From Terriglobia bacterium (GTDB lineage: Bacteria > Acidobacteriota > Terriglobia > 20CM-2-55-15): DNA of 64,000 nt. The stretch spans positions 384,001 through 448,000 of the forward strand of contig CBDAOY010000006.1 in the NCBI GenBank assembly GCA_965198225.1, read 5' to 3'. The notes under the pieces are model-generated. The model saw only the letters and a list, made by a program, of their open reading frames with translations. It made no database searches and was not told the DNA's origin. Both the position numbers and the translations under genes were made by a program. Of the stretch, positions 1-64,000 are shown piece after piece (positions within the stretch are counted from its first letter, which is position 1; every line of letters starts with the position of its first letter).

Positions 1-1091
1 CCGAGCTTGCCCAGGTCGGCGACGATCTTATCCAGCGGGCGATCGTCGTCCATCGTCAGCGACACCGACACCTCAGAAGTCGTAATCACGTCCACACTGG
101 CGCCATGTCGATCGAACACCTCGAACAGGACCCGCAGGAAACCATGCGCCCCGAGCATCCTGGAGGACGTGATGGTTACGACCGTCAGGCCTTTCTTGCA
201 GGCGAACGACTTGATCGGGTTGAGCCCGGCCGGTGCGTGATCACTGATCGACGTCCCGCTTCGATCGGGCTTGAGCGAGTTGAGCACGCGTACCGTTATG
301 CCCTTCTCCACAGCCGGTAACACGGTGGAGGGATGTAGGACCTTGGCGCCGAAATAGGCCAGCTCCGAGGCCTCGTCAAATGACATCTGCTTGATCTTCC
401 ACGCGTCAGTCACGATCCGCGGATCCGCCGTCATCATGCCATCCACATCGGTCCAGATCTGGATCTCGTCGGCGCCGAGGCACGCTCCGATCAGTGCCGC
501 AGAAAAGTCTGAACCTCCACGTCCCAGCGTCGTCGTTTCACCGGATGTGGTCGAGCCGACGTAACCTCCCGTGACGACCACCCGTCCCTGCTCGATCTGG
601 GGCCGTACACGGTCGTCGACCCGTTTCTGCGTTTCGGCAAGAAGCGGATTTGCCTTCGTGAAACTCCGATCGGTGACGATGCACTCCCTCGGATCGAGGT
701 GAACGGTCTTCGCTTTGCTGGCCAATCGTCGTTCGAAGATCTTCGCCGACAGGATCTCGCCATAAGAAGCAATCGCGTCTTCCTCGGCGGGTGTCAGAGC
801 ACCCGAGGCATGGACGCTATCGAGGACCGCCTCGAGCCCTTCGAATTCGGGAGCGAGAGTGGGAAGCAGATCCGTATGGCGCTCCCGCAGGGCAGCAACG
901 ATACCAAGGGCTGCGTCGCGCGACCCTTCTGCCGCGAATCGAGACGCCTCGATCAGATCGTTAGTTACCCCGCCGAGGGCGCTGACGACAACCACTGGGC
1001 CGAGTTCTACTCGATCGGCAACGATGGCACATGCCCGATCGATCGCCTGAGCGTCCTTGACGGAGGTCCCGCCGAACTTCATCACAATCAT
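1..1091 (-). CDS. lysC: Aspartate kinase (lysine-sensitive, AKIII type); 3' end runs off the window
   Basis: Not in the ORF track because it has no stop in the window. Manual minus-strand translation starts MIVMKFGGTSVKDA at ATG 1091 and later gives TTLGRGGSDFS, IWTDVDG and the ACT-domain RMLGAHGFL...VDVITTSEVSVSLT. Confidence 0.93.
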   Translation of the reverse strand, partial: MIVMKFGGTSVKDAQAIDRACAIVADRVELGPVVVVSALGGVTNDLIEASRFAAEGSRDAALGIVAALRERHTDLLPTLAPEFEGLEAVLDSVHASGALTPAEEDAIASYGEILSAKIFERRLASKAKTVHLDPRECIVTDRSFTKANPLLAETQKRVDDRVRPQIEQGRVVVTGGYVGSTTSGETTTLGRGGSDFSAALIGACLGADEIQIWTDVDGMMTADPRIVTDAWKIKQMSFDEASELAYFGAKVLHPSTVLPAVEKGITVRVLNSLKPDRSGTSISDHAPAGLNPIKSFACKKGLTVVTITSSRMLGAHGFLRVLFEVFDRHGASVDVITTSEVSVSLTMDDDRPLDKIVADLGKL

Positions 1092-1192
1092 GGTTTTGAG
1101 ACTATCACTGAGGGGGTCGTGGGCAACGTAAGCTCAAATGGGCAGAGGACAGGCGAATCATCGGCTGTTCTCGGACCCCGTGCGGCTTGCTG

Positions 1193-2116
1193 CTAGGGCT
1201 CGTTCGATGTCTCTCCGGCGATCGCTGCTCTGATCGCTTTGACGGTCTGATCGGCACGGAAGTCCATCAACTTGTTGCCGATTTCGATCGTCTCGTCCTT
1301 CGGGTCGATGCTCAGACCGTTGATCGTCGCCTTGCCCGCCGCGACGCGCTGATCGTAGCGAACCGACGTCGGATCGGTGACCATCATAAGCGAGGTGATC
1401 ACGTAATCGTCGTGAATACCGTCGTTCGTCGGCTGAACGATCCCCAGTTCGCTCTCCATCCACTCGGTCACCTCGCGGTACCGGTAGAACTCAGGGATGT
1501 AGTGGGCCGCAGCCTCGCCCCAGCGCTCGTTCAAGGCTTTGGCGGTGTTCTCCATGCCACTCTGGTTTCCACCGCTGTCGCCGAAGAAGATGAGGTGCTC
1601 AAAGCCCTGAGCCTTCAGGCTGCTGGCAATGTCATCGAGCATCATCTCGTAAGTCTCCTGCCGGAGACTGATAGTTCCCGGGTAGCGCATGTGGCCCGAC
1701 GGGGGGTTGTGGTCCCCTTCCGGCACCAGCGCGACAACAGGGGCGCACAACGCGTTTCCGAGCTTTCTCGCGATGCGCTCACAAGCTCCCCGCAACACGT
1801 AGTTGTGTTTGCCGGTCGCCAGGTACGGACCGTTTTGCTCGATCCCGCCGGTTGGGATCAAAGCGGTCGTTCTCCCGGTTGCCATCGCATCCCGCACTTC
1901 CATCCAGGTCAGCTCTTCAATCCAGATCGAATCCAGGGCGGCGATCGGTCGTGGCGATTTCAGCGTCTCGGCAAGCTGGCGTGCCTGTTCCGCCTGCCGG
2001 GCGGCCCGCTGTTCCGGGGTCAAGTTGCCCCGCCCTCTGCCCCGCTGCGCATCGGCAAATGTCGCGACTCCGAACGCCAACGCCACGATCACCGCGACAG
2101 ACAATACCTGTCTCAT
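1193..2116 (-). CDS. Creatininase-family amidohydrolase with signal peptide
   Basis: Motifs IEELTWMEV, PTGGIEQNGPYLATGKH, FFGDSGGN, GIHDD. Start placed at MRQVLSVAV with GAGGAGG RBS. Confidence 0.85.
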   Translation of the reverse strand: MRQVLSVAVIVALAFGVATFADAQRGRGRGNLTPEQRAARQAEQARQLAETLKSPRPIAALDSIWIEELTWMEVRDAMATGRTTALIPTGGIEQNGPYLATGKHNYVLRGACERIARKLGNALCAPVVALVPEGDHNPPSGHMRYPGTISLRQETYEMMLDDIASSLKAQGFEHLIFFGDSGGNQSGMENTAKALNERWGEAAAHYIPEFYRYREVTEWMESELGIVQPTNDGIHDDYVITSLMMVTDPTSVRYDQRVAAGKATINGLSIDPKDETIEIGNKLMDFRADQTVKAIRAAIAGETSNEP

Positions 2117-2172
2117 TACGTCCTCCTCAACTGACTCTCTACCCGTGGCTCTCCGGCGATGCCCCACACCAA

Positions 2173-3417
2173 TCAGTCCGAATAGTCCCTCGATGACATG
2201 ATTGCCGTTCGCAGGTAAGAAGGATTCCCGGCCTCTGTCCATGCCAGGACCAACCGCTCGGAATCTCCGACCAGTTGCGGGAATCCGCTGGAACGTTCTT
2301 CACTGTTGTTGGCTACGGTCCAGAATCCTACCACGGTACCGCCGTGATCGACCTGTTTCAGGCGTACCTCGGCGCCATCGTCGGTTTGCTCCATCCACGC
2401 TACGAACGCCGAGGAGGATAGCCTCAAGACCTCAACTCGGCCCAGCGGTCGGCCGTCATCGATCCGGACCGGTGTCTGGAACGTTTCTCCCGCGTCGTCG
2501 GAAAAGACCAGCCACACTGCGGGCTCGGCGCGAGCACTCGTAAACCACGAGACCGCCACGTCCTCATCCGACGCGGATATCGAGGGACCGTTCACGGGAC
2601 AGCCGTATATCTCCCACCCGTCCTCGGATAGTGCGCGGGGCTCCGACCACGCACCGTCCCGGTAGCTCAGGATCGAAATGTCCCGGATCTCGCCAGCGGA
2701 CCGATCGCGATAGACAAGGAGCTGCCCCCCGGGTACCGGCGCGGCCGACGTCTGACAGCATTCACAGACACGATCATCGAGCAGGGTCTCGGAGTGGACC
2801 GACCCGTCTGGACGGATCAGCGCGTGCATCAGGGACATGTCCCCGCCGTCGGGATCCGCCATCTGCCTTCCATCCAACCAGGCCGCCGACACCAAACCAT
2901 CCTCTGTGGGAAGCATGGAAACAAAGCCGTGCTCGGTTTCGGTTCCGTCGCTGTGAGGTGTGACCGGATCGTCCCAGCTTCGGCCGCCATCGTCCGACAA
3001 CGCAACACGGACGCCGTACGCGTACGTGTCCGGACCGGTCTTCGCGAGCCAGTGGGCAGCCAACCGCCCTCCGGGCAACGGGATCAACGATGGGAAATCG
3101 GCCCAGTTCACGAACCAGTCGGCTCCTTCGGCCACCGTTTCCGGACTCGACCATTCCACGCCACCCCGCTCGAGAACGGAAAACCGCAGCCTGTCCCGAC
3201 CCTCGTGTCCCGGTTCGATCCAACTCAACAGAACCCGTCCTTCGGAGTCCATCGACAGGTTTGGCTCGGCGGCGCCGGCGCCCGCCGGCGCGTCTATCAT
3301 CGGAATCGATCGGGGCTCGGAGAGATCGGCCGGCTGGGTAGCACAACCCGCGAAGAGGCTCAGAATCAGGCAGGAAAAGAGCCAACGTTGGAAGGAAGAC
3401 ATAGGGGAGTATGGCAT
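2173..3417 (-). CDS. Lipoprotein with BNR/Asp-box repeats (sialidase-like beta-propeller)
   Basis: Lipobox LFAGC; Asp boxes SDDGGRSW and SDDAGETF; conserved NWADFP, VCECC and GCPVNGP motifs. Confidence 0.8.
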   Translation of the reverse strand: MPYSPMSSFQRWLFSCLILSLFAGCATQPADLSEPRSIPMIDAPAGAGAAEPNLSMDSEGRVLLSWIEPGHEGRDRLRFSVLERGGVEWSSPETVAEGADWFVNWADFPSLIPLPGGRLAAHWLAKTGPDTYAYGVRVALSDDGGRSWDDPVTPHSDGTETEHGFVSMLPTEDGLVSAAWLDGRQMADPDGGDMSLMHALIRPDGSVHSETLLDDRVCECCQTSAAPVPGGQLLVYRDRSAGEIRDISILSYRDGAWSEPRALSEDGWEIYGCPVNGPSISASDEDVAVSWFTSARAEPAVWLVFSDDAGETFQTPVRIDDGRPLGRVEVLRLSSSAFVAWMEQTDDGAEVRLKQVDHGGTVVGFWTVANNSEERSSGFPQLVGDSERLVLAWTEAGNPSYLRTAIMSSRDYSD

Positions 3418-3442
3418 AGGCTGCGGAAGGTGACGAGTGGTT

Positions 3443-3709
3443 GTAGGTGCGCTCTATGAAGCTGTGAACGAATTATGGGAACGGAAAATCGGCTGGCGGG
3501 GCTTTTCACGTGTAGGTGCGGTCTATGACCGCACAACTTGTGGTCCCGCGAGCATTTGTGCGCTCATAGAGCGCACCTACACTTGAGGATCGCAGGTTCT
3601 TCATGAAAAGCCCCGCCACCCGATTCTCCAACAAATGACATTCGTTCACAGCTTGTATGAGCGCGCGTCGTGTCGGTCCGGAAAATGTGCGGTCATAGAC
3701 CGCACCTAC
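3443..3709. repeat. GTAG-type REPIN interrupted by a ~196-bp MITE-like element
   Basis: REP GTAGGTGCGCTCTATG|...|TATGAGCGC split by an insert at 3459-3654; partner REP ends at 3709. Confidence 0.85.
3459..3654. mobile_element. Non-autonomous MITE-like element, copy 1
   Basis: Perfect 15-bp terminal IRs AAGCTGTGAACGAAT/ATTCGTTCACAGCTT, ~22-bp subterminal IRs, internal REPIN; near-identical inverted copy at 30060-30253. Confidence 0.75.
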
Positions 3710-3716
3710 ACCATTC

Positions 3717-5153
3717 TTACGGCAACTCCGTAGTGCCCATCAAATACTCATCGATCCCGCGAGCGGCAACACGGCCCTCCTGGATGGCCCAAACGATGAG
3801 GGACTGGCCGCGCGCCATGTCACCTGCCGCAAAGACGCCGTCGACATTCGTCATCATCCGCTCGTCGGTGGCCACGTTGCCTCGATCGGTCAGATCGACG
3901 CCGAGTTGCGAGAGCATGCCTTCCTTTTCGGGGCCGACGAAGCCCATCGCCAGCAGCACGAGATCGACTTCCATTTCAAATTCCGAACCGGGAACTTGGT
4001 CGACCTGCAGGCGGCCGACCTCGTCCCTACTGATCTGGGCTCTGACCCCGTGCAGCTTCTCGACGTTTCCATCCGAGCCCGAAAACCGCGTCGTGGAAAC
4101 GTTGTATTCCCGGACTCCCCCCTCCTCGTGGGCCGAGGAAGTGCGGAAGATGTTGGGCCAAGTGGGCCAGGGATTGTCCGGCGCTCTTTCGCCGGGCGGC
4201 CGGTCGAGCAGTTCGAGTTGATGAATCGAATGAGCACCCTGGCGATGGGCCGTGCCGAGACAGTCCGCCCCGGTATCGCCGCCGCCGATGATAACAACCT
4301 TCTTGTCGCGCGCGGTGATGAACTTCTTTTCGGGTATGTCATCTCCCTCGCAGCGCTGGTTCTGCAGGGGGAGGTAGTCCATCGCAAAGTGAATACCGTC
4401 GAGATCCCTGCCTGGCACGGACAGATCGCGCGACGCCGTCGCGCCCCCGGCCAGCAGGAGCGCGTCGTAGTCGGACCGCAGCTCGTCGACCTGGATGTTG
4501 ACACCGACGTTGGCGTCGGTTCGAAACTCGACGCCTTCTGTCTCCAGCAGATCAAGCCGACGGTCGAGGAGTCGCTTTTCCATCTTGAAATCCGGGATGC
4601 CGTAACGAAGCAGGCCCCCGATACGGTCGTCACGCTCAAAAACGGTAACGGTGTGGCCGGCGCGATTCAACAGGTCAGCCGCGGCCAGACCGGCCGGCCC
4701 CGAACCGACCACCCCGACTTTCCTACCGGTCCGAGACTCCGGAGGCTTGGCCTTGATCCAACCATTCTCGAACGCGCGGTCGACGATCGTAACCTCGATT
4801 TGCTTGATCGTGACGGCATCGTCGTTGATGCCCAGCACGCAGGAACCCTCGCAGGGAGCCGGGCAGAGGCGGCCGGTGAACTCGGGGAAATTGTTGGTCG
4901 CCGACAGTCGTTCGATCGCTTCCTTCCATTGGTTGCGGTGAACCAGGTCGTTCCAATCCGGAATGATGTTTCCCAGCGGGCAACCCTCCTGGCAGAAAGG
5001 AATGCCGCAATCCATGCAGCGAGCCGACTGGCGTCGGAGCTCATCTTCAGGAAAGTCCCGGTAGACCTCCCCCCAGTCCTTCAACCTCTCGGCGATCGGG
5101 CGGCGGTCCGGAACGACGCGGGCAATCTCGAGGAAACCGGACGGGTCACCCAT
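3717..5153 (-). CDS. gltD: Glutamate synthase small subunit
   Basis: [10 protein letters not shown] Fe-S motif, [29 protein letters not shown]. Confidence 0.97.
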
Positions 5154-8100
5154 GCTGGACCATCTCTTTGTGCTTGCCGCTTCGCTCGTTCAGGACGCGC
5201 CGATAATCCAGGGGCATCACCTTGACGAATCGACTCCGGTTCTCCCCCCAGTGTTCGAGTATGTCCCGCGCGTAATCGCTGTCGGTGTAGTTGACGTGAC
5301 GCTCGATGACGAAACGCACGAAGCTCTCTTCGGCTGCTATGTCCAGGCGTTCGAGGTCGACCATCTCGAGGTTACAGTGTTGGGCAAAGTCCCCCTCGAG
5401 GTCGAGGACGTAGGCGATCCCACCGCTCATCCCGGCGGCAAAGTTTCTCCCGGTTCGGCCCAGAACCACCACTCGCCCGCCGGTCATGTATTCACAGCCG
5501 TGGTCCCCGACGCCTTCAACAACGGTTACGGCCCCGCTGTTTCGTACGGCGAAACGCTCGCCGGCGACGCCACGGATGAACACCTCGCCGCCCGTCGCTC
5601 CATAGAGGACCACGTTACCGACGATGATGTTCTCCTCGGGTAAGAAATCGGATTCCTTGGGCGGATACACGATGATACGGCCACCGGATAGCCCCTTCGC
5701 CATGTAATCGTTGGCGTCTCCTTCCAGAGTCAACGTCATCCCCTGGGGAACGAATGCGCCGAAGCTCTGACCTGCGGAGCCCGTGAAGTGAGCACGGATG
5801 GTGTCCTCGGGAAGACCGTCCGCGCCGTAACGGCGCGACACTTCGCTGCCGAGCATCGTGCACGTCGTCCGGTTCGAATTGCGGATGGGCATCTCGATCT
5901 CCAACGGGTGTTTTTTCTCCAGAGCTTCGGACGCGAGCTCGATGAGTCGATTGTCGAGGACCGAGGCGATCCCGTGATCCTGCTCCTTCATCTTCCGTGT
6001 CCCCACCGAAGGCGAGACGTTCGGACGGTAGAGGATCGGCGTCAGATCGAGTTTCTTTCCCTTCCAGTGGTCGATGGCCTTTCTTGTTTCGAGCCGATCC
6101 ATCCGGCCCACCATCTCGTCCACCGTGCGGAATCCAAGCCTGGCCATCAGCTCACGAACTTCCTCTGCGACGAAGCGGAAGTAGTTCACGACGTGCTCTG
6201 CGTCGCCGTCAAACTTTTTGCGTAAACGGGAATCCTGCGTTGCTATCCCGACCGGGCAGGTATTCAGATGACAGACGCGCATCATGATGCACCCGGTAAC
6301 GATCAAGGCAGCGGTCGAAAAACCGTATTCCTCTGCGCCCAGCAGAGTGGCGATGACCACGTCACGACCGGTTTTCAGCTGGCCGTCAGTCTGCACGATG
6401 ATCCGGCTGCGGAGATCGTTCGCCACAAGTACCTGGTGCGTTTCGGCGAGGCCGAGTTCCCAGGGAATGCCCGCATGCTTGATGCTTGTCAGGGGGGAGG
6501 CACCCGTGCCCCCGCTGTCACCGGAGATCAGCACCACGTCGGAGTGCGCCTTCGACACACCAGCCGCAACTGTTCCCACGCCAACCTCGGCGACCAGCTT
6601 CACGCTGATGCGCGCGCGGGGGTTGGAGTTCTTGAGGTCGAAGATCAGTTGCGCCAGGTCTTCGATCGAATAGATGTCGTGGTGGGGTGGCGGCGAGATG
6701 AGTCCCACGCCAGGCGTGGAATAGCGTACCCGCGCGATGTTCTCGTCGACCTTGTATCCGGGAAGCTGCCCGCCTTCCCCGGGCTTGGCTCCCTGCGCCA
6801 TCTTGATCTGGAGTTCCCGGGAGTTGACCAGATACTCGCCGGTCACCCCGAACCGTCCCGAAGCCACCTGTTTGATCGCACTCGAGCGGGAGTCCCCGTT
6901 CGGGTCGGGTGTGAAGCGGGCGGGATCCTCGCCGCCCTCACCGGTGTTGCTCTTTCCTCCGATGCGGTTCATGGCGATCGCGAGCGTTTCATGCGCTTCC
7001 TTGCTGATCGACCCGAACGACATGGCGCCGGTGGCAAAGCGGGTGACGATCGAGTCGACGGGTTCGACCTCGTCGATCGGGACAGGTTCATCGGCGAACT
7101 TGAAATCGAGGAGACCGCGGAGCGTGCAGAGACGGCGGTCGGTCCGGTTGGCCGCCTCACTGAACTTCTTGAAGAGAGAATAGTCGTTCCGGCGCGTGGA
7201 GTATTGCAGCATGTGGATCGTTGCGGGGTTGTACATGTGGTACTCCCCCTCCCGACGCCACTGGTACTGGCCACCCCACTCCAGGTCCGGACTGCGTACA
7301 GGGCGCTCCGGGAACGCCCTGCGGTGATGGGCCAGGATCTCTTCGGCGATTTCGGTAAGCCCGATGCCGTCGATTCTGGACGCGGTCCAGGTGAAGTACC
7401 GATCGACGAACTCCTGGTTCAACCCGATCGCCTCGAAGATCTGAGCGCCACGGTAGCTCTGCAGCGTGGAGATGCCCATCTTCGACATCACCTTGACGAT
7501 TCCTTTCTTGACCGCCTTGATGTAGTGGTTGATCGCCTCCGAGTGCGTCACCTCGATGAGGTTCTCGCGGATCAGGTCGTCCAGCGTTTCGAACGCCAGG
7601 TACGGGTTGATTGCCGTTGCTCCATAGCCGATCAGGAGACAGTAGTGATGCACTTCTCGGGCTTCGCCGGTCTCGACGACGATGGCAGCCCGTGTCCTCT
7701 TCCCCTCCCGTACAAGATGATGATGCAAACCGGCGACGGCGAGCAGGCTGGGAATCGGCGAGAACTCCCGGTCGACTCCACGGTCTGAAAGGACAAGAAT
7801 GTTCACGCCTTCGTCGATTGCGCGACTCGCGTCCCGGCACAATTCGTCCAGAACCCGCTCCATGCCTGCGGCCCTCTCGCTGACGGGAAACACCATCGAC
7901 AGTGTCTCAGCGCTGAAGCCGGGCCGGCTGATCTGGCTGAGCCTGGCCAACTCGGCGTTGTCGAGGATAGGAGACAGCATCTTGATCTGCTGGCAGCTCT
8001 CGGGATCGGGATGGAGCAGGTTTCGCTCGGCGCCGACGTAGCTGATCGTCGACGTCACGAGTTCTTCCCGGATCGCATCCAGTGGAGGATTCGTGACCTG

Positions 8101-9675
8101 GGCAAAGAGTTGCTTGAAGTAGTTGAACAGGCTGGGTGCGCGATCCGACAGTACCGCCAGCGGCGTGTCGTTGCCCATCGAGCCCAGAGCTTCCTGGCTG
8201 TTTACCACCATCGGCGCCATCAGAATCCTCAGGTCTTCGTGCGTATAACCGAAGATCTGCTGACGGCGGAGAACCGTCGCATGGTTCGGTTCGGGAACTC
8301 GCGGCGCTTCGGGAAGGTCGCTGAGCCGGACCATGTTCTCGTCGAGCCATTCGCGATACGGATTGGCCGAGGCCATCTCACGCTTCAATTCCGTGTCGTC
8401 GATGATACGACCCTCACGGGTATCGACGAGGAACATCTTTCCAGGCTGGAGACGACCCTTGAAGGCCACCTCTTCGGCCGGGATGTCGAGCACACCCACT
8501 TCCGATGCCATGACGACCATGCCGTGTTTCGTGACCAGGTAGCGGGACGGGCGCAGGCCATTGCGATCCAGAACCGCTCCGATCACCCTGCCATCGGTGA
8601 ACGCGATCGAAGCCGGACCATCCCAGGGCTCCATCAAGCAGGAGTGATACTCGTAGAACGCCTTCTTCTCCTCACTCATGCTCTCATGCCCGTCCCAGGC
8701 CTCGGGAATGAGCATCATCACCGCATGGGGCAGTGAGCGGCCACACAAGACAAGCATTTCCAGCGCGTTGTCGAGCACGGCCGAATCGCTGCCGCCCTCG
8801 ACAAGCACGGGGAACAGGTCGGCGATGTCCTCCTCGAACAACTCCGACGAGAACAGGCCTTCCCGCGCCCGCATCCAGTTGATGTTTCCACGAAGGGTGT
8901 TGATCTCTCCGTTATGCGCCAGGTAACGGTACGGATGGGCAAGCGGCCAACTCGGAAAGGTGTTGGTGCTGAAACGCTGATGAACCAGCGCCAGCGCGGA
9001 GACCATCCGGGGGTCTCCGAGATCGGGGAAGTAAGTCTCGATCTGTTCGGCCGACAGCATGCCCTTGAAAACGATGGTTTGTGACGAAAGGCTGGCAACG
9101 TAGAACGCATCGCGACCTTCGACTGACGATTCACGAACCGCCCGCTCGGCGCGCTTCCTGACCAGCAGCAGAGTGCCCTCGAATCGATCGGCTGCCGTCT
9201 CATCACCACGGCCGATGAATACCTGACGTATGCGGGGTTCTCCCGCCTTCGCTGTGTTTCCGATCGGGGTGTTGTCGGTTGGGACGTCACGCCAGCCGAG
9301 CAGCCTCTGGCCGGTGCGGTAGACGGCGTCCTCGACGAGAGCCTGGATCTTCTGCGTTTCGCCGTCGTCGGGGGGGAGGAAAATCATGCCCACACCGTAG
9401 TCGCCGGGTTCGGGGAGCGCGATCCCGTTATCCCAGGTTTCCCTAAAGAACTCGTGCGGAATCTGCAGCAGAATTCCGGCGCCGTCACCAGTGTTTGCCT
9501 CGCTGCCCTTGGCGCCGCGATGGGCCAGGTTGTTCAGGACTTCCAGCGCCTGCCGGACGATCTCACGCGAACGATGCCCTGCCATGTCGACCACAAAACC
9601 GACACCACAGGCATCGTGTTCGAAACTGGGGTCGTACAACCCTTGCTTAGCTGGCATTGCTGGATTCATGTACAC
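5146..9675 (-). CDS. gltB: Glutamate synthase large subunit
   Basis: EHDACGVGF amidotransferase start, [29 protein letters not shown]; 1509 aa. Confidence 0.98.
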
Positions 9676-9815
9676 GGGGATTCTCGATTCGGCGACTCAG
9701 TTCTCTGAGTCTCCCTCGATCGGAAAGCCCGGCTGGATCTTCCGATGCTACGGGTAGCGTTACACTTTACTTAATTTAAGAAAATAAGTCATCTCGAAAA
9801 ATACAATTACTTTGC

Positions 9816-9830
9816 ATAAGAGACGCTTAT
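9816..9830. promoter_or_regulatory. Probable LysR recognition box (T-N11-A)
   Basis: ATAAG-AGACG-CTTAT palindrome in the AT-rich divergent gltB/LysR intergenic region. Confidence 0.65.
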
Positions 9831-9849
9831 TCTGTACATTCCTTACCGG

Positions 9850-10764
9850 ATGAATTTTGAAACCTTGTTCCTCTACTGCGACGTCATTCGCTCGAACAGC
9901 TTCTCGCTGGGAGCCGCGGCACATCAGATTTCGCAATCGGCAGCCAGCCAGGCGGTGCGGCAACTCGAGCAGGAGCTGGGAGTCCAGCTCATCGACCGGA
10001 CGAAGCGTCCGTTCATGGTGACCCGTGAGGGAGGCGTCTTCTTCGAAGCATGCCAGGAGATTGTCGAGTGTTTCGAGAAAGCGAAGGCGGAGATCACTTC
10101 CGAGAATGCCCGGATCGAAGGCACCGTTCGCGTCGCGGTGATCTACTCGGTCGGGTTGCAGGATATGGGATGGTATACGCAGCAGTTCACCAGTCTTTAC
10201 AGCCGCGCAAGAATCCGGCTGGCGTACCTGCATCCGGAAGAAGTGGTCGAGGCGGTTATATCGAACGGCGCCGACCTCGGTATCCTGTCTTTCCCAAGCC
10301 CGCACCGCTCGCTCACGGTCATTCCGTGGCACTCGGAACCGATGGTCTTCGTATGCTCATCCAACCATCCGCTTGCGGCCCGGGAACTCGTCGGCGCTCC
10401 CGAAATCGCCGACCAACGGTTTGTGGCGTTCGACAAGACGCTTTCGATCCGTCGGGCAATCGACCGCGCGCTGCGGGTGCGCGGCTTCAAGGCCGACGTC
10501 GCGATGCAGTTCGACAACATCGAAACGATCAAACAGGCCATCACCACCGAGGCGGGTGTCAGCATCCTGCCACGCCCAAGCGTCAACCGCGAAGTGGAGG
10601 ACGGCGTCCTTACCGCGGTTCCTCTGGACATGCCGGAGTTGATTCGTCCCGTCGGGATCATCCACCGCCGCCAGAAGCTCCTAACCCCCACGACGTCAGC
10701 ACTGATGGACTTTCTGCGGCAGTATCGGCCGGGGGAGAGAGCTGTGGGGAGTAGTAGTCGGTAG
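9850..10764 (+). CDS. LysR-family regulator divergent from gltBD (GltC-like position)
   Basis: HTH SFSLGAAAHQISQSAASQAVRQLEQELGVQLIDR plus LysR substrate-binding domain. Confidence 0.93.
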   Translation: MNFETLFLYCDVIRSNSFSLGAAAHQISQSAASQAVRQLEQELGVQLIDRTKRPFMVTREGGVFFEACQEIVECFEKAKAEITSENARIEGTVRVAVIYSVGLQDMGWYTQQFTSLYSRARIRLAYLHPEEVVEAVISNGADLGILSFPSPHRSLTVIPWHSEPMVFVCSSNHPLAARELVGAPEIADQRFVAFDKTLSIRRAIDRALRVRGFKADVAMQFDNIETIKQAITTEAGVSILPRPSVNREVEDGVLTAVPLDMPELIRPVGIIHRRQKLLTPTTSALMDFLRQYRPGERAVGSSSR

Positions 10765-10893
10765 TCGGTAATCAGGATCGTCGTTTGCCAACTTGTCTGC
10801 GTACGGAACACCCGGGGACAGGGCAAGCCCTGTCCCCCTCACATTGGCTCTTTCACGAACCTTTCTGCGCAGCAACTTGCCACTTCTTGTTGA

Positions 10894-11820
10894 TCAGTAG
10901 ATCGTGATCGGTACGGGTGTAAAGCACAACACGAGCATCGCGAGTGCGATCCAACCCAGGGCAACCTGACGCGGGCCAAGCGGCACGGTGTCGTCGAGAG
11001 TGGGAGGGTGCCGCGTTCCCAGCAGCGCCAGCAGGAAAATCCACACCAACCAGCCGGGCCAGAAGAAGACCCCCATGGGGAGCAGGGCAAAAATCAAGAC
11101 CTGGGAGATCCGCCTGTGGAGGCGCCCGAACAGCGCGTAAGCGATATGTCCTCCGTCGAGCTGCCCGACGGGAAGCAGGTTCAGCGCGGTCAGAAAGAAG
11201 CCAAACCACGCTGCGAGCCCCACGGGGTGGAGAAACACATCCTGCCCTGCCGGTGGCGTCGCCCCGACCAGGAAGGAGATTGTCTTGTAGGCGAGGGGTT
11301 CGCCGAACATAATCAACCCTTCCGCGGGTTCCATCGGTCCGAACCGGGACTGCGTCAGCGCGAGGGCCAGGATCGGAATCGCGAGTACGAAACCCGCAAT
11401 CGGCCCGGCCACGCCAACCTCGAGCAGAGACGCCCGATCGTGAAAGGGCGATCGGATCCGGATGAACGCCCCGAGTGTGCCAATCAGCGACGGGAAAGGG
11501 ATGAAGTAAGGCAACGTCGCAGAAATGCCATAATAGCGGCACGTAAGGTAGTGGCCCATCTCATGGGCCAGCAGGATCGACAGGATCGCGATCGAAAAGG
11601 GGAGGCCGCGGAACAGAACGGTGGGGTTTCGGAAAATCTCTTGAAGCGTCCCACCGGGAGCAGCCGAAAGGTCTTGCTCCCATGCGGCCATCATGACCGT
11701 GCCGACCACCAAAGTCGTGAAACCAGTGGCGATAAAGAGGGCAACGTTCAGCCACGGAAACGGTTCGGCCCGCAGGGTCAGCGTCGGCTCGGAATAACCG
11801 TTGAGAACGTCGTGGTCCAT
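10894..11820 (-). CDS. Site-2 protease (M50) family membrane metalloprotease
   Basis: HEMGH, AGPIAG, NLLPVGQLDGGH; start chosen at MDHDV because the longer ORF overlaps HU. Confidence 0.9.
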   Translation of the reverse strand: MDHDVLNGYSEPTLTLRAEPFPWLNVALFIATGFTTLVVGTVMMAAWEQDLSAAPGGTLQEIFRNPTVLFRGLPFSIAILSILLAHEMGHYLTCRYYGISATLPYFIPFPSLIGTLGAFIRIRSPFHDRASLLEVGVAGPIAGFVLAIPILALALTQSRFGPMEPAEGLIMFGEPLAYKTISFLVGATPPAGQDVFLHPVGLAAWFGFFLTALNLLPVGQLDGGHIAYALFGRLHRRISQVLIFALLPMGVFFWPGWLVWIFLLALLGTRHPPTLDDTVPLGPRQVALGWIALAMLVLCFTPVPITIY

Positions 11821-11845
11821 GACCGAGGGGGGACGTTCCAAGCCG

Positions 11846-12112
11846 CTACAACGACTGCAAGTCTTTGCCGGGCTTGAAACGCACAGCCTTGCCTGGAGGA
11901 ATACTAACCTCGGAGCCTGTGCGGGGATTGCGCCCGATGCCGGTCTTCCGCGGTTTGACGGAGAAGACGCCAAAGCCACGAAGTTCAATCCGATCATCGC
12001 GTTTCAGGGCGTTCTTCATGGACGCAAAGATGGTGTCGACCGCCTGTTCGGCTTTGGTCTTACTGACACCCGTTCGGGCGACGATCTGATTGACAAGATC
12101 GACCTTAATCAC
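11846..12112 (-). CDS. HU/IHF-family DNA-binding protein
   Basis: RIELRGFGVF...GRNPRTG...FKPGK signature. Confidence 0.95.
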   Translation of the reverse strand: MIKVDLVNQIVARTGVSKTKAEQAVDTIFASMKNALKRDDRIELRGFGVFSVKPRKTGIGRNPRTGSEVSIPPGKAVRFKPGKDLQSL

Positions 12113-12183
12113 AGTTAACCTCCATTCACTTAGGCTATCTCTTTTGAATACATATTTTTACCATCGAAAAGGGGCGTTAGGCA

Positions 12184-12756
12184 ATGGCAATTAAACCCGA
12201 CTCGTGGATCCGCCAAAAAGCCGAGGAAGGAATGATCGAGCCTTTCAGCGCGGAGCAGATCGCGAAAGGTATGATTTCCTACGGGTTATCGTCGTACGGA
12301 TATGATCTGAGGCTGGCCGACGAGTTTAAAATATTCACTCCGCCGCCCGATGCCATCATCGATCCAAAGTCAATCCCACCAGAGTATTACCGCGACCATC
12401 GAGGTCCCCATTGCGAGATACCACCGAACGGCTACGTCCTCGGTCGGACCCTGGAGTACCTCCGAATCCCGCGCGACGTCCTGACCCTGTCGACGGGCAA
12501 GTCCACCTACGCCAGGGCCGGCGTCCTCATCAACGTCACGCCGTTCGAGCCGGAGTGGGAGGGATTCGTAACTGTCTCAATCGCAAACACAACGCCGGTT
12601 CCCGTTCGCATATACGCCAACGAGGGACTGTGCCAGGTGATCTTTTTCCAATCCGATGAGCCGTGCGAGGTCTCTTACAAGGACCGAAAAGGTAAGTATC
12701 AGGCACAGAAGAAGATTGAGTTTTCGAAAACGGAAGAGGAAGAAAGTAATCCGTAG
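12184..12756 (+). CDS. dcd: dCTP deaminase
   Basis: [40 protein letters not shown]. Confidence 0.95.
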
Positions 12757-12907
12757 GCCGTTGGAATCTCAGCGGCGGTCTTGGACCGCCGGTTTCCGGA
12801 GTATGACGAAGCAACCGCGCCCGAGTGACGAGTGACGATGAATGACAACTACGAGATTAGAATCAGCAATCAAGGCCAGGCGTCTTCAACGGCCTACGGG
12901 CAACGGG

Positions 12908-13480
12908 CTACGGCCTACTTCTCCCCTTTTCCCAACGCTTTATCGGGACCAGATCCAAACCCCAGAAGTCCAACGCCCGACCGACAGTGTGGTCCACTAT
13001 TTCGGAGATCGATTCCGGTCTGGTGTAGAAGGCCGGCAGCGGCGGCATGATGATGGCCCCCATCCGTGTCGCGTCGAGCATCAGGCGACAGTGGCCTTCG
13101 TTCAAGGGGGTTTCTCGAAACAGTAGCAAGAGTCGACGGCGTTCCTTCAGCGTCACATCCGCTGCACGCGTCAGGAGGTTGTCGTTGGAACAGTTTGCGA
13201 CCGATGACAGGGTCTTCACCGAGCACGGGGCGACGATCATCCCATCTGAGGAAAACGATCCGCTCGAGATCGATGAGGCCATGTCCCGAATACCGTGAAC
13301 CTGATCGGCAAGGGCCTCCACCGCTTTGATCGAAAAGTCGGTCTCCATCAAGATCGTGGCTCGACCCATCTCGGTTATCACAAGATGCGTCTCGATGTCG
13401 CTCCGCTCTGCGAAGAGTTCCAGGAGTCGGATGCCGTAAATGACGCCGGATGCGCCGGAGATGCCGATGATGATTCTCAT
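12908..13480 (-). CDS. ubiX: Flavin prenyltransferase UbiX
   Basis: GISGASG, ISSGSF, APCSVKTL, RAADVTLKERR, RETP, PAFY. Confidence 0.95.
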   Translation of the reverse strand: MRIIIGISGASGVIYGIRLLELFAERSDIETHLVITEMGRATILMETDFSIKAVEALADQVHGIRDMASSISSGSFSSDGMIVAPCSVKTLSSVANCSNDNLLTRAADVTLKERRRLLLLFRETPLNEGHCRLMLDATRMGAIIMPPLPAFYTRPESISEIVDHTVGRALDFWGLDLVPIKRWEKGRSRP

Positions 13481-13488
13481 GGTTCAGT

Positions 13489-13554
13489 GTAGGTGCGGTC
13501 TATGACCGCACATTCTTCGGACCGCAACGATGTGCGCTCATAGAGCGCACCTAC
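13489..13554. repeat. REPIN (inverted pair of GTAG REPs)
   Basis: GTAGGTGCGGTCTATGACCGCAC ... GTGCGCTCATAGAGCGCACCTAC. Confidence 0.9.
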
Positions 13555-13560
13555 AACTAC

Positions 13561-13893
13561 TCATAACTTGTCCGCACACTCCCCACACGGGCACAGCGCT
13601 CGCAGCCTGTCGAAACTGTAGATACCGGTCCGGTGTCCGTCGCTCCATTCAAACTGCAGGGCGTACTGCCCGACCAATTCGATCTGCCTGAACTCGAGTG
13701 AATCCGGGACGTGGATGGGCAGTATCAGTCGTTGTCCGGTGTCTTCGTCCTGACAGGTTGCGCACGGGCAGAGGCCACGAAGGACGGGTCCGACGTAATG
13801 GCTCTCATGACCGTCGGACCACTGGATCATCAACTCCTGCGGCGTCACCTTCTTGATCTTGACCGGATCGGTCGACCCTCCGGGGGCCGCCAT
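13561..13893 (-). CDS. DUF971 / GBBH-like N-terminal domain protein
   Basis: WSDGHES, LRGLCPCATC, VGQYAL, WSDGHRTGIYSF. Confidence 0.9.
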   Translation of the reverse strand: MAAPGGSTDPVKIKKVTPQELMIQWSDGHESHYVGPVLRGLCPCATCQDEDTGQRLILPIHVPDSLEFRQIELVGQYALQFEWSDGHRTGIYSFDRLRALCPCGECADKL

Positions 13894-14994
13894 CTATTCG
13901 ACCTCCAGGACCGGTGCGTTGTAGTTTCGGATGCTGATTTGCGCCGCCAGGCGTTCGGAGATCTCGCGAAGAACGATGCTGCTTGCCGCGTCCGGCTGAG
14001 CGGTGACGATCGGGGACCCCGCGTCACCGTGCGTTCGGATCGGCAGGTCGAGAGGCACCTCGCCGAGGAACGGTATGTCGAGTTGCTCGGCCGCACGGCG
14101 CGCTCCGCCTTCTCCAAAGATATAGTCCTTCGAATCACAGTGAGGGCAGATGTAGTACGACATGTTCTCGACGATCCCGAGAATTGGCACTTTGGTCTGC
14201 TCAAACATTCGGAGCGTCTTCATCGAGATCGTCAGCCCGACGTCCTGTGGTGTCGAGACAATCACGGCGCCAGTCAGCGGCACCGACTGGGCCAGGGTGA
14301 GGTGGACGTCGCCGGTTCCCGGCGGCATGTCGACGATCAGGTAGTCCAGTTCGCCCCAGTTCACATCGAACAGGCATTGCTGCAACGCCTTGTGCGCCAT
14401 CGGGCCGCGCCAGATCAGGGGTTGGTCGGGCGACTTGACCATAAGTCCCATCGACATGAACTTTAAGCCGGCCGACTCCTGCGGCGTTATCTTGTTGGCC
14501 ACGTTGGCCGGTGCTGCAGTGACTCCGAGCATGATCGGGATCGTCGGACCGTAGATGTCGCCGTCGAGAAGTCCCACTCGCGCGCCAACCTGGGCCAGGG
14601 AGGCTGCCAGATTGACGGCAATCGTCGACTTCCCGACCCCGCCTTTGCCGCTTCCCACCGCGACGATGTTACGGACGTTCGAGAGCGTTCCCTTCTCCAT
14701 ACGCGGCGCCTGCCGGACCTCGGCGGTCAAGTTGATGTTCACGCTGGTCACCCCGGGCAGGGACTCGACCAGCGAAGCCGCCTCGTCGCGCATCTGGTCC
14801 TTCACCGGGCAGGCCGGAGTGGTCAGGTTCAGGTCGAACGTGATGGCACCGTCTTCGGCCTTGAGGTTTCGGATGAACCCGAGCGAGACGATGTCTTTTC
14901 CGAGGTCGGGGTCGAGCACTTTGCGCAGCTCACTGAGCACCCGCTCCTCAACGGATGCCCCTGCCGAGCCGTTCTGGTTGTCCTGGCAGGCCAT
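13894..14994 (-). CDS. mrp: Mrp/NBP35 (ApbC) Fe-S carrier ATPase with N-terminal DUF59
   Basis: DPDLGKDIVSLG/TTPACP (DUF59), GKGGVGKST, DMPPGTGD, ENMSYYICPHC. Confidence 0.95.
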   Translation of the reverse strand: MACQDNQNGSAGASVEERVLSELRKVLDPDLGKDIVSLGFIRNLKAEDGAITFDLNLTTPACPVKDQMRDEAASLVESLPGVTSVNINLTAEVRQAPRMEKGTLSNVRNIVAVGSGKGGVGKSTIAVNLAASLAQVGARVGLLDGDIYGPTIPIMLGVTAAPANVANKITPQESAGLKFMSMGLMVKSPDQPLIWRGPMAHKALQQCLFDVNWGELDYLIVDMPPGTGDVHLTLAQSVPLTGAVIVSTPQDVGLTISMKTLRMFEQTKVPILGIVENMSYYICPHCDSKDYIFGEGGARRAAEQLDIPFLGEVPLDLPIRTHGDAGSPIVTAQPDAASSIVLREISERLAAQISIRNYNAPVLEVE

Positions 14995-15088
14995 GGTTCC
15001 TTCTCCTTATATGCTTCGCTTACGTCACCTCTCCAAACTCTCTATTGTACACGGGCGGGGCCTGGTGGCCCCTCAGTGACGATTGATT

Positions 15089-15154
15089 GTACGTGCGCTC
15101 ATAGAGCGCAGGTTTGTGCCGGCCGGAAGATGTGCGGTCGTAGACCGCACCTAC
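15089..15154. repeat. REPIN, degenerate
   Basis: Same REP family with a few substitutions. Confidence 0.8.
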
Positions 15155-15317
15155 ACCCACTTGTCACTTCTTCCAACCAAATAACTGCAGCAGATTCCAG
15201 CATAGCGGTTTATTATCGTTGGTTCGGATCATACCGACGGGCGGCGCAGACTTGCGCCGCTTCTCCTCTATTCCGTCTCGACCCGACCACTCAATTCATA
15301 AAGGAACGAACAGACTT

Positions 15318-16394
15318 ATGAAGACTTATAAGATCGGCGCCCTTCCCGGCGACGGTATCGGTCCCGAAGTCGCCGGCGAAGGACTCAAGGTGCTCCGAGT
15401 TGTTTCCGAGATCGACGGCTTCAGCTACGAGACCGTCGACTATCCCTACAGTGGGGAACATTATTTAAAGACGAAAGAACTGGTCCCCGACAGCGTGATC
15501 GACGAGTGGAAGGAACTCGACGCGGTGTTCCTTGGCGCGATCGGTCACCCCGATGTCGAAACCGGGCTCGTGGAACGGTCCGTGATCCTCGGACTGCGCT
15601 TCGGCCTGGACCTCTACGTCAACCTGCGACCGATCAAGCTCTACGCCGAGCACCTCTGCCCGCTCAAAGACAAGAAGCCCGAGGACGTCGATCTCATCGT
15701 CGTTCGCGAAAACACCGAGGGCCTGTACTCCCAGGTCGGCGGCATCGTCAAGAAGGGCATGCCCGATGAAGTTGCGACCGTGGTCGGCGTCTACACCGGT
15801 AGCGGTGTCGGGCGGGCCATCCGCTACGCGTTCGACCTCGCCGAAGGTCGGAAGAAAGCCCGGGGCCACGGAAAGCTGACCCTCGTCGACAAGGCGAACG
15901 CCATCCGGTCGCACGATCTCTGGACCCGCCGTTTCGCCGAAATCGGGAAGGAACATCCGGGCATCGAGATGGACCACGCCTACGTCGACGCCTGCTGCAT
16001 GTGGCTGGTGAAGAACCCGGAATGGTTCGACGTGATCGTTACGACCAACCTTTTTGGCGACATCATCACCGATCTTGGAGCGATGATCCAGGGTGGCATG
16101 GGCATCGCGGCATCCGGAAACATCCATCCCGGCAAGCACGGCATGTTCGAACCGATCCACGGTTCGGCGCCGAAGTACGCGGGCAAGAACGTCGCGAACC
16201 CGCTCGGCGCTATAGCGGCGGTCAGCATGATGCTGGACTTCCTTGGTGAGAAGAAGGCGGCCGACCGCGTGGAGAACGCGATCGCGAAGTTGTTGTCTTC
16301 GAAGAGAATCCCTTCGCTCGACGCCCGGAGCGGGCTGAGCACGACCGAGATCGGCGACATGGTCGTTGACACCGTGCGACAATCTATCGAGTAG
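15318..16394 (+). CDS. leuB: 3-isopropylmalate dehydrogenase (isocitrate/isopropylmalate dehydrogenase family)
   Basis: LPGDGIGPEV, VRENTEGLY, DKAN, NLFGDIITD, FEPIHGSAP; ATG 15318 after AAGGA. Tartrate-dehydrogenase-type specificity is not excluded. Confidence 0.82.
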   Translation: MKTYKIGALPGDGIGPEVAGEGLKVLRVVSEIDGFSYETVDYPYSGEHYLKTKELVPDSVIDEWKELDAVFLGAIGHPDVETGLVERSVILGLRFGLDLYVNLRPIKLYAEHLCPLKDKKPEDVDLIVVRENTEGLYSQVGGIVKKGMPDEVATVVGVYTGSGVGRAIRYAFDLAEGRKKARGHGKLTLVDKANAIRSHDLWTRRFAEIGKEHPGIEMDHAYVDACCMWLVKNPEWFDVIVTTNLFGDIITDLGAMIQGGMGIAASGNIHPGKHGMFEPIHGSAPKYAGKNVANPLGAIAAVSMMLDFLGEKKAADRVENAIAKLLSSKRIPSLDARSGLSTTEIGDMVVDTVRQSIE

Positions 16395-16397
16395 GAA

Positions 16398-16484
16398 CTC
16401 CTCTCCCTTATGGGCAGGGGTGGATGCGCCAAGGGCGCAGAAGGGTGGTTCTTTGCGCCACCCCTTCTCATCTGAGGAGAGGAG
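16398..16484. repeat. Long imperfect intergenic palindrome
   Basis: CTCCTCTCC...GGGGTGG...CCACCCC...GGAGAGGAG nested arms immediately after leuB. Confidence 0.55.
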
Positions 16485-16535
16485 TGAAAGGTTTGAAAGC
16501 AGGGATTTAGAGCACGAGAGGACGCGTGCGTTTCG

Positions 16536-18831
16536 ATGTCACCCAGTTCTGAAAACGAAAAACCCGCGGCTGACCCGAGTCCGGACGTCGAACTCCTCAA
16601 GACGCTCGCCTCGGTCTCCCCTGTCGGCATCCTCCGTGCCGATCCTCGCCGCTACTGTACCTACATCAACCAGAAGTGGACCGAGATCTCCGGCCACACG
16701 CTCGAGCAGGCTCGAGGTCTCGGCTGGCTCCGGGCTTTCCACCCGGAGGACCGTCGTCGGGTCTTTGCCGAATGGGAAGAGGCCGACCGGGGGCGCCGGC
16801 CCTACCGTTCCGAGTTCCGGTTCCGGAGACCCGACGGTGTGACGACCTGGCTCTACGGACAGGCGGTCGCTGAGCGTTCCCTCGATGGCCGGATTACCGG
16901 CTACATCGGGACGGTTACCGATATCACCGAGCACAAGGAAGCTGAAGAGGCGCTCCGGCGGGCACACGAGAGGGCGCGGGCGAGCGAGGAACGTTTCCGC
17001 GACCTCGTCGAATCGGCGCCCGACGGCGTGGTGGTGTTTGACGTCGACGGGCGGATAACCCTGGTGAATGCTCGGGCCGTCGAGATGTTCGGGTATGAAC
17101 GCGATGAGTTCCTGAAGCTCCCGGTCGATGAGCTTGTCAGGGGGAGCACGAAACTTGGTCCTGGCCGGGGAAAGGAACGTGACCAACAACCGGTCCGCGG
17201 AAGACTGGAAATGTCGGCGAAGCGACGGGACGGGACGCTCTTCCCGGCAGAGATACACCTGAACCCGATCGAGGGCAGTCCCGAACACGGCACCATCGCA
17301 CTGGTTCGGGACCTGACCGAGCGCCTCCGGCAAATGGAGGCGCAGTTGAAACTCGCGGCTCTTATCGACGCGTCCGAAGACGCCATCATCGACTCGACGC
17401 TGGACGGAACCATCACGGGCTGGAGCAAGGGTGCTGAGAGAACCTTCGGATACACGGCTACAGAAATCATCGGACAACCCGCTTCGGTCCTGATTCCCGA
17501 TTCCTTCCCCTCCGAAGAACGCGACCTCATAAACAGGAGGATTCTGAAAGGGGAGAGGGTGGTCGTCCCCGAGACAATCCGCCTGGGCAAGGGTGGAAAG
17601 AGCATCGACGTGTCGCTGGCGTTCTCGCCCGTACAGGATCGGCACGGCGGGATCGTCGGCATCGCGGTTATCTGCCGCGATATAACGGAACAGAAGCTCA
17701 TGGAGCGGCAGTTTCACGAAGCCCAGAAGATGGATGCGATCGGGAGGCTCGCCGGTGGCGTTGCCCACGACTTCAACAACCTGCTGACGGTTATCACCGG
17801 GTACAGCAGCCTGCTCGGTGAAGAAATGTCGGCCAATCATCCGGCCCGAGTGCGGATCCAGGCGATCCGAAAGGCATCAGAACAGGCAACCGATCTCACA
17901 CGCCGCTTACTCGCTTTCGGTCACAGACAGGATGCCGAGCCCAGGGTACTGAACCTGGACACAACTGTTCGGGACATGGATCGGATGCTGCGCAGCGTGT
18001 TGGGTGAAAGCGTCGTGTTCGAAACCGAACTCGACGGCCGACTCGGCAACATCGCGATCGACCCCACACTCCTCGAGCAGGTGATCATCAACCTGGCCAC
18101 GAACGCTCGGGACGCAATGCCGGCTGGAGGAAGGCTGATCATACAGACATCGGAAGCCACCTTCGAAGAGCCTCGCGCGGACTCGCACAACTCGATCCAA
18201 CCCGGTCGCTACGCGCTGCTGGCCGCGACAGACACGGGTTTCGGCATGAACGAGGAAACGCTGGCTCATGTCTTCGAGCCGTTCTTCACAACCAAGGAGC
18301 CCGGGAAAGGCACGGGACTTGGCATGGCGACAACTTACGGCACGGTTCGCCAGTGCGGCGGTGCGGTCGGCGTTTCGAGCAAACCGGGCGAAGGGACGAC
18401 CTTCCGCGTGTATTTTCCCGTCGTCGATGAGCCCCTTTCCCCGGCTGAAATGACAGAGATGATCAGGAACGTCCCGGCCGCCGACGCCCGCGTGCTTCTG
18501 GTGGAAGACAACGAACCGCTTCGAAGGCTCGCGGCCGAAATCCTTCGGGGGAAAGGTTACGGGGTGATCGAGGCGCACGGGCCAGTGGACGCGCTCGGTC
18601 GTCTGTCCGGTTCGAGCCCGGATCTCATACTGACCGATGTTGTGATGCCGGAAATGAGCGGCGCAGAGATGATCGACCGCATGGAAACGATGGGGTTGGA
18701 CGGGGTTCGGGTGCTTTACATGTCCGGATACACGAGCGATGCGCTGGACGGTCGGGGTGATACTACGTAAGCCGTTCACGCCCACGCAGTTGCTGCGGAA
18801 GGTGGCCGAAGTCTTGAAGAGGGATGCGTAG
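16536..18831 (+). CDS. Three-PAS hybrid sensor histidine kinase/response regulator (CckA-like), frameshifted near the 3' end
   Basis: PAS domains, [28 protein letters not shown] with LTDVVMP. The ORF stops at 18770 but the REC tail [19 protein letters not shown] continues in another frame to TAG 18831. Confidence 0.9.
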
Positions 18832-19011
18832 GAACGGCCATCGAATCCCACGCGGACACAAAAAGGCAAGAAGAGGAACGGCGTGTCGTCCGAGGATCCC
18901 CTGGGATTTGGTTCCCGATCTACACCCATTTATATACCTCGACGTATGTTAATCAGAGAATCCGGGCGCGAGACAGTCGTTGGCGACGTCGTGTACAACC
19001 CCCATTTTAAC

Positions 19012-19041
19012 TTGACACCATCAATATACGATTAGTACCTT
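19012..19041 (+). promoter_or_regulatory. Putative sigma70 promoter for receptor gene 1
   Basis: TTGACA-N18-TACCTT in an AT-rich stretch ~290 bp upstream of the ATG. Confidence 0.4.
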
Positions 19042-19326
19042 ACCGTACAGGGATTAGTGTCACACGCTCAAGGGTTTATGGACAAAAAGAGGGGACGCTT
19101 CAGTTGACCGCCAGGTAAGGCGATACCGTTCCTTCGTCGCTCGTTCTGAATTCCCTGTCCCTAGACCCGTCGAAACCCCGGCCGCCCGGCCGGGACTGCG
19201 GGCCGGGAGGTAGTGTGACCAGGAGGAGGAAATCGGTCCAACCGGTTTTCATTCTTGAGCCAGTAACTGAGTAAGTAACTGTAGGGTCCGCCAGTCGAGA
19301 CCGGCGTACTCTATGGGGGGTAACCA

Positions 19327-22300
19327 ATGGTTTATCGTTCCTTTCTTTCGGTAGCCGTCGTTCTGCTGCTCGCAGTAAGCGCTGCAGGCCAGTCGACTAC
19401 CGGTACGATTACGGGAACCGTGACTGATGTCACCGGTGCGGTACTGCCGGGCGTCGAGGTCACGGTAACCAACGTCGGCACGAACCTGACTCGCAGCATG
19501 ATTACGAACGAGTCGGGGCTCTACACAGCGCCGCAGCTTCCGCTCGGAAACTATCGCGTGGAAGCACTGCTTCCCGGCTTCCAAACGGCGGTCCGAAGCG
19601 GCATTACGCTGAACGTCGACCAGCGTGCCCGGATTGACCTTGTCCTGGAGGTCGGTCAGGTGACCGAGGTCGTCGAGGTAACCGCCGAGGCGCCCTTGAT
19701 CCAGACTGAAGACTCTTCCATCGGCACGGTCATCGACCAGCAGAAGGTCACGGAGCTTCCCCTGAACGGGCGGAACTTCGAGAGCCTCGTGCTGCTGGTT
19801 CCCGAGGCCGTGACCGCGCAGCAGGGCTCGCATCTTGGCGCCCGCGGCGGCGTCGTCATCGCCGGCATGGACGAGCACTACCAGAGCTTCTACATCGACG
19901 GTGTCGACAACGTCGACACGATCATCCGGAACTTCGCATACCGCCCGTCGATCGACGCGATCGAAGAGTTCAAGGTCCAGTCGACCGGTTACGCGGCGGA
20001 GTTCGGCCGCAATGCCGGCGCGGTGATCAACGTGACGACGCGCTCCGGAACCAACGAGTTCCATGGAGCCATCTTCGATTACCACCGCAACAAGGCCCTG
20101 AACACGTCGACCAAGTTCGCCAAAGATGAGGGGCTCAAGAAGGAAGGGTTCCTGCGGAACCAGTTCGGCGCGACGCTGGGCGGTCCGATCGTTCGCGACC
20201 GGACGTTCTTCTTCTTCGCCTATGAAGGGCAGCGGCAGAGATCGGAGGTCGTCAGACGCGGCAACGTTCCGACCACGAAGATGCGAGCCGGTGATCTGTC
20301 CGAGCTCACCAGCAATTTGATCGATCCGGTAACGGGACAGCCGTTCCCGAACGCCACGATCCCGGCGAATCGGATCAACCCTCTATCGAAAGAAGCGCTC
20401 GGCTTCTGGGACGCACCAAACTCCAGCGGGACATCGCGGAACCTGAGCGTGGCGGGTAGCGAGACCGCGGACTTCGACAACATCTCGATCAAGATCGATC
20501 ACGCGTTCACGGATGTTCACCGCGTGTCGGGTCGTTACAGCTATGCGAAGGAGTTCATCTTCAACCCGTTCGGGTTTCAGGGTAGGTCGGTCCTGCCGAC
20601 CTTCGGCCAGTTTAACCCGCGTTACCGGACGAGCTCCGGCATCAACATGACCAGCGTGTTCTCGCCGCGCGTCATCAACGAGGTTCGCGTGGGCTTCAAC
20701 CGGTTCGCGCAGCCTCTGGCTGACTTTTTCAGCTCGCTGGTGTCCCTGGTCGGCGAGGAGCGGACCCCGCTGCCGCCGCTGCAGGCGGCGATCACGCGGA
20801 ACCGCGACGCGTTCGATACGTTCAACTTGAGCGGAGTGGTTACCAACCTGGGTGTCGGCGGCGGCTTCTGGCGTCTGAACAACACCTGGAACATCATCGA
20901 CTCGCTGACCATCAACAGCGGCAACCATTCGTTCAAGTTGGGCGTGGACTACCGGAAGATGGATTTCCACAACATCACCGGAAGCCCGAACACCTACACG
21001 TTCAACGGTGATTTTACAGGGAACCCCTTCGGCGACTTCCTGCTCGGGTATCCGATCACCACGGCCACCCAGACCGGTATCCTGGAGGCGGGCATCCCGG
21101 CTCGGGAGTACGGACGCGAGCGGAAGCACGAGTTCGCTCTCTATGTCCAGGACGACTGGAAGGTGAATCCCGATCTGACGATCAACTGGGGATTGCGGTG
21201 GGAGTACTACAATCCTCTGACTGCTCTGAACGGGCTGTCGGGATGGCTTGCGGAAGACAACAAGATCCACGTCGTCTGCCGCGAAGCCTACGAGGCGGAG
21301 TGCGGCAAGGGGGCCGTCGACCCGAACTTCTTCGTCATCCAGGACGACGGCAACGGTATTCTGCCGCAAGGCTTGACCCGGCCCGACAAGAACAACTTCG
21401 CGCCGCGGCTCGGCCTGGCCTGGAGTCCGGGCGGGAGCAACACGGTGATCCGCGCCAGCTACGGCATCTTCTACGACTCGGACGACCGTCACAAGTCGTT
21501 CTGCTGCGTGAAGGGCGCGCCGTTCAACAAGTCGTTCAGCTTCCGGGCGACCAACTTCAACGATCTGGATCTGGCTATGGATCCGTTCCCGCAGAGCCTG
21601 GCGGGAAGCGGATCGTTGACGGGTGGCGCCTACGATCCCGACATGCGAGACACGTACGCCCAGAAGTGGAACCTGGGTGTCCAGCGCGAGCTGGCCGGGA
21701 GCCTGATGATGGACGTCAGCTACGTGGGCTCGGTGACTCAGAAGCAACGCCGGAGTCGCCGTGTCAACCAGCCGTTGACGCCGGGGCCGGGCGGCGTGTC
21801 CGGGCGCCGGACATTCCAACCGTTCGGGAGGCTGACGCTGACTGAAAACAGCGGCCACTCCAACTTCCACTCGCTGCAGGCGAAGATCGAGCAGCGGTTC
21901 TCCAGCGGCCTGACCTTCATCAACTCGTTCATGTGGGGCAAAGCGATGGACGACCGCTCAGTCGGGACCGCCGGAGCGGCTAGTGGTGCTCAGAACCACT
22001 ACAACTGGGATGCGGAGTATGGGCCCTCCAGCTTCGACGTCCGGTTGAAGTACAGCTTCAGCTACGTCTACGCGCTTCCCGAAGGCAGCAACGCCTTCAC
22101 CCGCGGCTGGCAGTTGAGCGGCATCCTCACGGCCCAGAGCGGCCGCCCGTTCACGCCGCGGCTGGGCTCCAACGTCGCCAACGTAGGCAACACGTCGTAT
22201 CCGAACCGGATCTGTGACGGTAAGCTCTCGAACCCGACGGAAGACCGCTGGTTCGATGCCAGCTGCTTCGTTGCCCCGGCCGCGTTCACGTACGGCAACT

Positions 22301-22539
22301 CCGGACGCGCTATTCTGGAGGGCGACGGGTTCTTCAACTGGGACATGTCGGTCATGAAGAATACATACGTGATGGATGAGCGGGTGAACGTTCAGTTCCG
22401 TGTCGAGGTCTTCAACCTCACCGATCACACGAACTACGGTTTCCCCGAGACTCGTGTCGACCGGTCCAGCGCAGGAACGATCGGAGCCTTGCTCGGCAAC
22501 CCGACGCAGGTGCAGTTAGGCTTGCGGATCGTTTACTGA
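19327..22539 (+). CDS. TonB-dependent receptor (carboxypeptidase-regulatory-like N domain, Oar-like barrel), paralog 1
   Basis: Signal peptide, GTITGTVTDVTGAVLPGVEV, LPLNGRNF, IEEFKVQ, TRSGTNEFHG, NNFAPRLG, C-terminal QLGLRIVY. Confidence 0.93.
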   Translation: MVYRSFLSVAVVLLLAVSAAGQSTTGTITGTVTDVTGAVLPGVEVTVTNVGTNLTRSMITNESGLYTAPQLPLGNYRVEALLPGFQTAVRSGITLNVDQRARIDLVLEVGQVTEVVEVTAEAPLIQTEDSSIGTVIDQQKVTELPLNGRNFESLVLLVPEAVTAQQGSHLGARGGVVIAGMDEHYQSFYIDGVDNVDTIIRNFAYRPSIDAIEEFKVQSTGYAAEFGRNAGAVINVTTRSGTNEFHGAIFDYHRNKALNTSTKFAKDEGLKKEGFLRNQFGATLGGPIVRDRTFFFFAYEGQRQRSEVVRRGNVPTTKMRAGDLSELTSNLIDPVTGQPFPNATIPANRINPLSKEALGFWDAPNSSGTSRNLSVAGSETADFDNISIKIDHAFTDVHRVSGRYSYAKEFIFNPFGFQGRSVLPTFGQFNPRYRTSSGINMTSVFSPRVINEVRVGFNRFAQPLADFFSSLVSLVGEERTPLPPLQAAITRNRDAFDTFNLSGVVTNLGVGGGFWRLNNTWNIIDSLTINSGNHSFKLGVDYRKMDFHNITGSPNTYTFNGDFTGNPFGDFLLGYPITTATQTGILEAGIPAREYGRERKHEFALYVQDDWKVNPDLTINWGLRWEYYNPLTALNGLSGWLAEDNKIHVVCREAYEAECGKGAVDPNFFVIQDDGNGILPQGLTRPDKNNFAPRLGLAWSPGGSNTVIRASYGIFYDSDDRHKSFCCVKGAPFNKSFSFRATNFNDLDLAMDPFPQSLAGSGSLTGGAYDPDMRDTYAQKWNLGVQRELAGSLMMDVSYVGSVTQKQRRSRRVNQPLTPGPGGVSGRRTFQPFGRLTLTENSGHSNFHSLQAKIEQRFSSGLTFINSFMWGKAMDDRSVGTAGAASGAQNHYNWDAEYGPSSFDVRLKYSFSYVYALPEGSNAFTRGWQLSGILTAQSGRPFTPRLGSNVANVGNTSYPNRICDGKLSNPTEDRWFDASCFVAPAAFTYGNSGRAILEGDGFFNWDMSVMKNTYVMDERVNVQFRVEVFNLTDHTNYGFPETRVDRSSAGTIGALLGNPTQVQLGLRIVY

Positions 22540-22554
22540 TCTCTTGATCATTCA

Positions 22555-22587
22555 GACCAGGGGGGCAGCTTGCCTCCCTGGTCTTTT
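22555..22587 (+). terminator. Rho-independent terminator
   Basis: AGACCAGGG...CCCTGGTCT followed by TTT, just after the stop codon. Confidence 0.75.
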
Positions 22588-23271
22588 GCGTGTTAACACT
22601 AATGAGCATGAATGTTTTATAATCAGGCATGGAGATCACACAGGAGCAGTATTGTCGCATCGAGCCGGAACTGCCGCGTCAGCGGGGCAACGTCAGTCTT
22701 TCGAACCTGACGGTCTTGAACGCCATTTTGTATGTGGCTGAGCAGGGCTGCAAGTGGCGCGGTCTGCCCAAGCGCTTTGGCAACTGGCACACCATCTACA
22801 CCCGGATGAACCGCTGGTCCAAGAACGGGGTGCTCGACGCCGTCTTCGAAAAACTCCAGCGCGAGCAACTGGTGCGCATCCGGGTGGAAGCCGTTTCGAT
22901 GGACTCGACCATTGTGAAGGTGCATCCCGACGGCACAGGAGCGTTAAAAAAAACGGTCCGCAAGCGATCGGCAAATCCCGCGGTGGATGGACCACCAAGA
23001 TTCATCTGGTTGCCGCGAACGCTCGAACGGCGATAACGTTTGCGCTCTCGCCCGGCCAAGCGCACGACGCCCCGCAGGGCCGCGAGCTGCTCGCCGGCCT
23101 GGGGCCGTTGCCCGCGCCGCTGCCGCTGCTGATGGACCGTGCCTACCAGGACGACCAGACCCGCCAATTGGCTCTGGATTTTGGGTGGATTCCCGTCGTG
23201 CCGCCCAAGCGCAACCGCTTGGAGCCGTGGGAATACGACCGCGTTCTCTACCGCCGCAGGAACGAAGTCGA
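22588..23271 (+). mobile_element. IS5-family (IS427-group-like) element, 3'-truncated
   Basis: OrfA 22629-23036 (GCKWRGLPKRFGNWHTIYTRMNRW) and OrfB (SRGGWTTKIH, LMDRAY) joined at slippery TTAAAAAAAAC (~22944-22954, -1 shift). Breaks at YRRRNEV before the catalytic E. Likely left IR GCGTGTTAACACTA; no right IR found. Confidence 0.88.
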
Positions 23272-23739
23272 CCTGACGCCGTTCATACGCTGGCTCACGA
23301 TCGACAAGAAAATCGTAAAACCCGGCGACACGATTCGCGGCCAGGCGATGGTCGAAGACCCCGCCGGAGTCGCACGCTTCGCCGTGGCGTTCCAGGGACC
23401 GATGGGCCGCCGGACGACGATGCGCATGTCGTTCACGCCGCGAGCCAACAACAAGTCGCTGTTCGACGGGACGCTGACGATCCCGAAATGGATCGAACCG
23501 GGGCGGTACCTGCCCTACGACATGGCGCTGGGTAACGTTCTGGGCCACTTGAAGGGGTATTTCCCGGAATACGTTCCGGCGACGAGGAACCTGGTGCTGG
23601 AGGTCCTTCCCAGTACCGATGCCGATGTCATGCCCCCGACGCTGGAGGAATTTGGCATCGGCGCACCGGGTGAATCCACGGCCGATGGCGTAGCACAGTC
23701 CTATGACATTTCCGAATCCGTGATGGTGTGGGCGAAGCT
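23272..23739 (+). pseudogene. Internal fragment of a paralog of the Ig-repeat/magnetochrome-like protein (42806-44512)
   Basis: Collinear motif matches: GPMGRRTTM/GPHGRRTVM, WIEPGRY/WTEPGVY, EVLPSTDADVMPPTL/EVLPNPNADVIAPTV, VWAKL/VFAKV. Confidence 0.85.
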
Positions 23740-24234
23740 GTGGCCCGTCCTCAGCAGCCGATGAACGCGCCTGATTGCGTCATGCGCGTCTCGGCCCGGC
23801 CGGTACGCATACTGCTCCGGTTGCAGGTCGGCTTCGAAGATCGGCGATAACACCAGCATCGCCGCCGTCTGCACCACCCGATCCCGGAGACACGGAATGC
23901 CCAACGGCCGGAACTTCCCTCGTTGCTTCTTCGGGATGAGAACCTGCCGAACCGCATGCGGCCGATAGGTCCCTTCCTTCAGGTCCCGCGCCAGTGCTCC
24001 CAGCCACCGGTCTACCCCAAGCGCCTCGATGTCTCCGACCGTCTCGCCGTCCACCCCGGCCGCGCCGCCGTTGCGGCGCACGGCCTGCCAGGCGACTGCG
24101 AGCACGTCGTCGCGCCACACCTTGTCGCTCAGAGAGTAGAACCGGAAGCCCAGAGCTTCCTTCGCTTTCGCATGTAGCGCCGTCTGGAGTCGCTGAACTC
24201 TCTCCGAGGCTGTTAGGCTCTCGCCAGTCCTCAT
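23740..24234 (-). pseudogene. ltrA: Group II intron RT/maturase of intron A, truncated before RT domain 3
   Basis: RFYSLSDKVW, NGGAAGVDG, IPK..RPLGIPCLRDRVVQ, YAYRPGR; stops at LLRTGH with no YADD region. Confidence 0.9.
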
Positions 24235-24308
24235 GTCCCTTCCTCCGTCATGCGCTGCTCTCGAACTGAGGTCCCTTCCCTCCACCGGCATTACCCGGCT
24301 TCCCTGGT

Positions 24309-26039
24309 GTAGAGTCGAAAGTGGTCGGGCTGGTCTGCCCTTCCACCGTCCGCTCAATCAAACGGCTCGTGCGGTTTTCCCGCAAGCCGCTTTCCTCAGT
24401 TGCTCCTCGCACGGAGTCACCGGTCCACGAGACCGGGAATCAGATGCGTCAGTCGGACCAGACCGAACTCTCGAATAAGTCGTCGCGTCGGATAACGGCG
24501 CCACATCGTATTTCTCCACCGTTTCGCGAGAAACGAGTAGATACGGCGCTCAATCCAACGGTCCAGCTCGTTGAAGAGTCGGCGCACCCTCGCTTTGCGG
24601 TAATAGTTCCCCCAGCCCCGAATCACCGGGTTGAGCTGGTCGATGACTTCGCCCAGCTTCAGGGGAGCCTTACGGCGCGAGAGGTGTCGGATTTGCGTCC
24701 GGAACCTCTCGACCGACTTTTCCCGTGGAATGGCATACAGGTTATGGGGGTGCATTCCGCGACCACGCCTCTGTGTATCGGACAGACGCAGTCCTTTCCC
24801 TTGTTTCACCTTGTACCCCAAGAACTCAAAGCCTTGTCGAACGTGTACAATCCGCGTCTTCTTCGGATGAAGTCGAACTCCAAGTTCCTCCCAGAGAAAC
24901 CGCTCTGCAAATGCGAGCGCCTGCCGGGCTTGGGCCGGTGTCCTACAAACCACCACAAAGTCGTCCGCCCAGCGTGTGAGTCTTGACCTTGCCGGGTCAT
25001 CGCACGGTCAAACGGCGTCAGAAAGATGTTCGACCACAACGGACTGGCCACTCCCCCTTGGGGAACTCCCGTCCGCGTGGGTTGCCAGCAACCTCCTTCC
25101 AATACCCCCGAACCCAGGATTGCCCGGATCAGCCCCAGAACTCGGCCGTCGCTGATCTCTTCGGCGATCAAGTCGAGAAGCTTCTCCTGGTCGATCGTGT
25201 CAAAGAACTGCCGTAGGTCAGCATCAACCACCCAGAGGTCTCCGGCGCCTAGCTCTGCCCAGACTTTCCGCATCGCATCATGGGGTGAACGCCCCTTGCG
25301 ATACCCGAATGAGCAGTCCAGAAACAACGGCTCGAAGATTGGTTCCATCCGCTGGACCAGCGCCTGCTGACAGACCCGATCCATTACGGCCGGTATCCCC
25401 AGCTTTCGCATTCCTCCGTCGGACTTCCCGATCTCGACTCGCTTTACCGGCTTGGGTCGATAGGTGTCATCCCGCAGCTTTTGATGCAACAAGGCCAGAT
25501 ACTCCTCCTTGCGCCTTTCAAACTGCTCAATGGTCACTTCGTCGATGCCCGCGCTACCTCGGTTCCGTTTCACTTTCTCCCAGGCCAACTCCAGATTCTT
25601 GCGACTAAACACCTTGTCGATCAGCGAGTGGACCTTTCGCTTCCTTCCCTGTCTGCTTTCCAATGTCGCTGTGGGGCGGCGGGCGGCGGCTTCATCCGTA
25701 CCGCGTTTGGGTCTTTCACTAAAGGAACTATCCAAGTTCACGATATCTCCGCGTTTCCCATCGCTCGCACATTCACAACTGAGTACGGGGACTTCCCCCT
25801 CCAGCGGGCCTTTTGAACCCACCAGCGCCGCTGCTCGAAGCAACGATCCGAAACCTTATGTTTGCCGTCTCGTTCCTGAGTGTAATCTCGACCTTACCTT
25901 CCGCCCGGACGATACCAGGCCTCCCTGGGTCACTCGCGTCTCTTCTCCACCGTGTCGCCCGCACACACCTTGGTGCGATGGGGTGGAACCAATGCGCCTT
26001 CGCCCCCATAGTGCGGGCTCGACCATTCCCCATCTTTGG
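24309..26039 (-). mobile_element. Group II intron B nested in intron A; 3' end intact, 5' end missing
   Basis: Domain V GAAAGCGGCTTGCGGGAAAACCGCACGAGCCGTTTG, domain VI ending TTCGACTCTAC at 24309; no GTGCG start at the junction with intron A near 26040-26065. Confidence 0.85.
24417..25741 (-). pseudogene. ltrA: Group II intron RT/maturase of intron B (WADD motif, no endonuclease domain), 1-nt frameshift near 24985
   Basis: VHSLIDKV, GSAGID, LGIPAVMDRVCQ, DADLRQFFD, GVPQGGVASP; shifted frame gives RLTRWADDFVVVC, GFEFLGY and X-domain LNPVIRGWGNYY. Confidence 0.92.
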
Positions 26040-26547
26040 TGGGGTCTGAAGGGCATGAGGAGAACCGCCACCGGCAGGGCTTCCCGTGTTGCGTCCATCC
26101 CCCCCTTCCACACGTGCCGCCGCTACTACCCCGGCGGAACCGGTCGGTGCTCGCGTCGCTCGCTTCCCGACCGCTGGCAGCCTTCCCCGTATTCCGGGCG
26201 GATCGGCTTCCGCATCGCTTCGTTCCGAGGCCTGCGCAGCGTTCACATCGTTGCGGCCCGCGTGGTCGCTGAACCGCCCAGGGCGGCCCTTTGTCATCGG
26301 AGTGCTTCAGCCGATGTCGTTACCTCCATCGTCCGCTCCGACTGCTACCGGCTGGAGCGACAGTTGCCGGGCGGGGTTCGCAGAATGTTGGGAGCTCGGA
26401 TATGTTGGGGCCCGGTGTAAGTACTTGTCAGTATTGAACTGCTAGGCCAGACCTCCCAACATAACTTCACGACGCTTTTGGGACGCGTAAGTTGGGGGGA
26501 CGACAGATTTCGCCCATGGTAGAGCCTCTTTCAAGGAGGTTCTCACC

Positions 26548-27771
26548 ATGTTCGAGACACTGTTTTCTGCCGAGCGTGTCTTACGCCGGCATCGGGACGG
26601 CCCGCTCGCCGCACAGCGCGCCGCCTACCTGCAGGACCTGGTGTCCTGCGGATTGGCTCCCAGCACGCTCCGGGTCCGGGCTAGGCACTGCCTCCGGATA
26701 GCGACAAGCCTAAGCACCTGGCCGCCTGACCACTTGTTCTCTACGGACGAGGTAGCGGCGCTGGATACTCGCCGCCTTGCGTCTGGAAAGGCTCTCCGCC
26801 CACCGGTCGATGGCTTCCGCTCCACTGCGCTGGAATTGCTCAGCAGTCTGGGGCGGCTGCGCACGGACCCTCCGTGCGAGCACGACGACAAGCTGAATGC
26901 CTTCATCGCCTTCCAGCGCGAAACCAGTTGGCAGTCAGAGGAAACGTGCCTGATGGCGCGCCCGCGGATCCAGCGATTCCTAAACTACCTGCACCAGCGG
27001 GGTGTGGTCCTGGACGCTGTGTCGCCCGCAGACATCGATGGCTTTTTCGAGGAGATGGCTCAGGTCTGGAGTCGCAAGTCGTTAGCCACAGCCGCTTGGG
27101 CAATCCGTAAGTGGCTGCACTACAGCGGCCGACGCGGCTGGGCTCGACCCGGACTGGACGCGGCAGTCTTGGTGCCGCGTCTGTACTGCCGCGAGGGGCT
27201 GCCACTCGGACCCACCTGGGACACGGTTTCGCGCATGCTTGCCGCCACCGAGGGGGACGATCCTGCGGCGATCCGCGACCACGCGATCCTGCTGTTGCTC
27301 TCGGTCTATGGCGTGCGCTCGGGCGAAGTGCGCCGACTGCGCCTTGACGACATCGACTGGACCGGGAACCGGATCACGTTCGAGCGGTCCAAGAGCCACC
27401 GCCGGGACTTGCTCCCGTTGCATCCTCTGGTCGGCGAAGCGATTGCCCGCTACTTGTCACAATCCCGGCCCCGGACGGACAGCCGGATTGTCTTCCTCCG
27501 GGTACGTCCCCCGCACACGCCGCTCACCACCTGCGCGCTCCACGCCATCGTTGACCACTGCTATCCGGAAGCGGAAAGGCCGTCACGGGGACGGGGCCCG
27601 CACGGGCTGAGACACGCGTGCGCCCGTCATCTCGTCGAGGCTGGTCACAGCTTCAAGGAAGTGGGTGACCACCTCGGCCATCGCAGTCCCGACAGCGCTG
27701 GAATCTACGCGAAGGTGGATCTGCGCTCGCTGCGCCAAGTGGCGCCGGACGATCTCGGGGGCTTGGCATGA
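26548..27771 (+). CDS. Tyrosine recombinase RitA
   Basis: YGVRSGEV, HGLRH, LGHRS..GIYAKVD; GGAGG RBS. Confidence 0.92.
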   Translation: MFETLFSAERVLRRHRDGPLAAQRAAYLQDLVSCGLAPSTLRVRARHCLRIATSLSTWPPDHLFSTDEVAALDTRRLASGKALRPPVDGFRSTALELLSSLGRLRTDPPCEHDDKLNAFIAFQRETSWQSEETCLMARPRIQRFLNYLHQRGVVLDAVSPADIDGFFEEMAQVWSRKSLATAAWAIRKWLHYSGRRGWARPGLDAAVLVPRLYCREGLPLGPTWDTVSRMLAATEGDDPAAIRDHAILLLLSVYGVRSGEVRRLRLDDIDWTGNRITFERSKSHRRDLLPLHPLVGEAIARYLSQSRPRTDSRIVFLRVRPPHTPLTTCALHAIVDHCYPEAERPSRGRGPHGLRHACARHLVEAGHSFKEVGDHLGHRSPDSAGIYAKVDLRSLRQVAPDDLGGLA

Positions 27772-28715
27772 CGCTCGCCACTGCCGTCGATTCGTACGTT
27801 TCCGCGAAGCGCTCGCGTGGAGCGATTTACGAACGAGAGGGCCCCATCCTGCTCTCCTTCGTGCGCGCAACAGGCGACATCCCCGTCGGGGAGGTCTCCT
27901 ACGAACAGGCTCGGGCATTCTGTTCGGGCTCCGGCCCGGCCACCCGCTGGCAGGTGCACAAGCACAGCACACTCCGAACATTCTTCAAGCATCTCGTTGG
28001 CCGAGGGCACTTGAGCGCGTCACCCCTACCGGATCCGCCGCCACGCATCCGCTCCACCTTCAAGCCGTACATCTACTCCCGCGAGGAAATCCAGCACCTG
28101 CTCGATGCGACCGCAATCTTGCGCGACCGCCGTTGTCCGCTCCGCCCGGAGACCTTTCGCACCTTGCTGCTGCTGCTCTACGGCACTGGTCTGCGCCCAG
28201 GCGAGGCCCGACGCCTGCGGCTCTGCGATGCGGATCTCGACGACCGCATCCTCACCGTCTGGAACACGAAGTTCTTCAAATCGCGCTTGGTCCCGTTTGG
28301 CGCTTCCCTGCGGGATGTCTTGCGAGCTTACCGCGAGATCCGGCTGGCCCTGCCACTTCCCTCTGGCGATCGCTCGGCCTTCTTCGCCACAGCGGGCGGC
28401 AAGACGCTGTCCGCCGACTCTCTGTCTTCGGGATTTGCCCGCATGAGGAAGCGCGCCGGCATCCGCAATCCGCAGAATCGCCTCCAGCACCGCCTGCAGG
28501 ACGTCCGGCACACATTCGCCACCGGCCGACTCCTTCACTGGTACCGCGAAGGGGTCGATGTCCAAGCCCGCCTGCCTTGGCTGGCGACTTACCTCGGTCA
28601 CGCGGACCTGTCCGGTACCCAAGCCTACCTGACGATGACACCCGACCTGCTCGCCGAGGCCTCGCTGCGCTTTCAGCGCTTTGCCGAATCCTTGGCCCAA
28701 GGAGACGCTTCATGA
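27768..28715 (+). CDS. Tyrosine recombinase RitB
   Basis: GTGLRPGEA, TKFFKSRLVP, QDVRHTFA, LATYLGH..TQAYL; ATGA overlap with ritA. Confidence 0.92.
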   Translation: MTLATAVDSYVSAKRSRGAIYEREGPILLSFVRATGDIPVGEVSYEQARAFCSGSGPATRWQVHKHSTLRTFFKHLVGRGHLSASPLPDPPPRIRSTFKPYIYSREEIQHLLDATAILRDRRCPLRPETFRTLLLLLYGTGLRPGEARRLRLCDADLDDRILTVWNTKFFKSRLVPFGASLRDVLRAYREIRLALPLPSGDRSAFFATAGGKTLSADSLSSGFARMRKRAGIRNPQNRLQHRLQDVRHTFATGRLLHWYREGVDVQARLPWLATYLGHADLSGTQAYLTMTPDLLAEASLRFQRFAESLAQGDAS

Positions 28716-29725
28716 CATCCAAGCACCTGATCGGTCCGTTCGTCCGGCGCTTCCTGCTCGAGGAAGTCGTACAGGATCGCAACCTCAGCCCGCACACCCG
28801 CAAGAGCTACCGCGACAGCCTCAAACTGCTGTTCGCCTTCCTCGCCGAGCGCCACCGAACCGACCCCACGCGCGTCACTGTCGAGCAGGTCGACGCCACA
28901 CTCGTACGCGAGTTCCTGAGCGACCTCGAAGGACGCCGTGGCAACTCCGTTGCCACCCGCAATCAGCGCCTGGCAGCCTTGCGTTCTCTGTTCCGCTTCA
29001 TCGCGCGTCTCGCCCCGGAACTGGTGGATCAGGCCGCGCAAGTCCGGACCATCCCGGCACGCAAGACCCCGGTTCCCGTCATCCCTTACCTGGACAAGCC
29101 TGAAATCGAGGCCTTGCTCGCCGTCCCGGATCGGGCCACGGTCCAGGGCCGCCGGGACTACGCCGTGCTACTCCTGATGTACAACACAGGCGCTCGGGCC
29201 AGCGAGGCGGCCGGACTTTCTCTGGCCGACCTGAGCCTGCACGGCTCGCCCTCCGCGCGATTCGTCGGCAAGGGCGGCAGGCACCGTCTCTGCCCGCTCT
29301 GGCCCCGCACCGTCGGGGTCTTGCGCGAGGTCCTCGGCGAGCGTCTCGACGGCCCGCCCCAGACCCCTGTCTTCGTCGGCCAGCGTGGCCTGCCGCTCAC
29401 GCGCTTTGGCATTTACGAACTCGTGTGCCGCATCGCGCAAAAGGCTGCGCAAACCACGCCTTCGCTTCGAACCAAGCGGGTCAGCCCCCACACCCTGAGA
29501 CACACCACCGCAGTCCACCTGCTCCAAGCTGGCGTCGATATCAATACGATCCGTGCCTGGCTTGGGCACGTCTCTCTGGAAACGACCCACCGCTACGCAG
29601 AGGTCGACTTGGAGATGAAGGCGCGCGCCCTGCGTACATGCGCCAGCAACATTCCTGAACCGGCCCCTGTCGCCCCGAGTTGGCACAACGATTCGGACCT
29701 ACTGGCCTTCCTCTCGGCTCTTTAG
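28712..29725 (+). CDS. Tyrosine recombinase RitC
   Basis: YNTGARASE, GKGGRHR, SPHTLRHTTA, WLGHVSLETTHRYA; ATGA overlap with ritB. Confidence 0.92.
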   Translation: MTSKHLIGPFVRRFLLEEVVQDRNLSPHTRKSYRDSLKLLFAFLAERHRTDPTRVTVEQVDATLVREFLSDLEGRRGNSVATRNQRLAALRSLFRFIARLAPELVDQAAQVRTIPARKTPVPVIPYLDKPEIEALLAVPDRATVQGRRDYAVLLLMYNTGARASEAAGLSLADLSLHGSPSARFVGKGGRHRLCPLWPRTVGVLREVLGERLDGPPQTPVFVGQRGLPLTRFGIYELVCRIAQKAAQTTPSLRTKRVSPHTLRHTTAVHLLQAGVDINTIRAWLGHVSLETTHRYAEVDLEMKARALRTCASNIPEPAPVAPSWHNDSDLLAFLSAL

Positions 29726-29910
29726 GCCTTGAGCAAAATTATGTTGGGGGATTTGGCAAGTGAGTCAGTGGTTGCAATCACTTACACCGGACCCCCAACA
29801 TATCCGAGTTCCCAACATTCTGCGAATCATGTTGGTGCCAACATGATTCGCACCCGCTGGGGAATGGCGCCTTTCACGGCGCACCGGAACCTGAACGCTA
29901 AATGAAAGCT

Positions 29911-29933
29911 GTGCGGTCATAGACCGCACCTAC
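29911..29933. repeat. Single REP (partner missing) at the island edge
   Basis: GTGCGGTCATAGACCGCACCTAC. Confidence 0.85.
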
Positions 29934-29937
29934 ACCT

Positions 29938-29964
29938 AAAGGGGCGGCCGTACGGCCGCCCTTT
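29938..29964. terminator. Terminator-like hairpin
   Basis: AAAGGGGCGGCC-GTAC-GGCCGCCCTTT. Confidence 0.65.
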
Positions 29965-30059
29965 CCTGTGTGTGCCTCCGAAAACGATCCAGCTGATCGC
30001 GCCGCTTCAAACGACTCGCCCTGACCCCGAGCTCTTCGGGGGCAAACCTGCGCTCATAC

Positions 30060-30253
30060 AAGCTGTGAACGAATGCCTGTTTGAGAATCGGGTGGCGGGG
30101 CTTTTCATGAAGAACCTGCGATCCTCAAGTGTAGGTGCGCTCTATGAGCGCACAAATACCAGCGGGACCACAAAGTTGTGCGGTCATAGACCGCACCTAC
30201 ACGTGAAAAGCCCCGTCACCCGATTTTCCGTTCCCATAATTCGTTCACAGCTT
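30060..30253. mobile_element. Non-autonomous MITE-like element, copy 2 (inverted), again inside a REP
   Basis: Same 15-bp IRs and internal REPIN as 3459-3654; flanked by REP halves GCGCTCATAC and CGTAGAGCGCACCTAC. Confidence 0.75.
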
Positions 30254-30330
30254 CGTAGAGCGCACCTACACCCGGCCGTGAAGTTTCGCGGTTCGAAGAA
30301 TGTGCGGTCATAGACCGCACATTCAATCAC

Positions 30331-30362
30331 AAAAAAAGGGCAGCCTTGCGGCTGCCCCTTTT
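30331..30362 (-). terminator. Rho-independent terminator of receptor gene 2
   Basis: A7-GGGCAGCC-TTGC-GGCTGCCC-CTTTT. Confidence 0.8.
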
Positions 30363-30372
30363 GTAAAACCGC

Positions 30373-33300
30373 TCAGTAGACGATGCGCAGGCCTAATTGG
30401 ACCTGGGTCGGGTTGCCGAGCAGCGTGCCGATCGATCCGGCACTGGACCGGTCGACACGGGTTTCGGGGAATCCGAAGTTCGTGTGATCGGTGAGGTTGA
30501 ACATCTCGGCTCGAAGCTGGATGTTCAACCGCTCATCCATCACGTATGTATTCTTCATGACCGACATGTCCCAGTTGAAGAACCCGTCGCTCTCCAGGAT
30601 GCCGCGTCCGGAATTACCGAACGTGAAAGCATCGGGCCGGACGAAACAGCTGGCGTCGAACCACTGGTTCTGGGTCGGATTCGAGAGCGATCCGTCACAG
30701 ACGCGGTTCGGTCGGGAAGTGTTCCCGACATTGGCGACGTTGGCGCCCAGTCGGGGCGTAAACGGGCGGCCGCTCTGCGCCGTGACGATGCCGCTTAGCT
30801 GCCAGCCCCGGGTAAGGGCGCTGTTGCCGCCGGGGATCTCGTAGACGTAGCTGAAGCTGTACTTCAACCGAACGTCGAAGCTGGACCGGCCATACTCCGC
30901 ATCCCAGTTGTAGTGATCCTGGGCTCCGCTCGCGGCACCAGCCGTTCCGATTGCCCTGTTGTCCATCGCTTTCCCCCACATGAAGGAGTTGATGAACGTC
31001 AAGCCGGAGGCGAACCGCTGCTCGACCTTGGTCTGGAGCGAATGGAAGTTGGAGGTACCTGCGTTCTCGAAGTACCCGCCCGATGCGAACGCCCCGAATT
31101 GAGGGAACGGTCGCCGGGAACCGATGCTCCCCGCCTCCGGCGTGAACGGCTGGTTGATCCGGCGGTTTCGTCGACCCTTGAGTGTCAGCGAGCCGACATA
31201 GCTCACGTCCATCATCAGGCTGCCTGCCAGCTCGTGCTGGACGCCCAGGTTCCACTTCTGCGCGTACGTGTCCCGCATGTTCGGATCGTAGGCGCCAGTC
31301 GTCACCGAGCCGGCACGACTCAGCGACGACGGGAACGGAGTCACATCAAGGTCGATCTCCGGAGTCACCACCGGCCCGAAGCTCAGTGACGTGTTGAACG
31401 GTGCGTTCTTCACGCAGCAGAACGACTTGTGACGGTCGTCCGAGTCGTAGAAGATTCCGTAGCTGGCCCGGATCACTGTTCCCGAACTTGCAAACGGGCT
31501 GTAGGCAAAACCCAGGCGCGGCGCGAAGTTATTCTTGTCCGGGTTGGTCAAACCACGGGGCACGACGCCGTCTCCGCCATTCTGGATGACGAACAGGTCC
31601 GGGTCGATCACCCCACGGCCACATTCATCGCCGTAGGCTTCCTGACAGACCACGTGAATCTTGTTGTCCGTGATCGTCCATCCCGAAAGACCGTTCAGCG
31701 CATACAACGGATCGTAGTAGTCCCAACGGATCCCCCAGTTGATCGTCAACTGCGGGCTCGCCTTCCAGTCGTCCTGGACGTAGAAAGCCAGCTCGCTCTT
31801 GCGCTCCCGTCCATACTCGCGCGGGGGTATTCCGGCCGCCGTGATCCCGACCTGAGTCGTTGTGCGGAACGGCACACCCAGCAGGTAATCACCGAACGGC
31901 TCACCGGTGAACCGTCCGTCGAACTCGTAGCGGTTCACCGCGCCCGTGATGTTGTGGAAATCCATCTTCCGGTAGTCCACACCCAGTTTGAACGAGTGGT
32001 TTCCGCTGTTGATTGTGAAGGCGTCGATGATGTTCCAGGTGTTGTTCAGACGGTGGAATCCGCCGCCGGCTCCCAGGTTGTCGAACTGTCCGCTGAGCCG
32101 GATGTCGTCGAACGAGTCGCGGTTCCGAGGAATCGCCGCCATCACCGGCGGCAACGGGATGCGCTGCTCGCCGACCAGCGACGTCAGCGAGTTGTAGACG
32201 TCGGTCAATGGCTGCGCAAACCGGTTGAACCCGACCCGCACTTCATTGATCAACGTCGGCGAAATCACGCTGGTGAAGTTCATACCCGAGCTGGTCCGGA
32301 ACCGCGGGTTCCACTGGCCGAAGTTCGGAAGGTTCCGTCCCGAAGACGTCTCGCTGCCGTAGGGGTTGAAGATGTCCTCGTTCGCGTAGCTGTACCGACC
32401 GGAGAGACGGTGAACATCCGGGAAGGCATGATCCATTTTGATCGAGATATTGTCGAAGTTCTCGGTCTTGTTTCCGCCCGTGACCAGGTTTCGTCCGGTG
32501 CCGGTCTGAGTCGGTGTCGGCCAGAAGTTCCCATCCAGCACCTCGCTAGAGAGTGCCGCCCACCGATCGCGCGGGATCACGTTGTTCGGGAACGGCTGGC
32601 CGGTCAATGGATCGGTGACCGGACCGAGCTCGGAGAGGTCTCCGGCGCGCATCGCCAGGGTCGGGACCGTGCCACGACGAATGATCTGCTCGCGTTGACG
32701 CTGGCCTTCGTAGGCCACGAAGAAGAACGTCTTATCGCGAACGACCGGCCCGCCGATCGTCCCACCGAACTGGTTCCTCAGAAACCCTTCTTTCTCCAGC
32801 CCCGCTTCCTCGGCGAACAGCGTCGCGGTGTTGAGGGCCTTGTTGCGGTGGTAATTGAAGATCGCTCCGTGGAACTCGTTGGTTCCCGAGCGCGTCGTGA
32901 CGTTGATCACCGCGCCGGCGTTGCGGCCGAACTCGGCGTTGTAGCCGGAGGACTGGACCTTGAACTCTTCGATCGCGTCGATCGACGGACGGTAGGCGAA
33001 GTTCCGGATGATCGTGTCGACGTTGTCGACGCCGTCAACGTAGAAGCTCTGGTAGTGCTCGTCCATCCCGGCCACGACGAAACCGCCGCGGGCACCGAGA
33101 TGCGATCCTTGATGCGCGGTCACGGCTTCCGGAACCAGCTGCACGAGGCTCTCGAAGTTCCTTCCGTTCAACGGGAGCTGAGTCACCTTCCGCTGGTCGA
33201 TGACAGTGCCGACCGACGAGTCCTCGGTTTGGATCAGCGGCGCTTCGGCGCTGACCTCGACGACCTCAGTCACCTGGCCAACCTGGAGCACAAGATCGAT

Positions 33301-33607
33301 CCGGGCGCGCTCGTCAACGTTCAGGGTGATGCCGCTGCGGACCGCGGTCTGGAAACCGGGAAGCACCGCTTCCACCCGGTAGTTACCGATCGGTAGCTGC
33401 GGAGCAGTGTAGTTTCCCGACTCGTTCGTGATTAAGTTTCGAGTCAGGTTCGTTCCTTCGTTTGTTACCGTAACCTCCGACGCCTGGCAATACCGCACCG
33501 GTGACGTCGCTTACGGTTCCGGTAATCGTACCGGTCGTGGACTGTGCGATCGCGCCACCGACCATCATCAGCGCGAGGGTCACGACCAACATCATTCGTT
33601 TAAGCAT
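30373..33607 (-). CDS. TonB-dependent receptor paralog 2, +1 frameshift near 33477
   Basis: Signal peptide MLKRMMLVV...AQSTTG is in a different frame from the body; GTCGGAGGTT versus GTCGAGGTC in paralog 1. Otherwise a full-length receptor. Confidence 0.9.
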
Positions 33608-33983
33608 TTCGCATTTCCTCATATGGCCGCCCGATCAGGATTGACGGGCCGACCAGCATTCATCCCATGACGCGGACTCGCTTCTAACTTCACGATTCCG
33701 CACTCGTCCAAACATTCAGGTGCGCAACGACGGCGGGAAACAAAGGTCTCGCTCGTCTGGACCAAAGCCTTGCGCTTCAACCTTTCTGATTACGCTACCA
33801 CCCGTAGACGTACCCCTGTTGTATACCTGAACAATGCATCTCGCATCGGTCCCACTGGCCCCCTGACACGCCACACAGGGGCGTTCGAGCCCGGTTCGGT
33901 CTAACCAGTGATTCCAGAGGACGACAGGTAGTCGTGTGCGCCGTCGGAGGGATTTTGGAGAAGTTTACTTCCTTAACGGAAGT

Positions 33984-34048
33984 GTAGGTGCGGTCTATGA
34001 CCGCACAGTCTTCAAAGCGAAACCCGTGCGCTCATAGAGCGCACCTAC
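33984..34048. repeat. REPIN
   Basis: Inverted GTAG REP pair. Confidence 0.9.
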
Positions 34049-34076
34049 ACCCAGGCCTGAAGTTTCGCCTTGCAAC

Positions 34077-34108
34077 AAAAAAAGGGGCGGCAAACTGCCG
34101 CCCCTTTT
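34077..34108 (-). terminator. Rho-independent terminator
   Basis: A7-GGGGCGGCA-AAC-TGCCGCCCC-TTTT. Confidence 0.8.
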
Positions 34109-34126
34109 GCAAGCAAGCTGGATTCT

Positions 34127-35314
34127 CTAATCTGTCCCGAGACTTACCTTGAGGGCGTTCAGGATCTCGGTCTCGACCCGACTGCTCGCCGAGGCGGTCA
34201 GACGAATAGAGGATCCGTCGGCTCCGGGCCCGATTCCAGTCAGTTCATTCAGCGTGGTCCGAACAAATTCGGAACCCAGATCCAGGACCCCCATCCGGCT
34301 CAGCGTAAAGATACCCTGGATGAAGTCTTCAGCGATCGCGCCGGAGTCGGCGCTGCTGTCGAATTTGGGTCCGATTGTCAGGACCGTCTTGCTGTTGTAC
34401 TCGAGGACCAGCAGGCGGTCCATCTGTTCCTTGACCACGTCGGGCACATAGCCGGAGGTGGCGACCTTCACCCCCGTCGATTCGGCCTCCCGGAAGAAAC
34501 CGACCGTGAATCCAGGGCGCAGTCCGCTTTCGAGCTCAAACCCTGTCGCGACATCGCCCGGGCTGATGACGTTCTCGGGATTCTGGTACGACCAAATCGC
34601 CCCTGCACCGTTCGGTATCCATTCGGGGTTTTTAAGTTTGTAGGTTCTCTCCGGCTGGACGATTCCGAACCATCCCTCCGGATGTTCGATCGCGTCGCCG
34701 GCCGCCGCAAGAGGCATGGCCATCGCCCATTGATCGATCGACTGCATGGCACCGGGGCCATTGGCGAGTGTGTAGGTATACCGGTACCGGTCGGAGCCTA
34801 TCTCAGAGACGGCCAGCGTCACCGCCGGCTCGACGGCTCGCAGCAAGTCATAGTGAGTGATCTTCAGCGGAACCGGCCCGGTGTCTTCCGGCTCTTCCTC
34901 GGGCTCTTCCGGTTCTGCCGGTTGCTGCTGCCCTCCACCGCGGCCTCCTCGTCCGCGACCCCGTGCCTGCTGTTGTTGCTGCCCTCCGCGACCGCGCCCA
35001 CGGCCGCGTGCCTGCTGTCCCTGCTGCTGTTGTTGTTGTTGCTGCGCCTGTTGCTGCTCTTCTTCCTCTTCCTCCTCCTCTTCGAGGGCCACCGGGTAGG
35101 CCACAATGTATTCGTTGTTCTCCAGATCGAGGAAGACGTAGGTCTCGCTGAATTCCGGCGGCATGACACCGGGCTCCGGGTCGATTCCGCCCGCCGGCCA
35201 GGCAGGCACCGGAAAGTCGGTCAGGCCGACTGGGTCGGCTTGCTGCCCGGTGGCAAAACCTGCGAACACGAGCAGCGCAATCAGGGTAAGTAGTTGCTTC
35301 GTTCCGATTCTCAT
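34127..35314 (-). CDS. Secreted hypothetical protein with poly-E/poly-Q/GRGR low-complexity insert
   Basis: Signal peptide; EEEEEEEEEQQQAQQQ...RGRGRG; beta-rich C-terminal domain. Confidence 0.75.
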   Translation of the reverse strand: MRIGTKQLLTLIALLVFAGFATGQQADPVGLTDFPVPAWPAGGIDPEPGVMPPEFSETYVFLDLENNEYIVAYPVALEEEEEEEEEQQQAQQQQQQQQGQQARGRGRGRGGQQQQQARGRGRGGRGGGQQQPAEPEEPEEEPEDTGPVPLKITHYDLLRAVEPAVTLAVSEIGSDRYRYTYTLANGPGAMQSIDQWAMAMPLAAAGDAIEHPEGWFGIVQPERTYKLKNPEWIPNGAGAIWSYQNPENVISPGDVATGFELESGLRPGFTVGFFREAESTGVKVATSGYVPDVVKEQMDRLLVLEYNSKTVLTIGPKFDSSADSGAIAEDFIQGIFTLSRMGVLDLGSEFVRTTLNELTGIGPGADGSSIRLTASASSRVETEILNALKVSLGTD

Positions 35315-35418
35315 GAGAATTCTACCGAGCAAAAATGAAAAGGCGGCTGAATCTGGCCGGAGATCCTGTCCCGCGAAACTCAGCCAACTTTATAGTCTGG
35401 TTCGAGTTCATAGATTCC

Positions 35419-37149
35419 TTAGCAGGAAATGCACTTGTGGTTGTTCCTGGCGCCCAGCATATCCAGCAGAGCCAGGGTCTCCTGATACGGCTGAACCCGC
35501 TGCCGGCTGCCGTTCGCCATGTCGGCGATCGTCTGGCCGTTCTTGGCGACCGCGTCCAATCGGGCACCTTGGGACACCAGGTATAGGATCATTTCGTTGT
35601 CACCCCGCCCCGCGGCATTGTGGAGCGCGGTGCGTCCGCCGCGAGGGCCTCTTCGGCGGAACTGGTTGCCTGCCGCATTCGGATCTTCAGGCGCACCGGT
35701 ATCCGCCGCGTTGACATCCGCGCCGAGCTCCGCGACAAGGTATCTCACGGCCGGCATCCGACCCAGCGGTGTCGTGACAGAGTCGTTGCCGTGGAAGCCG
35801 GCCCCCGATGCGATCAACAGAGGCGTAATGCCCTCGATGCTGGGAATCGTCGGATCGGCACCGTGTTCGACCAACAGGCGCATCCCGTCCACATCGCCGA
35901 CGGCGGCAGCCTTCCAGAACGGCGTCGTCCCCGAGGAGTTGTTTCTCTCCAGAGCAAAGTTGTAGCCGATATACCACAGGTTCTTCCGCAGCCGGGCGTT
36001 CGGGTCGGCCCCTTTCTCCAGCATCAGCTTCATCAAGTCGAGATACTGTGTCTTCTCGTAGAAGGTGGTCGGCTGAGGACGGTTTGTTCTCAGAGTCCAC
36101 TGGATTCTCAAGGCGCCGTACAGGGGCGTCGCCCCGTCGTCGCTCGCGATCGTCACGTCTGCACCGCTCTCGACCAGATACTCAGCGATATCCAGGTTCC
36201 CGTTGATCGTCGACAATAACAGCGCGGTACTGTTGTCACCGTTAACCGAATCCAAATCCGCTCCGAGGTCGACCAAGGCGCGCACCGCCTCGTAGGCGCC
36301 ATCACGGGAGGCGTACATCAAAGGGGTCAGTTTTCCCTTGGGGTTGCGCCCCTTCTCGGTGCTCAACTCGGGCTTCTCGTCCTTCTTGGCTTCGTCTGAC
36401 TTCTCTTCCTCGTCGGGCTTCTTGGCGGCCTCCTCCTGAGCCTGCGCGGCCTGGCCGCGGCCCCGTCCACCCCGGCCGGCCTGACCCGCTTGACCGCCCC
36501 GGCCTCGGCCCTGCCCGAACGTAAAATTCTGGCCCGGTCGATTCCGCGGTGGCGGTGGTTCGATCTGCTTGCTCGCCTTGTTGATGTCCGCACCGGCGTC
36601 CGCCAGCGCTCTTATCGCCTCGGGACGATCGAACGCCGCCGCAAAAGCCAGTGCGGTCTGTCCGCGTTCGGTCTCGGTCGCATTCACATCAGCGCCCGCT
36701 TCAGTCAGCAATCGTACCGACGTGGCGTCTCCCGCGCTGGCCGCCATCATCAACGGAGTAATACCCCCCGTCGCCTCGGTATCGGGATCTGCACCTGCCT
36801 TCAGCAGCACGTCCACGATGTCGGCATGGCCGCTCTTGCTCGCCATGTACAGCGGCGTGTACCCACCGAGCCGGGTCGTGGCCCTTGTGTTCGCTCCCGC
36901 ATACAGAAGGGTCTGAGCCAGCTCCGAGTCCCCGTTGTACGCAGCCCAGTGCAGCGCCGTCATACCGTCACCCTGGGCCGAATTCACGTCGACAGCCTGC
37001 CGTATCAGAGCGTGCACAGCATCGACGTCGCGCATCATCGCAGCATCTGCGACCCGTGTGTCGGCGGGGGCGCCGAGGAGGACAAGGGTCAGGGTAAGGG
37101 CGCCAACCAGGCTGAGCGAGACCGCCCACGTGATGTTCTTGCGCAACAT
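35419..37149 (-). CDS. Secreted ankyrin-repeat protein with C-terminal CxxC
   Basis: Many TALHWAA/TPL..A repeats; ends KCISC; GGAGG RBS before MLRKN. Confidence 0.9.
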   Translation of the reverse strand: MLRKNITWAVSLSLVGALTLTLVLLGAPADTRVADAAMMRDVDAVHALIRQAVDVNSAQGDGMTALHWAAYNGDSELAQTLLYAGANTRATTRLGGYTPLYMASKSGHADIVDVLLKAGADPDTEATGGITPLMMAASAGDATSVRLLTEAGADVNATETERGQTALAFAAAFDRPEAIRALADAGADINKASKQIEPPPPRNRPGQNFTFGQGRGRGGQAGQAGRGGRGRGQAAQAQEEAAKKPDEEEKSDEAKKDEKPELSTEKGRNPKGKLTPLMYASRDGAYEAVRALVDLGADLDSVNGDNSTALLLSTINGNLDIAEYLVESGADVTIASDDGATPLYGALRIQWTLRTNRPQPTTFYEKTQYLDLMKLMLEKGADPNARLRKNLWYIGYNFALERNNSSGTTPFWKAAAVGDVDGMRLLVEHGADPTIPSIEGITPLLIASGAGFHGNDSVTTPLGRMPAVRYLVAELGADVNAADTGAPEDPNAAGNQFRRRGPRGGRTALHNAAGRGDNEMILYLVSQGARLDAVAKNGQTIADMANGSRQRVQPYQETLALLDMLGARNNHKCISC

Positions 37150-37162
37150 AAAGGTTTCCTCC

Positions 37163-38548
37163 CTAGATATCGATCTCGCCCGTGCTGTCGCCGAATTGTT
37201 CGAGTTCGTCGAAGCCAAGCCGGTGCAGCACGCTCAGGTGCAGGTTCGCAGACGGCGTCGCGTCCGGCATGATGAAGTGCTGACCACCCTTCACCCGGCC
37301 TCCGGCGTGCCCCAGGAGGAATAGCGGCACCCGCTTGTGATTGTGCAGATTCGAATCTCCCATCGGGGACCCGTAAAGGATCACGGTGTTATCCAGCAGC
37401 GAGGCGTCCCCGTCCGGCGTGTCCTTCAGCTTGTCGGCAAAGTACGCCATTGTACTGACGTGGTACTTGTTGATCTCGGAGAACTGCGTGATGCGCTGCT
37501 CGTTCTCCCCGTGGTGAGAAGCCCGGTGGAACCCGGTTTCCACACCGCTCTCCGGAAACGTCCGTCCGGATACGTCCCGGCTCAGCTTGAAGGCCGAAAC
37601 CCGCGACGTGTCGCTGGCGAAGGCGAGAACCTGCAGGTCTATCATCAGCTTGACATGTTCGTCCCAGGAATCGGGCACGCCGATCGGGGCCGAATCCAAC
37701 TCCCGGAGCTCACCGCTCGCGTTTTTCTCCTCGATGCGCGCAATCCGCCGCTCGATCTCGCGGACGTTCTCGAGATGCTGATCCAGGCGGTGGCGGTCCG
37801 CCGGGCCGAGCTTCGTCTTCAGGTCTGCGACCGTGTGCGATACCCAGTCCAGGATGCTTCGGTCCATCACCCGGCGCTCGGCCCGATCTTCGGACGTCCC
37901 GCCGACCCCGAACAGCTGGTCGAAGACCATACGGGGATCGCGCACCATGGGCAGCGGCGTGGTGGGCGATGCCCAACTGATCGAGTTCGTGTACGCACAG
38001 GAGTAGCCGTAGTCGCACCCTCCCGCATTGTCGATGTTCTCGATGTTGAGCTGGATCGACGGAAGCGGTGTGTCCAGACCGAACCGCTGCGCGTAGAGCT
38101 GGTCGAGGGAGGTGCCGGCATGGATGTCGGAACTCTGAGTCTGCTTCGGATGCGACTGTGTCAGGAACACCGCGGCCGAACGGAAATGATCGCCGCCGAT
38201 TTCTTTGACGATCCACGCCTCCGCACCCTTCATGTCGGTGTTGCTGACGATCGTAAGGTAGTCTTTCCACGGCTCGAGCGGCTGCAGGCTGCTCGGCGCG
38301 AGGTCGAACTCGCGGCCAGCCTCGGCCGGAGACCACAGGTTCTGGGTGGCGCCCCATCGGGTAGACCCCGCAGAACCGTGGACCATCTCCACACACGCCA
38401 GCCGAATGGGCCTCCCGGTCGGCGCGGCGGCTTCCTGCCTCGACGAGGGCATCGCCGGCGCCATGGCCTCCAGGAACGGTAGAGCCACCGTAGCACTCAT
38501 GCCGCGGAGCACTGCGCGCCGGGAAATGCGCTTCTTCGTGATGAACAT
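37163..38548 (-). CDS. DUF1552 (HXXSHH) Tat-exported protein
   Basis: ISRRAVLRG twin-arginine, GCDYGYSCAY, FHRASHH, MGDSNLHNH. Confidence 0.9.
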   Translation of the reverse strand: MFITKKRISRRAVLRGMSATVALPFLEAMAPAMPSSRQEAAAPTGRPIRLACVEMVHGSAGSTRWGATQNLWSPAEAGREFDLAPSSLQPLEPWKDYLTIVSNTDMKGAEAWIVKEIGGDHFRSAAVFLTQSHPKQTQSSDIHAGTSLDQLYAQRFGLDTPLPSIQLNIENIDNAGGCDYGYSCAYTNSISWASPTTPLPMVRDPRMVFDQLFGVGGTSEDRAERRVMDRSILDWVSHTVADLKTKLGPADRHRLDQHLENVREIERRIARIEEKNASGELRELDSAPIGVPDSWDEHVKLMIDLQVLAFASDTSRVSAFKLSRDVSGRTFPESGVETGFHRASHHGENEQRITQFSEINKYHVSTMAYFADKLKDTPDGDASLLDNTVILYGSPMGDSNLHNHKRVPLFLLGHAGGRVKGGQHFIMPDATPSANLHLSVLHRLGFDELEQFGDSTGEIDI

Positions 38549-38671
38549 CCTTCCTCCCTACTGAAACCGAGCGTAGCTAAGTACTTCGATTCTTATTAAT
38601 AATTACGATTGTGTATTCGTCCAGCTGCGATTTCGAATCTTGGAATTTCAAATTTGCGATTTCGCAATCGA

Positions 38672-41140
38672 TTACCTCTCCCTTGCTTCGGTGACAGGCT
38701 CCGCCTCCGTGTTCATCTGAAAAGGCGGGCTGTCCACGATGCCCAGAATCAGGGAAGAAAAGCGATTGTCGTTCAGGGCTGCTTCCCTCGTGATCGTCCG
38801 AATCGCCGGCATATCGAAATATTCGATCCTCCGGCCGATCGCAAACGACATCAGTTTTTGCGTCAGCCCCTGGATGAACGTGTCGGAATATTTGAGTATT
38901 CCCTGTCGCAGCGTGGCCGGACCGTCCAGCGGCGTTCCGTCGTACAACTCAGTGGTCGAGTCGATCGGAATGCCTGCCGAGTGAATCCGGAGCCCCTCGG
39001 CGTCGAGCGCGAAAGTCTTGTCCCAGGTCCGCCACCTGCCGGTCACATCGAAGTTTTCCAGGGCCAGACCCAACGGGTCGATCATCCGGTGACATGAGCT
39101 GCACGCGGGGTTCGCCCGGTGCGACTGCATCCGCTCACGCACGGTCAGAACTTTGCCCGAATCGACCGCCTCGGTCTCTTCCAGCGAAGGCACCACGGGC
39201 GGCGGTGGCGGTGGATCCGTGCCGAGCAGCACCTGCAGTACCCACTTGCCCCGGAGCACCGGAGACGTCCGATCGGCGTTGGACGTCATCGTCAGGATGG
39301 CGCCTTTGCCGAGCAGCCCGCGGCGGTAATCGTCGGCGACCGTAACGCGGCGGAACTGCCCCCCACGAACGTTCGGGATGCCGTAGTGGTCGGCGAGGCG
39401 CTCGTTGACGAACGTGTCGTCCGCGGTAATCAGGTCGAGCACGTTTCGATCCTCACGCACGACGCTGTCGAAAAACAGCTCCGCTTCCCTCTCCAGCGCC
39501 AGCGCGAGCGTGTGGTCGTAAAAGGGGAAGTAGAAAGGATCCGGCTCGATATTCATAAGGTCCGGCAGATGAAGCCACAGGTTCGCAAACTTCTCGGACA
39601 GCCAGATCGATCGCGGATCGGCCAGCATGCTTCGGACCTGAGCCTCGAGCACTACCGGATCCTGGAGCCTACCCTGGTCGGCCAGGTCTACCAGCTCGTC
39701 GTCAGGAGGTGTACCCCAGACGAAGTAGGAAAGGCGAGAAGCCAGGGCCAGATCCCCAACGTAGTAGCTCTGGCCAGCCGCAACATCGGTCGGGGGAACC
39801 TCGAACTTGAAGACGAAGTAGGGGCTGGTCAGCATGGCGTGAAGAGCCGACCGGATGCCCGATTCGAAGTCTCCGCCCTTTTCACGGCCCTGGCCGTAGA
39901 AGAGCATGAGGCCTTCCATGTCCTCGTCCGTCACCGGTCTCCGGTACGCCTTCCGGGCGAGCGCTCGGATGATCTCCCTCGCGCAGGGGGTTTCCTCGGC
40001 CGGACTCAGCGGACGGCAGTTGAAAACCGCGCGCCGCGGTGCCGAGTCGGAAACACCCGAAACGTTGAACGGGCCGCTGATCTCGAACTCGCGAAGGTGC
40101 GCGTAGATGGTGAGATCGTTCGTGTTCGGGGCGTCGCTGTCGACCATCGTCTGAGCGATTTCCCGGATGTCGTCTTCGACGATGGGTGAGTGCTTGTTCA
40201 CGAATGCGACCGCGACCCGGTGGGGGCCTGCCTTCACGAAAAGCCGTCCTGTCGTGAGGTTCAGGCCGGTTTCATCCGCTTCCGTCATTTCGGGGTCGAC
40301 TTCGAGCAACGCGATGCGTTCTCCGTCGAGCGAAACCTCGACCTCCTCGTCTTCGACGTTGGCAAAGAATCGGCCCGTCGCGGTGGCAAACAGCAAGACC
40401 CGGATGTCGTACTCACCGTCGGCAGGAAAGTTGTGCATGACCGACATGCCGCCACGAGTACCGAACGGTGTGCCGGGCACATGTTCCAGCTGCGACGCCA
40501 ATCGCGTGGCCTTGAACATCACCGACGTTGGAGTTGCGTTGGGATCGCCCAACGCCTGGTTGGTGATCTCGCCGGCAGCCCTCATGTAGCCTTCCATCAG
40601 GGACGCCGACAGCGGTTGCGAGTCCGCGATGTTGTCCATACCTTCGCTGAGCATGTCGGCGGGCAGGTACTTGGCAACGTCCACCTCGACGCCGAGAAGG
40701 TGTTTGATCGAGTTCGCATATTCGTCCCGGGTGAGTCGCTGGAACCCTCGGGTGCCGGGATTTGGTCCCTCAGCCGCCGCCTCGTCGAGCCGTATCTCGA
40801 TCGCGCTGGCGAAAGCATCCAGGGGCCCTTTCTCCGGGCGGTATTCGCCGGCCGGGGGCATCAAACCTGCCTTCACCTTCCCGACGACTTTCTCGGCAAG
40901 CTCGGCGTTCTGCTCCGGATGGGCAAAGTCCAAGTTTGTCAGCGTCATTCCACCGAACAGGTCGACCGGGTTATGGCAGTGTGAGCAGTACTCGGCGATG
41001 AACTCACCCTGCGCTTCGAGCGACATCGGCGCAGTCTGCTCCCCCGCCCCCGGCGCCTGCTCCACAGCCAGATTCATACCACCGAGTGCGAGCATGCAAA
41101 CCAGCGCGCCGCCCACAACTCCAAGAATGTATCGCGTCAT
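38672..41140 (-). CDS. DUF1592/DUF1588-type (Planctomycete cytochrome c/PSD) protein
   Basis: CSHCH and CSSCH heme motifs, RLTRDEYANS, LASRLSYFVW..PD, TSPVLRGKW, DPLGLALENFD. Confidence 0.92.
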   Translation of the reverse strand: MTRYILGVVGGALVCMLALGGMNLAVEQAPGAGEQTAPMSLEAQGEFIAEYCSHCHNPVDLFGGMTLTNLDFAHPEQNAELAEKVVGKVKAGLMPPAGEYRPEKGPLDAFASAIEIRLDEAAAEGPNPGTRGFQRLTRDEYANSIKHLLGVEVDVAKYLPADMLSEGMDNIADSQPLSASLMEGYMRAAGEITNQALGDPNATPTSVMFKATRLASQLEHVPGTPFGTRGGMSVMHNFPADGEYDIRVLLFATATGRFFANVEDEEVEVSLDGERIALLEVDPEMTEADETGLNLTTGRLFVKAGPHRVAVAFVNKHSPIVEDDIREIAQTMVDSDAPNTNDLTIYAHLREFEISGPFNVSGVSDSAPRRAVFNCRPLSPAEETPCAREIIRALARKAYRRPVTDEDMEGLMLFYGQGREKGGDFESGIRSALHAMLTSPYFVFKFEVPPTDVAAGQSYYVGDLALASRLSYFVWGTPPDDELVDLADQGRLQDPVVLEAQVRSMLADPRSIWLSEKFANLWLHLPDLMNIEPDPFYFPFYDHTLALALEREAELFFDSVVREDRNVLDLITADDTFVNERLADHYGIPNVRGGQFRRVTVADDYRRGLLGKGAILTMTSNADRTSPVLRGKWVLQVLLGTDPPPPPPVVPSLEETEAVDSGKVLTVRERMQSHRANPACSSCHRMIDPLGLALENFDVTGRWRTWDKTFALDAEGLRIHSAGIPIDSTTELYDGTPLDGPATLRQGILKYSDTFIQGLTQKLMSFAIGRRIEYFDMPAIRTITREAALNDNRFSSLILGIVDSPPFQMNTEAEPVTEARER

Positions 41141-41461
41141 TTATCTAGTATCCCGTATCTAGTATCCCGCCTTTAGTCCACTCCGGCCCCTTCCAGAGCC
41201 TATTATGAATCCAAATGTTTTATCATTTTCCGTTAAGGAAGTTCAACAAAAACAAGGGGTTTGAGCGCGGATCCGAGCATCCTGAACGGTGGGGCGCACC
41301 CCTACCTGGGACTCATCAATAGTATACGGTCTGGCGGGGGGTCGGGATACACGGAAATCCCGAGTTGTCAGTAGTCAGTTGTCAGTAGTCAGTTGTTTTT
41401 GGTGCGGCGGTCGCTGACCGCCGGATCTTCGGGTTTTAGGACGGCGAAGACCTGCGGAAGT

Positions 41462-41530
41462 GTAGGTGCGGTCTATGACCGCACAAATGCCCGCGGAACC
41501 ACCAGTCGTGCGGTCATAGACCGCACCTAC
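41462..41530. repeat. REPIN
   Basis: Inverted GTAG REP pair. Confidence 0.9.
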
Positions 41531-41546
41531 ACCTGGAGTTACACAT

Positions 41547-41576
41547 AAAAAGGGGCGGCCAGTGGCCGCCCCTTTT
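41547..41576 (-). terminator. Rho-independent terminator
   Basis: A5-GGGGCGGCCA-G-TGGCCGCCCC-TTTT. Confidence 0.8.
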
Positions 41577-41596
41577 GAGTGTCTTAGCCTCGGATC

Positions 41597-42772
41597 CTAT
41601 CCAACAACCCAGGGCTTGTATTTCGGTACGTCTCCGACGTGCGAGGCGAAGAGATGGTCCCTCATCTGGCCGATCGCATACGGCGCTTTCACGCCGAACA
41701 TCCCGGTCAGGGTCGGAACCATGTCCTTCCGGTCGACCAGCAGGTCCGTACTTCCCTTCTTGAAGTCCGGTCCCCAGAAGATAGATGCCGAGCGATGGCA
41801 CTGGTAGTACCCCGTGCTGTGGTTCACCGCACCGTACATGTTCACCTCATCGTCCCGTCCGAACTCCGGCCGTATCACGATCGCGGTGTTCTGGGAGAAG
41901 TACGGATCGTTCTCGACGAAGTCGATGAGCTTGCCTAACTGCTCGTCGGTCGTCTTGTGGACCTTCTCGTACTCGAAGTAGCCCGTCTGCTGACGCAGGT
42001 ATCCACCATTGCCGTGGCCCGTGTCATGCCCGACCTGCTGATACAGGATCATCTTCGGTTTGAATGTCTGCAGCACATCCGGTAGCACCGCCAACCCCAG
42101 CGCATCCCCGATGAACGGATCGCGCGGTATGGGCTGGAACTTCAGGTCGAACTCCCAGTACCGCTTCGCATAGGTCGCTTCGATGAACTCTTCAAGCTGT
42201 TTCTTCTCTGCCGCCGTCACGCCCATGTCCGGGAACTCATCCGCGACCACCTGGGCCGGCGTCCGTTTCATGTCCGGCCAATACACGTGTGTGGCCGTCA
42301 GCGATACCGGACGCGCATCTTCGCGAAAGTCCGGATGCGCCGTCCAGTACTTCTGGTTGTAACGCCACTGCCGGTAGTAGCTGACGCCGTTGACGTACCA
42401 GTAGTTGGTCGCCGCGTCGCCATGCGCTTTCCGGACGTAGTGCGGTGGTGTCGGATGCAACGGAATACCGTTCTGTATCCGGTTCCCCGTCAGCAGCTCC
42501 GTCCATGAATGCCCGTGGTCCGAGACCGTCTCGTTGTGGTCTTCCTCGTAGACGAACCCCGCGTTGACCAGCCGCTGGTAGTTCGGCGACAGGTCTTTCT
42601 TCTCATACCACTCCGACTTCCGGGATCCGTTCCCGTTGATGATCCAGATGATGTGCTTGGTCTTGAGGTTCAGACTCGATTCCTGGGCCAACGCCTCGGG
42701 CGTCATCCGGCCACCGACTGCCATCGCGCCGCCGGCCATTCCCAGGGACTTTGCAAAATCACGTCTATTCAT
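41597..42772 (-). CDS. Tat-exported alkaline-phosphatase-superfamily/DUF1501-like protein
   Basis: MNRRDFAK twin-arginine; KHIIWIINGNG first strand, SDHGHS, HDTGH, IVIRPEFGR, DMVPTL. Confidence 0.7.
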   Translation of the reverse strand: MNRRDFAKSLGMAGGAMAVGGRMTPEALAQESSLNLKTKHIIWIINGNGSRKSEWYEKKDLSPNYQRLVNAGFVYEEDHNETVSDHGHSWTELLTGNRIQNGIPLHPTPPHYVRKAHGDAATNYWYVNGVSYYRQWRYNQKYWTAHPDFREDARPVSLTATHVYWPDMKRTPAQVVADEFPDMGVTAAEKKQLEEFIEATYAKRYWEFDLKFQPIPRDPFIGDALGLAVLPDVLQTFKPKMILYQQVGHDTGHGNGGYLRQQTGYFEYEKVHKTTDEQLGKLIDFVENDPYFSQNTAIVIRPEFGRDDEVNMYGAVNHSTGYYQCHRSASIFWGPDFKKGSTDLLVDRKDMVPTLTGMFGVKAPYAIGQMRDHLFASHVGDVPKYKPWVVG

Positions 42773-42805
42773 GAATCTCTCCCTTTAAAAAGAATGTTTT
42801 ACTTC

Positions 42806-44512
42806 CTACGGTTCATGGCAATTCAGGCATGCGCCACGCGGGGGGTGCGGTGGAATCATATCCACTCTGCGGATCTTTCCCGCCCGGGCCGGCTGAGCGG
42901 TCGGAGCTGCCATTGCACCCGACCCGGCAGTCGCCTGCCCTTCACGGTTCTTTTTCATCGCGTCACGCAGCTGATGACCACCGGTGTAGGTGATGCGCAC
43001 CGTGTCGATCTCGGGGATGTACTCCGGCAACAGGTCCAGATAGTTGTCGGCGTTGTCCCGAGCCATGATGCGGTCGATCTTCCACTCACCGGGCTCCATC
43101 CATTCGTCGGTTTCAACCTGTCCCCTCCAGAGATTCTGGGAGACATCGAGACCCGCTTTCTGGATGACGTCCGGCCGTGCGACCGGTTTCAGGTGGACGC
43201 GCGAGCGGTTGATGTAGCTGGGCACCGGCGTGAAGTTCACCGCCAGCGTGCCCACACCCGACATGTCGTCGGTGATGATCGCGTTCACCGTGACCGGCTC
43301 TCCCAGCCGCGCTTCGGTTTGATCGACCCACACCGAAAACAGGGTCGGTGGCTGCGTGTCGTGGTTGGCATCATCCTGGGTCATGTTGATGACGGCGTCC
43401 TCGAGCAGCGGATGGGTCGTGCGGAACATGTGCACGGTCTTGCCCGCCTTGTCGGACGCCCACATCGACAGGAGTTCATACTCGCCGGCCCCCCACCATT
43501 CCGGAATCGACAGCATCGCGCCATAGACGTCCTGCTGGCCGACGACCTTGTTCAGCTTGGCTTCGATGAATTTGCCTTCCGGTGTGTTGAAGCGCACCGT
43601 TACCGTGTCCACACCCGACTTGTTGTCGGTCACCTTCGCAAACACCGGAAGCGGCTGACTCACGGCCTGGGTCCGAGTTTCGCCATCCTCGGCGTTCAGC
43701 GTATTCACCTTCACCCAGTGCACGGTCGGCGCAATCACGTCGGCGTTGGGATTAGGCAGAACCTCGATCTCCATACCGCGGAGTCCGGGATGGTGGTCCG
43801 AGTGGTAGATCTTCGAACTGCGGGACGAATTTCCCGGCGACGCATAAGTCAGGTAATAGACGCCCGGTTCCGTCCACTCGTTGGTCTTGAGCGCGCCGCG
43901 CATGATCGGCGAACCCGGCGAAACCGGCGTCAGGCTGGCGCCCATCACGGTCCGGCGACCATGGGGACCGAAATATCGCATGCTCAGGCGGCCCTGGGTA
44001 CCTGTCAAATCCTCGACGACCGCTTCGAAAGCGACCGACTCTCCAGCCTGGATTCGGCGTTTGCCCAGGATCTTGGCGCTCTTGACGACCGGCACGTAGT
44101 GCCAGCTTTTCAAGTCGCGCCAGTCGAACTCGCGGTCCGGGTTCGAGATGAACTCGTCGACCGGCCAATCCATCGGATCCATGATCGGATCGACAGCGTC
44201 AGTCGAATAATACGTGTCCGTACCTGGCGCCATCGGGAAGCCGGGGCCACGCACGTCACGCACTTCGTCGGTCGGCCCCATGATCATACCAAGCGGGCCG
44301 GCCACCTTGGGCAGTCCCGCTGTATTGACCCCGGACGGGTTGTTGCCAGACGCATAACGATTCGCGATCCGCTGCGGCGTGTTCTGCTGCTGAGCGGCCG
44401 CTTGCTGTTGTTGTCCGCCTCGACGCTGTTGCGCGCTGATATCCGACGTGGTGGATACCACAAGTAGAGCGATCACAAAGACGGCGAGGAAGACTAAGGA
44501 AAGTCTCTTCAT
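42806..44512 (-). CDS. Secreted protein with three Ig-like repeats and a C-terminal magnetochrome-like heme c motif
   Basis: Signal peptide; repeats D..(A/P)PT(V/L)...(V/I)TD..SGV...W..G.(Y/W); C-terminus IPPHPPRGACLNCHEP. Confidence 0.75.
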   Translation of the reverse strand: MKRLSLVFLAVFVIALLVVSTTSDISAQQRRGGQQQQAAAQQQNTPQRIANRYASGNNPSGVNTAGLPKVAGPLGMIMGPTDEVRDVRGPGFPMAPGTDTYYSTDAVDPIMDPMDWPVDEFISNPDREFDWRDLKSWHYVPVVKSAKILGKRRIQAGESVAFEAVVEDLTGTQGRLSMRYFGPHGRRTVMGASLTPVSPGSPIMRGALKTNEWTEPGVYYLTYASPGNSSRSSKIYHSDHHPGLRGMEIEVLPNPNADVIAPTVHWVKVNTLNAEDGETRTQAVSQPLPVFAKVTDNKSGVDTVTVRFNTPEGKFIEAKLNKVVGQQDVYGAMLSIPEWWGAGEYELLSMWASDKAGKTVHMFRTTHPLLEDAVINMTQDDANHDTQPPTLFSVWVDQTEARLGEPVTVNAIITDDMSGVGTLAVNFTPVPSYINRSRVHLKPVARPDVIQKAGLDVSQNLWRGQVETDEWMEPGEWKIDRIMARDNADNYLDLLPEYIPEIDTVRITYTGGHQLRDAMKKNREGQATAGSGAMAAPTAQPARAGKIRRVDMIPPHPPRGACLNCHEP

Positions 44513-44693
44513 AGCACTTGGTTTCCTCCGTCGCTGATCTATGTATACAGATGCAGGAAAATGTTGGCTTGACTCAAGAGCAATATACTCCCATAGTCCT
44601 GCAACCTCAATGTTTTAATAACAGCTTATCGACGGGACGAGGTGGGGGAAATCGTTCCGGAAAGCGTCCCTGAAATTACATTGGAACGAGGCC

Positions 44694-45791
44694 CTAGCGG
44701 AGCGATTCCATGACGAACAGGCCGACCGGCCCGGGGCGAGCCGTCGTGACGATCAGGAAGTAAGAACCAGCGTCCTCGAAGGTGTGGTTTATCTCCGAAA
44801 AGTACGAGCTGCGGATGTCGGGCACATTCACCAATTCACCGGCGGACGAGACCAGGAAGGCGAGGGGCGTAAACTCGGATGAATCGATCCGGACATGCAG
44901 CCTCTCGCCGCTCTCGCCAGACAGTTCATAGGCCCTGAAGCGGGTCCCCCCGACGAGTAAGCCATCGGTGATCCGGAGCGACGACTCACCCGGAGCAAAC
45001 GGGACGCTGCCCGACATGCGCAGGCCCTGTTCCGCGATGGCAACATTCCTGCGGATCGGGCCGTAGGACGGCTCGAGGGCCAGCGCTTCCCGCCATGTCT
45101 CCATCGCCGCATCCCTCCTACCCTGCTGGAAAAGGAAAAGGCCGAGATAGTCGTAGAGCATCAGATCGGCATGCGTAGCACTGACCCCGAGCCTGAGCGA
45201 CTCCTCCACCCCCTCTTGCTTATTCTGCGATTTCAGAATCTGGGCCAGGAGAAGGTATTGCCGCCCCTTGGCAGTTTCAGCAGCGGTTCGTTCCAGGCTC
45301 TGGCGGACAGCGGTTTCCGCTTCCGTCAGGCGCTCCGCGTCCAGGTAGAGGGCCCCCAGCGCGGCATAAGGCCGAGCCCAGTGCGGCCACAATTCCAACG
45401 CCTCGAGAAATTCGTCTTCGGCCTTGTCGAGCTCGCGGTTGAACGAGTGCGCCAGCGCTATTCCGTATCGCGCCAGGGCCGCTTCGTTCGGGTCGATTTG
45501 GGCGGAGCGAGTGAAGTCCGATATCGCCGTTTCGAGGTCACCTTCATGGAGCAGATTCATGCCCGAGAAGAACAGGTATCGGCCTTCGATAAGGCGGGAG
45601 GGCTCGAAATCCAGAACCATGTCGCCGGCCAGCATGGCAGCCTCCCAGTGAGACTTCGGTGGCATGGCGATGGAGGAATCCGGGTCCACAAATGCCCGGA
45701 CGGCGAGCTCGACCTCTTCCTTGGCGATCTCATAAGCTCGTTCGTCGTCCTGGAAGAAGAAAAATGCGAAGAAGAGGAGCAGGTACGTCAT
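44694..45791 (-). CDS. Tetratricopeptide-repeat protein with C-terminal PPC-like beta domain
   Basis: TPR helices (AQIDPNE, ALELWPHW, ALALEPSY) followed by a beta-sandwich-like tail. Confidence 0.75.
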   Translation of the reverse strand: MTYLLLFFAFFFFQDDERAYEIAKEEVELAVRAFVDPDSSIAMPPKSHWEAAMLAGDMVLDFEPSRLIEGRYLFFSGMNLLHEGDLETAISDFTRSAQIDPNEAALARYGIALAHSFNRELDKAEDEFLEALELWPHWARPYAALGALYLDAERLTEAETAVRQSLERTAAETAKGRQYLLLAQILKSQNKQEGVEESLRLGVSATHADLMLYDYLGLFLFQQGRRDAAMETWREALALEPSYGPIRRNVAIAEQGLRMSGSVPFAPGESSLRITDGLLVGGTRFRAYELSGESGERLHVRIDSSEFTPLAFLVSSAGELVNVPDIRSSYFSEINHTFEDAGSYFLIVTTARPGPVGLFVMESLR

Positions 45792-45884
45792 CTGTGTTCA
45801 GGCCCCGTGGAAGCTCAGTTTACGGGCTGGCTCACACCCAACGCTTCTTGTTCTCAATATACCAGAGGGGGACGAGCGCGAGGG

Positions 45885-46053
45885 AGTTCGGGGACGGAGA
45901 CCGAATTGGACGTCGACGGCAGTTCGGGGACGGAGACCGAATTCCACTGGACGCTAAGTCCAAGATTCCTGGTCCTCAGAAATCGGTCTCCGTCCCCGAA
46001 CTGACACATTTCCGGAATTCGGTCTCCGTCCCCGAATTAACAGTCCCCGAATT
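45885..46053. repeat. Cluster of 23-bp repeats, two direct and two-plus inverted
   Basis: AGTTCGGGGACGGAGACCGAATT at 45885 and 45921; reverse copies at ~45981 and 46016; partial at 46043. Confidence 0.85.
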
Positions 46054-47167
46054 AACATGCGTCGGAGCCGCACGCCTGGAATCGCTCTCGGATATCTGCG
46101 GGAAGGCCGACGAACGCCGGTTCTGCACGTAAACGGACGCCGAAAGCCTCCTCGACCCCTTCCTGTATTTCGCCTGCAAAAGCCAAAACCTCGTCGGCGG
46201 TGGCGCCGCCGAGGTTTACGAGGGCGAGGGTGTGTTTCGTCGACAGCCCGACTCGCCCTCGGTCGCAGCCCTTCGTGAAGCCCGCGCGTTCGATCAACCA
46301 GGCTGCGGGCACCTTGACCCCCTGTCCCGGAGCCGGAAAACGAGGAAGCGATTCCCCGGCCCCGAGCACGTCGCGGCGTCTGGCGGCATTGTCGATTTCG
46401 ATGTACTGCTCTTCGGAGACGATCGGGTTCTTGAAGAACGATCCGGCGCTGCGACAGTCCGGATCGCCTTCGACGAGGAGCATGGCCTTGCTCGCCCGAA
46501 TTTCGCGGACGGCCTCCCGAACCTCTCGCAGGCTCGGTCTGTCCCTCGTGCTCGCGAAGAACCGGTCCAGATCGGGGTAATCCACCGTCGGAGCGCCGCC
46601 ACGCTCGAGTTCGTACTCGACCCCCAGCACGATGTAGCGGTCACGCGCGATGGTGTTGAAAACACTGGTACGGTACGTGAAACCACACTCCGGACGCGAA
46701 AGTTCAACGACCGAAGCGCTGTGACGGTCGTAGGCTCGAACGCTGGAAATCACCCGGCCCACTTCCTGACCGTACGCACCGACGTTCTGGATTGGCGTGC
46801 CTCCGACCCAGCCCGGAATTCCGCTCAAGCATTCGATACCGGCCAGGTTCTTCTCCACGCATGCTGCGACGAGTGGATCCCAATCCACACCGGCGCCCGC
46901 ACGAACGGACACACTACCGCCGGATTCCGTGAAGGACGAGTGCCGGATCGCGATCTGAAGGACCAATCCGGGGAAACCGGCATCGGATACCAGGAGGTTA
47001 CTGCCACCTCCAAGGATGAAGAGAGGCAACTCTTTCCGCCGCGCAAAATCGATAGCATCGAAAACTGTATTTTCCGAGAGAGCCTGAGTAAAATAACGTG
47101 CCGGCCCGCCTATTGCCAGGGTCGTAAACGAAGAGAGATCTACGTTTTCCTGAAGGGAAGGTATCAC
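46052..47167 (-). CDS. murB: UDP-N-acetylmuramate dehydrogenase
   Basis: LGGGSNLL, LSGIPGWVGGTPIQNVGAYGQE, SAGSFFKNP, KHTLALVN. Confidence 0.96.
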   Translation of the reverse strand: MIPSLQENVDLSSFTTLAIGGPARYFTQALSENTVFDAIDFARRKELPLFILGGGSNLLVSDAGFPGLVLQIAIRHSSFTESGGSVSVRAGAGVDWDPLVAACVEKNLAGIECLSGIPGWVGGTPIQNVGAYGQEVGRVISSVRAYDRHSASVVELSRPECGFTYRTSVFNTIARDRYIVLGVEYELERGGAPTVDYPDLDRFFASTRDRPSLREVREAVREIRASKAMLLVEGDPDCRSAGSFFKNPIVSEEQYIEIDNAARRRDVLGAGESLPRFPAPGQGVKVPAAWLIERAGFTKGCDRGRVGLSTKHTLALVNLGGATADEVLAFAGEIQEGVEEAFGVRLRAEPAFVGLPADIRERFQACGSDAC

Positions 47168-47226
47168 TGCGGGTTCAGTCTAACATTCAAGCTCATAAGC
47201 TGATTCAGCGGTCAAGGAGTTCTAAT

Positions 47227-47619
47227 ATGAAACGGACAATGCTGGTACTGATCGCCATGATTCTGGCGGTGGGTATCGTTTACGCGCAAAAAGAGCCACA
47301 GGGTGACGACTACAAGCAATGGATGCAGGATGTCCGCCAGAGCATCCGTGGCTTCACCAACGCTTACAACGACATGAACATGGCCAACGCGACCGAAGCC
47401 GTGGACGTCCTGGTCGACAGGTTCGGCAAGATGGAGACGCACTGGGAAGCCAAAGGTATCGAGGATGCGGCGGCAATGTCTAAAGAGTCCAAAGAATTCA
47501 TGGTCGATGCGCAGGGCAAGATGAAACTCAACGATGTCGCCTACGCGCTGAACCTGCTGGAACTGGCACGTAAGAATTGCAGCAGCTGCCACCAGAAGTA
47601 TCGTCCGCCGTCACCTTAG
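47227..47619 (+). CDS. Small secreted helical c-type cytochrome (cytochrome c'-like)
   Basis: Signal peptide, helical body, C-terminal NCSSCHQKYR; AAGGAG RBS. Confidence 0.8.
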   Translation: MKRTMLVLIAMILAVGIVYAQKEPQGDDYKQWMQDVRQSIRGFTNAYNDMNMANATEAVDVLVDRFGKMETHWEAKGIEDAAAMSKESKEFMVDAQGKMKLNDVAYALNLLELARKNCSSCHQKYRPPSP

Positions 47620-47643
47620 GTCTGACGTCGAGGCAAGCACATT

Positions 47644-47669
47644 GGGGCGGCGCTTCGCCGCCCCATTTT
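47644..47669 (+). terminator. Rho-independent terminator
   Basis: TGGGGCGGCG-CTT-CGCCGCCCCA-TTTT. Confidence 0.8.
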
Positions 47670-47707
47670 CATTACGGGGGGAAATTTGAAAAACACGAGG
47701 ACCGGGT

Positions 47708-47774
47708 GTAGGTGCGCTCTATGAGCGCACGTTGTCGTGGGACCGAGGGATGTGCGGTCATAGACCGCACCTAC
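47708..47774. repeat. REPIN
   Basis: Inverted GTAG REP pair. Confidence 0.9.
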
Positions 47775-48458
47775 AATTGGTTTCGACGATTTCGCATCAC
47801 ACTGATACTGCTCGCCTGCCTCGCGACGCTGGCCTGCGCGGCCGCGCCCCAGGCTTCATCCGAAAACCAGGAACGGACGCCAGCCGGGGTGATGAGCGTC
47901 CGGGGTGCCGACTGGCTGGTGCGCCCGGAACGAATCGTCGAAGAACGGCCCGACGAAATGTTGGCCGCGCTGGAGATCGAGCCCGGTTCCGTCGTAGCCG
48001 ATGTCGGAGCCGGTGTGGGCTATCACACGTGGCGCCTGTCAGAAATCGTCGGTCCGGGCGGACGGGTCATCGCTGAAGACATCCAGCCGGGAATGCTGGA
48101 GCTCCTGCGCGGAAACATCGAGGACCGCAATCTCTCCAACGTCGACATCGTTCTGGGGACACCGACCGATCCACGCTTGCCGGAAGGCTCGATCGACCTG
48201 GTCCTCATGGTCGACGTCTACCATGAGTTCTCCGACTACCGGGCGGTGATGGGCGCTGTCCGGACGGCGCTCAAACCGGAAGGCCGCATAGTTCTTGTGG
48301 AGTTCCGCAAAGAGGATCCGGAGGTGCCGATCCTGCCACTCCACAAGATGAGCGAAGCGGAGGTCCGGGCGGAACTGGAGCCGCTGGGGTTCCGTTTCGT
48401 TGAAAACATTGATTTCCTGCCGTGGCAGCACATCCTGGTCTTCGGTCTCGATAACTGA
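47721..48458 (+). CDS. Class I SAM-dependent methyltransferase with signal-like N-terminus; start uncertain
   Basis: GADWLVRPER, VADVGAGVG, EDIQPGM, MVDVYHEF, LKPEGR, LPWQH. Confidence 0.85.
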   Translation: MSARCRGTEGCAVIDRTYNWFRRFRITLILLACLATLACAAAPQASSENQERTPAGVMSVRGADWLVRPERIVEERPDEMLAALEIEPGSVVADVGAGVGYHTWRLSEIVGPGGRVIAEDIQPGMLELLRGNIEDRNLSNVDIVLGTPTDPRLPEGSIDLVLMVDVYHEFSDYRAVMGAVRTALKPEGRIVLVEFRKEDPEVPILPLHKMSEAEVRAELEPLGFRFVENIDFLPWQHILVFGLDN

Positions 48459-48470
48459 GACCTTCCTTCG

Positions 48471-49871
48471 ATGAACCTTCAGCTGTGGCTTCTCGCCCTC
48501 TATTCCGTCGGGATCATTGCGCTTGGATTGTTCGTCTCACGGAGGGTCCGGAGCGCTTCCGACTTCCTGGTTGCGGGACGCAACCTGGGGCCCGGCTTGA
48601 TGTTCACGACGTTTCTGGCCGCAAACCTCGGGGCCGGCACGACGGTCGGGGCTGCCAGCATCGGGTTCGAACTGGGTCTGTCAGCCTGGTGGTGGGTGGG
48701 CTCGGCGGGCCTCGGATCTTTGATCCTGGCGAACCTGGTAGGGCCCAGGATATGGAGGCTGGCGAAACTGCACGACCTCCAGACGATGGGCGACTATCTC
48801 GACCTCCGCTACAGTCGTGCGGTCCGGGGTACCGTCGCGGCGCTGTTGTGGGTGGGCACCCTGGCGATTCTGGCCGGGCAGTTGATTGCCATCGCAACCA
48901 TCCTGGAGATCGTCGCAGGGCTTCCGCGCTGGCAGAGCTGCTTCGCCGGAGGCGCGGTCGTGATGGCGTACTTCTCCGCGGGCGGTCTCCTGGGCGCAGC
49001 CCGCGTAAACGCGGTTCAACTCGTCATAATGCTGGCCGGTTTCCTGCTGGCGATACCGTTCGCTCTCGGTGCAAGCGGGGGATGGGGAGCGGTTCAGGAT
49101 GCGGTCGTAACATCGCGCGAACCGGGCTATGGGAGCATCACGGGTGTGGGAGTTTCAGGCATACTCCGGTACCTGGTGATTCTCGTGCCGTCGTTCATCG
49201 TCTCGCCCGGCTTGATACAAAAGCTCTACGGCGGGCGGGACGAACGTGCCGTCCGTCTGGGGATCAATCTGAACGCGGTATGCCTGCTGGGGTTCGCGTT
49301 CGTCCCGGCCGTGTTCGGGATGATTGCCGCGGCCAACTTCCCCGACCTCGCCAACCCGGACCACGCGATGGGCACCGTCCTGGTCGAACTCCTGCCCACG
49401 GGGGTCGGGCTGCTCGCGCTGGCGGCGATTCTTTCGGCGGAGATCAGTACCTGCGACGCGATTCTGCTGATGCTCTCCAGCTCCCTGAGCATCGATCTCT
49501 ACAAGAGCTTCCTGCGCCCGGAAGCGAGTCCGAAACGCCTGCTGAGGGTGAGCCGCCTCGCGGCAATTGCGGGCGCGGCGTTCGCAATCCTGCTCGCGAT
49601 CGTGCTGCCTTCGATCATTTCGGCCCTGGAGATTTTCTACGGCCTCATGGCGGTCGCCCTGTTCGTCCCCACGATCGCGGGCCTCTACTCGACCAGGCCC
49701 GGCGCCAGGACGGCGATGTGGAGTGTCGTCGGTTCGGTCCTAGCGACCGTCGCGGTCTACGCCGGCACAGGCGGTGCGGGAATCGGCATCCTGACTCCTT
49801 ATGCGATCGGGATCATTTGTGCGTTAGCATTGACGTTGGGCATGATGTGGATCGCCGACACCGGGTCGTGA
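48471..49871 (+). CDS. Sodium:solute symporter family protein
   Basis: DFLVAGRNLG, TMGDYLDLRY, AILSAEIST; many TM segments. Confidence 0.92.
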   Translation: MNLQLWLLALYSVGIIALGLFVSRRVRSASDFLVAGRNLGPGLMFTTFLAANLGAGTTVGAASIGFELGLSAWWWVGSAGLGSLILANLVGPRIWRLAKLHDLQTMGDYLDLRYSRAVRGTVAALLWVGTLAILAGQLIAIATILEIVAGLPRWQSCFAGGAVVMAYFSAGGLLGAARVNAVQLVIMLAGFLLAIPFALGASGGWGAVQDAVVTSREPGYGSITGVGVSGILRYLVILVPSFIVSPGLIQKLYGGRDERAVRLGINLNAVCLLGFAFVPAVFGMIAAANFPDLANPDHAMGTVLVELLPTGVGLLALAAILSAEISTCDAILLMLSSSLSIDLYKSFLRPEASPKRLLRVSRLAAIAGAAFAILLAIVLPSIISALEIFYGLMAVALFVPTIAGLYSTRPGARTAMWSVVGSVLATVAVYAGTGGAGIGILTPYAIGIICALALTLGMMWIADTGS

Positions 49872-49878
49872 ACATCGC

Positions 49879-50925
49879 ATGATGGATCGCAGAGTATTCG
49901 GAAATACATTACTGGGAGGAGCGGCATACCTGATGGTTCCCAAATCCCCGAAACAAGCCGCCGAAGGCGGTATCACCGATGTCGCGGGCATCAAGGTCGG
50001 GCATTTCACGCTTTCTGAACGTCCGACCGGTTGCACGGTCGTGATCACCGAGGGCGGCGCCGTGGCCGGCGTCGACGTACGGGGATCCGCACCGGGCACC
50101 CGGGAGACCGATCTACTGGATCCGGTAAAGACCGTTCAGGAAGTCCACGCCGTGATGCTGTCGGGAGGGAGCGCGTTCGGGCTGGACGCGGCGAGCGGCG
50201 CCGTCCGCTACCTGAGCGAACGCAGCATCGGCTTCCCGATGGGCGCGTCGCACGTTCCGATCGTGCCCGCAGCCGTGATCTTCGATCTCGGCGTCGGCGA
50301 CGGGACCATCCGTCCGGATGCCGAAGCGGGATACGCGGCTTGCGAAGCCGCCGGCACAGGAAGCGTCGCGGAGGGAAACGTCGGAGCCGGAACAGGCGCG
50401 ACAGTTGGGAAAATGCTGGGCTCTTCACGGGCCATGAAGGGTGGACTGGGCACGGCCGGTATCCGGATCGATCCCGATCTGGTAGTTGGGGCGATCGTCG
50501 CGGTCAACTGTGTCGGCGACGTTGTTGATCCGTCTACCGGCAAGATCGTCGCCGGCGCTCGCAGCGCAGACGGCAAGGGCTTCGAGGACATGAGAGCGGT
50601 GATCCGGGCGGGAGGCCGGACTCGAGGAGGGGAAGGAAACACAACCATCGGAATCGTCGCGACGAACGCCCGCTTCAACCAGGCCCAGATGACCAAAGTC
50701 GCACAGATGGCGCAGGACGCCCTGGCGCGAACAATCTATCCCGCCCACACCCCGTTCGACGGCGACACCGTTTTCGCACTATCGACGGGAACGACGGAAA
50801 CAGAAGCCAATCTTGGCACGATCGGTGCTCTGGCCGCCGACGCCCTCGCCGGGGCGATCCTCCGTGGCGTTAAACGCGCAACCTCAATCCCCGGCTACCC
50901 CGCCTACAGGGACATTGTTGAGTAG
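49879..50925 (+). CDS. P1/S58 (DmpA-like) peptidase
   Basis: ITDVAGIKVGH, DVRGSAPGTRETD, GNVGAGTGA, GNTTIG, HTPFDGD; RR-containing N-terminus. Confidence 0.92.
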   Translation: MMDRRVFGNTLLGGAAYLMVPKSPKQAAEGGITDVAGIKVGHFTLSERPTGCTVVITEGGAVAGVDVRGSAPGTRETDLLDPVKTVQEVHAVMLSGGSAFGLDAASGAVRYLSERSIGFPMGASHVPIVPAAVIFDLGVGDGTIRPDAEAGYAACEAAGTGSVAEGNVGAGTGATVGKMLGSSRAMKGGLGTAGIRIDPDLVVGAIVAVNCVGDVVDPSTGKIVAGARSADGKGFEDMRAVIRAGGRTRGGEGNTTIGIVATNARFNQAQMTKVAQMAQDALARTIYPAHTPFDGDTVFALSTGTTETEANLGTIGALAADALAGAILRGVKRATSIPGYPAYRDIVE

Positions 50926-50927
50926 GT

Positions 50928-50993
50928 GTAGGTGCGGTCTATGACCGCACATTGTTGCTGTCTGAGGGATGTGCGGTCATAGACCGCACCTAC
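50928..50993. repeat. REPIN
   Basis: Inverted GTAG REP pair between convergent genes. Confidence 0.9.
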
Positions 50994-51026
50994 AGTCGCC
51001 CATCACCAAACGTCGCGGTGGTCTTG

Positions 51027-53162
51027 TCAAAACGCCAGCAGGTATGTGAGTTTCACGACGCCGGCCCTCGCGTCGGGGGGTGCATCGAAGGGGCGGGGAC
51101 CGTCGAAGAAACGGTGTGCGGTGTTGAAAACGACGAACAGGTCGCTTCCCGGCGTGTGAATCCAGTTCACCCGAATGTTGGCCTGGAGGTCGCGAGAGAC
51201 CGTGTCGTATTGGATCAGGGCGCTCGAGAAAAGGCCCCGGTTGGCGGCCGCTCCCACGTTGAACCCCAGCAGGGTCGTCGAAATATCCTGGTCCTGGTCG
51301 GGAAACCTGAAGACGTCGTGGGACACGTTGGCGCCAAGGGACAGGTACTCGGAGAATTTGTAAAAGGTGTTGGCGCCGTAGCTGGTCCGGTTTCCGTTGA
51401 AGAACCCGCCTTTCCTCAGGCTGGCGCCGCCCTGGAGGCGCCGGCTGACGTTGGAGCGGAACCAGAGCCGGGCGTCGGAGAAGGTGTAGTCACCCGCCGG
51501 GATCGTTACTGTGTCGAACAGCTGGAACGTTGTTGCAGGACGGTCGAACTCCCGATTCACGTCGACACCCATCTGTTCCCCGGATTCGAATCGTGCGCTC
51601 ACCGAACCCCAGTGGCTCGTCGTCTGCTTCCGGTGGTCCTGTCCTTCGATGTAGTTGACACCGGCATTGAAGAGCAGCTGGCGAACGAGGCTGTCACCCG
51701 ACCCGAGTCGCGGGGTGTACGCCGCGTTGGTATGGTAGCGAATCATGTCCCGGCGCCGGACGAAGCCGATACCGGGATCAAAGTGCTCGCCGACGTTGAG
51801 ATAGCCCGCCTCGTATGCAAAGAGATCGTTCGCGAGGAAGAGGTTGACGCTACCGGCGCTTGAAGATGCCAACCGTTCCGGCGTCCACACTTTCGAAACC
51901 CAGGCGTTCAACTCGGAACTCCGGAAGAAGCGGAATGCCACGTCCCCGCCCGCAACCCGGTTGTACTCACCGCCTCCCTGTACGTTGGTGAAGATAGCTC
52001 CCACCGTCGCGCGAGCGCGCACGTCGGCACGCACCCGCGCCACGCTGAAATTCTGGCCTTCCAGATCGCCTTCATCCTCGGTCTGGATGTTCAACAGCCC
52101 GAGGGAGAAGGCGCCCGACTGCCCTGCGAGTCGCGCTCCTCCCAGAATGCCTTGCGTGAGACCGATTCGTCGGCTGAAGAAGGTCGCCGCTTCCCTTGGG
52201 TTTCCGAACGAGAAGAGACCGGCACGTTCCAGAAAGAACTCGCGCTTTTCGGGAAAGAACAGGTTGAACCGGTTCAGGTTTATCTGGACGTTGTCGGCCT
52301 CGACCTGCGCGAAGTCCGTGTTCGCGGTCAGATCGAGCGTGAAGTTAGGGGTCAAGCCCCATTTGACATCCAGGCCGACGTCCTTGACGGCTGCGGACTC
52401 GGGACCATCCGGACCCGGCCTTGTCGCGCCGACCAGGCCGTACGGCTTTACCTCCACGTGATGCTGACGTTTCAGGTTCCGAAGGCCCTGCAGTTCCGCA
52501 TACTGGGACACCTGGAAAATCTGCCGCCGGAAGTCGACGCCGATCAGGGGCCAGAAGACCTCCTCTTCCTTCCGTCGGATTGAGCGGTAGAAGGCGATGC
52601 CCATCCGAGGTTGGGCCGCTTCGTCGTAACGCAGCGTCGTAAACGGGATGGCAACCTCCAGAACCCAGCCGAAGTCGGTGACCCGGCCTTCGCTGCGGTA
52701 CACACCTTCCCAGTTCCAGTTGACCGGACCCTCGTCGGTCACCAGCGCATCACCCTGGGTGCCGAAGGCGTTCAGCTCGAAGATGTAGGCGTTGAGGCGA
52801 TCGAAGTAGGTGTCGAGGCCGATGATGACGCGATCATCCTGATCGATGCGTCCTTCACGCTGCAGGATGGTACGCCGAATCCGATCCGGTTCGGAATCGA
52901 ACATCGTGAAAGCGAAGTAGATGGAATCGTCGTCGTATGCGATTCGGACCTCGGTCCGTTCGCTCGGTGCCGCACCCTCGTTCGGCTCGCGTTGTTTGAA
53001 ATCCGTGATCGGGGCGATCCGTTGCCAGAAGGGTTCATCGAGGACGCCGTCGATCGCCGGCGCCTGGTCGATTGGAACAGCCGTGGCGACATCTTGCGGT
53101 GCGGCCGAAACCCGCGACGTCGACAGCGCCAACAGGACGACTACAAGGATCGATCGACGCAC
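51027..53162 (-). CDS. DUF5916 / CBM9-like domain outer-membrane protein; start uncertain
   Basis: IDGVLDE..W, EVAIPFTTLRY, NTDFAQVEAD, FFPEKREFFLE, FFSRRIG. Confidence 0.88.
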   Translation of the reverse strand: MRRSILVVVLLALSTSRVSAAPQDVATAVPIDQAPAIDGVLDEPFWQRIAPITDFKQREPNEGAAPSERTEVRIAYDDDSIYFAFTMFDSEPDRIRRTILQREGRIDQDDRVIIGLDTYFDRLNAYIFELNAFGTQGDALVTDEGPVNWNWEGVYRSEGRVTDFGWVLEVAIPFTTLRYDEAAQPRMGIAFYRSIRRKEEEVFWPLIGVDFRRQIFQVSQYAELQGLRNLKRQHHVEVKPYGLVGATRPGPDGPESAAVKDVGLDVKWGLTPNFTLDLTANTDFAQVEADNVQINLNRFNLFFPEKREFFLERAGLFSFGNPREAATFFSRRIGLTQGILGGARLAGQSGAFSLGLLNIQTEDEGDLEGQNFSVARVRADVRARATVGAIFTNVQGGGEYNRVAGGDVAFRFFRSSELNAWVSKVWTPERLASSSAGSVNLFLANDLFAYEAGYLNVGEHFDPGIGFVRRRDMIRYHTNAAYTPRLGSGDSLVRQLLFNAGVNYIEGQDHRKQTTSHWGSVSARFESGEQMGVDVNREFDRPATTFQLFDTVTIPAGDYTFSDARLWFRSNVSRRLQGGASLRKGGFFNGNRTSYGANTFYKFSEYLSLGANVSHDVFRFPDQDQDISTTLLGFNVGAAANRGLFSSALIQYDTVSRDLQANIRVNWIHTPGSDLFVVFNTAHRFFDGPRPFDAPPDARAGVVKLTYLLAF

Positions 53163-53397
53163 GAACTTGTCATGACAGAGACGCCCAGGCACGTAGGCCA
53201 GACTTGCATCCGTCAACGACAAACACTCCTCCGTGCCTCAGCGTCTCCGTAGTTATTCTTCTCGCAAGGCCTAGTGACCTGTGCTCACGGACGGGGACAG
53301 GATCCTTCTCGGACCGAGCGCCCCAGAGGTCATCGCAGAGTTTGTGGGTTATGAGGTGGGTTGAATCTGCCGCAGCAGCGGCGGTCCAAACAGAGGT

Positions 53398-53463
53398 GTA
53401 GGTGCGGTCTATGACCGCACACTCTTCGATCCGAAACGTATGCGCTCATAGAAGCACACCTAC
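53398..53463. repeat. REPIN, one arm degenerate
   Basis: Inverted GTAG REP pair. Confidence 0.85.
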
Positions 53464-53608
53464 ACTAAAGATGGAGTCGGGGCAAGTCATCGCGCGCGAA
53501 AACGCGGGAGCCCAGACTTCTTATGAGAAATCCTCGTTAGTTCTTCAAACCCGTTCGAGACAGGATCCCGGTTGACGGGAATGTCGGCTTCGTCTTCACG
53601 AGGAGTAG

Positions 53609-55027
53609 CTAGTCCGCCTCCGCTTCCCCGATGTTGACCTCGATGTGCACCCAGCGACCCTGCTCGAAGCGCGCAACCGAGAGGACACATCGCAGGATGT
53701 GGCCCACCAGGATCGCGCCCCAAACGTCCGCGCTTTCCAGGCCCCCGCTCATCTGCGCAACGGTCAGGTAGCCGATCGGTACGGCGAGCTGAGAAATGAG
53801 AGTGATGACCAGCGGGCTCCGCGTGTCGCCGGCTCCCTGGAGGGCGCCGGTGTAGTTGAGGGCGACGGTGACGAAGAGGGCCGAAACGCTGAGATAACTG
53901 AGAAGCTCGGTCCCAAGTTCCAGCACGATTGGCTGCTCGAGACCGAAGACGCCGAGAAGCCGTTGGGGCATCAACACAAAAAGAGCCCCGACGCCTGCGG
54001 CGAGGAGCAAGCCGAACATCGCGCTGGTCCGTGCGGCCTTCTTGGTGCGTTCTGGAAAACCCGCGCCCAGGTTCTGCCCGGCGACCGTCGAAGTGGCCGC
54101 CATCAATCCGACCGACGTCCACGTGACGAGGGAAAACAGCTGGGTGTAGCCGACGGCGTAGGCCGCCTGAGCCTCCCCGCTGTGAGGAAGCGAGCCTACG
54201 AAGCCTACGAGCGCCGCCCCACCGAGATTCATCGCAATCCCTTGGAAACCCGTGGGTAACCCGAATCGAAAGAGCTCGCGGATGATTCCCCAGTCGGGAC
54301 GAAACGAGACTGTTTCGGGGAGCCGGACTATGAGTCGGTTCGTCACCAGAAGATAAACGGCATAGCCTCCGACCAGGCCCGACGCGATGACGGTGCCGAG
54401 TGCGGCGCCGAGCGTTCCGAACGCGGGGATGGGGCCCAGACCACGGATCAGCACAAGACTCCCCACGAAATTGAGCGCAGTCATCGCTATTCCGAGACGG
54501 AGGGGGGTTCTCGCGTCGCCCGCCGCTCGCAGAACTCCCGCCATCATGTAGTACAGCAGCATGCCGAGGCAGAAAACGAACAGCGTCCTGAGGTAAGGCA
54601 GGGCCTCGGCACGAACTTCCGGCGACGCGTTCAACAAGCCGAGCAGCTGTGGCGCAAAGAAGATCCCAACCGGCGCCAGGAACAAGACGACCATCAAAAT
54701 GGCCGTCAAGATACCCTGGAGGACGACGCGGTTGACCTTCTCGGGTTCGCCGGCGCCGGCGAACCGGGCGACGAGGATACTCATGCCGGTAAACACAGAA
54801 ACCACAAAGACGATCACCACGAGGAAAATCTGCCAGCTCACACCGATCGCGGCGTTACCGGTAAAGCCGACGTAGCGCCCGACGAGGGTGTGGTCGACAA
54901 TGCCCTGGAAGCCGGCGATCACGTTTTGCAACATCGTCGGCCACGCGAGCTTCCAGACGGCTTTGGAAAGCGGGCCCTGGACGATCTGGGGGTCGAACTC
55001 TTGAGATCTCGAATCGCGGTCTGCCAT
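53609..55027 (-). CDS. MATE-family efflux transporter
   Basis: KLAWPTMLQN, LRAAGDARTPL, GQNLGAG, LQGAGDTRSP. Confidence 0.92.
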   Translation of the reverse strand: MADRDSRSQEFDPQIVQGPLSKAVWKLAWPTMLQNVIAGFQGIVDHTLVGRYVGFTGNAAIGVSWQIFLVVIVFVVSVFTGMSILVARFAGAGEPEKVNRVVLQGILTAILMVVLFLAPVGIFFAPQLLGLLNASPEVRAEALPYLRTLFVFCLGMLLYYMMAGVLRAAGDARTPLRLGIAMTALNFVGSLVLIRGLGPIPAFGTLGAALGTVIASGLVGGYAVYLLVTNRLIVRLPETVSFRPDWGIIRELFRFGLPTGFQGIAMNLGGAALVGFVGSLPHSGEAQAAYAVGYTQLFSLVTWTSVGLMAATSTVAGQNLGAGFPERTKKAARTSAMFGLLLAAGVGALFVLMPQRLLGVFGLEQPIVLELGTELLSYLSVSALFVTVALNYTGALQGAGDTRSPLVITLISQLAVPIGYLTVAQMSGGLESADVWGAILVGHILRCVLSVARFEQGRWVHIEVNIGEAEAD

Positions 55028-55318
55028 TGTCTGTCGCGGAGCATTGTACAGGCTCGTACCGGGCAGGCGACAAACCGGCCAGGCCCGACTGAGGTTGCGG
55101 TCGCGACGTGAAGATCCGACCGTCGCCCGAGGCACCGCCCGGTTGTGGGCCAAAAACGTGCGCGATATGATCCGTGCGTCTCGTTTCGCCAGATCCCAGG
55201 GGACGTTCGATTTCCATGCGAGCCGAAGTCGGGAGTCGCACAGAATTCAAGAATTGCTCTCATCCGGTAGTGGGAGTTCGGGTCGGTCGAAGCGCATGCA
55301 TCCGCGCCTGTTGAGACG

Positions 55319-56833
55319 ATGAACCTTGCCAACCACCTCCTCCGCGCTGGGCTTTACCGTGGCGCGTTTCCGGCCATCGCCTTCGGAACGAGCGTCCTGC
55401 GGAGCTACAGCGAGCTCGCGTCCCGTGCGTCGCGGATTGCCGGTGCGTTGCGCGGACGTCTCGGCCTCGAGCCCGGTGACCGCGTCGCGCTAACGCTCAA
55501 GAATTGCCCGGAGTACCTGGAGCTGATCTATGGCTGCTGGCACGCCGGGCTTGTCGCGGTACCGATGAACTCCAAGCTGCATCCGAGCGAGTTCGCGTAC
55601 ATGTTCGAGCACAGCGGCGCGAGGCTCGGCTTCGCGACCCCAGAGCTTGCGGAGGCGGTCGCCGCCACACGAATCTTGCAGAGAATCATCGAGGTCGGCG
55701 GCGCGGAGTATGCCGGGCTCTTCCAGAGCCCGGCGCTCCCAGTCGAAACGCGTGCGCCGGACGATCCGGCCTGGCTGTTCTACACCAGTGGCACTACCGG
55801 ACGCCCGAAAGGCGCGACCCTCACTCATCGTAATCTGGCCGCGATGAGCTTCTGCTACGTCTCGGACGTCGATCCCGGCAGCCCATGGGGCGCCATTCTG
55901 CATGCAGCGCCGATGAGTCACGGTTCCGGTCTCTACGGCGTGCCGAACGTGATGCAAGCCGCCTGTCACGTCATCCCCGAGAGCGGGGGCTTCGACCCGG
56001 CCGAAATCTACGAACTGATCCGGACCTACGCCGACAGCTCGTTCTTTGCGGCGCCGACCATGGTCAAGCGCCTCCTGGACCATCCGCGCGACGCGGACAC
56101 GCGCAATCTGAAGACCCTCATGTACGGCGGTGGGCCGATGTACGTCGAGGACTGCCGCGCGGCGCTGGAACGATTCGGTCCCAAGCTTTCGCAGCTCTAC
56201 GGTCAGGGTGAGAGCCCGATGACGATCACCGCGCTGGGGCGAAGCGTGCATGCAGAAAGCGACCACCCGCGCTGGCTGGCCCGGCTGGCATCGGTCGGCG
56301 TTGCCCAGAGCGTGGTGGAGGTTCGCGTCGCCGGCGAGGACGATCAAACCCTACCCGTCGGCGAGATCGGCGAAGTCCTCGTGCGCGGCGACTCGGTGAT
56401 GCTGGGCTACTGGGAGGATCCCGACGCGACCGCTCGCACCCTGCGCGGCGGTTGGCTGCACACCGGCGACGTCGGGGTGCTGGACGAGGAAGGCTTCCTG
56501 ACTCTCAAAGATCGCTCCAAGGACGTCATCATCTCAGGCGGTGCCAATATCTATCCGCGAGAGATCGAGGAAGTGCTCAGCGGTCACCCCGCCCTCGCCG
56601 AGGTTTCGGTCATCGGCCGTCCCGACCGGGAGTGGGGCGAAGCGGTCGTCGCCTATGTCGTCGCACGCGAGAACGCGGCGGTTCGCGCCGAGGACCTCGA
56701 CGCCTTCTGCCTGGAGAGAATCGCGCGCTTCAAGCGCCCCAGGGATTATCGCTTCATCGACGAGCTGCCGAAAAACGAGTACGGCAAAGTGCTCAAGACC
56801 GATCTTCGAGAGCGTGAAGCGAACCGGCGGTAG
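55319..56833 (+). CDS. AMP-binding acyl-CoA synthetase
   Basis: YTSGTTGRPKG, YGQGE, WLHTGD, LPKNEYGK. Confidence 0.93.
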   Translation: MNLANHLLRAGLYRGAFPAIAFGTSVLRSYSELASRASRIAGALRGRLGLEPGDRVALTLKNCPEYLELIYGCWHAGLVAVPMNSKLHPSEFAYMFEHSGARLGFATPELAEAVAATRILQRIIEVGGAEYAGLFQSPALPVETRAPDDPAWLFYTSGTTGRPKGATLTHRNLAAMSFCYVSDVDPGSPWGAILHAAPMSHGSGLYGVPNVMQAACHVIPESGGFDPAEIYELIRTYADSSFFAAPTMVKRLLDHPRDADTRNLKTLMYGGGPMYVEDCRAALERFGPKLSQLYGQGESPMTITALGRSVHAESDHPRWLARLASVGVAQSVVEVRVAGEDDQTLPVGEIGEVLVRGDSVMLGYWEDPDATARTLRGGWLHTGDVGVLDEEGFLTLKDRSKDVIISGGANIYPREIEEVLSGHPALAEVSVIGRPDREWGEAVVAYVVARENAAVRAEDLDAFCLERIARFKRPRDYRFIDELPKNEYGKVLKTDLREREANRR

Positions 56834-57034
56834 GCCGGGGCGAGCGTAACCGGGGAGGAAGTACCTATCGGCTCGCGGGCCCGCCGATCGAAGAGTGTTG
56901 GCGTGACGGCCCCAAGAAGCTTACGCTGGAAGAATCACCCTGCCCGGAAAGTTTCGTTCGGAATCCCGGAATGCTGTTAACCGATCAGGGGCGGAACCGG
57001 TATTAAGGTAGTGAGATTGTTAATGGAGAACCTG

Positions 57035-57895
57035 ATGCGAAAAACATTCTGGACGATCCCGGTTCTGACGGCCCTGCTGGCCATCGACGCTGCCGCGCAG
57101 ACGACGACTTCGTCGCCCCCTGTGCAAACACCTCCAGCGCGCCAGGCGGCGCCGTCCGCGGACCAGAGGGCGACCACCGTGCGTGAACAGCTCCGAAGAG
57201 TTCTGGCGCAGTATCCTTCGACACTGCAGGAGGTCCTTCGGATTGACCCCGCGCTGATGACCGACGCCGATTACCTGGCGACGTATCCGGCTCTGGCCGC
57301 GTTCCTGGCCGAGTATCCCGAGGTCGCACACAACCCCGGCTATTTCGTCGGTACTTCTCGGTACCAGGACGGCAGTGACATCATGGAAGCCTTCATAGCG
57401 TTCCTGGTATTCGCGACGATGGTCGGCGTGGTCGTTTGGCTCATCCGAACCATTATCGACTACCGGCGCTGGAACCGCCTGTCCCGCGTCCAGACGGAGG
57501 TGCATTCGAAGCTGTTGGATCGTTTCACAGCCAGCGAAGACCTCCTCGCCTACATCGGCACGCCCGCCGGCCGTCGATTCCTGGAATCGGCCCCGATTTC
57601 CCTCGACAGCGGCAGCCCGGCGCTGGGCGCGCCAACCAACCGGATAATGTGGTCCATCCAGGCCGGCCTGGTGCTCACGCTGGGGGGGACGGGCATCCAT
57701 TTTGCGATCCCGCGCCTGACGGACCAGAGCGCTGCCGATCCACTTTATGTGGTCGGGGTGATCGCGATTGCTCTCGGAATCGGGTTCGTGCTGTCGGGCG
57801 TGGCCGCAATGTTCCTTTCCCGAAAACTCGGTCTGATCGAACAATGGCAGCCCGGGTCGGCATCCGACGAGGCACCCGCGGCGCCGCCGTCATGA
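57035..57895 (+). CDS. Membrane protein upstream of ECF sigma factor
   Basis: Signal peptide plus ~3 TM helices; operon context. Confidence 0.7.
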   Translation: MRKTFWTIPVLTALLAIDAAAQTTTSSPPVQTPPARQAAPSADQRATTVREQLRRVLAQYPSTLQEVLRIDPALMTDADYLATYPALAAFLAEYPEVAHNPGYFVGTSRYQDGSDIMEAFIAFLVFATMVGVVVWLIRTIIDYRRWNRLSRVQTEVHSKLLDRFTASEDLLAYIGTPAGRRFLESAPISLDSGSPALGAPTNRIMWSIQAGLVLTLGGTGIHFAIPRLTDQSAADPLYVVGVIAIALGIGFVLSGVAAMFLSRKLGLIEQWQPGSASDEAPAAPPS

Positions 57896-57909
57896 CGATT
57901 GGTTGAGAC

Positions 57910-58491
57910 TTGATGATACCTAACCCAGCTCTGCTCGAAATCGAGGCTCTCGCGGCGCAGCCGGCGGAAGCGGAAAACACACTGCAGATGGATCAGGACC
58001 AATTCTGCTCCCTGTATGAAAGGACTGCGCGGCCGCTATGGGTCTTCCTTCTCCGGCGAACCAGCGATGAGCATCTCGCCGACGATTTGCTTCAGGAGAC
58101 CTACTACCGGTTCCTGCGAACGCGCCGCGAGTACAACAACGAAGCCCACCGGCGGAACTACCTGTTTCGGATCGCTTCCAACGTGGCAAATGACGCGCTG
58201 CGACAAAGGCGGGACCGCTCCTTTTTCGCACTGGCCGACGAGGGGGGCGTGGCCGCGGCCACCGACGTCGCCGGCCAGAGTCAGAAACGGACCGACCTGG
58301 CCCGCGCTATGCAGCAGTTGAACGCCCGCCAGCAGGAGGCCCTGTGGCTCGCCTACGCCGAAGGGTCTTCGCACGAGGAGATCGCCGGGGTACTGGGCAT
58401 GAAGACAAACAGCGTCAAACTGCTGCTGTTCCGCGCCAGGCGAAAGCTCGCGGCTCTGCTGCGTGGCTCGGACGGGAGAACCGCACGATGA
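57910..58491 (+). CDS. ECF RNA polymerase sigma factor
   Basis: ADDLLQETY region 2 and SHEEIAGVLG..VKLLLFRARRKL region 4. Confidence 0.92.
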   Translation: MMIPNPALLEIEALAAQPAEAENTLQMDQDQFCSLYERTARPLWVFLLRRTSDEHLADDLLQETYYRFLRTRREYNNEAHRRNYLFRIASNVANDALRQRRDRSFFALADEGGVAAATDVAGQSQKRTDLARAMQQLNARQQEALWLAYAEGSSHEEIAGVLGMKTNSVKLLLFRARRKLAALLRGSDGRTAR

Positions 58492-58997
58492 GACTGACCG
58501 AATGCAGTCGGGAACCGGAACTGGTCGAGGCCTTCGCCGAGGGCCGCTGGCCGGATGCGTGCGACGAAGACCTGCGACGGCACGCCGACCAATGTGCCGT
58601 TTGTGCGGACGTCCTGGAAGTAGCCTCTTCGATGCAGGACGACTATCGTTCGGCGATCGCCGAGGTGCAGGTGCCCTCGGCTTCCCTCGTCTGGTGGCGT
58701 GCGGAACTGCGAGCGCGCCACGAAGCTGCCCGAACCGCGGCTCGTCCGATCACTGTCGTACACGCCTTTGCCGCAGCGGCTGCCGTCGGAGTCATCCTGG
58801 CGCTGGGGGGGCTTCTCGTCCCCGTGATTCAGGGTTGGTTCGGCGGGCTATCGACGATTCTACCGCCGACGGTTGGCGCCGAAGCCAGCTTCCTGCCGAT
58901 GGCGGGAGTGCCTTTTGCCCTGCCCGCTATCCTCGGAATCGGCTGCTGCCTCTTACTGGCCCCTCTCGCCGTCTACTTCATTCTTTCGGAAAAGTAG
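58488..58997 (+). CDS. Zinc-binding anti-sigma factor (ZAS) with TM helices
   Basis: HADQCAVC = HxxxCxxC; ATGA overlap with the sigma gene. Confidence 0.85.
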   Translation: MRLTECSREPELVEAFAEGRWPDACDEDLRRHADQCAVCADVLEVASSMQDDYRSAIAEVQVPSASLVWWRAELRARHEAARTAARPITVVHAFAAAAAVGVILALGGLLVPVIQGWFGGLSTILPPTVGAEASFLPMAGVPFALPAILGIGCCLLLAPLAVYFILSEK

Positions 58998-59039
58998 CAC
59001 TCGTCGCTCAGTAGGTTGTCGCAGGAATGCTGGGTTTGT

Positions 59040-60986
59040 TCAAGGCTCGGGCTCGCGCAGTTGCCCAAGCACGCCATGATGTCCCATCTTCTCCGCCCAC
59101 GCCCGGGGTTTCGCCCAGGGCTCGGCGTTGGCCTCCACCGGGTCGGCTCCCCGCTCCAGCAGCAGCTTCACCAGCTCGAGCCGACCCCACCGGCAGGCCC
59201 AGCCCAGCGGCGTGCTCTGGAGCAGATCGTCGCGTACATCCAGCCGGGCACCCGCATCCAGGAGCAGAGTCGCGAAAGCGACAACCTCCTCTCCGGTCAC
59301 GTGAGCGCCCATCGCGGCGACCTCGTGCAGGATCGTCTGGCCACCCCGTTCGGGTCGCACGTCAGGGCCACACCGCTCCAGGATGAGACGGAAGCACGTG
59401 AGGTAGGTGCCCCGGTCCAACTTCGGGTTCGCCGTGGGTATTCGCGCTATGTGATTCCAGAAGACCAAGGGTGACCATAGGATCCGGTACCATCGCGGAT
59501 CATCGGCCGGCCAGTCGATCCCGTCGAGCGCCATACGCACGATCTCGGGATCGCCGCCGCTCGCCGCGCTGTCGAGCAGGGTCTCGGCCAGCGTCTTCCC
59601 AGGCCCTGCCGCCCCGTTGGGGAGGCGACCAGCCGCCTCCTCGGCGAGCATCTGCCGCGCCAGATCAGTGTCCCGATAGTATCCGGCGTTCGCCGCATAC
59701 ACCACGCCACCATACCGCGCCAGCAGCTGGACCATCGTCGGGTCCCGCTCGCCATACGCCCTGCCGACCGGTGTGCCCGAGGTAAACACCTGGCCGTTGG
59801 GGTCTGCCCCCCGCTCGAGCAGCATTTCGGCCATGGCAAGCTTGCCGACGCCGGCACAACTGTAGAGCGGCATGCCCCACGAGTAGCCCACCTCCTCGGT
59901 TCCGGCCAGGCGCACCCGCTCGTCCGGGTCCAGCTCGAGATCCAGCAGCAGTTCCAACATCTCGGGCCGATCGTGCTTCACTGCAATCGTGAGTAAGCCG
60001 CTGAATGGGCCGAACACATCGAAGACGGTAGCGTTGGCCAGCCTGCCTTCAGCGTGCCGCGTTCGCACCCAGGCCGCGTCGCCCAGGGCCACGGCTGAAA
60101 CGGACGTCAGCTCGGCGCCATGCCGTAGAAGAAGCCTCGCGACGGATTTGAACCGCTCCGGGCCACCGGTCTTCTTCCTCCATCCCGTTTGGGAGGCCGC
60201 CAGGCCCAGCGGCGTCCAATCGTCCTTGCCGGTCCGATTCGCGTCTGCGCCGTGCGCCAGCAGCCAGGCTACTGTGTTTTCCTGGAGCATCGCCGCCGCT
60301 CGATGGAGCGGCGTCCATCCGGCAGGGTCGCTGGCCTGGATCAGCGCTGGATCAGCCTCCATCATCGCGACTGCCCGATCTTCGTCGTCCCGCCTCATCG
60401 CTTCCTCCAGCTCTGGAACCGGGGATGCGCTCGAGTTCGAACCGCGGCGAAGCGTCTCTGCTTCGTCGATGATGGAAACGATATCGTCATAGCTGCGCTC
60501 GCGGGCCAGGCGGAGCGCGCTCGTGGCTTCGCGGTGCGGCCAGATCCCGACTCGGGCGTCTGCCCCGTGTTCCATCAAGAGCCGGGCCATCGCCGCATCG
60601 CGACGCAGAACCGCTAAGTGCAACGCCCGGTACTCCCCGTGCCCTGGCCGCTCGAGATTGACGATTTCCGGCCGCCGGCGCAGCATGTCCCCGACCGCGA
60701 GCGCATCGCCGCGCTCGACCGCATCGCAGAGCCGGCCTGCCGTCACACCATCCACGAAGGCCTTGAGCTTCGGCCAGCTCTCTAAGCCATACGACCGCGC
60801 CAGCACGAGCTGTGCGTCATGCAGGGCGAAGCTCGATGCGTCCGCTTCGTGGTAATGGGCGTTCACCTCGGCAAAGGCGTCGGCCTCACCGGCAAGGAAC
60901 GTCTTCAACAGCTCCTTCGCTTGACGCTTGAGTTGAGGGAGGTTCGGTCGTTCCGGTAGTGAGCGGGTGGGCGGGTGTCTCTTCAC
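59040..60986 (-). CDS. Cytoplasmic ankyrin-repeat protein with N-terminal LPxxPNLxQLKxQAK domain
   Basis: N-terminal LPERPNLPQLKRQAKELL...AQLVLARSYG..SWPKLK, then ankyrin repeats; AAGGAG RBS. Confidence 0.88.
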   Translation of the reverse strand: MKRHPPTRSLPERPNLPQLKRQAKELLKTFLAGEADAFAEVNAHYHEADASSFALHDAQLVLARSYGLESWPKLKAFVDGVTAGRLCDAVERGDALAVGDMLRRRPEIVNLERPGHGEYRALHLAVLRRDAAMARLLMEHGADARVGIWPHREATSALRLARERSYDDIVSIIDEAETLRRGSNSSASPVPELEEAMRRDDEDRAVAMMEADPALIQASDPAGWTPLHRAAAMLQENTVAWLLAHGADANRTGKDDWTPLGLAASQTGWRKKTGGPERFKSVARLLLRHGAELTSVSAVALGDAAWVRTRHAEGRLANATVFDVFGPFSGLLTIAVKHDRPEMLELLLDLELDPDERVRLAGTEEVGYSWGMPLYSCAGVGKLAMAEMLLERGADPNGQVFTSGTPVGRAYGERDPTMVQLLARYGGVVYAANAGYYRDTDLARQMLAEEAAGRLPNGAAGPGKTLAETLLDSAASGGDPEIVRMALDGIDWPADDPRWYRILWSPLVFWNHIARIPTANPKLDRGTYLTCFRLILERCGPDVRPERGGQTILHEVAAMGAHVTGEEVVAFATLLLDAGARLDVRDDLLQSTPLGWACRWGRLELVKLLLERGADPVEANAEPWAKPRAWAEKMGHHGVLGQLREPEP

Positions 60987-61016
60987 AATGAACTCCTTCC
61001 CCGGCTGCGCGTATCC

Positions 61017-61138
61017 CGTCAGCCATGGCGCCCGGTGCCCGCTCGCTCGGACGGAAAAGAGATCATCGAAAACAGATGTGACTCTCGCTCAGTTCAGGAG
61101 GACGCAGTCCTTCCCGCGGACACGGCGGCGCCCTGACG
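61017..61138 (-). ncRNA. Candidate structured 5' leader RNA of the ankyrin gene
   Basis: Nested pairings CGUCAG/CUGACG, GGCGCC/GGCGCC, GUGUCCGC/GCGGGCAC and inner AGGAC/GUCCU hairpin; TATAAT at 61154-61149 directly upstream. Confidence 0.5.
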
Positions 61139-61250
61139 CGCCGAGCGTATTATAAACCGCACGGGTGCATGTTGAAGCCCGTTCACCCGGCCGAATTGTC
61201 TGGACACCCTCGTTCAAGGTGTCGTGGAATCAATTCGTGGGAGGTTTCCG

Positions 61251-61439
61251 ATGGGTGGCCGCGCGCCGAGACTCGAACGACAGGGTCCTGCAAAGAATCC
61301 GGTTGAGAGACAAGACGAATCTTCGAGAGGCGCGAACGATGTCGAAGAACCAACTTCCTCGAACACCGATGTCCTCGAGATCGACGATGAGTTCGACGCC
61401 CTCGCGCTAATGCGGTGGAGCGAGGAAGGCGGCCCGTAA
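61251..61439 (+). CDS. Putative small acidic protein ending RWSEEGGP
   Basis: GGGAGG RBS 6 nt before the ATG; fills an otherwise empty intergenic gap. Confidence 0.4.
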   Translation: MGGRAPRLERQGPAKNPVERQDESSRGANDVEEPTSSNTDVLEIDDEFDALALMRWSEEGGP

Positions 61440-61507
61440 GACGCCGCCATCGGCCCGAAACGTAGCTGTCTTTCCGGACGTCCGCCCTGAACCGGCAAGA
61501 AGGACTC

Positions 61508-63106
61508 TCACTCGCGGGGCCCAGTGTCGAAATCTCGGGCCACAAGGGTGATCGCCTGACGCGCCAGGCGACGGACGTGCTTCATCTTGATCGGTGAGTG
61601 CAGGAATCGGTTCAGACCCGCCAGCAACGCATCCGCGCACGAATCTGAAACGTAAGGCAGCTCGGCCTGGACAGCGGCACTGGTCTTGAGCAGGTGCGCC
61701 GAAAAGATCGGGTCGCGGAGACCGTGGTCCAGCAGCCGGTCGCGTGCCTCGACAAAGAACGACGAAGGCTCTTCGACGCGCCACTCTTCCTGATCGATCG
61801 TTCGATCGACAAACCTGCGGTTGCGGCCCAGGAAACACGCCATCTGAACCAGTGCCTGCGGCCACAGGTGGGGATATTTCGTGCAGAGCGTGCGGGCCGC
61901 GTTGGAAAAAGTCAGGCCGTGAGTAAAGTCCAGCCATCCGATGTTCTGGCTGACAGGCCGGTCGTGGGCCGTCCCGTAACCGGTGTCGAAGTGCAGGAGG
62001 TTCAGGGCGAGGGCTTCCAGCAACGCGTCGTACACCGCCTCGTTTCCGAAGGTGCCGATGTTGTCACGGAGCCAGCCTAGAGCCTGCGACGTGGTTTTCG
62101 GAAAAGGGATATCGAGTCTGGTTCCGTCGGCGTGTTTGGTCCCAGGCCAGGGAAGGCTCTCCAGAGCCGGACCGTGGTCCTTGAACTCCGGTATCAGGTC
62201 TTCACGAGTCGCGTATCTGATGTGCCGCGCGAGTGCAGGCAACAGGAACGGGGCGGCCTCCGCTCCCAGCGATTCCAGCAACTGCCCGGTCTTCGCGACG
62301 TAGATGAGGCTGTGTCCGAAATCGTTGTAGTGCGCCAGCGCAGCGGCGGTGAACGCCTCCTCCATGTCGTTCCAGTGCAGCCCATCGGCCAACCCCCGGG
62401 ACACCATCCCTTCGGCAACATCATTCTGCTCAGACTCGATTGCTGCGCCGAAGGCCGTGGCCTCGAATGGTTCTCCGGCTGCAGCGTAGGGGTATTCGGA
62501 ATGCCGGAGTCTGTCGAACGCGAGGTGGTCGACGGCCTCCGCCAGGCAGATGAGGCGATCTTCGAATCGCCCAGGTAAGGTATCGGCTAGCGCCAGCCAG
62601 TCCGCGGTGGCCGCCATCGCGTGAGTGGTCCCGAATTCCAATCGCGCGTGCGTCCACTTCAACGCGGCCAGGACGGCATCCTTGGGATCGAGCTCATGGT
62701 AGTGGAGCCTTGCGATCTCGCGACAGATGCGGCCGAAATCACGGTCCTTGACCGCAACCTTCAACCCGCGGAGAACCTGACGCCGAATCTCGTCGGGCGG
62801 CGGATCCGAGATATCGACCCAGACGTGCCCGTCCTGCCGCCTAGTAGGGTAGCTTCGAACGTTATCCCCTCCGAGCAGACACTCCCCATCGGAGAGTCGA
62901 AACTTCCAGTTGTGCCAGTTGCAGGTTAGAACGCAATCGTCGGTGACGCTGCCCTCGGCCAGTGGGTATCCCTCATGGGGGCAGCGGTTATCGACAGCGA
63001 AAACGCGATCGTCGATCGCGAACACCGCAATCTGTCGCGGCGGATGGTTGAAGACGAAAGGCTTATCGCCGAGGTCGCTCAGGGAGACGGCTTGAGTCCA
63101 GGCCAT
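61508..63106 (-). CDS. Rieske [2Fe-2S] (NirD-like) domain fused to a large helical domain
   Basis: CPHEGYPL and CNWHNWKF ligand boxes; ~420-aa His-containing helical C-terminus. Confidence 0.85.
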   Translation of the reverse strand: MAWTQAVSLSDLGDKPFVFNHPPRQIAVFAIDDRVFAVDNRCPHEGYPLAEGSVTDDCVLTCNWHNWKFRLSDGECLLGGDNVRSYPTRRQDGHVWVDISDPPPDEIRRQVLRGLKVAVKDRDFGRICREIARLHYHELDPKDAVLAALKWTHARLEFGTTHAMAATADWLALADTLPGRFEDRLICLAEAVDHLAFDRLRHSEYPYAAAGEPFEATAFGAAIESEQNDVAEGMVSRGLADGLHWNDMEEAFTAAALAHYNDFGHSLIYVAKTGQLLESLGAEAAPFLLPALARHIRYATREDLIPEFKDHGPALESLPWPGTKHADGTRLDIPFPKTTSQALGWLRDNIGTFGNEAVYDALLEALALNLLHFDTGYGTAHDRPVSQNIGWLDFTHGLTFSNAARTLCTKYPHLWPQALVQMACFLGRNRRFVDRTIDQEEWRVEEPSSFFVEARDRLLDHGLRDPIFSAHLLKTSAAVQAELPYVSDSCADALLAGLNRFLHSPIKMKHVRRLARQAITLVARDFDTGPRE

Positions 63107-63121
63107 GTTCGTTTCCCAACG

Positions 63122-63194
63122 TTTCTAAAGTATTTCCTATAGAAACTATAGGCTAGTCTCGCCTCTTGAATTTGTAAAGTATTTTCTTTATAAA
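63122..63194. promoter_or_regulatory. Two 24-bp palindromic operator candidates
   Basis: TTTCTAAAG-N6-CTATAGAAA (63122-63145) and TTTGTAAAG-N6-CTTTATAAA (63171-63194). Confidence 0.7.
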
Positions 63195-63200
63195 CAAAGC

Positions 63201-63866
63201 GTGCCCGTGCCTGCCAAGTCTCAAACGCGCCGAGAGATCCTGAAGTGGCTCAAACACAAAGGTCCCCAGGACGCGACCGCTCTGGCCGATCGCCTGGACG
63301 TTTCGGCCATGGCGGTGAGGCAACATCTGTACGCCCTGCACCAAGAGCAGCTCGTAGAGAGCGAGCCGCAGCCACGGCCCGTCGGGAGGCCGGCGAAACT
63401 CTGGAAACTGACGGCCGAAGCCGAGGGTTTCTTTCCCGACGGACATTCGGATCTGACCCTCGATCTCCTCGCGGGCCTGCGCCAGGCCTTCGGCAACGAA
63501 GGTATAACGAAACTGCTGGAAGTCCGTGCCCGCCGGCAGGCGTCTGCCTATCGCGAACGGATACCACAGCGGGGTGCATTGCGAAAACGACTGGAAGCCC
63601 TGGCCCGGGTCCGAACGGGCGAGGGCTACATGGCCGAAGTCGTCGCCGAACGCGACGGCTCGTTCCTGTTCGTGGAAAATCACTGCTCCATCTGTGCCGC
63701 CGCTACGGCGTGCAGCGGATTGTGCGCCGGCGAACTGGACGTATTTCGCGCTGTGCTGGGCCCGGAAACCCGGATCGAGCGCGACGAGCATATCCTCGCC
63801 GGTGATCGGAGGTGCACATACCGGGTCCGACCGACCGGAAGGCGATCGCGGGCGAAGAGCTCCTGA
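63201..63866 (+). CDS. SufR-like HTH transcriptional regulator with Cys cluster
   Basis: LADRLDVSAMAVRQHL HTH, GRPAKLW, ENHCSICAAATACSGLC..E, RCTY. Confidence 0.88.
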   Translation: MPVPAKSQTRREILKWLKHKGPQDATALADRLDVSAMAVRQHLYALHQEQLVESEPQPRPVGRPAKLWKLTAEAEGFFPDGHSDLTLDLLAGLRQAFGNEGITKLLEVRARRQASAYRERIPQRGALRKRLEALARVRTGEGYMAEVVAERDGSFLFVENHCSICAAATACSGLCAGELDVFRAVLGPETRIERDEHILAGDRRCTYRVRPTGRRSRAKSS

Positions 63867-64000
63867 AGCCGGAGCCATCCCGACTCGAAATCCGCGTCAC
63901 CCATATTCACTGCCGGTTCGGCTTCTACTATAATGATGGTGCTGTGAAGGAAGGTAGTATCTTAGGTATCTTGAAACTTCTGATGGGCATCGTGCTTCGC

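Follow-up and report, generated by a model that had tools for sequence, protein, structure and literature searches.

A magnetochrome-like putative heme module at the C-terminus of an exported Ig-domain protein encoded in a duplicated two-gene cassette of Acidobacteriota

The gene analyzed here lies on the minus strand of a 64-kb stretch of DNA, referred to below as the window, and encodes a protein that consists, from the N-terminus to the C-terminus, of a signal peptide, a conserved N-terminal segment, three Ig-like domains, a linker and a tail with a putative heme-binding site. Together with the adjacent gene, hereinafter the partner, it includes the following features (coordinates are those of the window).

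42806..44512, minus strand: the gene under study, with an ATG start, coding for a 568-amino acid, predicted Sec-exported protein
44432..44512, minus strand: signal peptide of the Sec type, residues 1-27, with a cleavage site after ISA assigned by visual inspection
44093..44323, minus strand: conserved N-terminal segment, residues 64-140; poorly modeled alone, pLDDT 50-74
43763..44089, minus strand: Ig-like beta-sandwich domain 1, residues 142-250; strands in the AlphaFold2 (AF2) model with pLDDT of about 90, Ig rods in Foldseek
43379..43726, minus strand: Ig-like beta-sandwich domain 2, residues 263-378 (AF2 and Foldseek)
42983..43345, minus strand: Ig-like beta-sandwich domain 3, residues 390-510 (AF2 and Foldseek)
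42878..42976, minus strand: disordered, Ala/Gly/Pro/Thr-rich linker, residues 513-545; pLDDT below 50 from residue 531
42809..42877, minus strand: the 23 codons of the tail, K546-P568, a magnetochrome-like, putative c-type heme module of 23 residues
42806-42808, minus strand: stop codon of the gene under study, from the open reading frame (ORF) read in the sequence
41597..42772, minus strand: partner gene, encoding a TAT-exported protein of 391 amino acids and starting 33 bp past the stop codon of the gene under study
44582..44610, minus strand: weak match to a sigma-70-like promoter, 70-100 bp upstream of the start codon of the gene under study

The scan for promoters and terminators around these two genes yielded 2 sites compared to 1.5 expected from shuffled sequences, that is, the chance level. 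The ORF of the gene under study displays a GC distribution over codon positions of the coding type (0.62/0.46/0.77), and 24 whole-length homologs of its product were detected in a whole-protein search. A long antisense ORF (42509..44467, plus strand) was set aside because the coding GC pattern and the homologs belong to the minus-strand frame.

The signal peptide combines a basic N-terminus with a hydrophobic helix at positions 5-19 and lacks a cysteine for lipidation; its presence makes periplasmic heme attachment possible for this protein. In the segment that follows, G79, A95, P96, D99, Y102, D119, E120, F121, S123, N124, P125, D126, L134 and K135 are invariant in an alignment of 22 rows, and we consider this segment a candidate for docking. 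The AF2 model, for which an alignment of 52 rows served as input, has a mean pLDDT of 79.2 and contains three beta-sandwich domains (approximately 142-250, 263-378 and 390-510), with pLDDT below 50 at residues 531-567; its Foldseek matches are tandem Ig or adhesin rods, such as titin and SiiE. The weak Pfam matches listed for the second domain are DUF7743 (33 of the 52 family members), MG2 (18 of 52) and Big_7 (14 of 52). Across the 52 members, the linker between G512 and K546 varies from 20 to 83 residues, with a median of 33, and is composed of 22% Ala, 13% Gly, 12% Pro and 10% Thr. The original prediction, which assigned a PH-x5-CxxCH ending to positions 42806..42877 and described a minimal unit carried on a flexible linker after three Ig-like domains, holds in both respects, given the positions of the stop and tail codons, the AF2 model, the Foldseek matches and the linker composition.

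The C-terminus of the protein reads KIRRVDMIPPHPPRGACLNCHEP and follows the pattern I547-x7-P555-H556-x5-C562-L-N-C565-H566-E-P568. No other part of the protein is nearly as conserved as this tail, which has a mean column identity of 0.94 compared to 0.42-0.57 in the folded domains and 0.26 in the linker, in a 52-row alignment that was partly gathered via the tail itself and thus is a biased sample for tail conservation. Twelve tail positions are invariant in this alignment (R549, D551, P555, H556, P557, R559, G560, C562, N564, C565, H566 and P568), and 47 of the 52 proteins end exactly at P568. The same tail is found in 22 of the 24 matches of the whole-protein search, the two others being a 323-aa fragment and a protein that stops just past the third Ig domain. 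Each of the 34 examined proteins that have a CxxCH motif has one such motif. Region searches with residues 529-568, which covered proteins of 30-994 aa, recovered this family alone and no other architecture bearing the tail; the family accounts for 47 of the 52 candidates of 312-994 aa and for 7 of the 9 candidates of 30-311 aa.

At the nucleotide level, the tail codons of the window differ from those of the related locus L005 by 15 synonymous and 1 non-synonymous changes, and from those of L006 by 17 and 2, respectively; the means over 45 pairs that include the window and the paralogous loci are 10.4 synonymous and 3.4 non-synonymous differences. The tail is under strong purifying selection. 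A chance origin of the motif is ruled out by the conservation of the tail along with the excess of synonymous over non-synonymous changes.

The only cytochrome family in Pfam that the protein matches is the magnetochrome domain, MCR (PF18509), at E=0.0033 over profile positions 5-25 of 30; the score of 17.4 bits is below the gathering cut-off of 30.4 bits for the protein, a value probably derived from proteins that contain two MCRs. All 52 family members match MCR at E<=1, the best one at 6.2e-4, and none reaches the cut-off. In NCBIfam, the best match is MamP (NF040965), which aligns with residues 553-566 at E=0.013 and 15.2 bits, compared to an equivalog threshold of 300 bits; of the PDZ domain and two subsequent MCRs that characterize MamP, the PDZ domain is absent according to Pfam. 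When a profile of the tail was compared with 177,635 PDB sequences, MamP (4jj0) ranked first (E=0.074), both of its magnetochromes aligning with the tail as PHxxRGxCxxCH; NapB, which has CLNCH.P in common with the tail, came second (E=0.21), and a segment of the zinc site of RNA polymerase I (RG.CLNCH) was among the weak matches (E=1.5). Of 12 further ORFs with a CxxCH motif in the window and the related loci, none matched MCR at E<=1, and neither did any of four multiheme cytochromes of Escherichia coli (NapC, NapB, NrfA and NrfB) at E<=10; these four controls do cross-match numerous multiheme families to which the tail shows no match. At the level of sequence, then, the tail shows a specific, sub-threshold likeness to MCR.

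Arnoux et al. 2014 (PMC3971196) define the magnetochrome as psi1-X5-9-PH-X5-9-CX2CH-psi2, with a length of 19-28 residues. Four of the five elements of this definition are present in the tail, the closing hydrophobic residue being the one that is missing. The CX2CH element corresponds to C562-L-N-C565-H566, with both cysteines and the histidine invariant in all 52 members, and the [P/T/H]H element to P555-H556, which is followed by five residues in 52 of 52 and includes the putative sixth ligand; both magnetochromes of MamP have this spacing as well. The position of psi1, 547, seven residues before PH, is occupied by Ile in 44, Val in 4, Leu in 3 and Tyr in 1 of the 52 sequences, and the unit from I547 to P568 is 22 residues long; the protein has a single CxxCH. 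At position 567, where psi2 would be expected, Glu is found in 49 and Val in 3 of the 52 members; the terminal Pro568, which is invariant, may or may not stand in for this residue. The tandem arrangement that is usual, if not absolute, for MCRs is absent because the module is single.

The proposal that the tail is a relative of the magnetochrome is therefore borne out in part: the magnetochrome is its best match in Pfam, NCBIfam and the PDB, and scoring against the MCR model singles out this one cytochrome family, yet every score is below threshold, psi2 is absent, and the features of the tail in a language-model comparison (Atlas) favor multiheme cytochromes. PH and CxxCH are invariant in the 52 aligned members. 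In Atlas, residues 540-568 fall near clusters of c3, c7, NrfB-like and reaction-centre cytochromes, with scores of 0.84-0.85 and no MCR cluster; scores below 0.9 are to be taken as leads only, and the clusters covered are those with at least 50 members. When the last 39 residues were compared with the PDB as a single sequence, the small tetraheme cytochrome 1m1p came out slightly above MamP (E=3.1 and E=5.5, neither significant); 1m1p also contains PH-x5-CxxCH, so that the bare motif is not specific to magnetochromes. These observations, the CLNCH.P stretch shared with NapB and the presence of Met552 in 51 of the 52 members are consistent with a c-type heme site of the multiheme kind that converged on the magnetochrome pattern, with a covalently bound heme and a sixth ligand contributed by Met552, the nearly invariant His138, the partner or, within an oligomer, a second tail. 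We consider such convergence improbable: the protein matches none of the multiheme cytochrome models of Pfam (c3, c7, NrfB-like, Paired_CXXCH) at E<=1, whereas the E. coli controls match many such models and never MCR, the family profile puts MamP first in the PDB, the ligands are spaced as in MamP, and His556 is invariant whereas Met552 is replaced by Leu in one member. Because only about 14 residues are aligned, homology and convergence cannot be told apart by these comparisons.

A point that did not figure in the original prediction is that the gene under study forms one half of a conserved, repeatedly duplicated cassette, the other half of which encodes a TAT-exported protein. The partner gene is located directly downstream in all 10 readable sources (the window, L001, L002 and L004-L010), with the other neighbors varying. 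The distance matrices of the two proteins are correlated (r=0.89; Mantel test, 1 of 5000 permutations), and each of four paralog lineages consists of a pair of both genes; the two genes have been duplicated as a unit, repeatedly. According to the best reading, the cassette occurs in multiple copies in Terriglobia/Bryobacterales (Acidobacteriota); no description of it was found in the literature searched.

The partner exceeds the cut-off of the TAT-signal model TIGR01409 (18.0 bits, cut-off 16.7), and 7 of 9 members match the Pfam TAT_signal model at E<=10. Beyond this signal, Pfam and NCBIfam yielded nothing for the partner, none of the 9 members being assigned to a Pfam family or matching DUF1501 (PF07394) at E<=10. 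Three weak, concordant leads, to sulfatase/NPP/DUF1501 proteins, suggest that the fold of the partner is probably that of the alkaline-phosphatase superfamily. In Atlas, the partner scores 0.95 to clusters of the DUF1501/Phosphodiest/Sulfatase group, in which DUF1501 is present in 15% and 32% of the cluster members; the partner profile matches a sulfatase in the PDB (E=0.064); and all 50 listed Foldseek matches of the AF2 model belong to the alkaline-phosphatase superfamily at E>=0.022, to be taken as a lead only because the model is poor (pLDDT 49.5). The invariant residues T82, H86, G96, H249, D250, H253, D307, D308 and H318 presumably resemble the metal-ligand and nucleophile motifs of this superfamily. 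A relationship of the partner to the DUF1552 protein encoded nearby was rejected (hhalign probability 0.2). No redox-cofactor site is evident in the partner, the single cysteine of which is not conserved, and Pfam and NCBIfam detect no molybdopterin, Fe-S or other recognizable redox-cofactor domain.

A prediction of the complex of the partner, the Ig-domain protein and heme was scored at 0.58, compared to 0.00 for the best of 3 controls, a value in the range that the method itself classes as weak. Among 157 solved complexes and 215 mismatched pairs, 116 and 2, respectively, attain the mark; 18 of these solved complexes and both mismatches do so with scores of 0.60 or less. The runs shared at least 42% of the contacts, and the pLDDT of the partner was at least 73; no interface was reported. 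The prediction lends weak support to a physical pairing of the two proteins.

Another possibility is that the tail contains no heme and instead acts through a redox-active CxxC or as a metal site of the Cys2His2 type, delivering metal to the partner or plugging and regulating the active site of the partner. H556, C562, C565 and H566 are potential ligands of Zn, Cu or Fe, the zinc-site segment of RNA polymerase I is among the weak PDB matches, and the partner fold resembles those of metalloenzymes. A C-x-x-C-H motif in a Sec-exported protein is, however, the signature of covalent heme attachment, and TAT substrates usually are loaded with metal prior to export. A heme-free tail is very unlikely, given the invariant His immediately after the second Cys in a protein exported via Sec, the poor fit of metal delivery to a TAT substrate that normally already contains its metal, and the fact that the better database matches of the tail are all cytochromes.

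The surroundings of the cassette include the following genes.

35419..41140, minus strand: neighboring trio (Pfam) coding for an 822-aa PSCyt1/PSD/PSCyt3 protein of the DUF1592 type with two CxxCH motifs, a 461-aa DUF1552 protein and a 599-aa ankyrin-repeat protein
47227..47619, plus strand: small exported cytochrome c'-like protein, 130 aa, with CxxCH near the C-terminus

The trio is found near the cassette, at differing positions, in 5 of 11 sources (the window, L001, L002, L009 and L010). The cytochrome c'-like protein matches Pfam Cytochrom_C_2 at E=0.0024, below the cut-off, and is encoded at the same position in L001-L003; a homolog with 41% identity is encoded directly after the partner gene in L007. 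This protein is a possible, loosely associated redox partner of the cassette. As originally proposed, the module is single and no mam-type gene is present in the 64-kb window (Pfam and NCBIfam); mam-type families also are absent among 54 flanking proteins within 10 kb of ten related loci. A TPR protein encoded upstream was considered as a MamA candidate and rejected, its 37.5 bits, against a cut-off of 200, reflecting generic TPR similarity. Neither acidobacterial magnetosomes nor relevant work on magnetochromes in Acidobacteria or "magnetochrome-like" domains was found in the literature searched, as judged by titles.

Given its resemblance to MamP, the tail might belong to a true magnetochrome relative that acts alone on iron in the periplasm or extracellularly, as a MamP-like Fe(II) oxidase or an Fe redox buffer. 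In this case, the Ig-like rod would bring an exposed heme into contact with iron or minerals, and the adjacent gene would be incidental to the chemistry. The MCR-specific matches, the PH-X5-CxxCH spacing and the PHP.RG.C..CH string that the tail shares with the first magnetochrome of MamP are compatible with such a role, the invariant Asp/Asn-rich motifs of the Ig domains could bind cations, and MamP magnetochromes are reported as Fe(II)-oxidizing (PMC11648623). It nevertheless seems unlikely. No iron-related gene is consistently located near the cassette in the window and the ten loci, and the sole constant neighbor, found in 10 of 10 sources and co-duplicated, is the TAT-exported partner. 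The PDZ "crucible" of MamP is missing, every match is sub-threshold, and the two-electron logic proposed for tandem MCRs (PMC3971196) is inapplicable to a single module. The conserved and repeatedly duplicated pairing with a TAT-exported protein suggests instead that the protein is the redox subunit of an enzyme located in the periplasm rather than a free-standing iron oxidase.

We consider it moderately probable that the tail serves a periplasmic enzyme of two subunits as a tethered electron relay with one heme, resembling a magnetochrome in the way it works and unrelated to magnetosomes in function. Under this scheme, which we infer from the anatomy of the protein, its conservation, its sub-threshold likeness to MCR and the gene pairing, the protein would be exported to the periplasm via Sec, and the CxxCH motif of its tail would hold a heme and supply one axial histidine. 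The invariant PH, five residues upstream of CxxCH, would provide the second, resulting in bis-His ligation, and the hydrophobic residue seven residues upstream of PH would pack against the heme. A disordered tether of 20-83 residues would connect the heme to the three Ig-like domains, which form a rigid rod. The protein would cooperate with, and probably bind, the enzyme-like, TAT-exported product of the next gene, and the tethered heme would relay single electrons between the partner, or the substrate of the partner, and another periplasmic carrier.

The magnetochrome, the smallest mono-heme cytochrome unit known, is regarded in the literature as endemic to magnetotactic bacteria (PMC3971196; PMC11648623), and a 2024 statement in the latter source describes magnetochromes as exclusive to these bacteria. 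Tentatively, and with more doubt than attaches to the electron relay, the tail could be a genuine relative of the magnetochrome outside magnetotactic bacteria, that is, a single, free-ended MCR that serves, in soil Acidobacteriota, as the tethered heme of a TAT-exported enzyme of the alkaline-phosphatase superfamily with no other apparent cofactor. If so, the exclusivity stated in PMC11648623 would be overturned, and the tail would supply the "lone MCR" ancestral state that is postulated by Arnoux et al. 2014 (PMC3971196). Such a relative would also offer the first functional handle on the modules of Planctomycetes, Verrucomicrobia and Acidobacteria that combine a cytochrome with a TAT partner. 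The same organization in non-magnetosome proteins of soil bacteria would imply a wider use of the minimal heme module, whether homologous or convergent, and the single-copy, C-terminal version would lend itself to study and to use as an engineered fusion tag. If the tail is an ordinary heme site, what is left of the finding is a new family of cytochrome subunits with a small tail.

Among the known systems to which the cassette can be compared, NapA/NapB and SorA/SorB each consist of a TAT-exported catalytic subunit and a Sec-exported small subunit that is a c-type cytochrome. The cassette likewise comprises adjacent genes for one TAT subunit and one Sec subunit with a heme c, which is putative in this case. 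It differs from these enzymes in that the partner contains no recognizable redox-cofactor domain and the cytochrome is shrunk to a tail of 23 residues; the Pfam NapB model does not match the protein.

A second comparison is with the modules of DUF1501 and PSCyt/PSD proteins that, according to Kamneva et al. 2012 (PMC3542564) and He et al. 2017 (PMC5615132), are encoded in Planctomycetes, Verrucomicrobia and some Acidobacteria by many paralogs per genome, have no known function, have been proposed to transfer electrons, and contain beta-sandwich domains that bind proteins or carbohydrates. As in these modules, an exported CxxCH protein with beta-sandwich domains adjoins a twin-arginine protein resembling sulfatases and phosphodiesterases, and a classical module of the sister type, DUF1592/PSCyt with DUF1552, adjoins the cassette in the sources with the trio. 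No literature on DUF1501 together with DUF1553 was found. Unlike the components of these modules, neither the Ig-domain protein nor its 51 relatives match PSCyt or PSD among the 25 families listed, the partner matches neither DUF1501 nor DUF1552, and the heme motif is C-terminal and MCR-like as opposed to the N-terminal PSCyt. In its logic, the cassette appears akin to the very abundant DUF1501/PSCyt modules, simpler in having one putative heme and one partner, which could make the biochemistry of these modules testable.

The closest resemblance is to the MCRs of MamP, MamE, MamT and MamX (PF18509; MamP structures 4jj0 and 4jj3), with which the tail shares a putative mono-heme unit of about 20 residues arranged as hydrophobic-X7-PH-X5-CxxCH, and a location beside a non-cytochrome domain of an exported protein; MCR is the best or only cytochrome match of the tail in the databases searched, always below threshold. 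Unlike the usually tandem MCRs, the tail is a single module that forms the very end of the protein, is attached through a long disordered tether, lacks the closing hydrophobic residue and is far more conserved than the protein that carries it. The host of this module is an Ig-like protein rather than a PDZ protein or a protease, and it is encoded in Acidobacteriota, without mam genes within 10 kb, as the companion of a TAT-exported partner.

The heme-type tail belongs to a 568-residue exported protein (hereafter, the target), which is encoded on the minus strand at 42806..44512 and ends in KIRRVDMIPPHPPRGACLNCHEP; positions 42806-42877 comprise its final 23 codons and the stop codon. GC content by codon position in the target frame (0.62/0.46/0.77) is that expected for a real gene, and the frame has 24 whole-length homologs at E<=0.001, none with a Pfam annotation and all named as hypothetical where named at all. 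Two other features bear directly on this gene.

42509-44467, plus strand: antisense open frame opposite the target, 652 aa, a high-GC shadow ORF
41597..42772, minus strand: partner gene, 391 aa, starting 33 bp downstream of the target

The antisense frame was rejected as a gene because it is a typical high-GC shadow, whereas the target frame has coding GC and homologs.

The target starts with a Sec-type signal peptide (identified by eye; helix 5-19 in the AlphaFold2 model), followed by a conserved, poorly modelled segment (residues 64-140) and three confidently predicted beta-sandwich domains (approximately 142-250, 263-378 and 390-510); beyond a short helix, the tail (531-567) has pLDDT <50. 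The model, built from a 52-row alignment, has a mean pLDDT of 79.2 and a pTM of 0.68. Foldseek comparison with the PDB retrieves tandem Ig rods such as titin, SiiE, ice-binding adhesin extenders and the MG domains of alpha-2-macroglobulin, and among the 52 family members, Pfam yields weak Ig-type matches (DUF7743 in 33, MG2 in 18, Big_7 in 14). Across the family, linker length ranges from 20 to 83 residues, with a composition rich in Ala (22%), Gly (13%), Pro (12%) and Thr (10%). The original prediction described three Ig-like repeats, a flexible Ala/Pro linker and a terminal 23-residue PH-x5-CxxCH unit, and this description is correct throughout, given the beta-sandwich model, the Ig-rod matches and the weak Ig-type Pfam matches. 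In about one third of the relatives from the first alignment, the linker contains an additional conserved insert of ~25 residues immediately ahead of the tail, with a pattern like TLxNGRxxDLxPGAxPDPxTG (columns 690-720; e.g. P0011, P0012, P0014-P0018 and P0021).

The same tail is present in 22 of the 24 whole-protein matches; the other two are a 323-aa fragment (P0017) and a protein that ends directly after the third Ig domain (P0013). CxxCH occurs in 34 of the 169 proteins retrieved and in all 34 is the tail motif at the extreme C-terminus; the remaining 135 are family fragments without a C-terminus or Ig-repeat proteins related through the repeats only. The 52-row alignment, consisting of the window protein and 51 full-length or nearly full-length relatives (P0013 and fragments shorter than ~390 aa omitted), extends down to ~30% overall identity to the window protein and is not an unbiased set, with 21 rows coming from a tail-seeded search. 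Within it, R549, D551, P555, H556, P557, R559, G560, C562, N564, C565, H566 and P568 are invariant, including every fixed position of PH and CxxCH, the conservation of which had been proposed as a check. In 47 of the 52 proteins the C-terminus falls exactly at P568. Identity averaged over alignment columns reaches 0.94 across residues 546-568; the linker averages 0.26, with the N-terminal segment and the three domains in between at 0.42-0.57. The target is, then, an exported Ig-rod protein with an invariant, magnetochrome-patterned CxxCH tail on a variable, disordered tether. Judging from the 23 tail codons, the peptide itself is under strong selection: the window differs from related locus L005 by 15 synonymous and 1 non-synonymous changes and from L006 by 17 and 2, respectively, and the mean over 45 locus pairs is 10.4 synonymous versus 3.4 non-synonymous. 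Recent gene conversion is ruled out as the cause of the sameness of the tails because these codons differ mostly synonymously between paralogous loci.

The magnetochrome (MCR), a minimal c-type heme domain of magnetosome proteins, is defined by Arnoux et al. 2014 (PMC3971196) as psi1-X5-9-PH-X5-9-CX2CH-psi2, 19-28 residues long, where the His of PH is the sixth heme ligand and two hydrophobic residues close the fold. The target tail, I547-X7-P555-H556-X5-C562LNC565H566-E567-P568, contains four elements of this definition, with I, V, L or Y at position 547 (psi1) in all 52 members; the closing psi2 has no match in the tail, position 567 being Glu in 49 members and Val in three. The Pfam MCR model (PF18509) is the sole cytochrome family that matches the target (E=0.0033, profile positions 5-25 of 30), although the score of 17.4 bits misses the cut-off of 30.4; all 52 members match at E<=1 (best 6.2e-4) and none at the cut-off. 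In NCBIfam, the MamP equivalog gives the top match, confined to residues 553-566 (E=0.013; 15.2 bits against a cut-off of 300). When a profile of 15 tails was compared with all 177,635 distinct PDB sequences, MamP (4jj0/4jj3) ranked first (E=0.074), its first and second magnetochromes aligning as IMPHPYRGPCTQCH and PHRDRGPCAACH, respectively, with the pattern PHxxRGxCxxCH common to the tail and both; NapB was second (CLNCH.P, E=0.21).

This HMM likeness is specific to the magnetochrome because control cytochromes yield no MCR matches and the tail matches none of the Pfam multiheme models (c3, c7, Paired_CXXCH, NrfB-like and others). The controls were 12 further natural ORFs with a CxxCH, drawn from the window and related loci (PSCyt/DUF1592 proteins, class I cytochromes, cd1 nitrite reductase and cytochrome c'-like proteins; none at E<=1) and four E. 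coli bis-His multiheme cytochromes (NapC, NapB, NrfA and NrfB; none at E<=10), which cross-match c3, c7, Paired_CXXCH, NrfB-like and other multiheme models. Two results point against this specificity. Language-model comparison of residues 540-568 returned only multiheme clusters (reaction-centre cytochrome, NrfB-like, c3 and c7; 0.84-0.85) and no MCR cluster, with scores that are leads only and cover clusters of at least 50 members; and when the PDB was searched with the single sequence, MamP (E=5.5) was roughly level with a small tetraheme cytochrome (E=3.1) that likewise contains PH-x5-CxxCH. A convergent, multiheme-type heme site with the sixth ligand supplied from elsewhere would fit the latter results, but in view of the HMM specificity, we regard it as rather improbable. 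The motif makes covalent heme c binding very likely, and a non-heme Cys2His2 or CxxC tail, which the same Cys and His residues could also form, hardly probable. A magnetochrome-like organisation, with both axial His within the unit, is likely. The tail was originally proposed to be a relative of the magnetochrome: the specific likeness to MCR and MamP stands, at sub-threshold scores, and common descent is possible, the ~14 aligned residues being too few to show it.

What the original prediction overlooked is that the target is half of a two-gene cassette, together with a TAT-exported partner. Ten related loci (L001-L010), all from Acidobacteriota, were collected from genome assemblies. A partner homolog directly follows the target in all 10 sources with downstream DNA (the window and nine loci; L003 stops inside the target), and all other neighbours vary among paralogs, so that the genetic partnership is obligate. 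There are two copies in each of two complete Terriglobia MAG chromosomes and in a Solibacteraceae MAG, and four in an 'Acidobacteria bacterium' MAG. The distance matrices of the two proteins correlate over 10 pairs (r=0.89; 1 of 5000 Mantel permutations as high), a value inflated by relatedness; the relevant point is the paralog grouping, with the same four groups for both proteins: {window, L001, L002}, {L004, L007, L008}, {L005, L006} and {L009, L010}. Since these groups cut across genomes, the pair has been duplicated and passed on as a unit.

The partner carries a twin-arginine signal (TIGR01409, 18.0 bits; cut-off 16.7) and matches no other family in Pfam or NCBIfam. Three concordant leads weakly suggest that it belongs to the alkaline-phosphatase superfamily: Atlas features, which score 0.95 against clusters carrying DUF1501, Phosphodiest, Metalloenzyme or Sulfatase annotations in part; a sulfatase as the sole profile match in the PDB (E=0.064); and Foldseek, using a poor AlphaFold2 model (pLDDT 49.5), where all 50 matches listed are sulfatases, NPP/autotaxin, phosphonoacetate hydrolase and similar proteins (E>=0.022). 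The invariant residues (T82, H86, G96, H249-D250-x-G-H253, E303-F-G-R-D-D308 and H318) presumably resemble the nucleophile and metal-ligand motifs of that superfamily. The DUF1501 model matches none of nine partner-family members, and a relationship to the neighbouring DUF1552 protein was rejected for want of a match. Complex prediction with the mature partner, mature target and heme scored 0.58 (runs 0.58, 0.58 and 0.36; best of three controls 0.00). Of 157 solved complexes, 116 attain the mark, as do 2 of 215 mismatched pairs, but only 18 of the 157 do so at <=0.60, the range in which both passing mismatches fall. The runs share at least 42% of contacts, with partner pLDDT of at least 73, and the output gave no interface. 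This prediction weakly suggests a partner-target-heme assembly and, because a strong gene-order prior stands beside it, the two proteins probably associate physically.

The wider surroundings include the following features.

35419-41140, minus strand: PSCyt1/PSD3/PSD5/PSD4/PSCyt3/PSD2 protein (DUF1592/PSCyt type, 822 aa, two CxxCH), DUF1552 (HXXSHH) protein and 599-aa ankyrin-repeat protein
47227-47619, plus strand: small exported cytochrome c'-like protein, 130 aa, CxxCH near the C-terminus (sub-threshold cytochrome c', E=0.0024)
22754..23764, plus strand: DDE transposase
24806..25843, minus strand: group II intron reverse transcriptase (RVT_1 ORF)
26246..26387, minus strand: group II intron (Rfam group-II-D1D4-4, 65.7 bits)
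26548..27771 and 27768..28715, plus strand: two adjoining tyrosine integrases
59040-60986 and 61508-63106, minus strand: second large ankyrin-repeat protein (648 aa) and adjacent 532-aa protein with an N-terminal Rieske 2Fe-2S domain

Pfam analysis of 37 ORFs, along with NCBIfam, bears out the original observation that the 64-kb window contains no mam-type genes: the ORFs encode housekeeping proteins, TonB-type outer-membrane proteins, a mobile-element patch, ankyrin proteins and others. An upstream TPR protein was rejected as MamA (37.5 bits against 200, generic TPR similarity). It lacks CxxCH, as do its counterparts in L001-L003; in L009 (8621-9541) and L010 (8559-9547, split into two ORFs), the TPR protein directly upstream of the target has CxxCH at residue 56. 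The related loci were viewed 10 kb to each side. The PSCyt trio, a classical 'planctomycete-specific' module found here in an acidobacterium and of a sister type to the DUF1501 and PSCyt modules, adjoins the cassette in 5 of 11 sources (also L001, L002, L009 and L010) at varying positions. The cytochrome c'-like gene lies <3 kb from the cassette in the window and L001-L003, and in L007 a homolog (41% identity) comes immediately after the partner gene. Either could provide further redox partners. Molybdenum-enzyme and cytochrome neighbours are inconsistent across loci: in L007 (3603-5685, 14208-15845), a molybdopterin oxidoreductase-domain protein directly upstream of the target, with cytochrome cd1 nearby; in L009 (19346-21215), a sulfite-oxidase-like Mo enzyme and a class I cytochrome c. 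The mobile-element patch (22754-29700) is flanked by two genes for TonB-type outer-membrane proteins; it may be the reason why the genes around the cassette are arranged differently from those in the closest relatives, L001 and L002. A free-standing MamP-like iron oxidase would accord with the MamP likeness of the tail, but we consider it unlikely, since the partner is constant and an iron context is lacking.

The best explanation, which we favour by somewhat better than even chances, is that the target is the tethered-heme electron relay of a two-subunit periplasmic enzyme. Heme would be covalently attached to the tail in the periplasm and, with His566 and His556 ligating the iron, would be small, low-spin and exposed to solvent. 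The target would dock on the partner through its Ig rod, its conserved segment 64-140 or both, and the tether would let the heme swing back and forth, with the partner (or its substrate) on one side and another carrier on the other, one electron being carried per transfer. This mechanism is weakest on the side of the partner, where no recognisable redox cofactor site was found.

In the literature searched, we found no description of the whole cassette, no mention of 'magnetochrome-like' domains and no relevant work on magnetochromes in Acidobacteria; judged from titles and the starts of abstracts, there was no report of magnetochrome domains in non-magnetotactic bacteria and, by title, none of acidobacterial magnetosomes among papers on magnetosome gene clusters and Acidobacteriota. 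Two papers describe magnetochromes as 'endemic' to magnetotactic bacteria (PMC3971196) and, in 2024, as 'found exclusively in magnetotactic bacteria' (PMC11648623).

The target tail would work like a magnetochrome but is not demonstrably a member, because it misses the Pfam cut-off, lacks psi2 and, across the window and 10 kb to each side of the related loci, has no magnetosome context. In NapAB and SorAB, a TAT-exported catalytic subunit is combined with a Sec-exported cytochrome subunit, and the proposed cassette would have this logic in common with them. DUF1501 and PSCyt modules, which have no known function but for which a role in electron transfer has been put forward, are described from Planctomycetes, Verrucomicrobia and some Acidobacteria (Kamneva et al. 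2012, PMC3542564; He et al. 2017, PMC5615132). The same two-part logic is proposed here for the target and its partner.
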